Source: Takakia lepidozioides
Taxonomy: Eukaryota > Plantae > Bryophyta
NCBI GenBank assembly: GCA_030704615.1
Contig: CM060733.1
Location: forward strand, 18,290,001-18,354,000
Reading direction: 5' to 3'
Length of the DNA: 64,000 nucleotides
Positions within the stretch are counted from its first letter, which is position 1. The number at the start of each line of letters is the position of its first letter. Shown here in pieces: positions 1 to 64,000 of the stretch. The position numbers were made by a program, and so were the translations under genes. A model generated the notes under the pieces. That model had not been told where the DNA came from. It did no database searches and was given only the letters and a program-made list of their open reading frames with translations.

Positions 1-157
1 ATCACCATTCCAAACACAATAGGACGCACAATATTTGGAACCCATTTCCTTTATAACAAATTTTTGTACAATACAAGTTTTTGCAATCGGATTCCTGAGC
101 TAGCTAAACCGGCTAAGCATGCATTTCCTCCCCCACGCTCCAAGGTTGATGTCCCCA

Positions 158-1554
158 TCAACGTTTCTTCCGCTTTTGAGGTCGCCCTTCGAACGCTGCA
201 ACTGCCTCGGATGCGTTTCTCATTTCTGAGGCACGCACCCAAGATGCCTCCACATGATGATAGCCCTTCCATTTGACGAGATACTCCGTTTCTCGGTTCT
301 TGAACCTCCTCGACTTAAGTATTGTCTCCACCTCGTACTCAGGTTCATTTTCATGATCCAACAACATAGGTGGCGGACGCAACACTTGATGCCGATTCGG
401 ACGTGCTTCATCTTTGAAGTAAGGCTTCAAAAGGGAGACATGGAATATTGGGTGCACTTTGCTGTTTGCCGGTAGCTCCAATTCATACACATCCTCATTC
501 ATAACCTTCCGAATGCGAAAGGGGCCCGCATACGGAGGTACGAACTTCGGACTCACTTCCGGAGGTAGTCGGAAATTCTTGATGTTCAACCAGACCTCTG
601 TGCCTGCCTCAAACTTCACTTCCCTCCGCTTCCGATTCGCCTGCCTTTCATACCGTTTCCTAGCTTTGGCAATGTTGTACTTTGCGAGCTTCAACAAACG
701 CTCGCATTCTTCCAGTACCACCGCTACTGCCGGTTCCTCAACGTCCTGGGCGGCCCAACTTGTTGGCACCAGAGGTGCTTTTCCATAGACCAATACGAAA
801 GGGGAAACTCCCATTGCGGAGTGTTCTGTGTTATTATAACAGAACTCTGCCGCGTCTAAGTGTTCCACCCAGTCTGTTTGGTCTGCCGACACGTAATTCC
901 GCAAGATCTGCTTCACTACGGAATTCACCCTTTCTGTTTGGCCGTCGGTGGTAGGTTGGAAGGCTGTGCTCATCTTCAGCCTCGTCCCCATCTTCTTCCA
1001 AAATGCTCTCCAGAATTTACTCGTAAACTTTGGATCGCGGTCCGAGACAATATCCTTCGGGATTCCATGATGCTTTAAGACGTGGGCGAAGTAAAGTCGT
1101 CATGTCTCCTGCGCCGTTGCCGTCTCCTTGGTGGGGATGAAATGGCCCATTTTACTGAACATGTCTACCACCACAATGATTGCATCGAATCCTTTTGACA
1201 GCGGCATAGCAGTCATGAAATCCATCGAGACGCTTTCCCAAGTCCCCTCTGGAATCGGCAAGGGTTGTAACAGCCCCGCTTGCTTTTTGTACTCGCTCCG
1301 GTTTTGTTGGCATGTGGTGCATGTCTTGACATACTCCTCTGCCTCCTCCCTCAGTTTGGGCCAGAAATACTCTTTCTTCAAGAGTGCCGCAGTGCGCTTG
1401 GCTCCGCCGTGGCCCGCAAGCGGGCTATCATGGCATTATCTCAAGAGGCTATCTCTGATCCCTCCCTTCGGCACGTAGAGACGTTTTTGCTTATACCGGA
1501 GCAGTCCATTTTGCAAGTGGAACTGCGATTTAACCCCCATTCTCAAGTCCTGCA
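158..1554 (-). pseudogene. Integrase core and C-terminal chromodomain of copy A (disrupted)
   Basis: ORFs 1100-1381 and 158-991: CTTCQ zinc finger, [24 protein letters not shown]...YLVKWKGY...ASW chromodomain; frameshift and stop present. Confidence 0.93.
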
Positions 1555-2277
1555 TGTCGCGGCCCTTTGCCTTGAGGGCAGGGGGTCGGGACACATGAGG
1601 GGCTGCCCCTGTGGTGGGGGCAGCGGCGGCGATAGGTATGGGGGGCTGAAGCACCCTTGAGTGCCCAAGGCACTCAAGGAGGCGGAGGCGCTCACTAGGT
1701 GGAGCCCCGCACACCGGGTTGCGGTGGAGGTGGCTCCACAAGGGGTGGTGGTAGCTTAGTGGGACTTAGTGGGGGTGGCATAGGACTCACCATGGGGTGG
1801 AGACCTCGAGGTGGGAGTCGTGGGGAGTCTTGGGACTCATCACGGTCCATTGGGGCCGCGGTGAGTGGGCCAAGACTCACCGCGACTCACCACCGGGAGT
1901 CGAGGGTTTTCGTGGTGGTTCGCCATAAAATGGCATGGCTGGTTATGAAACCCCCGCGGACAGCTACAGAAGTATATATAGGGAGTAGTAACCCCGAGAA
2001 CGGTGCAAGCCCGTTGGTGACCAAAAACTAGTGAGTAATCGTGCGAGCCGGAAAGCGACCAAAGAGTGGGGAGCTGTTCCGGACTGCCATCTACCAAAGG
2101 GAATTCTCCTAGTCCCAAATAGGTGGAGGGTTTAGAGGAAGCGAACGGGGACCGTTATGTCCCGGTGAGTAGCCGAAACTCCAAGTTGGCCCGGCGGCCA
2201 GGTTGGGAGTCAGGCGCGCGCATCAAAGCGGTTAACTATGACTTGAAGGGGAGTTTACCGAAGTGAGGTGCGCGACA
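1555..2277 (+). repeat. 5' LTR of copy B (723 bp)
   Basis: TGTCGC...GCGACA ends; matches 7799-8522 except for one T-run indel. Confidence 0.97.
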
Positions 2278-2279
2278 TT

Positions 2280-2291
2280 TGGTATCAGAGC
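2280..2291 (+). promoter_or_regulatory. Primer-binding site for initiator tRNA-Met
   Basis: TGGTATCAGAGC, 2 nt after the LTR end. Confidence 0.95.
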
Positions 2292-2332
2292 TTAGAGTTC
2301 AGTACGCGATCGTCCTTGGGATCGGCCTCATC

Positions 2333-5300
2333 ATGGGGTCGGGCAAGCCGAAGCGAAAGCGGAACGGCCCAAAAGATGATGATCCCGGTGAGCCCGATGG
2401 GGGCGACGTGTCACCGAGGCGGCCGTTTGAGGAAGCGATGAATGTTTCCGAAAACGAGGCCGCTCAAGAGCGGGAGGAATCCGAGGAGTCGGAGCCCGAG
2501 GAATCCTCGAGAGCTCCGACAAACCAAGAGATGCCTCCCATGCCAGCAGCCTTTTGGGAAGGGTTGTTGGCGCAGTTTGGCGGGGCGTTGAAAGACGTGT
2601 TGAAGGCGGCTAATGCCACTTCCACTAAGGCAAAGTTTAAGGTGAAGCCTAAGGAACCCGGCACCTTTGAGGGCGTTCGAAACCGGAAGGCACTCAACAC
2701 CTGGCTCCTGGAGCTAGAGCAGTACTTCCGGGCGGCCAAGTTGAGTGACGAGGATCGGGTGGAAGTGGCTCCCACCTATTTGAGGGGCTATGCTCAACAA
2801 TGGTGGCAGAAACGCCTTCACGACCGAGGCCCAAGCCCGGAAACCTTGAACTGGAGTGAGTTCAAGGAATTGATGAAGAGACAGTTTGTGCCCCTCAACG
2901 CATCCTGGCTTGCCCGGGACAAGATGAGGAATTTGAAGCAAACAGATGACATTCGGGGGTATGTCCAGGCTTTCAATGTGCTGTTGCTCGAAGTCGCGGA
3001 CATGGCAGAACCAGAAATGGTCTTCAACTTTGTGGCGGGACTGGCCCCATGGGCTAGGCGGAAGTTGGAGGAGAAGCCACCCAAGACTTTGAACGAGGCA
3101 ATTGAGAGAGCTGAATGTTTCTCGGATGTCCCTAGGGGTGAGAGACAAGGCCGTACGGAGCTGAACCACAAGAAGACCCGGCGGGAAGGTGACTCCTCCG
3201 ACCGGAAAAGAAGTGGGATAGGCCACGCGGCGAAAATGGCACGTGGAAATCGAAGGGAGGGCCTTCACACGTCAAGGCGGCACCCGGTGCTTCGAAAGGA
3301 AAAGCGGGTGGAGCGGCTTATGGCGGACAGAAGGCGACCTTTGATGGAGTGTGTTTCAATTGCGGGGAGCCCGGGCACATGGCCAAGAAGTGCACGAAGC
3401 CCCGGCAATTGAACATGACTCGGGCGACCACGGAGCTGTCGGAAGATACCATCAGTCGTTTGGTGGAAGCGGTAGTCGCCAGGACTTGCAAGGTAGGCAA
3501 CTATTCTTGTGAGTTGTATCAGGAAACTGGCGCCCTGCGTAAAAGGGAGTCAGTTATTGTTCGTGGATGGGATAATATCCGGAACTAACGTGTCGTTGTT
3601 GGTGGACACAGGAGCGTCGCACTCCTTCATGACGCCGGCGGCGGCGGCGAAAGTTGGGACTCCCGACAAGTGACGTGGGGGCCTCTATTGAGGTGCGCTC
3701 TGCCAAAGGAGAACCTCAGTTGGCGACAAGGTTGGCGTTTGATGTTCCTCTTCAACTGGGGAGTTGGGAGGGACGTGAGAACTTCACTATCTGCGAGATC
3801 GATGGAGTGGATCTCATTTTGGGGATGACCTTTTTGAGCAAATCCGGAGCGGTCATAGATGGCCGCAAGAGAGTAGTCACGCTGCCATGTGGGAATGGTG
3901 GTGAAGTTTTACGAGTGTCGGAAACGCCCAAATCCGTGGGAGGGCGAATAAACCTTCTGTCAGCAAAGGAGTGGGCCGTGGAGGAGGCACACGAGTCCCA
4001 GTTTTTGCTTTACATTAGAGAAGTGAAAGGAGAAGGCGATGGGGAGCCGAGCCCAGATTGGATCAAGGGATTTTGGAGAAATACCAGGATGTGATGCCGG
4101 AGGATTTACCAAGCGGCTTGCCACCGCGAAGAGGAGTTGACCACAAGATTGAGGTGATACCGGGATCGGAACCGCCTGCCAAGGCGCCCTACCGGTTGAG
4201 CCACAGAGAGTTGGTCGAGCTGAAGACTCAGCTCAAGGATCTAATGTCAAAGGGGTACATCCGGCCGAGTAAGTCACCTTACGGAGCCCCGGTGCTATTC
4301 GCAGACAAGAAGGATGGGACGCTGCGGATGTGTGTCGATTACAGGGCTTTGAATAAGGTGACTATCAAAAACCGGTACCCTTTGCCAAGGATCGACGACC
4401 TCTTCGATCGGTTGGCAGGAGCGAAGTATTTCAGCCGGATCGACTTGCGCTCCGGCTATCACCAAATTCGGGTGGCAAGGAGATGAGGAGAAGACCGCGT
4501 GCAGGACAAGGTATGGTTCATATGAGTTCTTGGTGATGCCTTTTGGGCTCACCAATGCACCAGCGACATTTAGCACGCTGATGAACAGCCTTTTCCAGGA
4601 GTGGTTGGATGACTTTGTGATCGTGTACATCGACGACATCTTGGTGTACTCGAAAACAAAGGAGGAGCACCTGGAGCACCTCAAAAGGGTGTTCCAAAAA
4701 TTGCGGGACGGGAAGCTGTATGCCAAAGCTTCAAAGTGCGAATTCGGGGTCACAAAAGTGGAGTTCCTGGGGCATGTGATTACACAGGATGGGATCAAAA
4801 TGGATGACAGAAAGGTGAGGGCGATCTTGGACTGGGAGCCTCCGACTTCGGTCCCGGGAGTGCGATCCTTCCTAGGACTCGCCTCCTATTACCGGAAGTA
4901 TGTGAGAAATTTCGCCAAGATCGCGGGGCCGCTGTCGGACCTTCTGTGTAAATCCAAAGTCTGGGTATGGAACACATTTTGTGGCCAAGCTTTTGCTGAA
5001 TTGAAGCAGCGGATGACGGAAGCTCCAGTCTTGAAAATCCCGGAGTTCGATCGTCCGTTTGAGATTCATACAGATGCATCGGACTTCGCGATTGGGGGTG
5101 TACTTATGCAAGATGGACGACCAGTGGCTTACGAAAGTAAGAAACTGAATGAAGTGGAGCGACGGTGGCCGACGCACGAAAAAGAGATGAAGGCGGTGGT
5201 GCATTGCCTTGAACTCTGGCGCCACTATGTTGGTTCCAACCCAGTGAAGGTGTTCACGGACAATGTCACGGTGAAGTATTTTGCCACGCAGCCCAAGTTG

Positions 5301-6892
5301 TCCCCAAAACAACTTAGGTGGCAAGATACTTTGGCAGTGTTCGACGTGGATATCCAGTACAAACCGGGACGGGACAATGTGGTGGCCGATGCTTTAAGTA
5401 GAAAGCAGCAGCTCTTGTTGGTGTACAAGGGCGAGACGGCGCTCCAAAGGAAGATCCGGAAGGCTTGCCGGAAGGATGAGCTGGCAAAGCGCGTGATGCA
5501 GGACTTGAGAATGGGGGTTAAATCGCAGTTCCACTTGCAAAAAGGACTGCTCCGGTATAAGCAAAAACGTCTCTATGTGCCAAAGGGAGGGATCAGAGAT
5601 AGCCTCTTGAGAGAATGCCATGATAGCCCGCTTGCGGGCCACGGCGGAGCCAAGCGCACTGCGGCACTCTTGAAGAAAGAGTATTTCTGGCCCAAACTGA
5701 GGGAGGAGGCAGAGGAGTATGTCAAGACATGCACCACATGCCAACAAAACCGGAGCGAGTACAAAAAGCAAGCGGGGCTGTTACAACCCTTGCCGATTCC
5801 AGAGGGGACTTGGGAAAGCGTCTCGATGGATTTCATGACTGCTATGCCGCTGTCAAAAGGATTCGATGCAATCATGGTGGTGGTAGATAGGTTCAGTAAA
5901 ATGGCCCATTTCATCCCCACCAAGGAGACGGCAACGGCGCAGGAGACAGGGCGACTTTACTTCGCCCACGTCTTAAAGCATCATGGAGTCCCGAAGGATA
6001 TTGTCTCGGACCGCGACCCAAAGTTTACGAGTAAATTTTGGAGAGCACTTTGGAAGAAGATGGGGACGAGGCTGAAGATGAGCACCGCCTTCCGACCTAC
6101 GACGGACGGCCAAACGGAAAGAGTGAATTCCGTAGTGAAGCAATTCTTGCGGAATTACGTGTCGGCAGACCAATCAGACTGGATGGAACACTTAGACGCG
6201 GCAGAGTTCTGTTATAATAACACAGAACACTCCGCGACGGGAGTTTCCCCTTTTGTGTTGGTCTATGGAAAAGCACCTCTGGTGCCGACAAGTTGGGCCG
6301 CCCAGGACGTTGAGGAACCGGCAGTAGCGGCGGTGCTGGAAGAACGCGAGCGTTTGTTGAAGCTCGCAAAGTACAACATTGCCAAAGCTAGGAAACGGTA
6401 TGAAAGGCAGGCGAATCGGAAGCGGAGGGAAGTGAAGTTTGAGGCAGGCACAGAGGTCTGGTTGAACATCAAGAATTTTCGACTACCTCCGGAAGTGAGT
6501 CCGAAGTTCGTACCTCCGTATGCGGGTCCCTTTCGCATTCGGAGGGTATGAATGAGGATGTGTATGAATTGGAGCTGCCGGCAAACAGCAAGGTGCACCC
6601 AGTATTCCATGTCTCCCTTTTGAAGCCTTACTTCAAAGATGAAGCACGTCCGAATCGGCAGCAAGTGTTGCGTCCGCCACCTATGCTGTTGGATCATGAA
6701 AATGAACCCGAGTACGAGGTGGAGGCAATACTTAAGTCGAGGAGGTTCAAGAACCGAGAAACGGAGTATCTCGTCAAATGGAAGGGCTATCATCTTGTGG
6801 AGGCATCTTGGGTGCGTGCCTCAGAAATGGGAAACGCATCCGAGGCAGTTGCAGCGTTCGAAGGGCGACCTCAAAAGCGGAAGAAACGTTGA
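2333..6892 (+). pseudogene. gag-pol of copy B (several frameshifts)
   Basis: Gag [14 protein letters not shown] knuckle, LVDTGA protease, [15 protein letters not shown] RNase H, integrase and chromodomain split over ORFs 2279-3412, 3349-3588, 3654-4094, 4058-4486, 4530-6551 and 6548-6892. Confidence 0.95.
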
Positions 6893-7798
6893 TGGGGACA
6901 TCAACCTTGGAGCGTGGGGGAGGAAATGCATACTTAGCCCGGTTTAGCTAGCTCAGGAATCCGATTGCAAAAACTTGTATTGTACAAAAATTTGTTATAA
7001 AGGAAATGGGTTCCAAATATTGTGCGTCCTATTGTGTTTGAAATGGTGATGCATGGTGTGGTTGACTAGTGTGTAGAATGCATGCTAGCTTACAAAAGTA
7101 GGAGAGGTAAATTGAGTTAATCGTGTGTTTGCGCAGTGCCGAAATCGGGTGACTCCCATCCAAGGGGCAAGGAAACTTGCGCCTTATTTGGGAGTTCAAG
7201 TGCTAGTGCGCACCTGGCGCGTGCGCGTACTATAACTGCGCTACCGAGGGGGTTGCCTTGTAGTGCGGGCTAACGCGGAAGCTACGTGCTTCCGTTCACG
7301 TACTATAATCGTGTAGCCTCGGGACGAAGTCGTAGTGCGGCTTCGGCGTGTTCCTGTACCTCAGGCCAGCATTCCAAGGCGGACCCAATTGTAGTGATTG
7401 GGGCGCACGGTTGGTTCAAGGTTATCTTCCTAGTCAAAGAGGGTTCCAGGTGAACCCTTGCTCAAGGTGATGCCAAAAGCGGCATCATGAGTGATCGCAA
7501 GCAATGTTGTTGCAGTAAGGCGATTCGATCCTCGGGGAGGATCGTTCCTTGGCCTTGAAGTAGGCCAAGAAGAGTGCACTGGGAGGAGCTGGAGAGGCTC
7601 CACCCTTGGCCGGGACTTGGAGGAAGTCGGCCGAACTAGCTAGTGGAGAGTGGAGTCAAGTGTGGGGTTTGGTTCTTTGCCATGGGACGCCATGGTACGG
7701 AAACAAACTCCTTGATGTGGGACGCCACAACTTGGATGTTCGTTTCTACAAAATGGACAAGTCGATGAGGACATCGACTCCCTGTTGGTAGGGGTGTG

Positions 7799-8522
7799 TG
7801 TCGCGGCCCTTTGCCTTGAGGGCAGGGGGTCGGGACACATGAGGGGCTGCCCCTGTGGTGGGGGCAGCGGCGGCGATAGGTATGGGGGGCTGAAGCACCC
7901 TTGAGTGCCCAAGGCACTCAAGGAGGCGGAGGCGCTCACTAGGTGGAGCCCCGCACACCGGGTTGCGGTGGAGGTGGCTCCACAAGGGGTGGTGGTAGCT
8001 TAGTGGGACTTAGTGGGGGTGGCATAGGACTCACCATGGGGTGGAGACCTCGAGGTGGGAGTCGTGGGGAGTCTTGGGACTCATCACGGTCCATTGGGGC
8101 CGCGGTGAGTGGGCCAAGACTCACCGCGACTCACCACCGGGAGTCGAGGGTTTTCGTGGTGGTTCGCCATAAAATGGCATGGCTGGTTATGAAACCCCCG
8201 CGGACAGCTACAGAAGTATATATAGGGAGTAGTAACCCCGAGAACGGTGCAAGCCCGTTGGTGACCAAAAACTAGTGAGTAATCGTGCGAGCCGGAAAGC
8301 GACCAAAGAGTGGGGAGCTGTTCCGGACTGCCATCTACCAAAGGGAATTCTCCTAGTCCCAAATAGGTGGAGGGTTTTAGAGGAAGCGAACGGGGACCGT
8401 TATGTCCCGGTGAGTAGCCGAAACTCCAAGTTGGCCCGGCGGCCAGGTTGGGAGTCAGGCGCGCGCATCAAAGCGGTTAACTATGACTTGAAGGGGAGTT
8501 TACCGAAGTGAGGTGCGCGACA
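7799..8522 (+). repeat. 3' LTR of copy B (724 bp)
   Basis: Direct repeat of 1555-2277, preceded by PPT-like GGTAGGGGTG. Confidence 0.97.
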
Positions 8523-11500
8523 CTGCATCACGGACTTTGCCAGCTCATCCTTCCGGCAAGCCTTCCGGATCTTCCTTTGGAGCGCCGTCTCGCCCTTGTA
8601 CACCAACAAGAGCTGATGCTTTCTACTTAAAGCATCGGCCACCACATTGTCCCGTCCCGGTTTGTACTGGATATCCACGTCGAACACTGCCAAAGTATCT
8701 TGCCACCTAAGTTGTTTTGGGGACAACTTGGGCTGCGTGGCAAAATACTTCACCGTGACATTGTCCGTGAACACCTTCACTGGGTTGGAACCAACATAGT
8801 GGCGCCAGAGCTCAAGGCAATGCACCACCGCCTTCATCTCTTTTTCGTGCGTCGGCCACCGTCGCTCCACTTCATTCAGTTTCTTACTTCCGTAAGCCAC
8901 TGGACGTCCATCTTGCATAAGTACACCCCCAATCGCGAAGTCCGATGCATCTGTATGAATCTCAAACGGACGATCGAACTCCGGGATTTTCAAGACTGGA
9001 GCTTCCGTCATCTGCTGCTTCAATTCAGCAAAAGCTTGGCCACAAAATGTGTTCCATACCCAGACTTTGGATTTACACAGAAGGTCCGACAGCGGCCCCG
9101 CGATCTTGGCGAAATTTCTCACATACTTCCGGTAATAGGAGGCGAGTCCTAGGAATGATCGCACTCCCGGGACCGAAGTCGGAGGCTCCCAGTCCAAGAT
9201 CGCCCTCACCTTTCTGTCATCCATTTTGATCCCATCCTGTGTAATCACATGCCCCAGGAACTCCACTTTTGTGACCCCGAATTCGCACTTTGAAGCTTTG
9301 GCATACAGCTTCCCTTCCCGCAATTTTTGGAACACCCTTTTGAGGTGCTCCAGGTGCTCCTCCTTTGTTTTCGAGTACACCAAGATGTCGTCGATGTACA
9401 CGATCACAAAGTCATCCAACCACTCCTGGAAAAGGCTGTTCATCAGCGTGCTAAATGTCGCTGGTGCATTGGTGAGCCCAAAAGGCATCACCAAGAACTC
9501 ATATGAACCATACCTTGTCCTGTACGCGGTCTTCTCCTCATCTCCTTCCGCCACCCGAATTTGGTGATAGCCGGAGCGCAAGTCGATCCGGCTGAAATAC
9601 TTCGCTCCTGCCAACCGATCGAAGAGGTCGTCGATCCTTGGCAAAGGGTACCGGTTTTTTATAGTCACCTTATTCAGAGCCCTGTAATCGACACACATCC
9701 GCAGCGTCCCATCCTTCTTGTCTGCAAATAGCACCGGGGCTCCGTAAGGTGACTTACTCGGCCGGATGTACCCCTTTGACATTAGATCCTTGAGCTGAGT
9801 CTTCAGCTCGACCAACTCTCTGTGGCTCAACCGGTAGGGCGCCTTGGCAGGCGGTTCCGATCCCGGTATCACCTCAATCTTGTGGTCAACTCCTCTTCGC
9901 GGTGGCAAGCCGCTTGGTAAATCCTCCGGCATCACATCCTGGTATTTCTCCAAAATCCCCTTGATCCAATCTGGGCTCGGCTCCCCATCGCCTTCTCCTT
10001 TCACTTCTCTAATGTAAAGCAAAAACTGGGGCTCGTGTGCCTCCTCCACGGCCCACTCCTTTGCTGACAGAAGGTTTATTTGCCCTCCCACGGATTTGGG
10101 CGTTTCTAACACTCGTAAAACCTCGCCACCATTCCCACATGGCAGCGTGACTACTCTCTTGCGGCCATCTATGACCGCTCCGGATTTGCTCAAAAAGGTC
10201 ATCCCCAAAATGAGATCCACTCCATCGATCTCGCAGATGGTGAAGTTCTCACGTCCCTCCCAACTCCCCAGTTGAAGAGGAACATCAATCGCCAACCTTG
10301 TCGCCAACTGTGGTTCTCCTTTGGCAGAACGCACCTCAATAGAGGCCCCCACGTCACTTGTCGGGAGTCCCAGCTTTTGTGCCGTTGCCGGTGTCATGAA
10401 GGAGTGCGACGCTCCTGTGTCCACCAACAACGACACATTAGTTCCGGATATTATCCCCTCCACGAACAATAACTGACTCCATTTTCGTAAAGCGCCAGTT
10501 TCCTGATACAACTCACAAGAAAATTTGCCTACCTTGCAAGTCCTGGCGACCACCGCTTCCACCAAGCGACTGATGGTATCTTCCGACAGCTCCGTGGTCG
10601 CCCGAGTCATGTTCAATTGCCGGGGCTTCGTGCACTTCTTGGCCATGTGCCCGGGCTCCCCGCAATTGAAACATACTCCATCAAAGGTCGCCTTCTGTCC
10701 GCCATAAGCCGCTCCACCCGCTTTTCCTTTCGAAGCACCGGGTGCCGCCTTGACGTGTGAAGGCCCTTCCTTCGATTTCCTCGTGCCATTTTCGCCGCGT
10801 GGCCTATCCCACTTCTTTTCCGGTCAGAAAGAGTCACCTTCCCGCCGAATCTTCTTGTGGTTCAGCTCCGTACGACCTTGTCTTTCACCCCTATGAACAT
10901 CTGAGAAACATTCAGCCCTCTCAATAGCCTCGTTCAAAGTCTTGGGTGGCTTCTCCTCCAACTTCCGCCTGGCCCATGGGGCCAGTCCCGCCACAAAGTT
11001 GAAGACCATTTCTGGTTCTGCCATGTCCGCGACTTCGAGCAACAGCACATTGAAAGCCTGGACATATCCCCGAATGTCATCTGTTTGCTTCAAATTCCTC
11101 ATCTTGTCCCGGGTGAACCAGGACGCGTTGAGGGGCACAAACTGTCTCTTCATCAAATCCTTGAACCCACTCCAGTTCAAGGTTTCCGGGCTTGGACCTC
11201 GGTCGTGAAGGCGTTTCTGCCACCATTGTTGAGCATAGCCCCTCAAATAGGTGGGAGCCACTTCCACCCGATCCTCGTCACTCAACTTGGCCGCCTGGAA
11301 GTACTGCTCTAGCTCCAAGAGCCAGGTGTTGAGTGCCTTCCGATTTCAGACGCCCTCGAAGGTGCCGGGTTCCTTAGGCTTCACCTTAAACTTTGCCTTA
11401 GCGGAAGTGGCATTAGCCGCCTTCAACACGTCTTTCAACGTCCCGCCAAACTGCGCCAACAACCTTTCCCAAAAGGCTGCCGGCATGGGAGGCATCTCTT

Positions 11501-11693
11501 GGTTTGTCGGGGCTCTCAAGGATTCCTCGGGCTCCGACTCCTCGGATTCCTCCCGCTCTTGGGCGGCCTCGTTTTCGGAAACATGCATCGCTTCCTCAAA
11601 CGGCCGCCTCGGTGACACGCCGCCCTCATCGGGCTCACCGGGATCATCATCTTTTGGGCCGTTCCGCTTTCGCTTCGGCTTGCCCAACCCCAT
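8523..11693 (-). pseudogene. gag, protease, RT and RNase H of copy A
   Basis: ORFs 11346-11747, 10824-11318 and 8481-10646 with DTGA, YIDD and TDASD motifs. Confidence 0.95.
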
Positions 11694-11748
11694 GATGAGG
11701 CCAATCCCAAGGACGATCGCGTACTGAACTCTAAGCTCTGATACCAAG

Positions 11749-12475
11749 TGTCGCGCACCTTACTTCGGTAAGCTCCCCCCTCAAGTCATAGATACTCGCT
11801 TTGATACGCGCGCCTGACTCCCAACCGGCCGCCGGGCCAACTTGGAGCTTCGGCTGCTCACCGGGACATAACAGTCCCCCTTCGCTCTCCCGAAAGACCC
11901 TCCACCTATTTGGGCCTAGTGGAATTCCCTTTTGTAGATGGCAGTCCGGAACAGCTCCCTACTCTTTGGTCGCTTTCCGGCTCGCTCGCTTACTCACTAG
12001 TTTTTGGTCACCAACGGGCTTGCACCGTTCTCGGGGTTACTACTCTCTATATATACTTCTGTAGCTGTCCGCGGGGGTTTCACAACCAGCCATGCCATTT
12101 TATGGCGAACCACCACGAAGACCCTCGATTCCCGGTGGTGAGTCGCGGTGAGTCTTGGCCCGCTCACCACGGCCCCTATAGACCGTGATGAGTCCCAAGA
12201 GTCCCCACGACTCCCACCACGAGGTCCCCGCCCCCATGGTGAGTCCTATGCCACCCCCACTAAGTCCCACTAAGCTACCACCACCCCTTGTGGAGCCACC
12301 CCCACCGCAACCCGGTGTGCGGGGCTCCACCTAGTGAGCGCCTCCGCTTCCCTGAGTGCCTCGGGCACTCAAGGGTGCTTCAGCCCCCCATACCTATCGT
12401 TGCCGCTGCCCCCACCACAGGGGCAGCCCCTCATGTGTCCCGACCCTCCTGCCCTCAAGGCAAAGGGCCGCGACA
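11749..12475 (-). repeat. LTR of copy A, bordered by PBS on one side and PPT plus 3' UTR on the other
   Basis: Reverse complement of the family LTR; 12476-12660 is the reverse complement of the family PPT/3' UTR (about 7614-7798). Confidence 0.93.
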
Positions 12476-12660
12476 CACACCCCTACCAACAGGGAGTCGA
12501 TGTCCTCATCGACTTGTCCATTTTGTAGAAACGAACATCCAAGTTGTGGCGTCCCACATCAAGGAGTTTGTTTCTGTACCATGGCGTCCCATGGCAAAGA
12601 ACCAAACCCCACACTTGACTCTACTCTCCACTAGCTAGTTCGGCCGACTTCCTCCAAGTC

Positions 12661-14520
12661 ATGCTGTAAGACATTAATCGGGATTGCGAGAGGACCGCCA
12701 GCTAACCACAAACGTGGCTCTAGCGGTTTTGGTTTGTTTTTAATTTTTAAAAATAATATGAGATAACCCTAGATTAAGTTTTTTTTATTAAAAAAATTTG
12801 GGGATCGCCAACCAACCACAAGTGCAAGTTTAGGGGTTGTCATTTTTATTTAATTCGTTCAAATAATTCAGGACTGCCAAAATGGTGATTCGTATCAAAT
12901 TTCTTTATTTAAAAAAAATTGGGACCACCAGCCGACAGCCAGCCAAAAAGAGCTGGCCTGGTGGTCCTGATTTTTTAAAAATGTTTTATGATAATTCGGG
13001 ACCAACACAATGGCGGCTTGATTTAATTTTCATTTTGATTAGAAAAAAGTCATGACCGCCAGTAAACCACGTGCGTTGGCCTGGAGGTCCCGATTTTATG
13101 TTTTTTTCCTTAAAAATAATAATTTGGGACTGCCTGGGGATCGTTAACAACCCATGAGCGCTCGACTGATGATCCCAAAAATTTTATTTTAAAATAAAAT
13201 AGTTTCTATCGACCTTCAATTTTCTAGGGGCTATACCTTCAATATTACAAAGACCGTATGCCTTTGCAAATGCTTCCCGATGGGCTTGCATTTGCAACGG
13301 AGGAGGTGTTAGAGCAGGGCGATGCCATGAAGCAGCTGCAGTTTGCGACCACAACGCAGGGAATCTTCAATGATCCGTGGTGAACAAACTTGCAATAAGT
13401 ATAAAGCTACCTTGCCTCCTAAGTGTCTCTTTGCAGGATGATTGTAAATCCAAAAATTCGGCCCATTGTTGGGGAGAATGCATGAGATGCTTTGAAGGAT
13501 TATTTCCTAACGAATGGATATGTGGAAAGGCATAGATATTTTTATTTGACACCTACAGATGAGATGAAAAATTTTGCGTTGGTGACATATAACATTCGAG
13601 CAGGGTGGAGTGCACACTGGCAAGAGGTTAGTAAGGAAATTGATGCAGAGTATGAGGCTGATGACAACTAGTCATGGTTAAAAAATCAAATGATCTACGT
13701 GTGGGATGGTAATCACCGCTTGCACACCTGGTTCAAATTGATCAATACCCTGAAGACAAAAGAGAAGCATTGGCATGTGCGAGTGCAATAAAAAATACTG
13801 CAATGTCAGGCCAACACAATCGGCATGCTCAAAGTTGTCATGTTCCAAACAAACACATAAGCCAGCTGATATGTTGTACACTTGACTTTCAAATAGGAAG
13901 GAATTCCAATTTCACCTTGATCATGTCTGTGGTTTAGACGTACCTGTGTTGGTTGCAGTATTAATGAGAAGACGTTTGTGGAGACCAAAGACATACACAA
14001 TCTTTGGTACATTCAGATGATCGGTACAAGTCATATAAAGGGCTCATCACAAAACGCCATTACGACAAATCTTTGGCCAAGGAACCTGACAAAACATGGT
14101 ATATCATGACACAAGAGGCGATGATTGAGATTCTGACGCACATGAGTATCCTAACCTTGTTCCTTGGTGCATTACTTGTCCTTTGGAATTACATAAGTTG
14201 GTCCATAAGTGAATGCTTATGACAATTGTTTGATTCGCATGTAGGCGGACATCATGAAGGCCATTGCACAAACAAAGATAAGATATGATGCCAAAACACC
14301 AAAGGAAGAAATGAACCATGACGGGTTGGCGGTGGCAATTGTATATTTAAATTGGACCACCAATTTTTGTGGTCTTGATTTTATTAATTTTTTTTAAATG
14401 TTCTTAATTTTCTTAAAATCAAGAAAATGATTTTTTTTTAAATTTACATGCATGCGCTCCATGTGGCTATTAATATGTCGACTTGGATAATTTAGTGGCT
14501 TAAAGATTAAAAAAATAATA
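12661..14520. mobile_element. Putative DNA-transposon-like remnant with dispersed GGGACCRCCA-like repeats
   Basis: About 10 degenerate copies in both orientations, separated by AT tracts, at 12690-13145, and a few more at 14326-14380, bracketing a decayed gene. Confidence 0.45.
13423..14030 (+). pseudogene. Decayed ParB/Srx-like domain gene (WDGNHRL motif)
   Basis: Manual translation SLCRMIVNPKIRP...W.AHWQEV...NQMIYVWDGNHRLHTW stays in one frame through three stops; candidate downstream exon after TTGCAG near 13958. Confidence 0.55.
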
Positions 14521-16272
14521 ATAATAATTACCATAAAATCGATTAATCAAGCTGGTATTCAATGAATGGAAATACAACTTGTGCCACCACTTTGTGGTCA
14601 CAAGTTTTTACATTGTAGTATCCATCCAATTGGTCTTGGACATCCATTCCCCGCATAATATGATTTGGCATTGTTTCAGAAGAGGAGAGGTGGGCATAAG
14701 ATGTATACCATTGTGTCAGCGGCTAAGAAAACAATAGTCTTAACATGGCTCACAGTAGTAAAAAATAAATGAACATATTTCTTATCATACCAGAACAAAG
14801 CTATCATCTTCCCTGAAATGTGTATCCTCCACTGCAGCCTCCCCCCCCTCACCACTGACTAGTGCTTCCAAAATACAAGCAACTTGGATACCAACTCTAA
14901 CAGTGTTGACTGTGTCACTGGCATAGATGCTCTTGCTAGCCAAATCAAATATTGGAACAGGGTTGGTAAATAAATTGTCCATCCATATTAAGGATTCGAA
15001 CAATTAGAGACAATCTTCTAATCATGAACTAGTTATAAGCATCTCTCTAGAGTCTAGCAACTGAAGCAGATGCAACTCAAGGAGTTGAAACTGATGACAA
15101 AAGCTAGATTGCAATCCATGGCTTCGAAATATACGAGGCAAAATGCTTCAAATATCTATGGATTCATTTGTGCGTTCCATCATCTCTATCTTTCGACTAA
15201 ACATGTATACCGTAGTTCATTGTGAAGGATGAATCATGATCCAATGTCGCCATTAGACTCGATGCCCTAAAGAACTGTTGATGGTTGATGCTCATGTTGT
15301 GACGTTATTTGTGTACAATTTTGGTTTGGTAGTTAAGATTCCGAAAGTGGGTTGCTCGATGTACTACTCAACACTGAATCCAAACAGTATTTCGAGTTTT
15401 TTTTTGTTGACAAATCGTAACAACAAGTCAAAGAATGATTACCCACATTACAACTACTATAGTGATCTAAAAGAGTTAACTCCTAATGGCCTAAGCTTGG
15501 CCTCATGGTTTCACTTTAACAAAGTTCTCGACGGATTCTCATGGGAATCCAAAGCCGTAACATCTACATGAAGATCTACTCTATCAGAATGTCTATTCCA
15601 ATGCAAACGTCTGTTTGGCAAGTGAGAGAAATGAGCATGAGAAGGGCAGAGTGGATTGGGGTTTCTTGCACGGAATGGCTGACCCATGACCCATTGTACA
15701 AGCCTTAAGAAACAATGGATTAGTGCAAACCCCATTCGAGAGGGATTACATGGACGGAATCAATCAAAAATTTGTGAGGACCTTCCCGACTTGATTGAAA
15801 AATTGGGACCGTTCCGTTTTTTAAACAACAATTTTTTCTTAAAATTAAAAAGGTGGCAAAGTGCTAAAAGATGCAATGTATGATTCCCAACTGGATCACT
15901 ACAAAGGAGGTATATCCAAATCTTGTCCAACAAGTCTGGAAAATTAGGATAAGCTGCCCAACATCATGAGATATCTTCTTATGGAAATTGGGTTCAATTG
16001 GATCAGCCATTTAGGAATTTCGATAAGATTTGTGATTTTGTTTTCCTATTTTGCAACGGTTGTAAAATATTAAATATATATATATATATATATGCTCAAA
16101 AAATGGTTATAAAATTCCAATTCTTACAGAAAAATATCATGAAATTAGAGGTGAAGGTAAGGGATATAGTCAGGAACATGATTGAAAAGTCAAGTTGCAG
16201 AGATCTTATTATAGTCTTAGTACAAAATAAGGTGGCCATGGGTGTAGATTTGCAGATCTTAGCACAGTCTTA

Positions 16273-16751
16273 GGTCCCTTCCAGACTAGCGACCAGACAA
16301 AACACTCGAAAATAACGTTTGTCCACTGTTTCGGCCACTTCACAGATGCCATGTCATCAAAAGTTACAGGAAGTTGCGGGAACCCAGCAGACGAGCTTCA
16401 TAACGTTTTCACACCAAGTAGTGGACAAAAAGGGTCCACTGGACAAGATATCGCGCTCACGATGCTTTGGCAAAGGTACAGGGTGCAGAGAAAGAGGTGC
16501 GAAGAGAGCCACCAAGAGGCTTCGTAAGGTTTTGTCCAGTGGACAAGATTTGGGGCCTGCTACTACCCTGGCCCCAAATTTGTTTTGCTTTGTCCACTGA
16601 GGTGGCGAGATTGGAGCCATGACTCAGCACGTTGGAGACACTTCTCTTCAGTGGACAAAACCAAGTCTGAAAGTGTGTAGCGGACAAAATCTGGTTTCTA
16701 ATCAATCAGATTGCAAGTTCCTTTTGTCCGGTCGCTAGTGTGGAACGGCCC
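16273..16751. mobile_element. Tourist/PIF-Harbinger-like MITE (479 bp)
   Basis: 30-bp terminal inverted repeats (26/30 match), TTA on both flanks (16270-16272, 16752-16754), repeated internal GGACAAAA/TTTGTCC motifs, no transposase. Confidence 0.85.
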
Positions 16752-16938
16752 TTAGTATCAAAAGAAAAGGTGGCGAGGGGTGCAGATTTTGCAGTCAATG
16801 GTGGAAAAAGCTGCAGGCCTGTAAGTAGGGGTTAAGGGTGGAAAGTGTCTTGGTGATCATGTTGGCACAAGTCCTCGATCCAGCATGATCGGAGGAAGTT
16901 CTTGGAAGAAGGCACGGTGACAAGGAGCCGGGAGCATC

Positions 16939-19428
16939 ATGAAGCTCGTCAGGTTGGCCACTAATGTCCGGACTTTGTGTCGATCGTCTGCTAGGGTTCA
17001 GCATTTTGTTTCCGTCGATGGGCTGAACTTATTACAGGATTTGGTAGATGTTCTTGTCTGTCTTTCACTTGTATGCAGGATGTGGGCGTTGGTCGCTTTC
17101 CACGTAGTGTTTCTCCAACTGTCACCATGTTACATTATTTGCGTAGCACTGACATGATGTTGGAAACTGTTGATAACTCAGCTCACAATCTGACTATGTC
17201 GCAATGATTCAGCCAATCTTTGTCAGGGAATGAAGTAGCTGCAACCCAGGTGCTACGCAATTGCCATAGTCAAACGAACAAAGCTTTCTTTCTGTGCCTT
17301 CAAAAGGCCAATCCTCATGGGACAAGGTTTAAGGTTTAGGGTTTATGTTCTGCAAAGACGTAGGACATTTGTATTGTCTTTTCTTCTCATGGACTAGTAG
17401 ACAACCGTTACCAAAAACAGGGGGTAGACTTATTTCCTTCAGTGCATGAGATGTGACTATTTTTCTTTTTGTAGTGAGAGTATAATGCTTCAGATTTGTA
17501 AGGGTTTGAATTTTCTGCAAAAAACCACATAATGGACAGGGTTATGCATTGATAGGGCCAGGTTTTTGATGAAGCTGAACAATGAAACTGCGGGTATAGA
17601 GCTGAAGAATGGCACCATTGTGCACGACACAATCACAGGTCCCTTTGTCCTACTCTTAACGTCCCTGTTGTTTTGTGTACATTCTTCACTATCCCACTTG
17701 TTCACGCAAAGTGAAGCTGTGGTTGATAAAGAGAATCTTAGTCAAGTTGAAATGGGTTGGCATTGTGGTAATGGACCCCCCCATTTTGGATGTGCAGAAA
17801 AGGGGAAGAAGGATTCTCGTCATGGACATAAATATAGGTGAGTCCTGCAAGTCTGGCGTATAGGGCAATGAGGGGTGGCAGTTTGTTGAGACAAACGAGT
17901 ACTCAACTAGCAGATAAAAGTCTGGTAAATCATTTGGGAGTTGCTATGGCACATCCAATAGAGCAATTACATAGGCATCTTCAAGGTTAGCTAATGAAGG
18001 GGAGGTTGTCTCTGGTACATGAGGGAGTGATGACTACCATTCTGCTAGTGTCATGGTCATTGCAAAATAGTACCAGAACACAACAACAGTTTCTAGGACA
18101 GGAATACAAATAATTGTGAGTTTGACAAGGTCTAATACTCTCGTATGGACACTTATAAATCTTAACAGGGTTTACACTCTCTTGGTTACTTCTATTAAGT
18201 CCTGTCCCAAGAACAGACAATAAGTTCTCCTGTTGTTTATGGCCTCTAGTCACTTGTAGAATACTTCAGCGCTAGCTATGATCTTTTAGAAGTTTCAGTG
18301 AATGGCCTACCTAATACAGTTATACATCTCAAGTGACAGAACTTTCTTTTGCAAAGTGCTCTTTCTTGGCCAGGCTCTTAGAGTCTATAGTCGTCACTAC
18401 TACCGGTGAAGGAAAATGTATGAGGGTGGTAGTTAAAACTTTGCAAGCAATGGAAATAGATGGCTCAGCTGGACTCAGAAAGGAAAACCTCTTACAGGAG
18501 TGGATATCAGCATGAACACTCATCTGAAAACTGTGAAAGTTACTCTGAAAAAGAAGAATCCTGCTGCACTTGAGAATCTCAGCATCCGTGGCAACAATAT
18601 CTGATACTACATTCTCCCAGACAGTTTGAATCTTGACACACTGCTGGTTGAGGACACTCCTCATGTGAAGACCAAGAAGTCTATTGCTGGTAGGCCCCTG
18701 TTTTCTCACACATGCTTCTTTTTGTAACTGTGATCTTGCTGTGGTATTCTGTTGATGATAAACATTTAACCTGTCCTTGCCTCTATTAGGTCTTATGTCC
18801 TATGGAGGCAGTCCAATTTTTGTTCCCACTTGAAGAGTTGTTTTGTTGGACCCTCATGCAAGTTGATATAAACCTCATCTTTCCCCTCTTATCCCTTCCC
18901 TTCTCACAACCTTACATTTATGCATGGGGAGTGATTGAAATAATGAGTACCGGTTGCTCCAAAGAGTAATTAGCAACTCTGTTTATTTTTGTTTTCTACT
19001 TCTTGGCTTCACTGTATACGTGTTGGAAGAGTGTTGTTGGAAGCTGAACCCTTGCACAGACTAGGATTTACTGTTTGAAAAGACTTTTCTGCGCCTGCTG
19101 ATTGTGAATGCACTTGTACTAAGAAGATGGTGTACAGTCGGTAGTAGCCGACACGTCCACTAGCATGAAATGTATAAGCACACCATCTTTTACATGCACC
19201 CATGGGGTGGGTGATAGTAGGCTGTTGTGATTGTCATTTGAAAAGAGGCCTCGTGCAGTGAAGGTTCCCGGAGTTTTTACCCTAAACCCCGTAGATGTCG
19301 AATGATAGGAGTCCCTTCTTCTGTTGGTATGTGAGTTGATAGACTTTTTCCTTCATGAATGTGCAGGAATGCCAATTGGCAGGGGACGAGGACGGGGCCG
19401 TGGCAGGGGACGTGGACGTGGGCGGTAG
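16939..19428 (+). pseudogene. SmD1: Small nuclear ribonucleoprotein Sm D1, 4 coding exons, in-frame stop
   Basis: Exons 16939-16952, 17562-17638, 18498-18689 and 19367-19428 with GT-AG introns give [13 protein letters not shown]...[11 protein letters not shown]...RGNNI*YYILPDSLNL...(GR)n. TGA at 18602-18604 replaces the conserved Arg. Confidence 0.92.
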
Positions 19429-20499
19429 TTCTAGACTGCAGTGAAAGTCAACTAACAACTGACTGAGTTGCCATTTGTTTCTTAATGCATTTGGAAGAAA
19501 AGGATGCCAACTTGGCTCTGGAGATCATCCAATTGGACCGCTTGTTGATTTTGCCTACTAAAGAGCTCATTGAGTTTGAGTCCGTGCTCAGTTGTGAGCT
19601 TCTCTAGAGCTTCGATTCGCAAGATTGCCGTATCATGATGTTATTTAATCTTTCCATCGAACTCTGTCCTCAGACTTTTCTCCATGTCTGCCATGTTGTC
19701 CTGCTCAATATGGTGTTTTCCCAAATTTGGTGTTTTTGATGTGGAAGGATGTAAGAGATATATACATGTTTCCTTATAGGCATTTGTCTGTACTTAGGTA
19801 TATGGAATCTTACAACTGCTAGAAACTCTCAATCCAGTTGCAGCTCTTTTCAGTGTGGTTAATGTGAAAGAGAACGATAGAAAGACTTGTATGTTTACAA
19901 GGAGAGGAAGATGTATATATATACATCTGTGTGTGTCTGAGAGTCTTTACATGCCAGACAGTGCATATCGTTTTGACTAGAGCAAGATGGGAGAGAAATT
20001 AAGGCTGATTTGCAGTCATAGTCTTGCTCATACATCCCTATGTGCAATTTGGACACCATAGAGCAAAAATGTGGGGAGAAAGATGGAGAGAGAGCTCCTT
20101 TGTGCAATCTGAGCTGGAAACCTTGCATCTATTGACTATAACATATATGAGTTTTCATGATGGAACAATAAACAACAATGCATAAAAGCAGGCGGAAGCG
20201 TAGCACCTGTATTTTGTCCGTGAGAGCAAATAAACTATCGAATTTCTCGGCAACATAGCGGGCATTTTCTGCCAAGGTCAGCTCGGTCAATGAGGGCCCC
20301 GGCTCGTCTACACGAGCCGTGGATGCCTCTTCTTCCTTTCCTCTCTCTTCTCCTTCCTCGCCCTCCTCGCCCTCCTCATCCATTTCTTCTTCTTCTTCAG
20401 CCATCTCACCTGACTATATGAACCTGATTGGCTACATCTCTTTATCTCACCGGCGACATGTTTATGCTTGCAAGTGGCTCACTAGTATTTGGTCTCTAT

Positions 20500-23400
20500 C
20501 TTCTATCTGTCCCAGTGTAGTTTTGGATCAGTAAATTGCGAATTCTTACCCTCTCGTCTCAATGATAGATTGATCAAAACGCCTAACTTAAATAAATTCC
20601 AGGGCTCCTCTATCTCTCTCTTGCTCTCTGAAAAGAACGTGTCAGTTTTCTTTTGATAAACTGTTAGAATATAGTCTGAAGTACCCCACCAAGTCTGTTT
20701 GTCCCTGCCTTTGTCCTGACACTTTGCGAGTCTTCTTCTTTGCTTAACTATACTTACTGTTCGCTCTATCATGCACAGAGAGACTATATTTCGCCCTCTC
20801 TCTCCACAGATCTCTCACAGGAACTCAAGTGTGTCATCCCCTACACTCTCTCGCACACAAACACTCCCCCCCAAATCTCACAACACAAGTCTTACCCCAC
20901 AAATCTCCAAAACTACAAAACTCTTAAAATTTCAGTCTCCCCCAGATTTCTCCACCAGACCAACAGAGCAATCGTATGCCACCCGGGTCATACTGGGTTC
21001 AAATCTTGCTACCCAGATGTGGGTGGTAACATTTCTCCCCTTCTTGGGCAGTGGCCCATAAGCTGGTTCATGGCGAGGTTACTTTTCCTCTCATTGTGCA
21101 ATTAAAGGGCCAATCAGTGAGTGAGCAGTCACTCCCGGTTGTTTCCTTCAGCCCGAAGGCAGAGAGACAGATGACGACAGGGGTTTGTAGGCTTGGCTCT
21201 AGAATCCCTTATCTTCACTAATGAAAAACTGAAATGGCTGAACAGTTTGCTACCTTTGGGCCCGAATGTTTCTTCCTGATGTAAAGGAAAAGAGGCGTAT
21301 GTATAATAAGATATGAGCAAGCCCTCGCTGCCACGGAGAGAGCTTGCTAGCCTGTATGTCTGGCTATGCGCTGCCAGCTGCTCATTCATCATTCTTCGAC
21401 TAAACCCAGCGAAACGGACTGGACTCCACGATACCTGTACAGTGTAGTCTGAGAATCACTGGCATGGCTCGTGTGTAGACAGTCTATCTTTTTCTCATAA
21501 GCACGAGTTCACAAGACTGATGGTGACTTCATCTTGCACGGAGCACTTACCTTGAGGTTGAAGCTTTCGTTACTGCGATTAGAGAAAATTTGGAACGAGG
21601 TCTTATTAGGAAGACCTCCGTTAGGCTTTAGAGTTCTGCAGTTCCCCCTAACTATTCCTGGGAGCAAGAGCAACTTTCTGCCCTCCATTCCTAGTTGCTT
21701 TCTTCAAGTAGGACAGCAAAGGTCGATTTCCATGGGACCCACTACCATACACCCTTCAACTGGGAGACAAGGAGAGGCCTTTCGGGCAATCACTGTCTGG
21801 AGTTACACTTATTATTTGCACTACCTTTGGTGGGTCCTTTCAGGCAAGGGCACCTGGATTGTTTTGTGCTCGAACTTACGAGTGCGCGGCGGCATCCTCT
21901 TCCAAATTTTAGTATGAAATGATGTTGTGGGTCAATGATATGCATATGCTCGGAGACCATCAACTCATGTCTGAAGGTTTTTCTTGGGGGCCTACTTGAA
22001 AAGGATGAAACACCTAACAACAACCATGACAAAAAGGAGTGGCACACTCCAATCCAACACCCAATGTCTTCTCCAGAGTTCATGTGGCTCTATTACTGTA
22101 CCAAGACACCGCACTGGGTAGCAGGATTTGAACCACCCACATAAAAAGAGAGAGAACTATTGACACTAAAAAATTGGTGCTGTAGTTTAAGCTTGCCCAA
22201 GGTGGCCAGGTTAACAATGGTATTCTCTGTTGTACTTTCATTGTTTGATGCCCTGGTGGATGTCCTTCATGACCTGACTTAAAATGGACCGAGAACCTAA
22301 TACTCTTCCTCTGATGCATCCGGAACATAGCGAACTGCCTGTGGGGCCGCATATTGATGTAAAAAAAGCACATCCTGTCTGTGAGCCTCTCTTTTAGACA
22401 GCTATCGCTTTAGGCAGCCCTCGCTATTCTAGCCTGTTTCATTGCTTCTTCTTTTGGCAAATTGTAAGTTTATCTGTCACTCTTGCCTCGTCGCAGGTCA
22501 CACCCACAGTGTCGCTTGGACAACTCATAGATTTGACTCTTTGACTATTTTCCTCTACTTTTTGGAGAAGACTCACACGAGATAATAATATAATGAGAAT
22601 GCACAAGCGAGCGAGGTATGGATCATTAGCACTTTTGCAGACAAAGCCCGATGGTGGGCACCGGCATGGGACAAGTTGTGATGAGCTAGTTTTGGGTCCA
22701 GTAAAGTAATAATCTTCGAGGCTGCTAGCCTGGGCCCGCACACAGATATGACAAGGAGGGACTTTGAAGTTTGTACCTTTCGCATAATGGTTTGACTATT
22801 ATCATACTCCAAAGTAGAGCTACATTATTTGACTATGTATAGAAAGAGAACATGAGTGACTGTTGGAAAAGTGTGTGAGCCATGTGTCCCTCTACTCTAA
22901 CTTAGCAACATTCCAAGATAAAGTGGTGGATAGATTTGGTGATATATTGACAGAGCCGAGCTGGATTTGGAACTTTGTCGGTGTCCCTGGCACCTGTCTT
23001 GTCCAAGGGATTTTTGTGAAGAGAAAGGAACGCTTGTATGGGAGGAGGCAAATTTGTGCCACGAGAGCTAGGCTTGAGTTTTGCTATTGGGTACTAGACT
23101 GTTGTAACTCATGGTTTTGATACGGATCTTTGAGTTTTAATATCAGGAAGACAAATTTAGTTGGTCAGAAGCATGATTATAGTCTGGACAGTTGTTTCAT
23201 GTTTCAACTTGGTATTCGTATAATACCCAAGAGCTCGAGTTACCTGAGGCATGATGCATGAAATGAATGATCATGTAAGGTAGTGGAAAGCAACATTCCA
23301 TAGATCCAATTCGAAGTTTATGATCCTATTGAATCCTTTCACTCGTTTGCCCGCACCCAACCACAAGGTAACGCTCTGCGAAATCTGGGTGAAGTCATCA

Positions 23401-25250
23401 ACAAAATTATACCAGTTTATTGTGGGAACAGGTCCACTCGCAGTGTTAATTTGTGCCTGGCGAGGTTTGTAGTTTGTACAAACTACAAACTGGCATGAAC
23501 ATTTGTAACTACAGACTTGTTAGTACTTCCTTCAATACCCACACAGCTCATGCAATCAAACACAATCAACCAAGCAAGCTGCGTCGAGTACTCACACATC
23601 TCATCAGAGTCTCCAATATAAGTGATCACAGAGGGGCATCCCAACTTCCAAGCCAGCCCTAGGCTCTCACAGTGGCAGTGAAGGAGCAGTGAAGGAGCAG
23701 AGCATCAGGGAGAGACAATGAAGACGAGTATGCCATCACTCTGGCGACTTACGGACCCCGAGAATCAGGGCTCCCTTACCATCATTGTCGGTCACCGGAA
23801 GTCGCCACTATATCTCACACGTGTGACTTAACCATTACCCCAACCCAGCTTATCGCAGGTCACCAGCTAGTCGGTGGTAACTAAACGTCTATTAATTAGT
23901 AACTACTAGTTACTACTGGGGGTGAAAGCGGCCGACAGGATCTATGACACCTTGGACATGATATCCCCAGTCATAATGGTGGGGGGTATTTTATCCTTGA
24001 GGGAGAGAACTAGTATGGCTATCCCATTATTTAGATGAGGGGATTTGACGGTATTTGGGGAGATCCTGTAGATACCACTAGTTATGGTGTATTATACCTG
24101 GTACTTATCTTTACTGATTCACCCAATCCCACTGCATCTTACTTTATTTCAACCCCACAAACTGGCAAGCACATTGACACTTCAGTGCAATTGAGTAAAC
24201 ATTTTACCCCCAAGTTCTGCTTCCTACATGTAATAATAAATAAGTCTGATGCAGAGGGTACTGGGGAGTAAATGGGTAAGTATACCAGAAAACAGTTGAG
24301 CAAGAGTCAAGACAGGTGCTTCCCTTAGCGAAAAACAAACAAAAGCGAAAAATTCCAGAAAAGCAAATACTCATAACAATCAAGGTGTTTCTCTTGTATA
24401 TGCCTGGTGATGGGTCCTCATCAGATCCATGGATTGCAGTGAGCAAGCCACACTGTTGGGGTAACTTAACCATGATCCTCTGTCCAAGAGGACAGAGGCA
24501 GGTGCTAGCTGTTAAGGTGGCTGACATGCATGTTAGCTGCCACACAGATTCGAGGAACCGTGCCTGCACCAAGGCATGTTTGATGAAGGGTGATGTGGGG
24601 GAGTGCATCCCAGTGACGTCCACAGTCCACAGTGTGGGCTACGGCGCAAGAGACATGGAAACATCAAGGTTGTGCGCGTAAAGCATGAATTGACAAGGAA
24701 CTGGTTGGAAGCACGATGGGTCGGTCACAAGTCTGTCCGACGCCTTTAACACAAAGAGGAAAAAGGTGGGTTCTTGGCTTCTTGGGCGGGTCACTCTCTC
24801 TGTAAAGAGGGGTTCGCTCAAGAAAAAGGATGGGTAGTATGAGTCATGCTGTACCTATGGATTAGGGTTGATGGGAACAGGTGGGTTAGTTGGTAGTTCA
24901 GGTGGCAGTGGAGTAGTAGGTTCCGCAGTGCGGCAGAGGCCCACTGGGTACAATTGAAGAGCTGCAGTCACCGCAGTTCCTTGCGTAAGGAACAATCTAC
25001 CAAATGAAACCTTTTCTCAAAAAAATTATCGGGTTACCTACGGTTCTGCGGATGCTCCAAGATCAGCTCTTCTTGGAAAGAACATCTCGGAAGCTGGAGA
25101 CTCATCGCCTGTTCGTCAGTGCATATTCATCGTCTTTTCCGCATAGATACTGCGCATCGGCTAATGGTGACATGATAGCATGTTTCCATGTGCTTTGATA
25201 CTTAGCCATGGCGAGGAGCAACAATCAAAGAGGATTTTATTAGACTTGTT
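20500..25250 (-). mobile_element. Highly degraded Ty3/Gypsy remnants
   Basis: Minus-strand PPT AAGAAGGGGAGAAA followed by TGTTACC at about 21031-21045; fragmentary pol-like peptide (MPPRTRKFEHK near 21860); PBS-like GTATCAAAGC near 25192-25201. Boundaries uncertain. Confidence 0.4.
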
Positions 25251-27188
25251 GTTGTATTCATTGGTTTCCAGTTGCTCAACTCAATTCTGATTTCGGCGTC
25301 CTTTGTTTTACATTGCAATTTAGTGCGCAATCCTGCCAGCAGTTCATTACTGTGAAAGAGAGAAGTGACGGTCATGACACCTGGAATTGCAAAAACCTAA
25401 CGTAGGACGCCAGGAGGAGGAATGAATGGAGACAGTGGGGGCCTTAATGGGCTATGACAGAGGCAGTGACTAATGGAGAACGTGAAGCTGCTTTTAATGC
25501 ATCTCCTTTATGACAACAGAGGTACTGACGCCAAAGCCCCTTCGCTTGAACAACCGTGTATGTTTTAGCATCTGGGCACCATGCTAAACTTACATAAATA
25601 CGCGAGGAACCCTGCCAGGAGCGGCTTGAGAGAATTCCATCAGAGAAATCTTACACGTTATAAGCTTATGAGAGAGATCGGGAAACCATATTTGTAACAT
25701 CCAGTGAAAGCAAATATAGGTAGTCATGAGATTTGAGAGAAGCAACTTCTCTTACAGGTAGAGTAAGTATTCGGGCAGTATCGCAGTGAAACCAGGTACT
25801 GAGTTGTCCTGGCGACATCTTTCAGCATCCAGGCACCGGCGGATGGAGGGACCTGTGAAGTAGCTGCACTTTTTACTGCTTCAATTTAGGGCTGCGCCTT
25901 TTGGATCACTCCTCATCCTTCCAGCAGAGCACAATGGCGAGGCCAGTGCAGCAGAGACGAAGATGGTCAAAGCAAAAATGAAAGCCAACCTGCCTCCCGA
26001 TGTCCTTTTTCTGTGCTGAGGATGGGCTTCATGAGCAGCAGGCATGTGGAAGCAGGCACCGGGTGCCCTGACAACCCAGAAACCCCTGTGCAGAAATTAT
26101 TCCTCCCGACGAGTATGCATCCGTGTTGTCTGAAAGAAATGCAGAAATGGAAGGAGGATCACAACATCACAACATCATAAACTGTCAAAATAAAATCCAT
26201 ATCCACCTTCTTGCACCCCTCATGCAAATGCCATCTTCCAATTCTCATGAGACCTCTCAAATTCAGATGCGTACAGACTGCCCAGACTGGAGTAAGGACA
26301 GAGGATTGAGAGAGAGAAGGGAGACAGACTTGTTCTTTAGTTGGAGACTAACACTGGCTGTTAGACAAGAGAGAGTCCCTAGAAAAAAATGCACAGATGT
26401 CTCTGTTAACTTCTCAAATTAATTCACTCAGTGAAGAGACAAATGGTGAAGACAGAACATTCACTAGAGACTGCAGGGAAGATAGCATGGGTGTGAAAAT
26501 ACAAATAACTTCATGGAAGAACAGCAGCACCGTGACTGTCCTCCTTGGTATGGCTTGTCCTTCTTGGCCCCTCCAATGTATCCATCATTCCTATAAAATA
26601 CATTCAGTGTATACAAGCTACAGAGTTCTAACAAGGTCTCTCAACCTAACATCTCAACTGCCAGGTATCAGAACCTCCAATCAACTTACTTTCTGGTCAG
26701 TGCTCCTACCCTCTAGCAATCAAGCAGCTGGAATTGAAATGTGACTACGTCTTTCACCCTGAGATCTTCCATTGGAACTGAGAGGTTCTACATTAAGATG
26801 CAACGGCCGTCCTGCCCTCTCCGAAAAGATCCAACTTGTTGTTTCTGCTACTTTGTGGCGCTCTGCTCCCTTTCTCCTCCCGAGTCCCAAACTTTTTAAA
26901 AAACCAGTTATTCAGAGGGTGGATGTGGTCTGTGATGCTGTTCCATTTGAGCTTTGTGCAGACTACCACCTGGACCATCCTCTAGGTTTAAACACCAATG
27001 CGCCTGGAGTACACTATCCATAATTTGCACTTTCCTGAAAAAGGCCTTCAGTGCTGTTTCCCCACTCCCTCCTCTCCTCTCCACAGAGGGTGTATATTTC
27101 TCCATCACTTGAGCTGTTAACATAGGGGGAAATAAAAAGTTCAATGGAAGCCAAATGAACTGTGCAAAAGCATGCTTCTGGCAGACCA

Positions 27189-30100
27189 CTACCCTTCATA
27201 TCTACGGGGTGAATTGCTGTGAGTATTACTATCCCAAGTCCGTGTCCGCCTCACGATTCCTTTGTGGCCAGGGCTGTCGTCATATGAGTTGTCACTGTCA
27301 TCAGTGGCTGACTGCCCTTTGGAAAGGCGCTGCAGCAGCCGCTCTTGGTTTTGTGCTTCTGTGCGTCGCGTTCGAGGGTCCCTGCCTGCCACTTTCCTTT
27401 CCTGCATACAGAACATGTGGTAAGAAAAAGTAAAATGCAAACCTCATATCTGCTACATACCCAAAAACTTCCAGGTAATACACAGCCACGACAACAGCTT
27501 CCAGAGGAAAGTACCTTCAGGCCTGTAGTTTGTACATTTCACACATAGTTACCCTACCTTCCCTCAACATGAAATGGTTGTCTGCCCCAGAAGACCATCC
27601 AAATGCTTCACAAGTCTATCCCTCACTGAATCCCTGGACCCTGGGCCTCTTTCATATAGCTCATCAGCCAAGTTGAATGGGAACCTGTCTTTGGAAGTTC
27701 TAGTCACAGGTAAATTTGATGGGATAATTAATGCTCATCTTGATTGTTCACAAAAAAGGGTGCTGTTTGTTTGCTCAAGACAGATCAGTGGGAATTCTCG
27801 CCATTTACTACTACGAGTCTGTTAAGATTCTGCTAGGTGACCACGTAGAAGTTTAGGGTTGGTCTTCTACTCTATAATGATGTAGAAGGGCAATGAGTGT
27901 GACACCTCCACCAGCTGGAGTGGAAACTGCACTTCCTTTATTCGTCTCCTGTATTATCTGCCTGCCGCAATTGCCAAAGTCCAGAAATGGCAAACATCCA
28001 ACAGGACTTATACATTTCAAGAAGGGCCATCCTTGATCCATATGAGAATCCAGATTGACAACTGCATGTGGTGGCAAAATGTGCAGGTTGGATACTACCC
28101 AAGATCTGGTTGGGCTTGTAATTAAAAAGAACTTTTACCTCACGAAATGGGAACTCCTCAGCCTCAAGCATGTGCACAACATGTCCCATCTTCGGCCGCT
28201 TCTGTGCATCAGGATCGACACAGCGCAGAGCCACAAGCAGTGCTCGTTTGAGTGCCCGTGATGTTGGCTTCACTTCCATCCTAGGATCCGCCACATCTTC
28301 AGAGCGCCTGTTCCCCACCATTAGCTTTAACCAGTCCACTAGATTGATCTGCGCCAGCCAGCCAGTCAACCACAATATGAGTCCCTGGCAAGATTTCATG
28401 GGGTTGTCTCAAATTTCAGGGATTCCATGCAAAAAAAATAAGGGTTCATAGAAACACATCCAGGGCGACTTGATGAGCAACTTTGACACATCATTACCAG
28501 AGCATCCCCACAGCTTGCCCACAAAGAGATCGCACATCTTCTTGAACCACTGAGCATTGCAGGGCAAAATACTCCCTTCAAAAATCAAGAGACAACAAGA
28601 TCTCACATTGACTCTTGAATCCAACCCCAGTACCGAGTAATTTAGCATGACAAAGTACAACTATTTAATGGGTTTCCAGCTCCCCCGACTGTATTCTACT
28701 ACTCAGGTGTACGTCCTGAAATTCTGTTGTATGAATTTCTCCCATTAGCTCTTGGTACTTTTTCTTGTTAACAGGTCTATTTTTGTCTGTTTCCGGATTC
28801 TAAGCCTTTGACAGCGCCGTGACCTCAGGACGGAGGCTTGTGAATGGAAGTTTGGAAGATAACTAAATACGAAACCATTCACTGGAGGCAGCACTGTTAT
28901 CACACTCACCAGAGAACACACTACTCAATGACATGGGACGAAACATTTACCCCAGGGCCACCGACAAAGAAATCAGGAAGAGGGAGAGAACAGGAGTGAG
29001 CCGTGGCAAAGAAGAGGGTGTGGGATGAACTTCAAGGTGAAATACCTCGCCTGTTGCACGATTGTAGTCCACTGGATCTCGCCCTGTGATGATCTCCATG
29101 AGAAGCACACCGAAGCTGTACACGTCACTTCTCTCATTGAGCAAGCCTGTACTTGCATACTCAGGGGCCACGTACCTGCCCCCACCAAGCATATGCAGAG
29201 CCAAAGGTATATTAGCCAGCAAAGCCAACTCCAATTCAGCCAACCACCTCTCTAGCATGAGTGGTCCTGGGATCTATATAAATGTGTAAGTGACCTATTT
29301 GGCACCTATCTCACAACTCCCTCCCTCACTCCAAAACATGCTTATAAACATGCTCCTCAAATGCCCGGCTCATTTTCCACAAAATACTGAAGGAACAAGG
29401 TGCAAAAGACAAACCCAAATGTGCCCATGACACGGGTCGTAACATGGCTCTTCCCTGAGCCCAGAAGCTTCGCCAGCCCAAAATCTGACACCTTAGCATT
29501 CCATTGAGAATCCACCAGGATGTTGCTCGATTTGACATCACGATGCACCACCTTTGGCTCCAGTGCCTCGTGCAAATATGCTAACCTGCAGCATGGCTTT
29601 CTTGAAGTCAGATCTCTCTCTTTTCCCCTCCCAATACCTATTCACCCTTTTGATCGAAGAAGCATCTCTCTAACTGCCTGAGTCACCCCAATTCGATCAA
29701 TGTCAAAGGATTGCATGGGATCCAGGAAGCTACCTTTAATCAACATGGACTTACGCGAGTATTCAACATGAGACTTGCAGAAGAGGGGGGACAGTGGTCA
29801 AGAGAAAGCCAGGATACAAGCCTAAATTTGGGGAGGCTGCATGTTGTTAGTCATATACTATCATGACATCTCTGGCTCAACCGGGATAAACAATATGCAT
29901 GCAGGTAGACTCTTCTCACCCCTTTGCAGTTCCCATGACAATCCTCATACGGGCCTCCCATGAGAGTGTAGTTGACTGTGACAAAGGTCCGTGCAGCCAC
30001 TGCTCCAAATTGCCATTGTCCACATACTCATAGACTAGCATCCTGTGCCACATGAAATGGACCTGGCTGTTAGAAGTGACAGTATCACATTCTTTGAAAT

Positions 30101-31971
30101 TACAACACTACTCGATCGATCAAGAGAACCTTACTGTCCTCCCTGGTGTGTGCATGTCATGTAGATAACAAACACACCCTACCCAACATCCCAGCAATGT
30201 CTGTTGTATTGGAGGATTCTTCAGGGCAGGAGTGGTAGAGGATTTTGATGAGGGGAAAAAATCCACCATGCACAAAGTGCGTCAGACGTATCATGAGGAG
30301 AATCGTATTTGAAAAAAATAAAATAAAAATCCAGATGGTGTACCGGATGGTGTACAAAAACTTTGCAGAGCATCACTCTGACCCATGGGTCCCACCTCTA
30401 CTTTCCTGTTGGAGACTGCATTACTCCTAGATCTCCACATCCCCGATTTCGCCACCTTTTCTGCCCAGTCCAAACTGGGTGACACGTTCTATGACAATTT
30501 GGCTCGAGAAGTAAAATCTATATCTCTTCCCAGTGGAGCAAAAAGTTGTGATTGGCTACTCCCTCATCTATGGCAATTCAGAATGGACAAGAAGAGTGTA
30601 GTTTGGAACTTCATCATATCTCCCACAAAAATGATCTTTAGTCTTTTCCAATCAGACCCATGGACTGCAAACCAATGGGGTCCACACTGATAAAGAGATA
30701 AAGCACTATCCATTGACTGGCCTGCAGGACATACTTCCAATCAGGCCTTGTATAGGCTGAGTTTGGTGCATCAGAAGACCATTACCATCTTCCACCTCTT
30801 TGACGGGGGATAAAATGAGTGCACATGACAAGCATAAAATGGAACAAATAGGAAGTATGACAAGTACCTGTGAGCACCTTCAGCACAGTAACCCAGCAGC
30901 CGCACTAAGTTCTTGTGCCGCACTCGGCCAATAGCCTCCACCTCCACCCTAAACTCCTTTTCAGCCTGCCCCCTACAAAAAGAACATATTTCAAATTTCT
31001 TCAGTTGTGTTATCCTCCTCCATTCACCAGTCATCGGCTACTTCTCTCCCTCCCTTCTGCTGGAACTACTAAGTACCCACAGTTTAATGCCCTGAAAGTA
31101 TGATATCCATCTATACCAAAGCACCTTACCTGTTGTTGAGGAGATTTTTTACTGCAACCAGAGTACCATCAGGCAGCTGGCCTCGGTAAACAATGCCGTA
31201 TCCACCCTCCCCCAGCACATTGACATCTGCAAATCCATTGGTTGCAACTTCCAGCTCTCGCAGTGGATACCACTGTCCCCATCCTAAGTGGGACACTTCA
31301 GGAGCTGATCCAACTGGCGAATCCAAGGACCTTGTTGAAGCTGAACCTCCACTCAGGCTCATGACGGAACCCTTGTCAGTAGCATCAGCCGCCAACAAGC
31401 TGCGCCTCTCCCCATCAGATCCCAGATGTGAAACAACTGTCTGCATTTGCACGGAGCTCTCGTGTGTTTGGACACCCTCTGTTCTCACCACGGCATCTCC
31501 TTGCAAAATATGCTGCGCAGCGAGTGCATTCCTCTCCCTCTCTAGGAGAGATTGCATCTCCCCCTTCCAGTTCACACTATTCTTTGCGGCCCCAGAATTT
31601 CCCTTGGCTCCCCCTTTCTCTGCATAGTGTTTACCATCGCCTACATGTACTACCCCTTTCTCCGTCGAGTCCTTCTCCCCAGAGTTTTCGCTGATCGTGA
31701 GCAGTATGGGATCCGGTGGTGGTAAATACGTGTTGCCTACTCTATCTATCCTAACTTCCTTGATCTCTTTCGAATTGTCCGGGATATTATGCGTTGGCAG
31801 CTTATCGTGTGTGCTCTTGGTACGTCGCCGAGATAATAGCCACAGCCACAAGATGAAGAGAGTTACGACTATGACCACAGCGACACATATGCCAATGACT
31901 GCCCATAGCTTGAGCCCAAAAATGTTAGTACTCTTGGACAGCTCAGTACTTAATCCACTTGGCCCCATCAT
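27189..31971 (-). CDS. Receptor-like Ser/Thr kinase, RLCK-V-like (At1g01540-type), 7 exons, 597 aa
   Basis: Exons 31971-31130, 30972-30868, 30042-29920, 29585-29415, 29175-29046, 28348-28139 and 27401-27189 are all GT-AG and total 1794 nt in frame. N-terminal TM ([12 protein letters not shown]), [29 protein letters not shown] and YVAPE motifs. Confidence 0.95.
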
Positions 31972-34573
31972 CTTCGAATCTGGATTGTGAAGAGAGTGAA
32001 GCCAAGAAGACTTCCAAAAACACCAGTGGGGAACTGTGAGAGAAGGAGTGACAGGTCTTCTTACCAAGGGAAAAAGAGCACCCCTTCCACACTGAGAGCC
32101 GAAAAGTGGGAGTGAGCCTCTTGCGAAGAGTCTCAATGACTTACCGTTCAGGCTACAATTCTCCACGTAGTGCGTTAGTCTGCACTTTGCAACTGACTCT
32201 GGAGTCACAATGTGGACGTGAGACAACTCAAAAAGCAGATTGTAGCTACACTTTCGCACCAAGTTTGAAAGCTTCGTCTGTCTCACACAGACTCTCACTA
32301 CCTTGGATCACACTCGTCCCAGCACACATCCTCTTCCGTGAAACACCTGTCTCAATGATGTCAAAAGGATTATAGCCCAAGCTTTCAAAGGACCAGAGCC
32401 TTGATACTTCGGACCTTTTACCCTTCCCAGCCGAAATACAGAAATGCCTGAGCGTCCAATCAAAATGTGCATTCTATCAAAAGATATATCCTTTCAACAG
32501 CCTCGCGACACGTCTTAAGGACGGCCAAGCCTAGGAGAGATTGCTGTCTGTGAAGTAGCTTGCGAGAAACTGGATAGCCGATCCCCGCGAGCTCAACCAC
32601 GTCCTTAAAACTCTGGGCACGGACAGGACTGGGCAAGTAAAGCTCAGCAGAAGGCTTGAGAAAGGTGGTAATGATCAAGAGAGTGATCATGGAGCCAGCA
32701 TTCAGACACTCCTTTTCCTTTCTCGACAAGATCCGGGCACCGGCTAGTTCAATTCAATCCTCAGGCCTACGAAGCTTCCAAAAGCTGAAAGATCAACTAC
32801 CTGTGTACAAACACTTGTTCCCCTTGATGGACGAAGCCCGAACTCACACGTACGGCTAAGCGCCGCCTTCTGGCCAGTTGCTCTCATATGGCAGCATAGT
32901 GAAGTGAAATGACCTACATTTCCCGGAAACGCCTTCTCAAGCTTATCAGAGAAACCAAGTATACTGCTTCATTGAGCAAAAGATGCATGGGAGAGATAAC
33001 ACAATGAGGAGGACAATTTACCGAACATCCGAAGAGATGGAACGACCATAAACAGATCAGAAAGTCCTTAATCGTAGCGACCTCACCAAATAGAGGTGCG
33101 TAAGGAGACAGACTGATGCTGCACCTCCAAGAAAGAGGAGGAGAGCGAGAGAGTCTCAGGCCTCCAGGCAAAACAACACCACAGACAGATGTCTAACACT
33201 GTCGAAGCTGGAAGAAATATAATAAATCAATTAGACAACAAGAGGGAACACAAAGGAGCTGAAATACAGAAGCGGGAGCGGCCCCACCGCATAAACAGCT
33301 ATGTATCCCTGCGAGAAACTCTGACAACAGATGGTGTCAGAGAAAGGAACTGTGACGGAATAATGAATCCAGGGGAGAGAAGGGGAAGAAAGGGAAGAAG
33401 AGCAGAGCAGCAGGCAAGGAGAGCCCAGGGCCTCTCTTCTCGCAGGCAGGCAAGCAAAGAAGACGAGGCAGCGAGAGCCAGAGCAGCGGCCCGCCCCAGT
33501 AGCCAGTTTCGCCACTTTTGCGCCGCGATATTGGCGCCCAACGGGAAGTTTTGCCGGCGTGGCAAAAACCACTACTATCTTTACTGTATACGTTCAACGG
33601 ACTACCGGTTATCCACCCTTCCCCTCCCCTCCCACTCGGGATCTGAGCGGGGCGTATTTGATGCGTATATACGGGGTGCAGTACACGTTCCGACACTACG
33701 CTCCAGGTTATCTGCTAACAGAGGCATCCATCTCATCTCATCTCTGGCTGATCCATCCATCCATCTCTGGTAAACAGCCTGTCTTTAAGAGGATGTTGTG
33801 GAGATGGCAGATATTGCGGCAGCTGAGGCTGAGACGATACGAAAGCAGGAAGAGTTCTTTTCGCAACCTACGACGGAGCTCCGGAAAAGGCTGTTGGCAG
33901 AGGTAACGAAGGAGTGAGGGGGGAAGAAGAAGAAGTAGAAGACGGGGAAGTTGAAACGGGTCCAAGTTAATGATCTAGGAGCTCCAAGGGGTCAATGTTG
34001 TCTCTGGATTTTACTTCAAAAGTGGGGGAGGTGTTGCTGTTGTGCAATTCAGCAGAGATGGAGGGCACTAGATGAGCAGCAAAAGATGCTCTTCTGATTT
34101 TCTAGGTCTCCATCAAGTCACGCGAGGACCAAAGGAAGTACTAGCATGTAGCTTCAGTAGTCTTGCATGCCAGGGAGGGTTTTGTTGCTGGGAGAAGATG
34201 AGCACAGACTGGTTCCAGCAACTTGAGATTGATCTTCCCTCACCAGTACACACAGGGCTATTCGAATTGAACAGTCCCTTATCTAGTGATGCAGCTTGAT
34301 TTTGGACTAACAATAGCATTGATAAAGCATCATTGCTGACGTTTGACTTCCATAGCAAAATTGGAAGCATACGATTTCATATCTCATCAAGCTGTAGAAA
34401 ACATGTTGGAGTTGACCCTTTGGAAGAAAGTACTTCTTTCCTCACAGGCTGTGTTGCGCTATTCTTTCCACATGCTAGTCCCATCAAGATTTTGTTGTGT
34501 TATCATCTCTGGTAGAAGTATGAACCCAAGAAAACACATGGGGCTGGGCGGCCACCGATCAAAGTTTCGCTTA

Positions 34574-35770
34574 CTACTTAGACAACGGTTGTTTATACAC
34601 ATAGATGTAGGAGACAATGCGGTCGAGCACCCATGTGGGAAGCCAGGTCAGAAGTGACATCGACAACGACATGTGGCCACCAGAATATCGGCGGGGGGGT
34701 TGTGTCCTTGTTACTACTTTCACCACCTGATCACAAGCAATGTCACGGCATGAATCAGCAAGTGAGTTTTCGCATCTGCGAAAAAGAACTCACCTCAAAC
34801 AAGGATCTGCTGCAGGGCACCTGAGCAAAGATAGTTCACCATACACCTCTAGATAGATTGACTACATCTGAATACTTATGTGAGCTCACTGAGATGAAGC
34901 AAGAAGAGACGAGTAGTAAAACTAGTTGCGTAGGTTGATAGAAAATCGCTAGATCTAGCATGTCATGGGTTCACCAAGTCCAGGTGCACCAATTAGGACT
35001 GCACTTCTTTCAGCAACTAAGGCTGAAGGTCACATTCTTTAGACTTTCTTTGAGGTCGGAGGGCCATGGATGGATCAAAGAGGTACCTCTTTAGCAAACT
35101 GGGCTGCTGGAGTGGATTTCGGGATTCCCATTGTCCCCGCCATCTTCAACATGGCAGCCTCAAATCCTCGATACAAGGACCATTCCTTCTTTCGTAAGCT
35201 TGCAGCGAAAATTTCACCTATATTCGAATTAATTGAGCCAGGAATGATGGTGATGAGATCTATGTTCAGTGGCTTCAGTTCCAGGCGCAACGTGTCAGAG
35301 AGAGAGAAGATAGATGCCTTTGTTGCACCGTAGGCGCCGACCCATGGCAATGAAAGACGGCCAAGCCCACTAGCTATATTGACAATCTTTCCTCCACCTT
35401 GAGAGACCATGTGGGGAACCACAGCTTGTATCATAGAGAGCCCCCCAAACACATTCACCTCAAAAATGCGACGAACCTGTTCCATTGGTACTTCAGCCAA
35501 TGGGCCCATCAATCCGATCCCAGCATTGTTGACCAAAACATCGATACGGCCTGCTTTCGTGATAACAGATTCAACACCTTCTCTTACGGACTTTTCGGAA
35601 GTTATGTCAATCTGCAGGGTATGAATCCCGTGTGACAGAAGGTCGCTCATGGTTTCCAAAGCTTGCACGTCAGAAGCAAACACCTGGTATCCCCGGGCTG
35701 CAAAGAAACGACTGTACTCATGGCCTATTCCCCCTTTGGCACATCCGGTTACTAGCACAACATTGCTCAT
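34574..35770 (-). CDS. Short-chain dehydrogenase/reductase (AYR1/17beta-HSD-like), 2 exons, 278 aa
   Basis: Exon 35770-35087 has TGCAKGGIG, NNAG and YGATK; GT-AG intron; exon 34726-34574 reads VVKVVTRTQPPRR...LSK*. Confidence 0.92.
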
Positions 35771-36535
35771 TCTCCTCAGTCGCCTATCTGATCCTCAAAC
35801 TTGTTGATGCCAATCCCCTCGTTTTCTTCAATCTAGAGCGGCTCCTTGCGCATTCTCAGATCCTCCCGCTGCAAGTGTGCTCATATGCTTTTGTTGGCTC
35901 TCTTGTAGAGAGAGACTTAGCGGAGACATGCAAGTCAATGGAGAAAATGTGATCAAAGTACCTTACATCGTGTCAAGGCGCTGATTGGTGTGTTGTGCTG
36001 GTAATGCTCCCTAGTCCTCTTATGTTGTGCCAAAGCAAAGCAAGAGAGCCAGTTGCCGTTTGAGGCTTATTGATAATCGATTGTCAGAGCGAGAGAGATG
36101 CAACCGAGCTCAAGTCGAACCTGCAGCACGGTAAAGACATCGGCAGGCGCCAATCTAGTACAATCTAGTACGGCTCAAAAGTGTGGGGCCCCAATTAAAC
36201 CCCAACCCTACAATAATGTCGAATAATTTGTGACGGGACTGCTCAAATTTTTTGTTTTTATTTATTTATTTATTTAGGAAAGGGGACTAAGGCCCTTTTA
36301 ATCAAATTAAATAAAACAAATTTGCATTTGCCCCGCCTGGCTGCAATCAAGAAATACCATGGCAATAAGTCTGATGCCTTACATTTCTTAAAGACTACTT
36401 ACAAAAAGTTTGGTTGACCTAGTGGTCTATGAAAAGCTTGCCAAGAACCAGTCTCTATGATTGGTTTACAACAACAGGAGAACTGAAAGCTAATTACATT
36501 CAATGTGCAGTAGAATTGGGTACATCAGTTCAGAA

Positions 36536-36883
36536 TGTCAAGTTAAATAAGCACAGTGTGAAAACAGCTAGAATAAAACTAGTTATTTGTATTTAACACT
36601 TGGATTTAGGTCAAGTGTTAAATCAGGTGTCAAGTTTAGTTTGACACCTGGTCCGTCTTATCTTCACGAGAGCGGCCGTCGCGCGGCTCATCTCTCTCGA
36701 GTTGAGCCTGCGCGACCGAGCTCCTGCATCGTTTAGGATTGAGTGTGCTCATGATGGGAGTGTAGGTTGTTGTGGGGTGGAGTCCCCACAGCTTGGGGTG
36801 CCCCTGGCTCGACTACTATTTCTAAGAGTGATGGTTTGGTTTTCATGTTTTGTGTCAACAGTGTGTTCGTTGGTTTCTTATCA
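36536..36883 (+). repeat. Split repeat A1 (348 bp, TG...CA)
   Basis: One mismatch seen against A2 (47836-48183). Confidence 0.95.
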
Positions 36884-37840
36884 CTCGAGAGAGATGATCT
36901 CTTACCTGTGAGTGCAAGGTAGGAGTCGAGGGTTAGCACTTGCAAGATTACCTGTGTGTAAGTAGTACTTAGTTTGAGAAGCATATCATTGAATGTGATC
37001 ACAAGATTCAGCGTGCCCTGAAACGCCTGGAGGATGACGATGCCGGAGCCGCCACTGTTATTGTAGTCGCTAAAGCTACCAAGTCACCAGAGGCTTTGGA
37101 GTACACGAGGAGAGACTTAAAAATGCAGCAGCAAATGCTAGTTGGCACCTATGCGTGATCCTTCTGGATGATTGTTTCCCCAGTAAGCTTATAGAGAAGC
37201 TCTACCGTGCAGCATGAGCAGCGCTGGCAAGCTGTGAACGCTGATACCTGCACTCTTGCAGTCTTGGAGTCCAAGCTAGGACACGGGGAATACGACCGGT
37301 CAACAACCAAGGTGCTGCATTTGATCAACAATCCTGAAGCGGAGGGAGCCCAGGCCACGGACTAGCTCGTCTCGTCTTACCCTGGGAGTGCAAAGGATGA
37401 ATAGGTGAAGATCCTTTGGCAGATCAGAGCAGGGCGGAGCTCGTTGCGTTGACTGGCTAGCCGTTATATGGTCGACAGTCGTTTAAGCTGCAGGGTTACG
37501 TTGCCGGGTGATCGATATTGTTTCCAGGTTTTCATTTGGTGGGCATGCCGGGAGCGTGGAGGTGTGAGGAGTGGCAGGGCTTTCATCAGTTGCATCTTTC
37601 TTAGCTGCTGTGTGTTTCACTAGTTGAACATCTTCGAAGCTGAATTACGGCTCAATTGGAAACCCGTACCCTGCTACTTCTGCCTATCGAGGTTATGGTG
37701 GGGGTGGATCAGGAGGGCAGGTGTTCCAGCTCCAGTTGTGTGCATATGTAACCTACCTCCCCGTAATCTCTTTTAGTTCTCCTCTAGAAGAGGTTACTTA
37801 CTTGGACTGACAGGACCTGGATCAGTCTGGAAGAAAGTTT

Positions 37841-38131
37841 GACCTGCGAATAACGTCCGTCCTTGTGATCCTTCTTCCTGTTCAAGAACCAGTCAGGTAT
37901 CTTGAACTGCCGGGGATTCGCGACAATCACCATCAAGTTCTTCAGCTCCGCACCCGACAGCTCACCAGCTCTCTTGCTGGTGTCGACGTCCGCTCTTGCA
38001 GACCAGGTTAGCAAAACGGCGCCCCAATCCCTTGATGGAGGTCAAAGCGAACATGATCTTCTGCCGTCCATCTACATTTGTGTTGAGCACTCGCAAAATG
38101 TGCTGAAATCTTCGTTGGCGATGAGCGACAT
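37841..38131 (-). pseudogene. RPS18: Processed 40S ribosomal protein S18 (uS13) fragment captured antisense
   Basis: [59 protein letters not shown]...[22 protein letters not shown]; no introns, two frameshifts, 3' truncated. Confidence 0.93.
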
Positions 38132-38873
38132 GGTGGATCCCCGCGCAGCAGCGATCCTCGCGCTGTGTAGCTTCACAGGCAAGCGGCAAAGAGGCAAGGA
38201 GGCAGTAGAGTCAGCTGTTGGTGAGGCGAGATAGAAGCACTTTGGGTCTTCAATCCTGAGTACCTCTTTCAGAATATTAAATCCCAACGGACATCAATAC
38301 ATGTGGGAAAGACCTCATACCGCATGTATAAGCATCCCCAGCCATTGGAATGGCGTTGTGCGGCATAGTGAGGAGACGATGCAGGGCATCCATGGCAGCG
38401 AGCACGCAAGAAGAAGCAAGTAGCACTGAAGACACATGATCACAGTGAGGATCAGAAGGACCTAACAGCCCCAGTACTTGAGCGTTGTTCGACACCAGCT
38501 TGATTTTGCATAGACCTGGAGGGGAACGGCCTCGGGAACCCGTAGGTAACCTGGGAACAATTTTTAATGGCGAGAACGTTTTGGTGTTAAAAAACAAAAA
38601 AAACAAAAAAAATGGCTCTTTTTAATCTAATTTAAATGATTTAGAGCCTAATTGGTCATAACTTTGTCAAATGGACTCTGTTTGACTCTGTTTTTGGGGG
38701 GATAGCTGCAGGAAGGAGAAATCTACCTTATCTAAACCTGGTTTCTGTTTTGGGGACTCTGCTAAAAATCTATGGAATTTTTAGAGTGTGAGTGTGCCAC
38801 GAAATATCCACAATCCTGTTTCTAGAACCTGTGCTGGTCTATATGAGAGACAACCTGTGGATGTACTCCTTGT

Positions 38874-39440
38874 ATGGCTGGGGGAAATGAGGACGTAATT
38901 GAAGGGCAGGTCTCTTCTCTTAGCCTGTGCACACAAGGGGACAGGATTTATGTTTCCCAAGGAACTCAGACTGATTTGAGTGGAGAACAGTTGGACGAGT
39001 TGATTGCATACTGGGAGTCAGACATTAGCAGTAGACAACAGACTGCTGTAGTTGGCATTGAGGGCCTCAATATCGCCTTGGACAGTCAGAACTCTGTTGG
39101 AGCCAGCAGTTCTGCAGCTGTAGGTGAAATACCAAAGTGGGTGAAAGCTAGGCTTGGAACACAGCCAAAGACAGCTCCGGGGACCAAGGTGTTCAGCCAC
39201 AAGGCCGTGGTGTACTGGAGCAGAGGAGCAGGAGCTACACAAGTTTGTGCAATCAGACATGGTTGCAGCCGGATACGCTCTGCACAGGGCAACCACGAGC
39301 GGGGGTTCATCAGCAATGACATGTTTGTTGTGCGTGAAGGAGATGCAGTCATTCGCAATGAGGACACCCGCAACCGTCTCAAAGCTTTCGAGTTGAGAGA
39401 CTATCAGACCCTACCTTTTGTTTTCTTTAGTGTTCAGTGA
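38874..39440 (+). CDS. Orphan ORF upstream of gag (188 aa, unknown function)
   Basis: ATG-initiated and protein-like; the frame stays open about 57 codons past the TGA, to about 39614. Confidence 0.4.
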   Translation: MAGGNEDVIEGQVSSLSLCTQGDRIYVSQGTQTDLSGEQLDELIAYWESDISSRQQTAVVGIEGLNIALDSQNSVGASSSAAVGEIPKWVKARLGTQPKTAPGTKVFSHKAVVYWSRGAGATQVCAIRHGCSRIRSAQGNHERGFISNDMFVVREGDAVIRNEDTRNRLKAFELRDYQTLPFVFFSVQ

Positions 39441-40149
39441 GCGGGAGATAGGGGAGTATTGCTTTGTCTCTACCTAGCAGAAAGAGGAGAGGGTTGGTTA
39501 GAGCGAGCTACTGTAGCTTGGGACAAGGGTAGTGGCAGGTTTCTGGACATAGATATACCTCCTACACCTTACCATCATGCAGAGCGAGGCACTTTGAGAA
39601 AGTCTAGCAGTTGATAGCATAGATCAGGATTAGATCTTGCTTGGTTGGGCTTCTATTCTTCCCCTCCTCTCTGTACTATTTTCATTACCTTGTACTTGTA
39701 GTTGCCAAGCCTCTCTTGGTGGAGGCCAGTCAGTCCGGGGTTTTGGGCTGGGATATTTTGCAGGTCAGCATTGCAGCTGGATTTTTGGTGTGGGGGTGTT
39801 GATGTTTTGATTTTTTGTGTTTGGATCCCCCCCAACACCTGCATGCTTGACTGTGTGCCATGTTGGTTTTGTGTGGGCGCTTGTTTTCATAGGGATTAGG
39901 CCGGATTTGATCACCGGTCAATCCTAGAGTGTGCTGTCGGTGGTGAGGCTAGTGGATGACCAGCAAGACCACCAGTGTTTTTCTTCTATGGTGAGGCTGG
40001 GTTGATGACCAGCCAACCATAGGAGTTCTTGCGGTGGATGCAGGTGCAGGTGCCCTGAGCCTTGGGATATGACCCTTAAACTGCAACAGGTGCCCACCCG
40101 TGTACTATTAATTAGTACTAGAGCCTTATAGTGTCACGTGGAGAGGTGC

Positions 40150-41572
40150 GCATTGTGGTGTCATTACGGAGTTACCCAAGGGTTTTGAGGGGAGTACAGC
40201 TACAGGCAGTAACAGTGAGAGTGGGTTCACAAGACGAGGTATTCAGTTCAGACCACCTTCACCGCCACCCTCAATTACTGTAGAGTCAGACACAGACTCG
40301 GAGGCTTCATCAATAGGTGTGCACTTTCATTCGCCATTGTTGTGGGACGACATGGATGGAGATGTATGGAGCTACCAAGGGGCCTCGTAGGTACTCTGGA
40401 GCTGTGGGCACAATTGAGTTGGATGACTTTATCCAGGAGTTCGACAGCTGGTGTGATTTGCAGCAGATGCGCAATCCACAGCTATTCACCCATTCATGGC
40501 GTGGAAGGACTGTTCCAGCATTTGGAAGGCCCGCCTATGGACGATTACCACGAGTTCAGGCGAGGACATGAAGCAGAGATTGAGGAGTGGAGGATGTATT
40601 GGTCATCTGACTACGTCTCTATTACTCGAGGCACGACGCGACCAGTAGCTGCATCAGTACCAATAGCTCCCACTGCCAGCACTAGTAGTGGAGCAAGTAG
40701 TGCTGGTACTTCTGCAGGTGGTACCAGTTCAAAAGGTGCTACTACTCCCTCCTGCCACGACTACAATACATGTGCCTAGATTCAACCCGGTGGTGGAGTT
40801 CTTCCAGGAGTTGCGGAGGAACTACCAAGGTGTACGGACAGAGAAGCTGCGAAGTTTGCAAGACTTCCAGCGCAAACCCAGTGAGAGCTTGCGAGAGGCT
40901 ACACTCGTATGAGGCGCTTGATAAGTGTGACCCAAGGGGTTTACTGAAGCTCAGGCAATCCAGTTTCTGGTATGGAATTTGGACAAGGAGCTCAGGAGAA
41001 GGGTGCGGGATGCAACCCTATTACAAGCAGCCCAACCCACATTAGCAGATGTGTTTCTGCTGGCTGAGCGATTGAGCTCAACATGGTGGAGAGCGAGTTG
41101 TTACAATTGGATTGGCAGGACATGCCTGCACGGGGCACAGCTGTCAGCCCACAGGCACAAGGGACTGCCCAACAGCGTGGTCAGGGGGGCAAGGTTGCCC
41201 AGCCCAAGTTCCATGGAGCTTACAGGGGACCTTAGTGCAGAGGCCCGTGGCATCTTTTGCAGGCCAACAGCAACCAGGGGTGATATGTTGGACATGTGGA
41301 GGACCCCATGTCAGAGAGATTGCCCAGAGAGTGGCAAAAGGCCGGCACAAGCACAGCCTGCACAGTTGCAAGTGGGCATTGTGGCAAGTATGGGCATAGG
41401 CGATGCCCAGTGTTTGACTTGCATCCTGAGTTGCGCCCAGGCCAGTTCCAAGGGAACAATGGTGGCCGGGGCGAGGTGGACCAGCCCAAAGAGGACGAGG
41501 TGGTCGAGCACGAGGTGCAGGCCAAGGGCAAGCTCCACATGGCCAAGGACGCGGAGGTCAGGGTGTTGACCA
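40150..41572 (+). pseudogene. gag of the DNMT element (frameshifted)
   Basis: YGATKGPRRYSG...LDDFIQEFDSWCD, CWTCGGPH knuckle, second Cys/His cluster and RGG-rich tail; homologous to 61593-62993. Confidence 0.85.
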
Positions 41573-42284
41573 AGGCATGGCCAATCGGCTTCAGCAGCTA
41601 GAGCAAAGGCTCGCTGCCATGGCTATAGCTCAGGCGGTACCGGCTCCCAGGCGGGATGGTCACCTCCTGCTCCTGAGGGGAGATTATGGGAGGCATGGAT
41701 TCATGTGCGGAGCAGCACTACCACTAGAGCAGGTGGAGTCTGCTGCAGCCGTGACTCGAGCAGCAGCACGAGTTCCTGAGCCACGAAGTGCAGAGGTGGA
41801 GTTGGATCCACAACGTGGGGGGCAAGCCGTCAGGCAAGGCTGCCTCATCGTTCACCTTGGCGGAGACAGTGTCAACGCCATCCATGGCACCTAGTTCTCG
41901 CCCGACTGTTACCGCGGCGGACATTACTATGCCATTGGGGAGAGCTACACGTGCAGCACTGACACCTTCCACCAAGGCTAGTGCAAGCCGGTGTGTTGTT
42001 GGGGGCAGCCACCTCTGTGTGTCAAGCCCCACTGTTATCGGTAACCATGATTTGCGACGCCGGGAGTGAGACCAGTTGCAGTGTTCAGACTAGCAAGCAA
42101 CACCTGTGAGAGTGGGAGGTCACTCCATCTCTGCAGAGTTAGTGGAAGTGTAGTGGCAGAGGGATCCTCGGATTTGAGGGTCAAGACTGCCACGGCAGCG
42201 CCTGGCAAGCTGCAACTGCCAGATTGACGGAGCCTGCCAGCTAGGCCGCCTTTGAGTGCGCCACGGTGACACCTGGAGTTTGTC

Positions 42285-42720
42285 TTGTTAGACAACCAGG
42301 GAGGCATTTTCACTTTGAGTGGAACCGGCAGGCAAGAAGTACCGTCACTGCGGGTCTTGTTGGACGCGGGAGCCCAACCACTGATGTTGGGCAAAGCTGC
42401 TATTGCAGGTTTGGGCCTCATGGAGGCGGATATGGAGCCTTGTCCTTTCCAGATACAGACAGTCTCTGGGAGGATCAGAGCAGCGTGGGGCATGACACAT
42501 CATAGTGGCTATTCGACTGCAAGCCGGATCCATCCTGTATATGCTCAGTGATGCGAGCCAAGGCCATTGTGATAGAATGCGGTCCTCCTTACGATGTACC
42601 CTCGTTGGTGGGGCAGTGTTCTACCCCATGGTCTTTCACCCTGACTTATGGAGGGTTCTAGCATCTACGTCCTGGAGGAGTCAGCATCCTACAGGCCTGG
42701 ATGGCAGTCAGGGGATGGTC
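42285..42720 (+). pseudogene. Aspartic protease domain
   Basis: RVLLDAGAQPLMLG; the sister copy reads VLLDSGAQPLMLG near 63875. Confidence 0.8.
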
Positions 42721-43110
42721 GCCGTGCACAGCTCCCTGTGACATTCATTGGGGGTATTGCAGCTGCCCAGCGGGGCAAGAAAACACTACTAGCGCCTTCA
42801 CAGCTGCAGTTAGTTGGCCTGGAGAGTTGCTGGAAGGCAATGCCCATGCAGAGGATGTGCCACCTCCAGCAGAGCAGGATGACATGCATGGTACGGCGGA
42901 GTTGCCTGCCATGGTTGCTCACACTCCATTGTGGGGTACGAGCAAGGATTTGCAGCAAGCTGCTGATGGACGGGTGCAACAAGCTGGGTAGAAGCTTTTG
43001 TACCGTCAGGAGAGGAGGAGAGTGCGGGGTGATTGCACCAGGGAAACCTCAGTTGTCACCATTGGACACCACACCTCTTGTGTGGCAGCGGCCGGATGAA
43101 GGCATTATGC

Positions 43111-44060
43111 CTTCTGGACTTGTTTGGCGGGATCAGCACTGGATTGGCTGCAGTGCTGCAGGCAGGTGTACGAGTTCGACGTTACCTGTATGTGGAGAGG
43201 GATGAGACTGCACGACGCGTCTCACTGCGCCATGTTGCTCAGATGGTACAGCAGTACTGAGTGTTGCCGTTGCCTGTCTGCAGTTCGTGGATACCAGCAG
43301 GCCTTGCCAGCAGACATTGCGTTGCTGGGGGCGCAGGATTTGGAGCGGGTTGGCTCCATTGATCTGGTAGTGGCAGGTTGGCCCTGCCAAGGGCATTCAT
43401 CAGCCGGGCATGGCAATGGATTGCGAGACTCGAGGACGGGTCTGTTTTGGGAGATGGTGCGGATTTTGCGCCACTTGCAGCTTCATCAAGCTGTATCTCC
43501 AGCATACATCTTGGAGAATGTGCCACTGATGGGTGATTCTCGGGCCAGGGTGATGGCCAGTGTGCATCAAGTCCGGTCGTGGCTTGGGTCAGCAGTGTTG
43601 CTGGATGCAGCTGCAGTGGGGTCACGGGCTCATCGTCCACGACTATGGTGGACTAACTTGATGCCACCCGCACTGCTCAAGCGTGCATTTGATGGGGTGC
43701 AGCGGCCAGCACACCTCACCGTGGATGGCATTTTGGACACAGGAAGGCAGTCTCAACGTGTGAGACACGATGACCGTTCGCCTTTGGCAGTGGTCAACAG
43801 GGTGGGTCAACCACGAGCAGCATTACCTACACTGCTCAGCTTCCCAGGATCCCATGCTTTTCGGGATGGTGGACCTGGCCTCCTGTGGGATGCTCAGTTG
43901 CAGCAGTTAGTGGAGCCTAATGCCGACGAGCGAGAGCGGGCTATGGGGTTTTCCACTGGGACCACGGCGGTGCCTTCTCTTTCTGAGGCATCACGTCGTC
44001 AGGTGTTGGGGCAAGCAATGGATCTCAATTGCTTGACCTGGATTATCAGCTTGGCTATGG
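43111..44060 (+). pseudogene. DNA (cytosine-5)-methyltransferase domain, DNMT3-like, inside pol
   Basis: Motif I LLDLFGGISTG, II YLYVERDE, IV DLVVAGWPCQG, VI YILENV, VIII AHRPRLWWTN, IX ERERAMGF, X RRQVLGQAMD; one break near 43260. Confidence 0.93.
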
Positions 44061-44489
44061 CTGAGCAACGTAGAGTGCGGAGTGCACTTCCCTTGACGGT
44101 CTCTCTGCCTACCGAGACGGTACAGGCAGCGAGTGGGGGCGAGCCGGTGAGGACCACGGGTGTAGACATCCATGGCACACGTGGGAGGTGCTCGAGGTTC
44201 AGAGGGAGTTGGCAGCCAAGGCAGCTGTGATGGATGAGGTTGGGGATTCTTCTCGGGATGAGGAGGTTCTCAATGATGAGATGATGGGGCAGGATGAGGC
44301 CTTGTCATTGACTGAGCAGGAAGGGGGTACTGCTCAAGAGGTTGCAGCATAGCAACCACGGGACGCGTCCTCTACCTCTAAGCCCACTGGACTTAAGGTT
44401 GCAGTTACGGAGGACAATTGGGAGCCTGACATTGGACCCATTGTCACCGGAGGAGAGAGACGACGTATACGGCGGTTCCTGAGGGCTTA

Positions 44490-45850
44490 CAGGAATTGCT
44501 TTGCCTTCAGTTTGAAGGACTTGGGAGCACTGAAGGGTCAAGAGATCCGTATTGAGTTGGCCACTGACACGCCAATCTTTCGGAGACCCTATAGATACAG
44601 TGACATGGAGAGGTCTTTGATTCAGATGAGGACTCAAGATCTCTGGGAGGCAGGTTTTGGGAGCTCTCTGGTGGAGAGTATGCTTCAGCCACAGTGATGC
44701 CAGCTAAGAAGGATGTCTATGGCAATTGGAGAGAGACGTATGTGCGGTGATTACCGGCCTGTAAATCGTCAGACCAAGTCCGATAGGTATGCCATGCCAA
44801 CACCAGAGGAGATCTTTGATGCCATTGGGCATTCCAAGGTCTTTAGCACGTTGGATTTACGATCCGGATATCACCAGTTGCCGATCAAGGAGGCGGATAA
44901 GCAAAAGACGGCATTCTGGGGGATCAATGAGCACGGGAAGGATTGCCTATACCAGTGGCGGTTCTTACCATTTGGGCTTAAAAACGCTCCCGCTGAGTTT
45001 CAAAGAGTCATGGACAGGATTCTAGCAGGGGTGGAGTTTGCTCGGTGCTACATAGATGACATCATCATCTTTAGTGCTACGGTGGAGGAGCATGAGAGAC
45101 ACCTTCAGGGGGTATTTGAGCGCTTGAGGACGCACGGATTGAAGTTACATCCGGGCAAGTGCAAGTTTTTCCACAACCAGATTGAGTATCTGGGTCACAT
45201 GATATATCCTGGAGGATTGGGGGTACAGCAGACTAATAGGTAGAGTCCATTGCACAGGTTCCACGCCCCACGGATGTGAGCCGAGTTCGAGCTTTCATGG
45301 GGTTAGCAAACTATTACAGACGGTTTGTTAAGGGATTTAGTGCCATTGCAAAGGCTCTAACCAAGCTGACCAAGGTGGACCAGGAGTGGCAGTGGGAAGA
45401 TGAGCAAGAAGAAAGCTTTTCAAGAGCTCAAGGCGAGGTTGACCTCGGCGCCCATCTTGAGACGACCTATCAGGGGGCGTTTTCAGCTGCATACAGATTG
45501 GAGCATGCTGGGGCTTGGAGCGGTGCTCACACAGGTGGATGATGAGGGAAGAGAGTTCGTAGTGGCTTATGCTAGCCGCTCGAACAATGTTGCAGAGTCT
45601 AAGTATAGCTCATATGAGGGAGAATGCTTAGCTGCAGTGTGGGCCGTGGCACACTTCAGGTGCTATCTATACGGCAATCTCTTCACCCTTGTCACGGATC
45701 ACCAACCACTCAAGTGGTTGATGGAGTCAGACAAGCTTACGGGGAAGCTTGCACGGTGGGCACTCATCCTTCAAGAGTATGACTTTCAGGTGGTGCATCG
45801 ACCGGGTTTGGTCAATCGCAATGCAGATGGGTTGAGTCGCAATCCATGCA
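44490..45850 (+). pseudogene. Reverse transcriptase and RNase H
   Basis: [62 protein letters not shown]. Confidence 0.95.
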
Positions 45851-46149
45851 CGAGCCAGCAGGATGACACTGGAGCTCGGTGGCATGGTGAGACGGACGAG
45901 GAGATGGTGCCCGGATGGCATGCATCTGCATTTCTGTGTATCTTGGCAGCGGAAGGCCAGGTTGGACCTGCAACAGGGATGACTGTAGATCAAGTGTCTG
46001 AGGACCCTGAGGCCAGCAATGAGCAAGGTGGCGCCAAAGATATACATGAGGATTCAGTTGTGTTGGACTACCTCCGCACTGGAGACACTGGCAGCCACTG
46101 TGACTGCCAAGGAGAGGGATCGGATCCTACAACGAGCCAAGAGGTTCAA

Positions 46150-47488
46150 GTGGGAGGGGACACACCTGCTCCGAGTGTGGGAGGATGGTCGAGTGAGGAT
46201 TGTGCCTCACCCAACACAGCGGGCACGGTTAGTGCGGCATGCCCATGAGGAGTTGGGGCATTTTGGGGTGCGACGCACTCATAGTCTACTGCAGGCAGGG
46301 GCAGTATTGGTGGCGTGGTATGCACACAGAGGTGCAACAATTTGTGGCTAGGTGCATGGTGTGTGACAGGGTGCGTGCTTCATTCAACGCCCCTACTCCA
46401 CAATTGCACCCTCTTCCGATCATGGGATTGGGCTACAGGTGGAGTCTTGACTTCGCAGGGCCGTTGCCACTGACCATGCGCCACAACAAGTACGTGTTGG
46501 TGATGGTGGAGCACTTCTCCAAGTGGATTGAATTGGTTCCATTGCCTGATAAGGCTAGTGAGGGAGCTGCGTATGCATTCTTGGATTGTGTGCTTAGCCG
46601 ATTCGGTGCTCCAGCTGAGGTACTCACGGACCAAGGGAGAGAGTTCTTGGGGGAGTTTCAGGCTTTGTGTGACAAGGCCTTGATAGACCACCGCACCACT
46701 TCTCGGGATCATCCTGAGGCCGATGGCTTGGCAGAGAGAGTTGTTCAGACAGTAAAGAGGGGTTTGCGCAAGTATGGCTTGCAGAAGGGACACCTAGGAG
46801 ATTGGGACCTTCAGTTACCCTGGTTAGCCATGGGCTACAGGTTCAGCAAGCAAGCATCACTTGCCTCCTTCTCACCATACTTTCTTCTCTTTGGCCGAGA
46901 GCCGGATTTGCCTACATCCATTCGCAGAGAAGCTGCTACAGTTCTTAACCTTGACGATCCGGACGTGTGGGCACGTGCATGTGAGCAGCGTGCAGAGTTG
47001 TTCAAGAGAGTCATGCCCATGGCTTTCGAGAACCTTGCCATTGCACAACACCGTGATACGTTGAGGTATGCTACCATACGTGGTGGGGGCTATCGTCCTG
47101 GGGTTCGGAGATTCAACCCTGGTGACTATGTCTATCTGCAGCAGACTGCCCTACGACCCTGGATGTGACTGCAGGACGTGTTATTTTGAGGGTTCGAGAG
47201 GTCTTGCCCTCAGGCGTCTTGGTCTTGGAGGGTCGGGATGGCATAACTTGGAAGGACCATGTGCGTAATTGTGCGCCATGTCACCTTCCGAATGTCGATG
47301 GCAGGATTGACCCAAACCTGGCAGTGGTATCTGCAGGTTTGAGGTGCATGTTGTGTGGGTCTGCTAAAGGGGCAGCCACCATGCTGGTGTGTGATCGATG
47401 CTCTAGAGGTTGGCATATGGGATGCTTGACTCCACCTCTTGAGATGGTTCCAGATGGGGATTGGTTATGTCCACATTGCATTGGATAG
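46150..47488 (+). pseudogene. DDE integrase with C-terminal PHD finger
   Basis: HEELGHFG...CMVC, SLDFAGP, LTDQGREF, GLAER; ends CMLC...LVCDRCSRGWHMGCLTPPL...GDWLCPHC (C4HC3). Confidence 0.93.
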
Positions 47489-47735
47489 TGGGAGTGGATA
47501 CAACCATGGAAGGCTAACAAGAAACGCAAGGCCCAGCTACTAGGAGACCTTGAACACACGAGATCCTGGCTCAAGTTCACAGATTGCAAGACGGCGACTA
47601 ACGATGGGGCTACTCTTGTACCCGGCCTCTTGGTCTATAGAGTTTGAGTACAATAGGGACAGTGATAGAGGACTTAGTACGGTTGTGGCTATTACATCTT
47701 GTAGCTATCTGGAGGTAGAGGGACCTATCCACCAG

Positions 47736-48269
47736 CTAGGGGGGCGATTGTGGCAGACTACTTTATTGTGCATATATGTGTGGTGTGGTTTGGACAGCGA
47801 TGTAGTTGTGTAGCGATATGTATGCGCACGACAGCTGTCAAGTTAAATAAGCACAGTGTGAAAACAGCTAGAATAAAACTAGTTATTTGTATTTAACACT
47901 TGGATTTAGGTCAAGTGTTAAATCAGGTGTCAAGTTTAGTTTGACACCTGGTCCGTCTTATCTTCACGAGAGCGGCAGTCGCGCGGCTCATCTCTCTCGA
48001 GTTGAGCCTGCGCGACCGAGCTCCTGCATCGTTTAGGATTGAGTGTGCTCATGATGGGAGTGTAGGTTGTTGTGGGGTGGAGTCCCCACAGCTTGGGGTG
48101 CCCCTGGCTCGACTACTATTTCTAAGAGTGATGGTTTGGTTTTCATGTTTTGTGTCAACAGTGTGTTCGTTGGTTTCTTATCATTGTGGCAGACTACTTT
48201 ATTGTGCATATATGTGTGGTGTGGTTTGGACAGCGATGTAGTTGTGTAGCGATATGTATGCGCACGACA
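47736..48269 (+). repeat. PPT plus B1-gc-A2-t-B2 terminal block
   Basis: CTAGGGGGGCGAT then B1 (85 bp), GC, A2 (348 bp), T, B2 (85 bp, identical to B1). Confidence 0.95.
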
Positions 48270-50076
48270 AGAACAAAAAGCAAAATATGTGAGCACTTGA
48301 AGACTACACTGACCTTAGGGACTCTCTTGTTGCCATGCTCCAAAAGATGGGAGCTGTTGGGCAACCACTAGTAATATCCACTGTACAACCTATACTTCGT
48401 GGTATGGTTGAATCAATTGCTCTTGATGTGCTCCGCAACACACGTGGTGGCTTCAAAATCACATGTGAATGGACACGCCAATTTATGAACAATTACATGA
48501 ATTGGACATTTAGAATTGGAACTACCGCTGCTAGCAAACTTCCAATGGATTGGATGGAGCAAGGGCGCTTCGTGGCTTATCGCATTGCCTATCTAGCAAA
48601 AACATACAACAATCCTCTTTCTGTGGTTGTAAATAGCAACCAAACAGGGATTCACTTGATATCTACAGCAAGGGAACGCACATGGGAGAGTAAGGGCACC
48701 AAACACATCCAAGTATTGGGTATAGAACACAAGAGACAAGTTACAATAGTGGTATCTTCAACTGCAGACGAAGTTCTACTTCCTCTTCAAGTGGTTTTTA
48801 TAGTAACTACACAGCGGACATTACCACCAAACAACCGAGGGAGAGCAAAATGCATTGCAGATAGATGGGATCTTACATACAATGAAAACCATTGGTCCAA
48901 TCTACAAACCACACAACAATTTGTGCAGAAAATATGGTGACCTATCTCAAAAGCCAATTCTACAGTTGGGGCTACAAAAGCAAAAAAAAATGGTGTGGTT
49001 AATAGACTGATGGTCAGTTCACAAAAGCAAAGATTTTTAAGATTGGATGAAAGAAAAACATTCAAACATTCTGGTAATTTTTGTACTGGCTAATTGTACA
49101 AGTGCATTGCAACCAGCTGATGTGATTCTACAACATCCGCTGAAACGTGCATTCAAAATGGCATTCAATACTTGGACCACCGGAATGATCAAAGAGCAAA
49201 TTGAAGGTAGAGATCCAAGTGTGGATTTCAGAATGAGTAATCTGAAACCTTACATTTGTGAGTGGCTACATCAAGCATGGACAGAAGTGAAAGCAATGAG
49301 ATCTATGATTGTGAAAGGATGGGAGAAAACAGGACTTACAAGGGCTTAGGAGATTGAGTTTCAACTTGCTGCAATGGAGGCAAATACAACAACTACGATG
49401 TTTACAGCAGTCCCGATATTAAAGAAACCACATAAATCGATGTGGAATCTGATCTGACAGACGAAACTTCAACATTGTCTACAAGAAACACGAGTTACAA
49501 CTTCAGATTCAACCCAACCATCTTCAACCCAACCATCTTCAAGTACAAATGTTGGAAGATCGAAGCTACGAGACTTAGCTAGAAAACGGAAGACATAGAT
49601 AGATTGCATGTATGAAGACAGACAACAAACAACACCACATATGTACTATTGCTGGTGGATTAGACCACCAAGATATTGTATCTTCTTGAAAGCCATCAGA
49701 TATTCCATTTCATTTCCGTTCTGCCTGATGATTACTTGAAGCTGATTCACTACACCGTTTGGGGGGGTTAGCCGGGGCGTCGCTATTCGCTTTGTCGTGC
49801 ACCTAAGCATCGTGCCACAACATACATCGCTGTCCACCATACATTCTAAGCACACAATCCTAGAAAGCTATGCCACAATGATAATGAAAATGAACACAAG
49901 GGAAACACTCCACTCATGAATCCACTCAATCACATAAACTAAGTCAAGCCAAGGGCACCCTTGCTAAGGGAATCCACCCTACAAAGCCCTCAACACACTC
50001 CCTCTCAATACCTAGAGCTATGGAGGTGAGAGAGGCTCATGGAGGCTCAACTACAAGAAGATGAGCCCTCCTCAAC

Positions 50077-53000
50077 TGTCGCGGCCCTTTGCCTTGAGGG
50101 CAGGGGGTCGGGACCCATGAGGGGCTGCCCCTATGGTGGGGGCAGCGGCAGCGATAGGTATGGGGGGCTGAAGCACCCTTGAGTGCCCAAGGCACTCAAG
50201 GAGGCGGAGGCGCTCACTAGGTGGAGCCCCGCACACCGGGTTGCGGTGGGGGTGGCTCCACAAGGGATGGTGGTAGCTTAGCGGGACTTAGTGGGGGTGG
50301 CATAGGACTCACCATGGGGGCGGAGACCTCGTGGTGGGAGTCGTGGGGAGTCTTGGGACTCATCACGGTCCATAGGGGCCGTGGTGAGTGGGCCAAGACT
50401 CACCGCGACTCATCACCGGGAGTCGAGGGTTTTCGTGGTGGTTCGCCATAAAATGGCATGGCTGGTTGTGAAACCCCCGCGGACAGCTACAGAAGTATAT
50501 ACAGGGAGTAGTAACCTCGAGAACGGTGCAAGCCCGTTGGTGACCAAAAACTAGTGAGTAAGCGAGGGAGCCGGAAAGCGACCAAAGAGTGGGGAGCTGT
50601 TCCGGACTGCCAACTACCAAAGGGAATTCCCGCTGGTTCCAAATCGGTGGAGGGTTCTTTGGGAGTTCAAAGGGGGACCGTTATGCCCCGGTGAGCAGCC
50701 GAAGCTCCAAGTTGGTTCGGCGGCCAGGTTGGGAGTTAGGCGCGCGCATCAAGCTAGCAACTATGACCTGAAGGGGAGCTTACCGAAGTGAGGTGCGCGA
50801 CACTTGGTATCAGAGCCTAGAGTTCAGTACGTGATCGTCCTTGGGATTGGCCTCATCATGGGGTCAGGCAAGCCAAAGCGAAAGCGGAACGGCCCAAAAG
50901 ATGATGATCCTGGTGAGCCCGATGGGGGCGACGTGTCAACGAGGCGGCCGTTTGAGGAAGCGATGCATGTCTCCGAAAATGAGGCCGCTCAAGAGCGGGA
51001 GGAATCGGAGGAGTCGGAGCCCAAGGAATCCCTGAGAGCTCCGACCGACCAACAGATGCCTCCCATGCCGGCAGCCTTTTGGGAAGGGTTGTTGGCGCAA
51101 TTTGGCAGGACGTTGAAAGACGTGTTGAAGGCGGCTAATGCCACTTCCACTAAGGCAAAATTTAAGGTGAAGCCTAAGGAACCCGGCACCTTCGAGGGCG
51201 TCCGAAATCGGAAGGCACTCAACACCTGGCTCCTGGAGCTAGAGCAGTACTTCCGGGCGGCCAAGTTGAGTGACGAGGACCGGGTGGAAGTGGCTCCCAC
51301 CTATTTGAGGGGCTATGCTCAACAATGGTGGCAGAAACGCCTTCACGACCGAGGTCCAAGCCCAGAAACCTTGAATTGGAGTGGGTTCAAGGAATTGATG
51401 AAAAGGCAGTTTGTGCCCCTCAACGCGTCCTGGCTTGCCCGGGACAAGATGAGGAATTTGAAGCAAACAGATGACATTCGGGGATATGTCCATGCTTTCA
51501 ATGTGTTGTTGCTCGAAGTCGCGGACATGGCAGAACCAGAAATGGTCTTCAACTTTGTGGCGGGACTGGCCCCATGGGCTAGGCGGAAGTTGGAGGAGAA
51601 GCCACCTAAGACTTTGAACGAGGCAATTGAGAGGGCTGAATGTTTCTTGGATGTCCCTAGGGGTGAAAGACAAGGCCGTACGGAGCTGAACCACAAGAAG
51701 ACCCGGCGGGAAGGTGACGCCTTCCGACCGGAAAAGAAGTGGGATAGGCCACGCGGCGACAATGGCACGTGGAAATCGAAGGGAGGGCCTTCACAAGTCA
51801 AGGCGGCACCCGGTGCTTCAAAAGGAAAAGCGGGTGGAGCGGCCTATGGCGGACAGAAGGCGACCTTTGATGGATTGTGTTTCAATTGCGGGGAGCCCAG
51901 GCAAATGGCCAAGAAGTGCACGAAGCCCCGGCAATTGAACATGACTCGGGCGACCACAGAGCTGTCGGAAGATACCATCAGTCGCTTGGTGGAAGCGGTG
52001 GTCGCCAGGACTTGCAAGGTAGGCAAATTTTCTTGTGAAATGTATCAGGAAACTGGCGCCTTACGTAAAGGGAGTCAGTTATTGTTCGTGGATGGGATAA
52101 TATCCGGAACTAACGTGTCATTGTTGGTGGACACAGGAGCGTCGCACTCCTTCATGACACCGGCAACGGCACAAAAACTGGGACTCCCGACAAGTGACGT
52201 GGGGGCCTCTATTGAGGTGCGTTCTGCCAAAGGAGAACCGCAATTGGCGACGAGGTTGGCGTTCGATGTCCCTCTTCAACTGGGGAAATGGGAAGGACGT
52301 GAGAACTTCACCATTTGCGAGATCGATGGAGTGGATCTCATTTTGGGGATGACCTTTTTGAGCAAATCCGGAGCGGTCATAGATGACCGCAAAAGAGTAG
52401 TCACACTACCATGTGGGGATGGTGGCAAAGTCTTACGAGTATTAGAAACGCCCAAACCCGTGGGAGGACGAATAAACCTTCTGTCAGCAAGGGAGTGGGT
52501 CGTGGAAGAGGCACATGAGCCCCAGTTTTTGCTTTACATTAGAGAAGTGAAGGGAGAAGGCGATGGGGAGCCGAGCCCAGATTGGATCAAGGGGATTTTG
52601 GAGAGATACCAGGATGTGATGCCGGAGGATTTACCAAGCGGCTTGCCACCGCGAAGAGGAGTTGACCACAAGATTGAGGTGATACCGGGATCGGAACCAC
52701 CTGCCAAGGCGCCCTACCGGTTGAGCCACAGAGAGTTGGTCGAGCTGAAGACTCAGCTCAAAGATCTAATGTCAAAGGGGTACATCTGGCCGAGTAAGTC
52801 ACCTTACGGAGCCCCGGTGCTATTCGCAGACAAGAAAGATGGGACGCTGCGGATGTGTGTCGATTACAGGGCTTTGAATAAGGTGACTATCAAAAACCGG
52901 TATCCTTTGTCAAGGATCGACGACCTTTTCGATCGGTTGGCAGGAGCAAAGTATTTCAGCCGGATTGATCTGCGCTCCGGCTATCATCAAATTCGAGTGG

Positions 53001-56000
53001 CGGAAGGAGATGAGGAGAAGACCGCGTGCATGACAAGGTATGGTTCATATGAGTTCTTGGTGATGCCTTTTGGGCTCACCAATGCACCCGCGACATTTAG
53101 CACGCTGATGAACAGCCTTTTCCAGGAGTGGTTGGATGACTTTGTGATCGTGTACATCGACGACATCTTGGTGTATTCAAAAACAAAGGAGGAGCACCTG
53201 AAGCACCTCAAAAGGGTGTTCCAGAAATTGTGGGAAGAGAAGCTGTATGCCAAAGCTTCAAAGTGCGAATTCGGGGTCACAAAAGTGGAGTTCCTGGGGC
53301 ATGTGATTACACAGGATGGGATCAAAATGGATGACAGAAAGGTGAGGGCGATCTTGGACTGGGAGCCTCCGACTTCGGTCCCGGGAGTGCGATCCTTCCT
53401 AGGACTCGCCTCCTATTACCGGAAGTATGTGAGAAATTTCGCCAAGATCGCGGGGCCGTTGTCAGACCTTCTGCGTAAATCCAAAGTTTGGATATGGAAC
53501 ACCTTGTGTGGCCAAGCTTTTGCTGAATTGAAGCAGCGGATGGCGGAAGCTCCAGTCTAAAATCCCGGAGTTCGATCGGCCGTTCGAGATTCATACAGAT
53601 GCGTCGGACTTTGCGATTGGGGGTGTACTGATGCAAGATGGACGTCCAGTGGCTTACGAAAGTAAGAAACTGAACGAAGTGGAGCGACGGTGGCCGACGC
53701 ACGAGAAAGAGATGAAGGCGGTGGTGCACTGTCTTGAGCTTTGGCGCCACTATGTTGGTTCCAACCCAGTGAAGGTGTTCACGGACAATGTTACGGTGAA
53801 GTATTTTGCCACGCAGCCCAAGTTGTCCCCAAAACAACTTAGGTGGCAAGATACTTTGGCGGTGTTTGACGTGGATATCCAATACAAACCGGGACGTGAC
53901 AATGTGGTGGCCGATGTTTTAAGTAGAAAGCAGCAGCTCCTGTTGGTGTACAGGGGCGAGACGGCGTTCCAAAGGAAGATCCGGAAGGCTTGCCAGAAGG
54001 ATGAGCTGGCGAAGTCCGTGATGCAGGACTTGAGGAGGGGGGTTAAATCGCAATTCCACTTGCAAAATGGACTGCTCCGGTACAAGCAAAAGCGTCTCTA
54101 CGTGCCGAAGGGAGGGATCAGAGATAGTCTCTTGAGAGAATGTCATGATAGCGCGCTTGCGGGCCACGGCGGAGCTAAGCGCACTGCGGCACTCTTGAAG
54201 AAAGAGTATTTCTGGCCCAAACTGAGGGAGGAGGCAGAGGAGTATGTCAAGACATGCACCACATGCCAACAAAACCGGAGCGAGTACAAAAAGCAAGCGG
54301 GGCTGTTACAACCCTTGCCGATTCCAGAGGGGACTTGGGAAAGCGTCTCGATGGATTTCATGACTGTTATGCCGCTGTCAAAAGGATTCGATGCAATCAT
54401 GGTGGTGGTGGATAGGTTCAGTAAAATGGGCCATTTCATCCCCACCAAGGAGACGGCAACGGCGCAAGAGACAGGGCAACTTTACTTCGCCCACGTCTTA
54501 AAACATCATGGAGTCCCGAAGGATATTGTCTCGGACCGCGATCCAAAGTTTACGAGTAAATTTTGGAGGACACTTTGGAAGAAGATGGGGACGAGGTTGA
54601 AGATGAGCACCGCCTTCCGACCTACGACCGACGGCCAAACGGAAAGAGTGAATTCCGTAGTGAAGCAGATCTTGCGGAATTACGTGTCGGCAGACCAATC
54701 AGACTGGGTGGAACACTTAGACGCGGTAGAGTTCTGTTATAATAACACAGAACACTCCACAACGGGAGTTTCCCCTTTCGTATTGGTCTATGGAAAAGCA
54801 CCTCTGGTGCCAACAAGTTGGGCCGCCCAGGACGTTGAGGAACCGGCAGTAGCGGCGGTACTGGAAGAACGCGAGCGTTTGTTGAAGCTCGCAAAATACA
54901 ACATTGCCAAAGCGAGGAAACGGTATGAAAGGCAGGCGAATCGGAAGCGGAGGGAAGTTAAGTTTGAGACAGGCACGGAGGTCTCGTTGAACATCAAGAA
55001 TTTCCGACTACCTCCGGAAGTGAGTCCAAAATTTGTACCTCCGTATGCGGGACCCTTTCGCATCCGGAAGGTTATGAATGAGGATGTGTATGAATTGGAG
55101 CTGCCGGCAAACAGCAAGGTGCATCCAGTATTTCACGTCTCCCTTTTGAAGCCTTACTTCAAAGATGAAGCGCGTCCGAATCGGCATCAAGTGTTGCGTC
55201 CGCCACCTGTGTTGTTGGATCATGAAAATGAACCTGAGTACGAGGTGGAGGCAGTACTTAAGTCGAGGAGGTTCAAGAACCAAGAAACGGAGTATCTCGT
55301 CAAATGGAAAGGCTATCATCATGTGGAGGCATCTTGGGTGCGTGCCTCAGAAATGGGAAACGCATCCGAGGCGGTTGCAGTTTTCGAAGGGCGACCTCAA
55401 AAGCGGAAGAAGCGTTGATGGGGACATCAACCTTGGAGCGTGGGGGAGGAAATGCATGCTTAGCCCGGCTTAGCTAGCTCAGGAATCCGATTGCAAAAAC
55501 TTGTATTGTACAAAAAATTGTTATAAAGGAAATGGGTTCCAAATGTTGTGTGTCCTATTTTGTTTGGAATGGTGATGCATGGTGTGGTTGGCTAGTGTGT
55601 AGAATGCATGCTAGCTTACAAAAGTGGGAGAGGTAAATTGGGTTAGTCGTGTGTTTGCGCAGTGCCGAAATCGGGTGACTCCCATCCAAAGGGCAAGGAA
55701 ACATGCGCCTTCTTTGGGTGCTAGTGCGCACCTGGCGCGTGCGCGTACTATAACTGCGCTACCGAGGTGGTTGCCTTGTAGTGCGGGCTAACGCGGAAGC
55801 TATGTGCTTCCGTTCACGTACTATAATCGTGTAGCCTCGGGACGAAGTCGTAGTGCGACTTCGACGTGTTCCCGTACCTCAGGCCAACATTCCAAGACGG
55901 ACCCAATTGTAGTGATTGGGGCGCACGGTTGGTTCAAGGTTATCTTCCTAGTCAAAGGGGGTTCGAGGTGAACCCTTGCGCAAAGTGATGCCAAAAGCGG

Positions 56001-57042
56001 CATCAGGAGCGATCGCAAGCAATGTTGTTGCAGTAAGGCGATTCGATCCTCGGGGAGGATCGTTCCTTGACCTTGAAGAAGGCCAAGAAGAGTGCACTGG
56101 GAAGAGCTTGAGAGGCTCCACCCCTAGCCGGGACTTGGAGGAAGTCGGCCAAACTAGCTAGTGGAGAGTAGAGTCAAGTGTGGGGTTTGGTTCTTTGCCA
56201 TGGGACGCCAAGGTACAGAAACAAACTCCTTGATGTGGGACGCCACAACTTGGATGTTCATTTCTATAAAATGGACAAGTCGATGAGGACATCGACTCCC
56301 TGTTGGTAGGGGTGTGTGTCGCGGCCCTTTGCCTTGAGGGTAGGGGGTCAGGACACATGAGGGGCTGCCCTTGTGGTGGGGGCAGCGGCAGCGATAGGTA
56401 TGGGGGGCTGAAGCACCCTTGAGTGCCCAAGGCACTCAAGGAGGCGGAGGCGCTCACTAGGTGGAGCCCCGCACACCGGGTTGCGGTGGGGGTGGCTCCA
56501 CAAGGGATGGTGGTAGCTTAGCGGGACTTAGTGGGGGTGGCATAGGACTCACCATGGGGGCGGAGACCTCGTGGTGGGAGTCGTGGGGAGTCTTGGGACT
56601 CATCACTGTCCATAGGGGCCGTGGTGAGTGGGCCAAGACTCACCGCGACTCATCACCGGGAGTCGAGGGTTTTCGTGGTGGTTCGCCATAAAATGGCATG
56701 GCTGGTCGTGAAACCCCCGCGGACAGCTACAGACGTATATATAGGGAGTAGTAACCCCGAGAACGGTGCAAGCCCGTTGGTGACCAAAAACTAATGAGTA
56801 AGCGAGCGAGCCGGAAAGCGACCAAAGAGTGGGGAGCTGTTCCGGACTGCCAACTACCAAAGGGAATTCCCGCTGGTTCCAAATCGGTGGAGGGTTCTTT
56901 GGGAGTTCAAAGGGGGACCGTTATGCCCCAGTGAGCAGCCGAAGCTCCAAGTTGGTCCGGCGGCCAGGTTGGGAGTTAGGCGCGCGCATCAAGCTAGCAA
57001 CTATGACCTGAAGGGGAGCTTACCGAAGTGAGGTGCGCGACA
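50077..57042 (+). mobile_element. Full-length chromovirus copy C (Galadriel-like)
   Basis: 726-bp LTRs at 50077-50802 and 56317-57042 (about 14 substitutions by eye); PBS at 50805-50816; no 5-bp TSD. Confidence 0.97.
50858..55418 (+). pseudogene. gag-pol of copy C (single frameshift near 53557)
   Basis: ORFs 50804-53560 and 53631-55418 cover gag, PR, RT, RH, INT and chromodomain. Confidence 0.95.
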
Positions 57043-57707
57043 ATGATAATAATGAACACAAGGGAAACACTCCACTCATGAATCCACTCAATCACATAAA
57101 CTAAGTCAAGCCAAGGGCACCCTTGCTAAGGGAATCCACCCTACAAAGCCCTCAACACACTCCCTCTCAATACCTAGAGCTATGGAGGTGAGAGAGGCTC
57201 ATGGAGGCTCAACTACAAGAAGATGAGCCCTCTTCAACACTCACAAGGGGAAAACCCATCCCCATGTCCCAAATGAGGTTTGACATCTCACTTGGCATAT
57301 GAGACCAATCCTAGTTAACTAGAAGTAGTTAATTCTAGTTAACCATGACTAAAACCATGACAGCTGTCGTGCACCTAAGCATCGTGCCACAACATACATC
57401 GTTGTCCACCATACATTCTAAGCACACAATCCTAGAAAGCTATGCCACAATCGCCCCCCTAGCTGGTGATTAGGACCCTCTAACACCGGATAGCTGACAA
57501 GTATCCATCTCAATAAGATCATCGCTTGGTCTTCAATTGCACATGTCCCAAATTTTTTAAGTATATGGATCAAGAGCCCAGGTGCAACGAGAGCCCCATC
57601 GTTAATCGCCTATTTGCAATCCATGATCTTCAATTGAGTATCCATGGCATTGAGCTCCTACCAACTAGACCTTGGATCGCTTGGCAACTCCACCATTGTC
57701 ATGCCCA

Positions 57708-58990
57708 CTACCTATGTCCAAGGCATTGTGGACACAACCATTTTCCACTAGGAACCTCTTCAAGTGGCGGTGTCAAGCATCCCATGTGCCACCCCCTTGA
57801 GCATTTGTCACACACCAACATGGTTGCGGCACCACCAGCATGCCCACATAGCATGCAACACAACCCTATAAGTACCACTGCAAGGTTGGGATCTATCCTC
57901 CCAACCACATGTGGAAGATGATATGGTGCACAATTGCGCACATGGTCCTTCCATACCATGCCATCTCGACCCTCCAAAATCAACACTCTTGAAGGCAACA
58001 CCTCCCGGACCCTTAGAATCACACGTCCTACTGTAACATCCAAAGTCGTAGGTGTGTTGTCTACTGCATATATACATAGTCCCCAGGGTGGAAACGCCAA
58101 ACACCTGGCTGATACCCCCCTCCACGTATAGTGGCATACCTCAATGTGTCTCGGTGTTGGGCAATAGCAAGGTTCTCAAAAGCCATAGGCATGACTCTCT
58201 TGAACAACTCAGCCCGCTGGGCACATGCTTGTGTCCACACATCCAGATCATCAAGATTGAGGACTACTGCAGTCTCCCTGCGAATAGATGCAGGCAAATC
58301 TGGCTCTCGGCCAAAGATAAGGAAATAAGGTGAGAACGAGGCAAGTGATGCTTGTTTGCTAAACCTGTAGCCCATGACCAACCAATGTAGCTGAAGGTCC
58401 CAATCTCCTAAGTGTCCCTTCTGCAAGCCATACTTGCGCAAGCCTCGCTTGACTGTTTGTACAACCCTCTCTGCCAGGCCATCAGCCTCGGGATGATCCC
58501 GAGAAGTAGTGCAGTGATCTATCAAGGCTTGCTCACACAAAGCCTGCAACTCCCCCAAGAATTCTCTCCCCTGGTCCGTGAGTACCTCGGCTGGAGCACC
58601 AAATTGACTAAGTACTCGATCTAAGAATGCATACGCAGCCCCCTCACTTGTCTTGTCAGACAATGCCACCAGTTCAATCCACTTGGAGAAATGTTCCACC
58701 ATCACCAGCACATACTTGTTATGGCGAATCGTTAGTGGCAATGGGCCTGCGAAGTCAAGACTCCAACGATAACCCAAACCCATAATGGGTAAAGGATGTA
58801 ATTGTGGAGTACGCGCATTGAAAAAAAACCCCCACTCTATCACACACCATGCACATTGCCACTAACTGTTACACATCCGTGTGCACGCCCCGCCACCAGT
58901 ACCGTCCTTGCAGCAAATTATGAGTGCGCCGCACCCCAAAATGTCTCAACTCCTCATAGGCATGGCGTACCAATCGCGCTCGTTGTCTTG
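57708..58990 (-). pseudogene. Integrase plus PHD finger of the minus-strand split-repeat copy
   Basis: SLDFAGP, LTDQGREF, GLAER; CMLCG...LVCDKCSRGWHMGCLTPPLEEVPSGKWLCPQC. Confidence 0.92.
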
Positions 58991-58992
58991 GC

Positions 58993-61900
58993 TGTCAAGT
59001 TATTTTACCACTAGTGTGAAGTTAGCTAAGAAATAGCTAGCTTTTATATATTGACATTTGGGATTGACCCAAGTGTCAATCCAGGGGCCAATACATGTTT
59101 GGGCACCTGGCGTTGTTATCTTCACGGCAGATCGCGGTGGGCTCATCTTTCTCGAGTTGAGCCTCACCGCGTCTAGCTATGGCGCCGTAGTGTGGATTCC
59201 CCATGGCGTGGGGTGCACTTGGCTCGACTTAATATATGAGTGATGTTTTCATGTGCAAGTGTGTCAGTTTGAGAGAGCTTGTATGCTTGTATCATTCCTT
59301 TCCTTATCACTCGAGAAAGATCTGCTCGAGTCTGTGAGTGCCAGGTTCGAGTTAGTTGTAGCACTTGTGTTTTCAGATCATGAGAAGCGGTTCAGCCTAG
59401 AGTGCAGGGAGCATGAGCCTATCCAAAGCGGATAGAGTGCAAAGGCGAACAGGTTGTAGGTTTGCCATGGATAGAGAGGCGGGTAGCCTATGTTGAAGAG
59501 CGGCGTTGCATAGCTCAACGCTATGGCAACCAAGTTTGGGCTTCTAATGTGAAGCGGAGGAGATGTTGGCCACGAGTGGGCGAACTGGTGGTCGTCTTCT
59601 TCAGCTGCAGGCCGAGTTAAGGAGCTGCAGAAATGTGGGCTGCGCATGGGAAACTAGCGTGTTGCAGGTTGGAGATGATATGATCAGCTCCAGGTATTTC
59701 TGCCCAAAACTAGTTGTTGCGGGTAGATGAGGAGCAGCCGAATGGTGGAGCTGCGAGGGGATGCATCACAGCCCGTTGGGAGCTTTAGCTCCAAGCTCAT
59801 GAAGAGGTATGAGTGAAGAGAGGAGGCTGGTCCCTCTTGTGTGCAAATCAGTGCACTTGTGAAGCATGTGCTGAGTTGGAGTTTCAATCTGAAACTCAGC
59901 AGTGTAAGGGCTCTTGGAGTGGCAAGAGCGGGGCTGGAAGGGCAGCAACAAGGTGCCCTAGAGCCAGGGGATATGCATGAGAAGTACAGGTGCACCAAGT
60001 TTGTAAAGGTGTGTATTTTCAGATTTGTTTTTGTGAGCTTCATGAATAAAGGGAGCTTGTTGGGTAGCATATAGCTTGCTTGTTGAGTTGGGGGCACTTC
60101 TAGTGGGCCGTGAGAGCTCAGGAGTGCAGGGCAACGGGGCTGATGGCTCCGCAGAAGCCATAGCTCGTCGGCAGCAGGTGCTGGAGCAAACCCCAGCTCG
60201 GGAAGAATTTGGGAACACGTGGGAACGCCCGGGAACGCCCCGGGAACTCATGGGAACTCGTTGGGAGTTCCAGTGAACGCAGGGAATAGTGGCCGTGATG
60301 GGCCGTTGGGGTGGTATCACGAGATACCATGAGCCCAGGTCGTGATGGTTGACCGTGACCGTTGACCGTGACCGTTGGAAGTCGTGGTGCGGACACAACG
60401 GGTGGGCACGGTGACCAGATCATGGGGATGGCGGGCCGTGAAGGCTCGTGGGAGTGGTACCACGGGGTATCACTGGGCAGTCCGTGGCCAACGAGTGCCT
60501 AGGGCGGGCCGTGAAGAGTAGTGGCGGTTGGAGCCACGGAAGGCCGCGAACAGAGTGAAAAAAAAAAAAAAAAAAAAAAAAAAAACTTTTTCACTCGTTT
60601 CGTGGGACCTTGATGGGGAGGCTGGGCTCTGAAGAACAACGGTTTTGAGCTAGCTGATCTGACAGAAAAGTTAGAATTGCCTCCCTGTTGCGTTTGAACA
60701 AAGGGGATTACTCCCCTGCAGGTAATCTTTTTTGGTTTTCAGCCAAGTTCTTAACTATGGGGAAGACCAACCTGCAGGTAATTCCTTTGGACAGAATGTT
60801 GTTGGGGGCCTATATGTACCTCTATTTGCTCTATTTTTGAACCTTCAGTGAACGGCGTGGTTTCCTGAGGTGGTTCCATTCTGAGGAATGACTAATGGAC
60901 GTAAGGAGGCACTGGCAGACCCTGTGGAGGCTTGCATGGGGCCTTAGAGGCCAAGTTTCATGAGCTCGTGGAGGACGGTTTGAAGAGTGTCTACAGGATG
61001 CTCTCATGGTCATGCAAGTGAGAGAAGAGAGGAAAAAAGAGGGTATTGGGATGAGAGCGTGCTGAGGATAGGCATTGCTTTAGTTTCCCTTCCTCGTAGC
61101 TTTCCACCTTCTCTGTAGGCCGAGACCTTTCCGTAGGTGGAGGCAAGAGTCAGTCCGGGATTGGGCTGGGTTGCAGGAGCGACACTGTGGAGAGATTTTT
61201 GGTGTGGGGGAGTTGTTGTTTTCATTCTTGTGTTTGGATCCCCTCCACACCTGAATGCTTGATTGTGTGCCATGCTAGTTTTGTGTGGGCGCTTGATTTT
61301 ATAGGTGGTTGACTCGGGCTTGATCGCCGATCCAACCCTAGAGCATGTTGTCGATGGTGAGGCTGGGTTGATGACCAGTCAGACCATCTTTGTTTCTCAT
61401 GTGGTGAGGTTGGAGGTGATGACCAGCCAACCATGGGAGTGCCTGCGGTGGATGCAGGTGCAGGTGCAGGCTATGTTAGGAACCTAGTATTCCAAACCAT
61501 AAGCCGTATCAAGTTCTCTACCCGGATACCTTGTGGAGAGGGGGTTAGAGACATATTCATGACCGGTTGAGTGTCAGTTTGTCAACACGGAGGTGCCACT
61601 AGTTGCTGGGGAAAGTGCCGGTACGAGCACTAGCTATACTAGCGGGTATACGAGACGAGGTGTGCGGTTTAGGCCACCTTCATCTCCTGTGTCTTCTACG
61701 GAAGGTTCTGATTCGGATTGTGAATCAGGAGGACTCACACCGGCGGTGCAAGTTGTTTCCTTGCCATTGTTGTGGGACACGATGGAGGAGATGTATGGAG
61801 CCACCAAGGGGCCACGAAGGTACTCTGGGGCGGTGGGCACCATTGAGTTGGATGATTTTATCCAAGAGTTTGATAGTTGGTGTGACTTGCAACAAATGCG

Positions 61901-64000
61901 CAATCCACAACTGTTTACTCCTTTTATGGCATAGAAGGGGCTATTTCAGAACCTTGAGGGGCCACCCATAGATGATTACCATGAGTTTAGGCGGGGGCAC
62001 GATGTTGAGATCGAGGAGTGGAGGATGTACTGGTCACCCGACTATGTCTCCATCACTAGAGGCACTAGAGGCACAAGGGCAGCAGCCACACCGACAGCTG
62101 CACTAGCAGCAGCAGCTACAACAGCAGCTTCCACGAGCAGTAGTGGGACTAGTGGTACAGCAACTACGACGTTCACCCAAGCTACTGCTGCACCAGCACC
62201 AGTGGCGGTGCCTGCCTTCAACCCTATTGTGGAGTTCTTCGAAGAGTTGAGAAGGAACTACCAAGGGGTGAGGACAGAGAAGTTGAAGAGTTTGCAAGAG
62301 TTCCAACGGAAGCCTATTGAGAGCTTGAGGGAGGCTTTCACTCGCATGAGGCGCTTGATTAATGTAACCCAAGGGGTTACGGAGGCTCAGGCAGTCCAGT
62401 TTTAGTACGGGATATTGGACAAGGAGCTGAGGAGAAGGGTGCGGGATGCAATTCTCCTACAAGCGGCCCAACCCACCTTAGCAAATGTGTTTTTGCTGGC
62501 AGAGCGAATAGAGCTCAACATAGTGGAGGAACAAGTGGTTATGGTGGGATTTGCTAAGGAGGCACCACGGGGTAGTGGTGCTCCTAGCCAGCCACTACCT
62601 CAACGTACTCAAGGCAACAAGGGGGCTCAGGTGAAGCCCAGGGAAGGACAGAGAGGACCTCAGATGCAGGGGTCTCTCCCTTCATTTGCTGGCCAACAAC
62701 GGGCGGATGTGGTATGTTGGACATGTGGAGGACCCCATGTCAAGAAGGATTGCCCAGAGGGAGGCAATGGTTTGGCACCGGCACAGCCTGCACAGTTGCA
62801 GTGTGGGCTTTGTGGCAAGTACAGGCATGGAGAAGCCCAGTGCTATGGTTTGCATCCTGAGTTGCGCCTAGGCCAGTTCCAAGGGAACAATGGTGGCCGG
62901 GGGCGAGGTGGAGCAGCCCAGAGAGGACGAGGTGGCCAGGCACGAGGTGCAGGCCAAGGGCAAGTTCAACATGGCCAAGGACGCGGAGGTTAGGGTGGTG
63001 ACCAAGGCATGGCCAACCGGCTTCAGCAGCTAAAGCAGAGGCTCGTTGCCATGGCCACAGCTCAGGTGGTACCGGCTCCAAGGCCGGATGGTCCACCTCC
63101 TGCTCCTGAGGGAGGAGACATGGGAGACATGGGATTCATGTGCGGGGCAGCACTACCACTAGTGAGGGGTGCCACTACCACTACCACTACCACTGTGGGT
63201 GGGGCACCACTACCACTAGTGTCGGGCAGCACTACCACTAGTGCAAGTGGAGTCAGCTGCGGCAGTGACTCGAGGAGCAACACGAGTTCCTAAGCCACGG
63301 GGTGCGGAGGTGGAGTTGAATCCACAGCGTGGGGAGGCAAGCCGTCGGGTCAGGCTTCCTCAGTCATTCACATTGGCGGAGACAGTGTCGACGCCGTCCA
63401 TGGCACCTAGTTCTCGCTTGACTGTTACCGAGGCGGAGGTTACTATGCCATTGGGGAGAGCTACACGGGCAGCACCACTACCTAGTGTTGCCAAGGCTAT
63501 GGCAGCTAATGTGCTGCTGGGGGCGGCCACAGCTGTGTGCCAGGCTCCATTATTCTCGGCTACCATGATTGCGACGCCGGGGGTAAGACCAGCTGAGGTG
63601 TTCAGGCTAGCAGCCACACTCTGTGAGAGTGGGGAGGTTACTTCATCCTCTGCGGAGATAGTGGGAGGTGTAGTGCCGGAGGGATCCTTGGATGTGAGGG
63701 TCAAGACTGCTACGGCGGCGCCATGGCAAGCTGCAGCTGCCAGGTTGGCGGAGCTGCCAGCTAGGCCAGCCATTGAGCGCGCCATGGTGACACCTGGAGT
63801 TGTCATGTTAGACAACCAAGATGGCATTTTCTGTTTGAGTGGACCGGCAGGCAAAGAGGTACCGGCCACTGTGAGTCTTGTTGGACTCGGGAGCTCAGCC
63901 ATTGATGCTAGGCAGAGCTGCTATTGTAGGCTTGGGCCTCATGGAGGCGGATATGGAGCCGTGCCCTTTCCAGATACAGACATCGCTGGGAGGATCAGAG
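58993..64000 (+). mobile_element. Third copy of the split-repeat family (5' part, runs off window)
   Basis: A-type repeat 58993-59309 (TGTCAAG...TTATCA); leader partly homologous to 39680-40060; gag 61593-62993; protease near 63875. Starts inside the integrase of the minus-strand copy. Confidence 0.9.
61593..62993 (+). pseudogene. gag with two zinc-knuckle-like motifs and RGG tail (premature stops)
   Basis: ORFs 61593-61934, 62025-62405 and 62415-62993 share one frame; CWTCGGPHVKKDC and CGLCGKYRHGEAQC. Confidence 0.88.

Follow-up and report, generated by a model that had tools for sequence, protein, structure and literature searches.

Self-priming of reverse transcription is known from the Tf1/sushi chromoviruses and from some copia lineages. 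In Tf1, the RNA's first 11 bases have been described to pair with the primer-binding site (PBS), with RNase H cutting between bases 11 and 12 (PMC7175516), and priming has been placed within a three-duplex "pretzel" (PMC10085805). Among plant elements, self-priming has been predicted for Tcn1 and TAR (PMC6317226), the account of SM-Tcn1 gives evidence for neither priming mode (PMC2864245), and Tj1 has been proposed as another self-priming case (PMC4600332). A different organisation is found in DIRS-type elements, which use a tyrosine recombinase and among which no primer is known for DIRS-1 (PMC7192593); the PAT-like, Ngaro and SymbioDIRS elements are arranged as A1-internal-B1-A2-B2 and thus carry an internal copy of the end-to-end junction (PMC7192593, PMC5890265). 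A further case is KnitGypsy-Dnmt3 of Klebsormidium nitens, for which DIRS-type repeats, Gypsy domains and a Dnmt3-like methyltransferase are given in the legend of Fig. 4c of PMC5890265, the A-coding-B-A-B layout being spelled out in the legend of Fig. 1e. The main text of PMC5890265 contains no mention of priming, PBS or circular intermediates, and a streptophyte Gypsy-DNMT3 is mentioned in passing in a preprint (bioRxiv 10.64898/2026.05.21.726589).

In this study, an element of this kind was analysed in a 64,000-nt stretch of the Takakia lepidozioides genome (hereafter the window), together with two further copies in the window and six related contigs from elsewhere (L025 to L030). Copy 1 occupies 36536-48269 in the order A1, internal region, purine tract, B1, GC, A2 and B2, with AGAA on both sides, and its parts are as follows.

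36532-36535, plus strand: left target-site duplication (TSD) AGAA; the same 4 nt follow B2 at 48270-48273
36536-36882, plus strand: repeat A1, starting with TGTC and ending with TTATC (TTATCA if 36883 is counted), with 1 mismatch to A2 over 347 nt
43100-44230, plus strand: C5 cytosine methyltransferase domain, Dnmt3-like (PF00145, E 2e-13)
44698-46248, plus strand: reverse transcriptase (RT) and RNase H in separate reading frames (PF00078, PF17917)
46233-47488, plus strand: DDE (rve) integrase with H2C2 finger, followed by a PHD finger (PF00665, PF17921, PF00628)
47738-47746, plus strand: polypurine tract directly 5' of B1, an arrangement common to copy 3, L025 and L026
47747-47833, plus strand: repeat B1, ending with GACA and identical to B2 over 87 nt
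47830-47839, no strand assigned: GACA-GC-TGTC, the palindrome at the B|A junction, which repeats the joined element ends internally and is the predicted integrase cut site
47836-48182, plus strand: repeat A2, holding a second hairpin with its motif at 47985-48008
48183-48269, plus strand: repeat B2, the right end of the element, identical to B1

On the basis of its sequence, the element is a KnitGypsy-Dnmt3-like Gypsy, since Gypsy domains, a Dnmt3-like methyltransferase and A-internal-B-A-B repeats occur together. The Gypsy domain order RT-RNase H-integrase is present, and the best solved-structure matches of the methyltransferase were DNMT3A at an E value of 4e-7, itself a weak match, versus HhaI at 4e-4. 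No match to a Chromo domain was obtained in copies 1 and 3, L025, L028 and L030, where a PHD finger was found instead. The element is like KnitGypsy-Dnmt3 in domain set, methyltransferase and repeat layout, and the K. nitens integrase and PHD protein is 58% identical among the matches listed; however, the nearest named relatives of the window elements among the matches listed (120 of 616 integrase matches) are liverwort proteins, from Calypogeia (C. fissa, 83-85%) and Marchantia (M. polymorpha, 76-89% over partial cover). Methyltransferase-bearing relatives also include Marchantia proteins. A tree of the integrase core, built from 24 rows with L029 left out (99.4% identical to L028) and no Tf1 or Tcn1 reference, united 20 rows in a clade with 100/100 support. 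This clade holds the window copies, L025 to L028, L030 and K. nitens KFL_005000010, which we assume from its domains to be the published KnitGypsy-Dnmt3 element, and it stands apart from the chromodomain element of the window and the three elements most like it. The position of the methyltransferase domain varies within the clade: in L030 (3061-9519) it lies between RNase H and integrase and not before RT, and in L028 (2-6460) there was no methyltransferase match at E 0.001.

The six relatives were obtained among 57 candidates by an integrase profile search of genome contigs; the same search of viral contigs yielded none among 37 candidates. L025 to L030 are eukaryotic retrotransposon contigs that lie in four prokaryote genome bins, where they are probably eukaryotic contaminants. 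L025 is a collapsed circular contig representing one whole element, with an integrase 75% identical to that of copy 1. Pattern searches gave 0 matches of the hairpin described below in viral contigs; its 24 matches in metagenome contigs all appear to be chance, with a downstream complement of at most 7 nt and no similarity to the element. Likewise, none of the 23 loci with the junction pattern in viral contigs resembled the element, and four host genome bins and seven further contigs held only Gypsy elements nearer to the chromodomain element of the window, or chance motifs.

The original prediction had noticed that the sequence after the first A repeat has no tRNA PBS and pairs instead with a segment of the repeat itself. 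The features that bear on this, in copy 1 and in a sister insertion (copy 2), are the following.

36678-36716, plus strand: hairpin around the primer segment, -27.6 kcal/mol, predicted to form in the 3' copy, whose RNA would include the 5' arm
36690-36702, plus strand: candidate self-primer ATCTCTCTCGAGT and predicted 5' end of the RNA; pairing in copy 1 reaches 36688
36883-36897, plus strand: primer-binding site of copy 1, of non-tRNA type, adjoining A1
58993-59308, plus strand: A1 of copy 2, an element that interrupts the integrase gene of copy 3; no B precedes this A1
59145-59157, plus strand: candidate self-primer of copy 2, inside the hairpin 59133-59171
59309-59321, plus strand: primer-binding site of copy 2, the exact complement of 59145-59157

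Both complementarities were confirmed: in copy 1, 36883-36897 (ACTCGAGAGAGATGA) and 36688-36702 are exact reverse complements of each other, as are 59309-59321 and 59145-59157 in copy 2. The stems also agreed with their earlier description, the outer stem of copy 2 being altered yet still pairing. In L025, the 13 nt following its A (7415-7427) are perfectly complementary to ATCTTTGTCAAGT (7239-7251). Anchored at the end of repeat A, the match spans 15, 13 and 13 nt in copy 1, copy 2 and L025, respectively. Perfect anchored matches were thus present in 3/3 elements of the land-plant-type clade with available 5' context, at a composition-based chance of 5.5e-6 to 1.3e-5 per element for an A-end-anchored 13-nt complement. 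When A of copy 1 was compared with every position of the window, five anchors were found, three in the real site and two overlapping, AT-rich chance matches at 26497-26498. The motif GGCTCA-N12-TGAGCC occurs five times in the window against 0.02 expected (100 shuffles), each time within an A repeat or a partial A duplicate. As predicted, TGG, the complement of the tRNA CCA end, is absent from the first 8 nt past A in all three elements, and ARAGORN and Rfam scans of the 64-kb window gave no match. By contrast, the neighbouring, unrelated chromodomain element in the window shows LTR-CT-TGGTATCAGAGC, a site of the initiator-Met type. As in Tf1/sushi elements and Tcn1, the site described here adjoins the LTR end and is complementary to a stretch within that same LTR.

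Conservation of the pairing extends to sequences that have otherwise diverged. No A-repeat match between the window and L025 or L026 was found by blastn, and a core of CATCT..T..AGT..AGC was alignable across five A repeats. On the aligned primer and site, three primer columns varied and all three were compensated, across three 5' contexts. The compensation score was equalled by 17 of 500 shuffles, a weak statistic in which only three sequences carry covariation and two 3'-context rows add stray cells. Shifting the partner by 1-3 columns lowered pairing to 28-53% of cells; cross-family duplexes reached -6.5 to -9.8 kcal/mol versus -16.3 to -21.0 kcal/mol for own duplexes, and only 10-11 of 13 pairs formed when L025 was crossed with window copies. 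Farther out, L027 (integrase 54% identical) is without the ATCT...AGT motif and has a 12-nt complement of other sequence, of uncertain anchoring and reached by 7 of 200 shuffles. L028 and L029 lack an A repeat altogether, and the sequence of L030 breaks off at the junction. In run X5, four contigs fit the window as far as 36897, the last base of the site, and diverge beyond it. A site variant, G36891A, makes up about 19% of depth in X1 and X3, with depth differing about 20- to 30-fold, and the partner change is absent among the rows listed. Two CpG positions in the 5' arm of the hairpin, 36682 and 36685, also vary in run contigs, G36685A reaching about 40-60% of depth with partner changes absent among the rows listed; this variation suggests that a major subfamily exists or that the stem has undergone methylation decay.

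In folding with ViennaRNA, which models nested structures only, each of the five A repeats was predicted to form a hairpin over the primer, with two registers among them. Its arms flank the primer in the window copies, where 12 nt separate them in each of three subfamilies, and in L025 and L026 8/13 primer bases are predicted to be paired within the stem and 4 to lie in the loop. In these models the primer pairs with the site mainly in RNA that lacks the hairpin 5' arm. Where the RNA starts at the A of C|ATCT or no more than 5 nt upstream of it, modelled primer:site pairing was 0.66-0.97; for starts 12 nt or more upstream it was at most 0.003 in copy 2 and L025. The values of copy 1 were mixed (0.67-0.95 at -15, -20 and -30, 0.06-0.15 at -12/-10 and 0.06-0.24 at -60/-40), and since copy 1 still pairs from some upstream starts, the start-site argument leans mostly on copy 2 and L025. 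A TATA stands at -29 in L025 and L026 and TTATCTT at -32 and -29 in copies 1 and 2, respectively; no TATA-like element was seen in copy 3. Plant transcripts tend to start by the YR rule, which C|A fits. The central primer:site duplex was predicted in 3/3 elements, the flanking duplexes of a pretzel only inconsistently, and the helix closes a large multi-branch domain in the predicted fold. Just 3' of the site, a local hairpin is predicted at 36896-36928 and at 59322-59353 from differing but pairing sequences, and the corresponding stretch of L025 is unpaired.

Taken with the folding models, these data make Tf1-type self-priming from the 5' end of the RNA likely, as originally suggested: the match adjoins the repeat end, and it is the best reading because a perfect 13-nt match is kept in the distant L025 with all three variable positions compensated. 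The A of C|ATCT, or a base up to about 6 nt upstream of it, would be the start of transcription, and the hairpin 5' arm would remain untranscribed at that end. Nucleotides 1-13 of the RNA would then pair with the site, and RT/RNase H would cut after ...AGU, much as Tf1 is cut after nt 11. Minus-strand synthesis would start from the last base of A and jump to A2, where the 5' arm is putatively transcribed, and only there, so that the complete hairpin may stop the second primer copy from competing. Plus-strand synthesis from the purine tract would yield a linear B-A-internal-B-A cDNA, and copying of the retained primer would hold primer and site matched automatically. The proposal is like that for the Tf1/sushi chromoviruses, including plant Tcn1, in its short self-complementary primer and its non-tRNA site right after the 5' repeat. 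It differs in having 13 nt instead of 11, a PHD finger in place of a chromodomain, split repeats, a hairpin that overlaps the primer and no clearly predicted three-duplex pretzel.

The RNA might instead start upstream of the hairpin, with a Gag-chaperoned switch that opens the stem, lets the internal segment pair with the site and has it excised as primer; the energies of hairpin and duplex are of similar size (-27.6 vs -25.5 in copy 1, -17.1 vs -16.3 in L025), copy 1 forms the long-range helix even with the 5' arm, and a hairpin covers the primer in 5/5 A repeats. However, the hairpin of copy 2 is favoured by 7 kcal/mol, pairing in copy 2 and L025 falls to about 0 once the arm is included, and in both of these the 5' limit of the pairing is the same A, about 30 nt past the TATA-like word, which leaves the switch unlikely. 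The original prediction had offered, besides self-priming, a pseudoknot-like arrangement in which a 12-nt hairpin loop presents the primer. The 12 nt stood as a spacing between the stem arms, constant in three window subfamilies whose segment does lie mostly between the arms, but not as a loop: window loops are predicted to be partly paired (CUC/GAG closing a 4-nt loop), and the loop position is not kept in L025 and L026, where the stem holds 8/13 primer bases and only 4 are in the loop. Given these two registers, loop presentation is not a family feature. Topology also speaks against it, as an A-form helix has about 11 bp per turn, the 13-15 bp duplex is longer than one such turn, and a closed 12-nt loop cannot be threaded by it unless the stem opens. 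Pseudoknots lie outside the folding model, and the case against the loop is therefore an argument from L025 and topology, by which a kissing loop or pseudoknot appears very improbable. Dimerisation through the CTCGAG palindrome, another suggestion made at that time, found no support either, the central six bases reading CTCTCG, TTCTCG, TCTTGT and TTGTCA across four subfamilies; it is unlikely because the palindrome is missing from two of the four.

A primer could also come from elsewhere than the RNA 5' end. The same segment is present in A2, and an RNA that ends or is cut after ...AGU there would prime from its 3' end with no need of 5' cleavage; but in L025 and L026 the 5' arm would still keep the final 7-8 primer bases of that end paired, and scant homology would seem to be left for the first strand transfer, so we give this route hardly any credence. 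Half-tRNA priming has been described in plant copia lineages (PMC6317226), and a tRNA fragment or small RNA acting in trans might likewise prime here, the complementarity then serving to close a 5' UTR or packaging domain, in keeping with the large multi-branch domain that the helix closes, or a DIRS-like reconstruction of ends at the DNA level. We regard this as quite improbable: no TGG follows A, the pairing ends at the A end in 3/3 elements, and the central six bases change between subfamilies together with the matching segment of the element itself, a pattern that a host tRNA would not track.

Since the site adjoins A1 and the purine tract adjoins B1, the ordinary LTR of this element corresponds to B+A, and reverse transcription should yield B-A-internal-B-A. 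The base before TTG is included in B, being A in the window and C in L026 (one informative copy), and by the L026 base C is probably the last base of repeat A, the site then beginning with the A of ACT. The integrated form looks like a circular permutation of B-A-internal-B-A, cut at the left B|A palindrome. We lean towards a route in which the cDNA is closed end to end and the left GACA-GC-TGTC is opened by the DDE integrase with a 2-nt stagger after CA; such a cut would give processed ends at once, and with them A-internal-B-A-B, TGTC...GACA termini and a 4-bp duplication. GACA-GC-TGTC is kept in 5/5 complete junctions (copy 1, copy 3, L025, L026 and L027, with integrases down to 54% identity), L030 ends at GACAGCTG, within the junction, and the A2|B2 joins are precise in 3/3 cases. 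No tyrosine recombinase was found in the ORFs scanned, including the three plus-strand ORFs of the complete contig L025. All four informative elements (copies 1-3 and L026) fit a left cut giving A-internal-B-A-B and none a right cut, an outcome with a 1 in 16 chance if both sides were equal, and this left bias is not explained by the cut model. The right ends at 48270, 49792 and L026 2885 are all followed by A (AGAA, AAGC and AGTC), possibly a target preference.

Precedents exist for the enzymology that this route would involve. IS3-type elements integrate through end-to-end circle junctions. HIV-1 integrase cleaves the palindromic 2-LTR junction in vitro (PMC1905944), and a second report (PMC1180852) likewise deals with integrase cleavage of 2-LTR circle junctions. 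In these systems, as here, a palindromic end-to-end junction is the substrate of a DDE enzyme; unlike in 2-LTR-circle cleavage, the LTR of the present element itself contains the palindrome, with a spacer of 2 nt, and cleavage would be the obligatory route and not a side activity. Compared with PAT-like, Ngaro and SymbioDIRS elements, the repeat order and the internal junction are shared, but the present element has a DDE integrase, a 4-bp TSD, conventional PBS and polypurine tract positions and, in the ORFs scanned, no tyrosine recombinase.

Copy 3 lies on the minus strand and was delimited in two blocks.

57045-57451, minus strand: copy 3 B1 (57451-57365), GC and A2 (57362-57045), with a primer-type segment at 57224-57212
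49793-50076, minus strand: duplicated 3' part of copy 3 A2, then B2 (49879-49793)

The chromodomain Gypsy at 50077-57042 lies 2 nt inside B2 of copy 3. In place of a 5-bp TSD, some 200 nt are duplicated on its two sides (49880-50076 and 57043-57238); recombination between two insertions or template switching could account for this. At least three nested or truncated chromodomain Gypsy copies, 94-97% identical to 50077-57042, occupy 1-12660 of the window. A short-chain dehydrogenase ORF (35075-35794, minus strand) lies upstream of copy 1, and a broken ORF (48293-49600, plus strand) between copies 1 and 3 gave no Pfam match and looks by eye like a DNA-transposon remnant. In copy 1 itself (36536-48269) the repeats are near-identical, yet the coding region is broken over many frames, and the copy may have inserted recently and belong to a defective lineage that is mobilised in trans, or may contain sequence errors. 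Its leader carries a coding fragment of ribosomal protein S18/S13 (37844-37978, minus strand, PF00416), and the leaders of copies 1 and 2 gave no alignment. A stem-loop upstream of gag (39890-39935 in copy 1, 8491-8536 in L025) keeps 29/30 nt in otherwise unalignable leaders; its outer stem differs but still pairs, a diverged version is found in copy 2 at about 61300-61350, and an acceptor-like word, TTTTCATAG, stands just before it in copy 1. This stem-loop is a candidate packaging or splicing signal.

Both the family and the priming mechanism are already known, each on its own; the literature searched, with most subscription journals and Repbase outside its scope, gave no instance of the two combined, of the masking hairpin or of the permutation model, and no paper listed deals in its title or the opening of its abstract with priming or integration in this family. 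The DIRS-like repeats of KnitGypsy-Dnmt3 had been drawn earlier, without explanation in the searchable text. Our results supply a candidate primer for the KnitGypsy-Dnmt3-like family, which sets the start and the end of reverse transcription, and restate the A-B-A-B layout in a testable form, as a normal two-LTR cDNA permuted by a cut inside the left LTR. We tentatively put forward, as a possibility that we would not yet call probable, that in a methyltransferase- and PHD-bearing Gypsy lineage reaching from algae to liverworts self-priming evolved outside the chromoviruses, a hairpin formed only in the 3' copy silences the spare primer, and integration proceeds by an obligatory circle-and-cut at a built-in palindrome, the cDNA ends being ignored. 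If true, this would be a eukaryotic retroelement with a DDE integrase acting on an internal junction, it would give a hint to the priming of split-repeat elements in general, and the circle-and-cut route would explain DIRS-like split repeats without a tyrosine recombinase.

Follow-up and report, generated by a model that had tools for sequence, protein, structure and literature searches.

Methyltransferase-bearing retrotransposons were first met in algae. KnitGypsy-Dnmt3, of the charophyte Klebsormidium nitens, has DIRS-type repeats in the order A-coding-B-A-B (de Mendoza et al. 2018, PMC5890265), and SymbioDIRS-Dnmt3, of Symbiodinium, encodes an enzyme that methylates CG de novo in yeast (PMC5890265). 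The Klebsormidium domain gave no methylation in yeast, a result that its authors call inconclusive (PMC5890265). Why a transposon keeps an enzyme that silences transposons has been a question since 2018, in algae with few genetic tools. The kind is thus already known from Klebsormidium and, in print, such elements come from algae only. We found no printed report of bryophyte elements with a DNA methyltransferase (DNMT) in the openly accessible literature searched; the accessible text of Sarre et al. 2025 (PMC12344493) says only ‘streptophytes’, and its supplements may list bryophyte sequences.

Here we describe an element of this kind in a 64,000-nucleotide stretch of the Takakia lepidozioides genome, referred to throughout as ‘the window’. 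Our main reading, to which we give a probability of about 0.55, is that the window holds a broken copy of a high-copy element of the KnitGypsy-Dnmt3 kind, in which the DNMT ends the Gag-protease-DNMT frame at a predicted leaky stop. The enzyme would then enter the particle in amounts like those of the capsid, and CpG sites of the new cDNA would be its likely target, ahead of integration.

The element and its coding parts

The element is a Ty3/Gypsy retrotransposon of 11.7 kb (36536-48269), with gag, protease (PR), DNMT, reverse transcriptase (RT), RNase H (RH), integrase (IN) and a C-terminal PHD finger. Its coding parts are these:

37853..38117, minus strand: broken ribosomal protein S18 fragment in the element's 5′ region (PF00416, E=1e-8 and 1e-10 on two pieces)
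40214..41600, plus strand: gag with a zinc-knuckle-like region and several frame breaks (tblastn of Marchantia protein P0004 and of protein P0130)
42270..42485, plus strand: aspartic protease, LLDAG (PF13975, E=0.012, a weak match; same position in relatives)
43081..43260, plus strand: N-terminal DNMT piece with motif I (75% identity to P0002; aligns with motif I of intact relatives)
43286..44065, plus strand: DNMT3-type catalytic domain, motifs IV-X (PF00145, E=2e-13; DNMT3A top in PDB)
44350..44358, plus strand: conserved in-frame stop, TAG CAA CCA, a predicted readthrough signal
44353..45243, plus strand: reverse transcriptase (YIDD), broken (PF00078, E=9e-34)
45240..45850, plus strand: RNase H, broken (PF17917, E=2e-35)
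45990..47168, plus strand: DDE integrase with H2C2 domain, broken (PF00665, E=2e-14; PF17921, E=2e-5)
47345..47479, plus strand: PHD finger at the integrase C-terminus (PF00628, E=2e-11; one record with integrase in relatives)

Membership in Ty3/Gypsy rests on the PR-RT-RH-IN order with a DDE integrase, and on TG…CA ends with a target-site duplication. In place of two equal LTRs around the coding region there is an A…B-A-B arrangement, which lowers the case for a canonical LTR element, not that for Gypsy descent. Two other identities were rejected: DIRS elements have a tyrosine recombinase and no target-site duplication, and are ruled out by the rve integrase and the 4-bp duplication found here; chromoviruses are ruled out because the integrase lacks a chromodomain and ends in a PHD finger instead. 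An ESM Atlas search with the PHD finger gave scores of 0.81 or less, a lead only. The gag region has no Pfam match, and an ORF of ~200 aa at 38847-39440 has no convincing one. A short piece near 37200-37360 may resemble MAD1; it and the S18 fragment are possibly captured host transcripts. The third copy in the window (below) has a different sequence in the region matching 36900-38200.

The DNMT domain

Motif I (LDLFGGISTG) starts at 43111 in ORF 43033-43260, and ORF 43100-44230, also on the plus strand, carries motifs IV (PC, Cys at 43385), VI (ENV, 43514), VIII (AHRPR, 43628), IX and X (GQAM, 44009). The canonical, unpermuted order read in the initial annotation is thus borne out by the ORFs and the alignment, and it rules out a DRM identity. 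The main piece matches PF00145 with E=2.3e-13 and 50.7 bits (cut-off 22). The N-terminal piece, searched alone, matches nothing in Pfam; it is 75% identical over 53 aa to a relative from Calypogeia.

The likeness to DNMT3, also claimed at the outset, is upheld by profile and fold rankings, in which DRM, DNMT2 and bacterial enzymes all come after DNMT3. Against solved structures, DNMT3A ranks first for the window piece alone (E=2e-7). A profile of 18 rows (16 unbroken relatives and the two window pieces) gives DNMT3A at E=3e-22, DNMT3B at 3.5e-19, DRM-type enzymes at 6e-11 to 1e-7, and M.HhaI at 2e-7. An AF2 model of an intact relative, metagenome locus L002 (pLDDT 88, pTM 0.89), likewise finds DNMT3A as its best match (E=8.5e-20), and all of the fold-search rows shown are DNMT3A or DNMT3B. 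The catalytic residues are kept in the relatives: the ENV Glu is present in 54 of 55 aligned domains and the Cys in all 55, a count biased because the locus scan itself used the pattern GWPCQ or ERExAMG. Two loci, L056 and L061, have E in place of the motif IV Pro.

A frame break near 43260-43285 splits the domain in the window copy. The repeats of this copy differ at only 1 of 433 positions, yet its frame breaks are many. Thirty-six contigs of sequencing run X1 depart from the window sequence at the DNMT break, and the breaks may be private to this copy, inherited from a defective sublineage, or assembly errors.

A conserved stop between DNMT and RT

The initial annotation placed the DNMT within pol. 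A protease does lie upstream and an RT downstream; the in-frame stop at 44350, conserved in relatives, parts the DNMT from the RT, and the placement within pol holds in a loose sense only. The pattern TAR-CAR-YY occurs in 44 of 47 DNMT-RT linkers, against 5.7 expected by shuffling; these linkers stem from few lineages and are not independent events. Two of the remaining three look like C-to-T decay, and one has nothing of the kind. Fourteen of the 44 have TAA rather than TAG. In relatives with no frame shift, the stop lies 79-117 codons past the DNMT, in frame with both DNMT and RT, and is followed by CAA CCC, CAA CCA, CAG TTA or CAA TCA; CAA CCC, one base off CAR-YYA, is the commonest context in the peat-moss-type loci. 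Four Marchantia gene models terminate 97 aa past motif X. Of the catalogued proteins in which PR precedes DNMT, 66 stop short of RT (fragments included) and nine continue into it; five of the nine are Marchantia or Sphagnum gene models, perhaps spliced across the stop. The Klebsormidium-group records P0053-P0055 are without the stop.

CAR-YYA 3′ of a stop is the readthrough signal of TMV (PMC2194720), and retroelements are described as requiring roughly 20:1 Gag to Pol (PMC2194720; PMC3441728). No report linking CARYYA to a retrotransposon turned up in the literature searched. From these patterns we infer that ORF1 is Gag-PR-DNMT and that RT-RH-IN-PHD would be made by readthrough. With the stop conserved, the DNMT closes the Gag-PR-DNMT frame, outside the RT-IN Pol. 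The earlier proposal that the enzyme shares a frame with RT and integrase finds no support in the bryophyte-type elements, whose frame stops at the conserved TAG-CAR-YY site, and the expected enzyme dose shifts from Pol level to capsid level.

Repeats, ends and replication

The element is bounded by the following features:

36532..36535: left 4-bp target-site duplication, AGAA (same 4 bases at 48270-48273)
36536..36883, plus strand: A1 terminal repeat, 348 nt, TG…CA (1 mismatch to A2)
36688..36701, plus strand: likely self-primer, close to where the RNA 5′ end is inferred to lie (complements 36884-36897 exactly over 14 nt; reached by 0 of 300 shuffles)
36884..36897, plus strand: primer-binding site (PBS) complementary to A1, not starting with the TGG of tRNA-primed sites (covaries with A)
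47738..47748, plus strand: polypurine tract directly before B1 (from sequence; same in peat-moss-type loci)
47749..47833, plus strand: B1 repeat, 85 nt, TG…CA (identical to B2)
47832..47837: B/A junction, palindrome CAGCTG, predicted integrase cut site (recurs in other copies)
47836..48183, plus strand: A2 repeat (1 mismatch to A1)
48185..48269, plus strand: B2 repeat, right end of the element (other copies stop here too)
48270..48273: right target-site duplication, AGAA (matches the left copy)

The 348-nt A thus recurs near the right end between two 85-nt copies of B. This DIRS-like layout is met in the window, in the sister copy described below, and in loci L037, L039 and L051. The 4-bp duplication is exact in the window and in four of five loci tested; the fifth matches at 3 of 4 positions. 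For other copies in the source organism, single long contigs are the informative evidence: they show the A start (X4 record 13) and the B end (X1 record 8, X4 record 19), and two records bridge the A/B junction. A tract followed by B…B is also seen in L062, a locus of the second layout (see ‘Relatives and range’).

The pairing between PBS and A1 changes in step, extending over 12 nt in the third window copy and up to 15 nt in peat-moss-type loci. Among 14 A1 ends tested, three pair over 15 nt, eight over 8-10 nt, one over 6, and two not at all; in L005 the 8-nt match sits at another position. Such covarying complementarity fits self-priming of the Tf1 type (PMC6317226).

Since the polypurine tract precedes B1, the working LTR would be B-gc-A. 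The A/B junction repeats the one or two bases that lie between the tract and B1, as expected from the joint of two cDNA ends. CAGCTG is the B/A junction of the window element, of its minus-strand sister and of L002, L012 and L037; older copies show changes there of the kind that deamination leaves. If a simple circle were the intermediate, some insertions should read A-B-A…B, but B lies upstream in 0 of 14 independent 5′ ends, so only one of the two possible junctions appears to be used. The simplest reading of the ends, against which this 5′-end count speaks, would be end joining followed by an integrase cut at the internal palindrome, and foamy-virus integrase is described as cutting 2-LTR palindromes (PMC1180852). 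Five loci have B1 and then flank, with no A, and could come from 1-LTR circles or from recombination between B repeats. A rearranged copy whose 4-bp duplication is intact (L045, 13100-13150; L048 has the same insertion) retains ~9 PBS bases at its A/B junction. The combination of split repeats and a DDE integrase suggests that integration follows a route other than the textbook LTR scheme, and A…B-A-B elements are likely missed by LTR finders.

Other copies and the neighbourhood

Two further members of the family lie to the right of the element:

49793..58992, minus strand: 3′ portion of a sister copy, comprising IN, PHD and B1-A2-B2, its A2 interrupted by a chromovirus-type element
58993..64000, plus strand: third copy of the family, inserted into the sister and truncated where the window ends, with A1, PBS, gag and PR

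The third copy reaches only into its protease at the window edge. From run X1, 77,648 contigs could be placed on the window, and the summed depth is 1.1-1.3 million over the main DNMT bins, 0.85-1.36 million over RT-IN and ~200 over the flank, which is not a copy number. The family is very abundant in the source organism. That other copies carry the domain is supported by this RT-IN-like depth and by dozens of loci with the DNMT in the same position. Runs X1, X2 and X4 are one sample, and X6 is an independent plant metagenome; three contigs of run X14, possibly an RNA run, do not count here as a sign of expression; the share of words found in organisms B and C was 0.22-0.25.

Nesting is a feature of the region: 49793-64000 holds three elements, two of them of the DNMT family, and nested or inverted members are also present in L047, L058 and L077. 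A preference for insertion into other elements is possible. The chromovirus-type element in the sister's A2 (50077-57042) is flanked by a 196-nt, 98% identical duplication (49881-50076 and 57043-57238), far longer than a normal target duplication. Across 1-12700 and 50077-57042 there are several young nested copies of chromodomain-bearing Ty3 elements, with LTRs 96-100% alike; this family is CWG depleted and CpG little depleted.

A land-plant host, surmised earlier from the neighbouring genes, is supported by one gene, a flanking SDR, and a moss is the likely source. Of the 18 matches to this SDR, the best is from Sphagnum troendelagicum (77% identity), followed by Marchantia paleacea (52%), with the remaining 16 at 46-49%. 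An intron-split kinase that may be of the RLCK-V type lies near the element. A Pfam scan of 68 ORFs of the host region gave nothing beyond two kinase pieces. The flank ORF at 48293-48940 (~200 aa) has no convincing Pfam match; a DNA-transposon remnant is our guess.

Relatives and range

The sources named among 82 longer DNMT homologues are Calypogeia fissa (71-76% identity), Marchantia polymorpha (18 records, 60-74%), two Sphagnum species (56-57%) and K. nitens (46%). A named Sphagnum protein shares 90% identity with L002, the main locus of the peat-moss type. No vascular plant, hornwort or Physcomitrium is named among the 82, or among the best 120 of 1188 shorter matches, in a word-filtered search that makes this a weak negative.

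The 80 metagenome loci have two layouts. The first is the window's, PR-DNMT-RT-RH-IN-PHD; in the second, found in 12 GC-richer loci, the DNMT lies between RNase H and integrase. The PHD finger sits on the integrase in both. With a threshold of E≤1e-30, an unfiltered search returned 554 representatives, other DNMTs perhaps among them. The best 150 of these comprise 96 of the second layout, 10 of the window's, and 44 with DNMT only or otherwise uninformative, and among them the second layout is the commoner one. One second-layout protein, P0061, has a Tudor-like domain (PF21743, residues 1191-1239) after the PHD finger. A DNMT-plus-PHD record comes from the chlorophyte Hariotina reticulata, and its DNMT is a close relative.

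P0145, named as a methyltransferase of a bacterial MAG, clusters with the Gag-PR-DNMT record of L038, on a 9317-nt contig, and is likely a mis-binned plant retrotransposon. Domains of these elements are otherwise annotated as host ‘DNA methyltransferases’, so that DNMT inventories may be distorted. The 17 loci on viral contigs hold generic MTases only, with no close viral donor among them; the longest viral match, at 10001-10744 of L085 (a 504-kb viral contig), is an MTase that aligns over the whole domain at 23% identity.

Selection and descent

When the window is compared with 31 peat-moss-type loci, the DNMT has saturated synonymous sites (pS 0.72-0.77) and a pN of 0.17-0.23, slightly higher than the 0.11-0.19 of RT; omega, where computable, is 0.06-0.10. 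The domain is therefore under purifying selection, and the question whether it evolves neutrally, raised with the initial annotation, is answered in the negative. When binned, omega of the DNMT tracks that of RT, and for both it is near 0.7 in close pairs, as expected for dead copies, and near 0.2 in distant pairs. Alignment A2 excludes L035, which has a stop codon.

Trees of DNMT and RT for 32 elements recover the same subgroups, so the DNMT is co-inherited with RT. The PR-DNMT-RT type forms one group in the DNMT tree (100/99), K. nitens included. The element is of the same kind as that of Klebsormidium, one of the possibilities raised earlier, and common descent of the two is possible. The same group has 98/96 in the RT tree with the outgroup inside it on a long branch; the root is unreliable, and the trees contain no host DNMT3. 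In the DNMT tree, Marchantia and the main peat-moss type form a group that leaves out the window copy (100/97), a hint of either transfer or paralogous lineages of some age.

What the methyltransferase may do

Put together, the parts suggest the following model. The DNMT, at the end of the Gag frame, would be packed at capsid-level abundance, and occasional readthrough of the stop would supply RT-RH-IN-PHD. Reverse transcription would be self-primed, the working LTR would be B-gc-A, and the cDNA ends would be joined to form the A/B junction. The DNMT would mark the exposed cDNA with CG methylation; integrase would cut the internal CAGCTG of the 5′ LTR, leaving A…B-A-B, and the PHD finger, reading histone H3, would steer insertion. 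That the DNMT methylates the element's own cDNA seems to us slightly better than an even bet, on the strength of the retained catalytic residues, the predicted capsid-level dose, the CG activity of SymbioDIRS-Dnmt3, the CpG-poor coding sequence, and the pairing of split repeats with methyltransferases both in DIRS elements and here. The negative yeast result for the Klebsormidium domain counts against it, as does the non-specific nature of the CpG depletion. At synonymous positions, observed/expected C3pG1 is 0.39 and 0.18 in two window pieces, 0.28 in the third copy, and 0.11-0.49 in 10 of 11 DNMT-bearing loci (0.72 in L056), against 0.78-0.79 in the window's chromovirus family, a single control family; host exons (0.57-0.61) and a DNMT-less element in L049 (0.40) are also low.

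Alternatively, an active enzyme might have host chromatin as its substrate, either where the element inserts or, in trans, at other copies; with the PHD finger it would set the chromatin state around the insertion. The presence of PHD on the integrase in both layouts favors this, as does the position of the DNMT directly before integrase in the second-layout majority of the best 150 representatives. In the bryophyte-type elements, however, the Gag frame holds the DNMT and integrase is encoded elsewhere, and that the domain has moved freely between two positions is what one would expect of an enzyme that is cleaved off and diffuses within the particle; we consider action on chromatin unlikely. 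More doubtful still is a mainly non-catalytic role, in which the domain would be retained to bind DNA or as a structural module, for instance one that holds or shields the B/A junction during joining and cutting. The inactivity of the Klebsormidium domain in yeast (PMC5890265) would agree with such a role, as would the altered motif IV of L056 and L061, and use of a single junction calls for some protecting factor. Against it, lineages whose synonymous sites are saturated have retained the Cys, the ENV and the SAM-binding motif I, and such retention would be difficult to account for if the domain did no catalysis.

The reading to which we attach almost no weight is that the DNMT is a mere passenger, whether picked up from a host DNMT3 in a single insertion or produced by a chimeric assembly or by contaminating algal DNA. 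The many frame breaks of the window copy and the host gene fragment in its 5′ region are what might suggest it. It is largely refuted by dozens of loci, and by named proteins of liverworts and mosses, that have the DNMT at this same place, by contig depth over the DNMT about equal to that over RT-IN, and by the intronless state of the domain and the purifying selection on it; the flanking SDR, closest to Sphagnum, also speaks against it.

Methylation of the element's own cDNA is the reading that we carry forward. With it goes a wider proposal, which we offer tentatively and at odds clearly short of even: that these elements form an unrecognised green-lineage clade of integrase type, spanning chlorophytes, charophytes and bryophytes in up to hundreds of lineages, which would be self-primed, pass through a DIRS-like circle cut at an internal palindrome, and be targeted by PHD, and that in land plants a Gag-level DNMT3 would methylate the cDNA before the host sees it. 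Since the same kind of element occurs in the model plant Marchantia polymorpha (the 18 named records), for which a line that has lost CG methylation is described (10.1101/363937, in the part available), the question posed in algae becomes testable.

Comparison with known systems

KnitGypsy-Dnmt3 is the closest described element. The two share Gypsy domains, an intronless, non-permuted Dnmt3, purifying selection, and the DIRS-type repeat layout, and the K. nitens record GAQ92009 (46% identical, DNMT before RT) falls in the same DNMT-tree group as the window element. They differ in host and abundance: the window element is in a land plant and very abundant, whereas K. nitens copies are described as fewer (PMC5890265). 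They differ also in where the DNMT is encoded, which is the Pol ORF according to PMC5890265, with the K. nitens record continuing into RT, and the Gag frame in the window type. The in-frame stop before RT therefore makes the window element a land-plant variant of KnitGypsy-Dnmt3, not a plain member. The parts of PMC5890265 that cover KnitGypsy-Dnmt3 describe no self-priming, 4-bp target-site duplication or palindromic junction, and ‘PHD’ has no occurrence in its text and the supplements searched. SymbioDIRS-Dnmt3 is likewise a retroelement with a Dnmt3 and A-coding-B-A-B repeats; it has a tyrosine recombinase, whereas the window element has a DDE integrase, TG…CA ends and target duplications.

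Host enzymes, such as bryophyte PpDNMT3b (Yaari et al. 2019, PMC6453930, as far as its available text describes it) and animal DNMT3A, share the canonical motif order and the DNMT3 fold. The window DNMT differs in being ~22% identical to DNMT3A, without host regulatory domains, intronless and mobile. Chlamydomonas Gypsy-7a_cRei (10.1101/2022.06.16.496473) is also a green-lineage Gypsy polyprotein with a PHD finger; the two passages on ‘methyltransferase’ in the available text of that work are about other genes. Self-priming elements of the Tf1/Tcn1 type (Neumann et al. 2019, PMC6317226) resemble the window element in having a fold-back primer and no tRNA-type PBS; ‘PHD’, ‘methyltransferase’ and ‘Marchantia’ have no occurrence in the accessible text of that paper. 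Foamy-virus integrase (PMC1180852, in the portion available) offers a parallel in that a palindromic junction is a possible integrase substrate; there the palindrome is at the LTR-LTR junction, and here it lies inside the inferred LTR. Set beside these systems, what is new in the present elements is the conserved stop, the covarying self-primer, the anatomy of the junctions, and the breadth of the clade.
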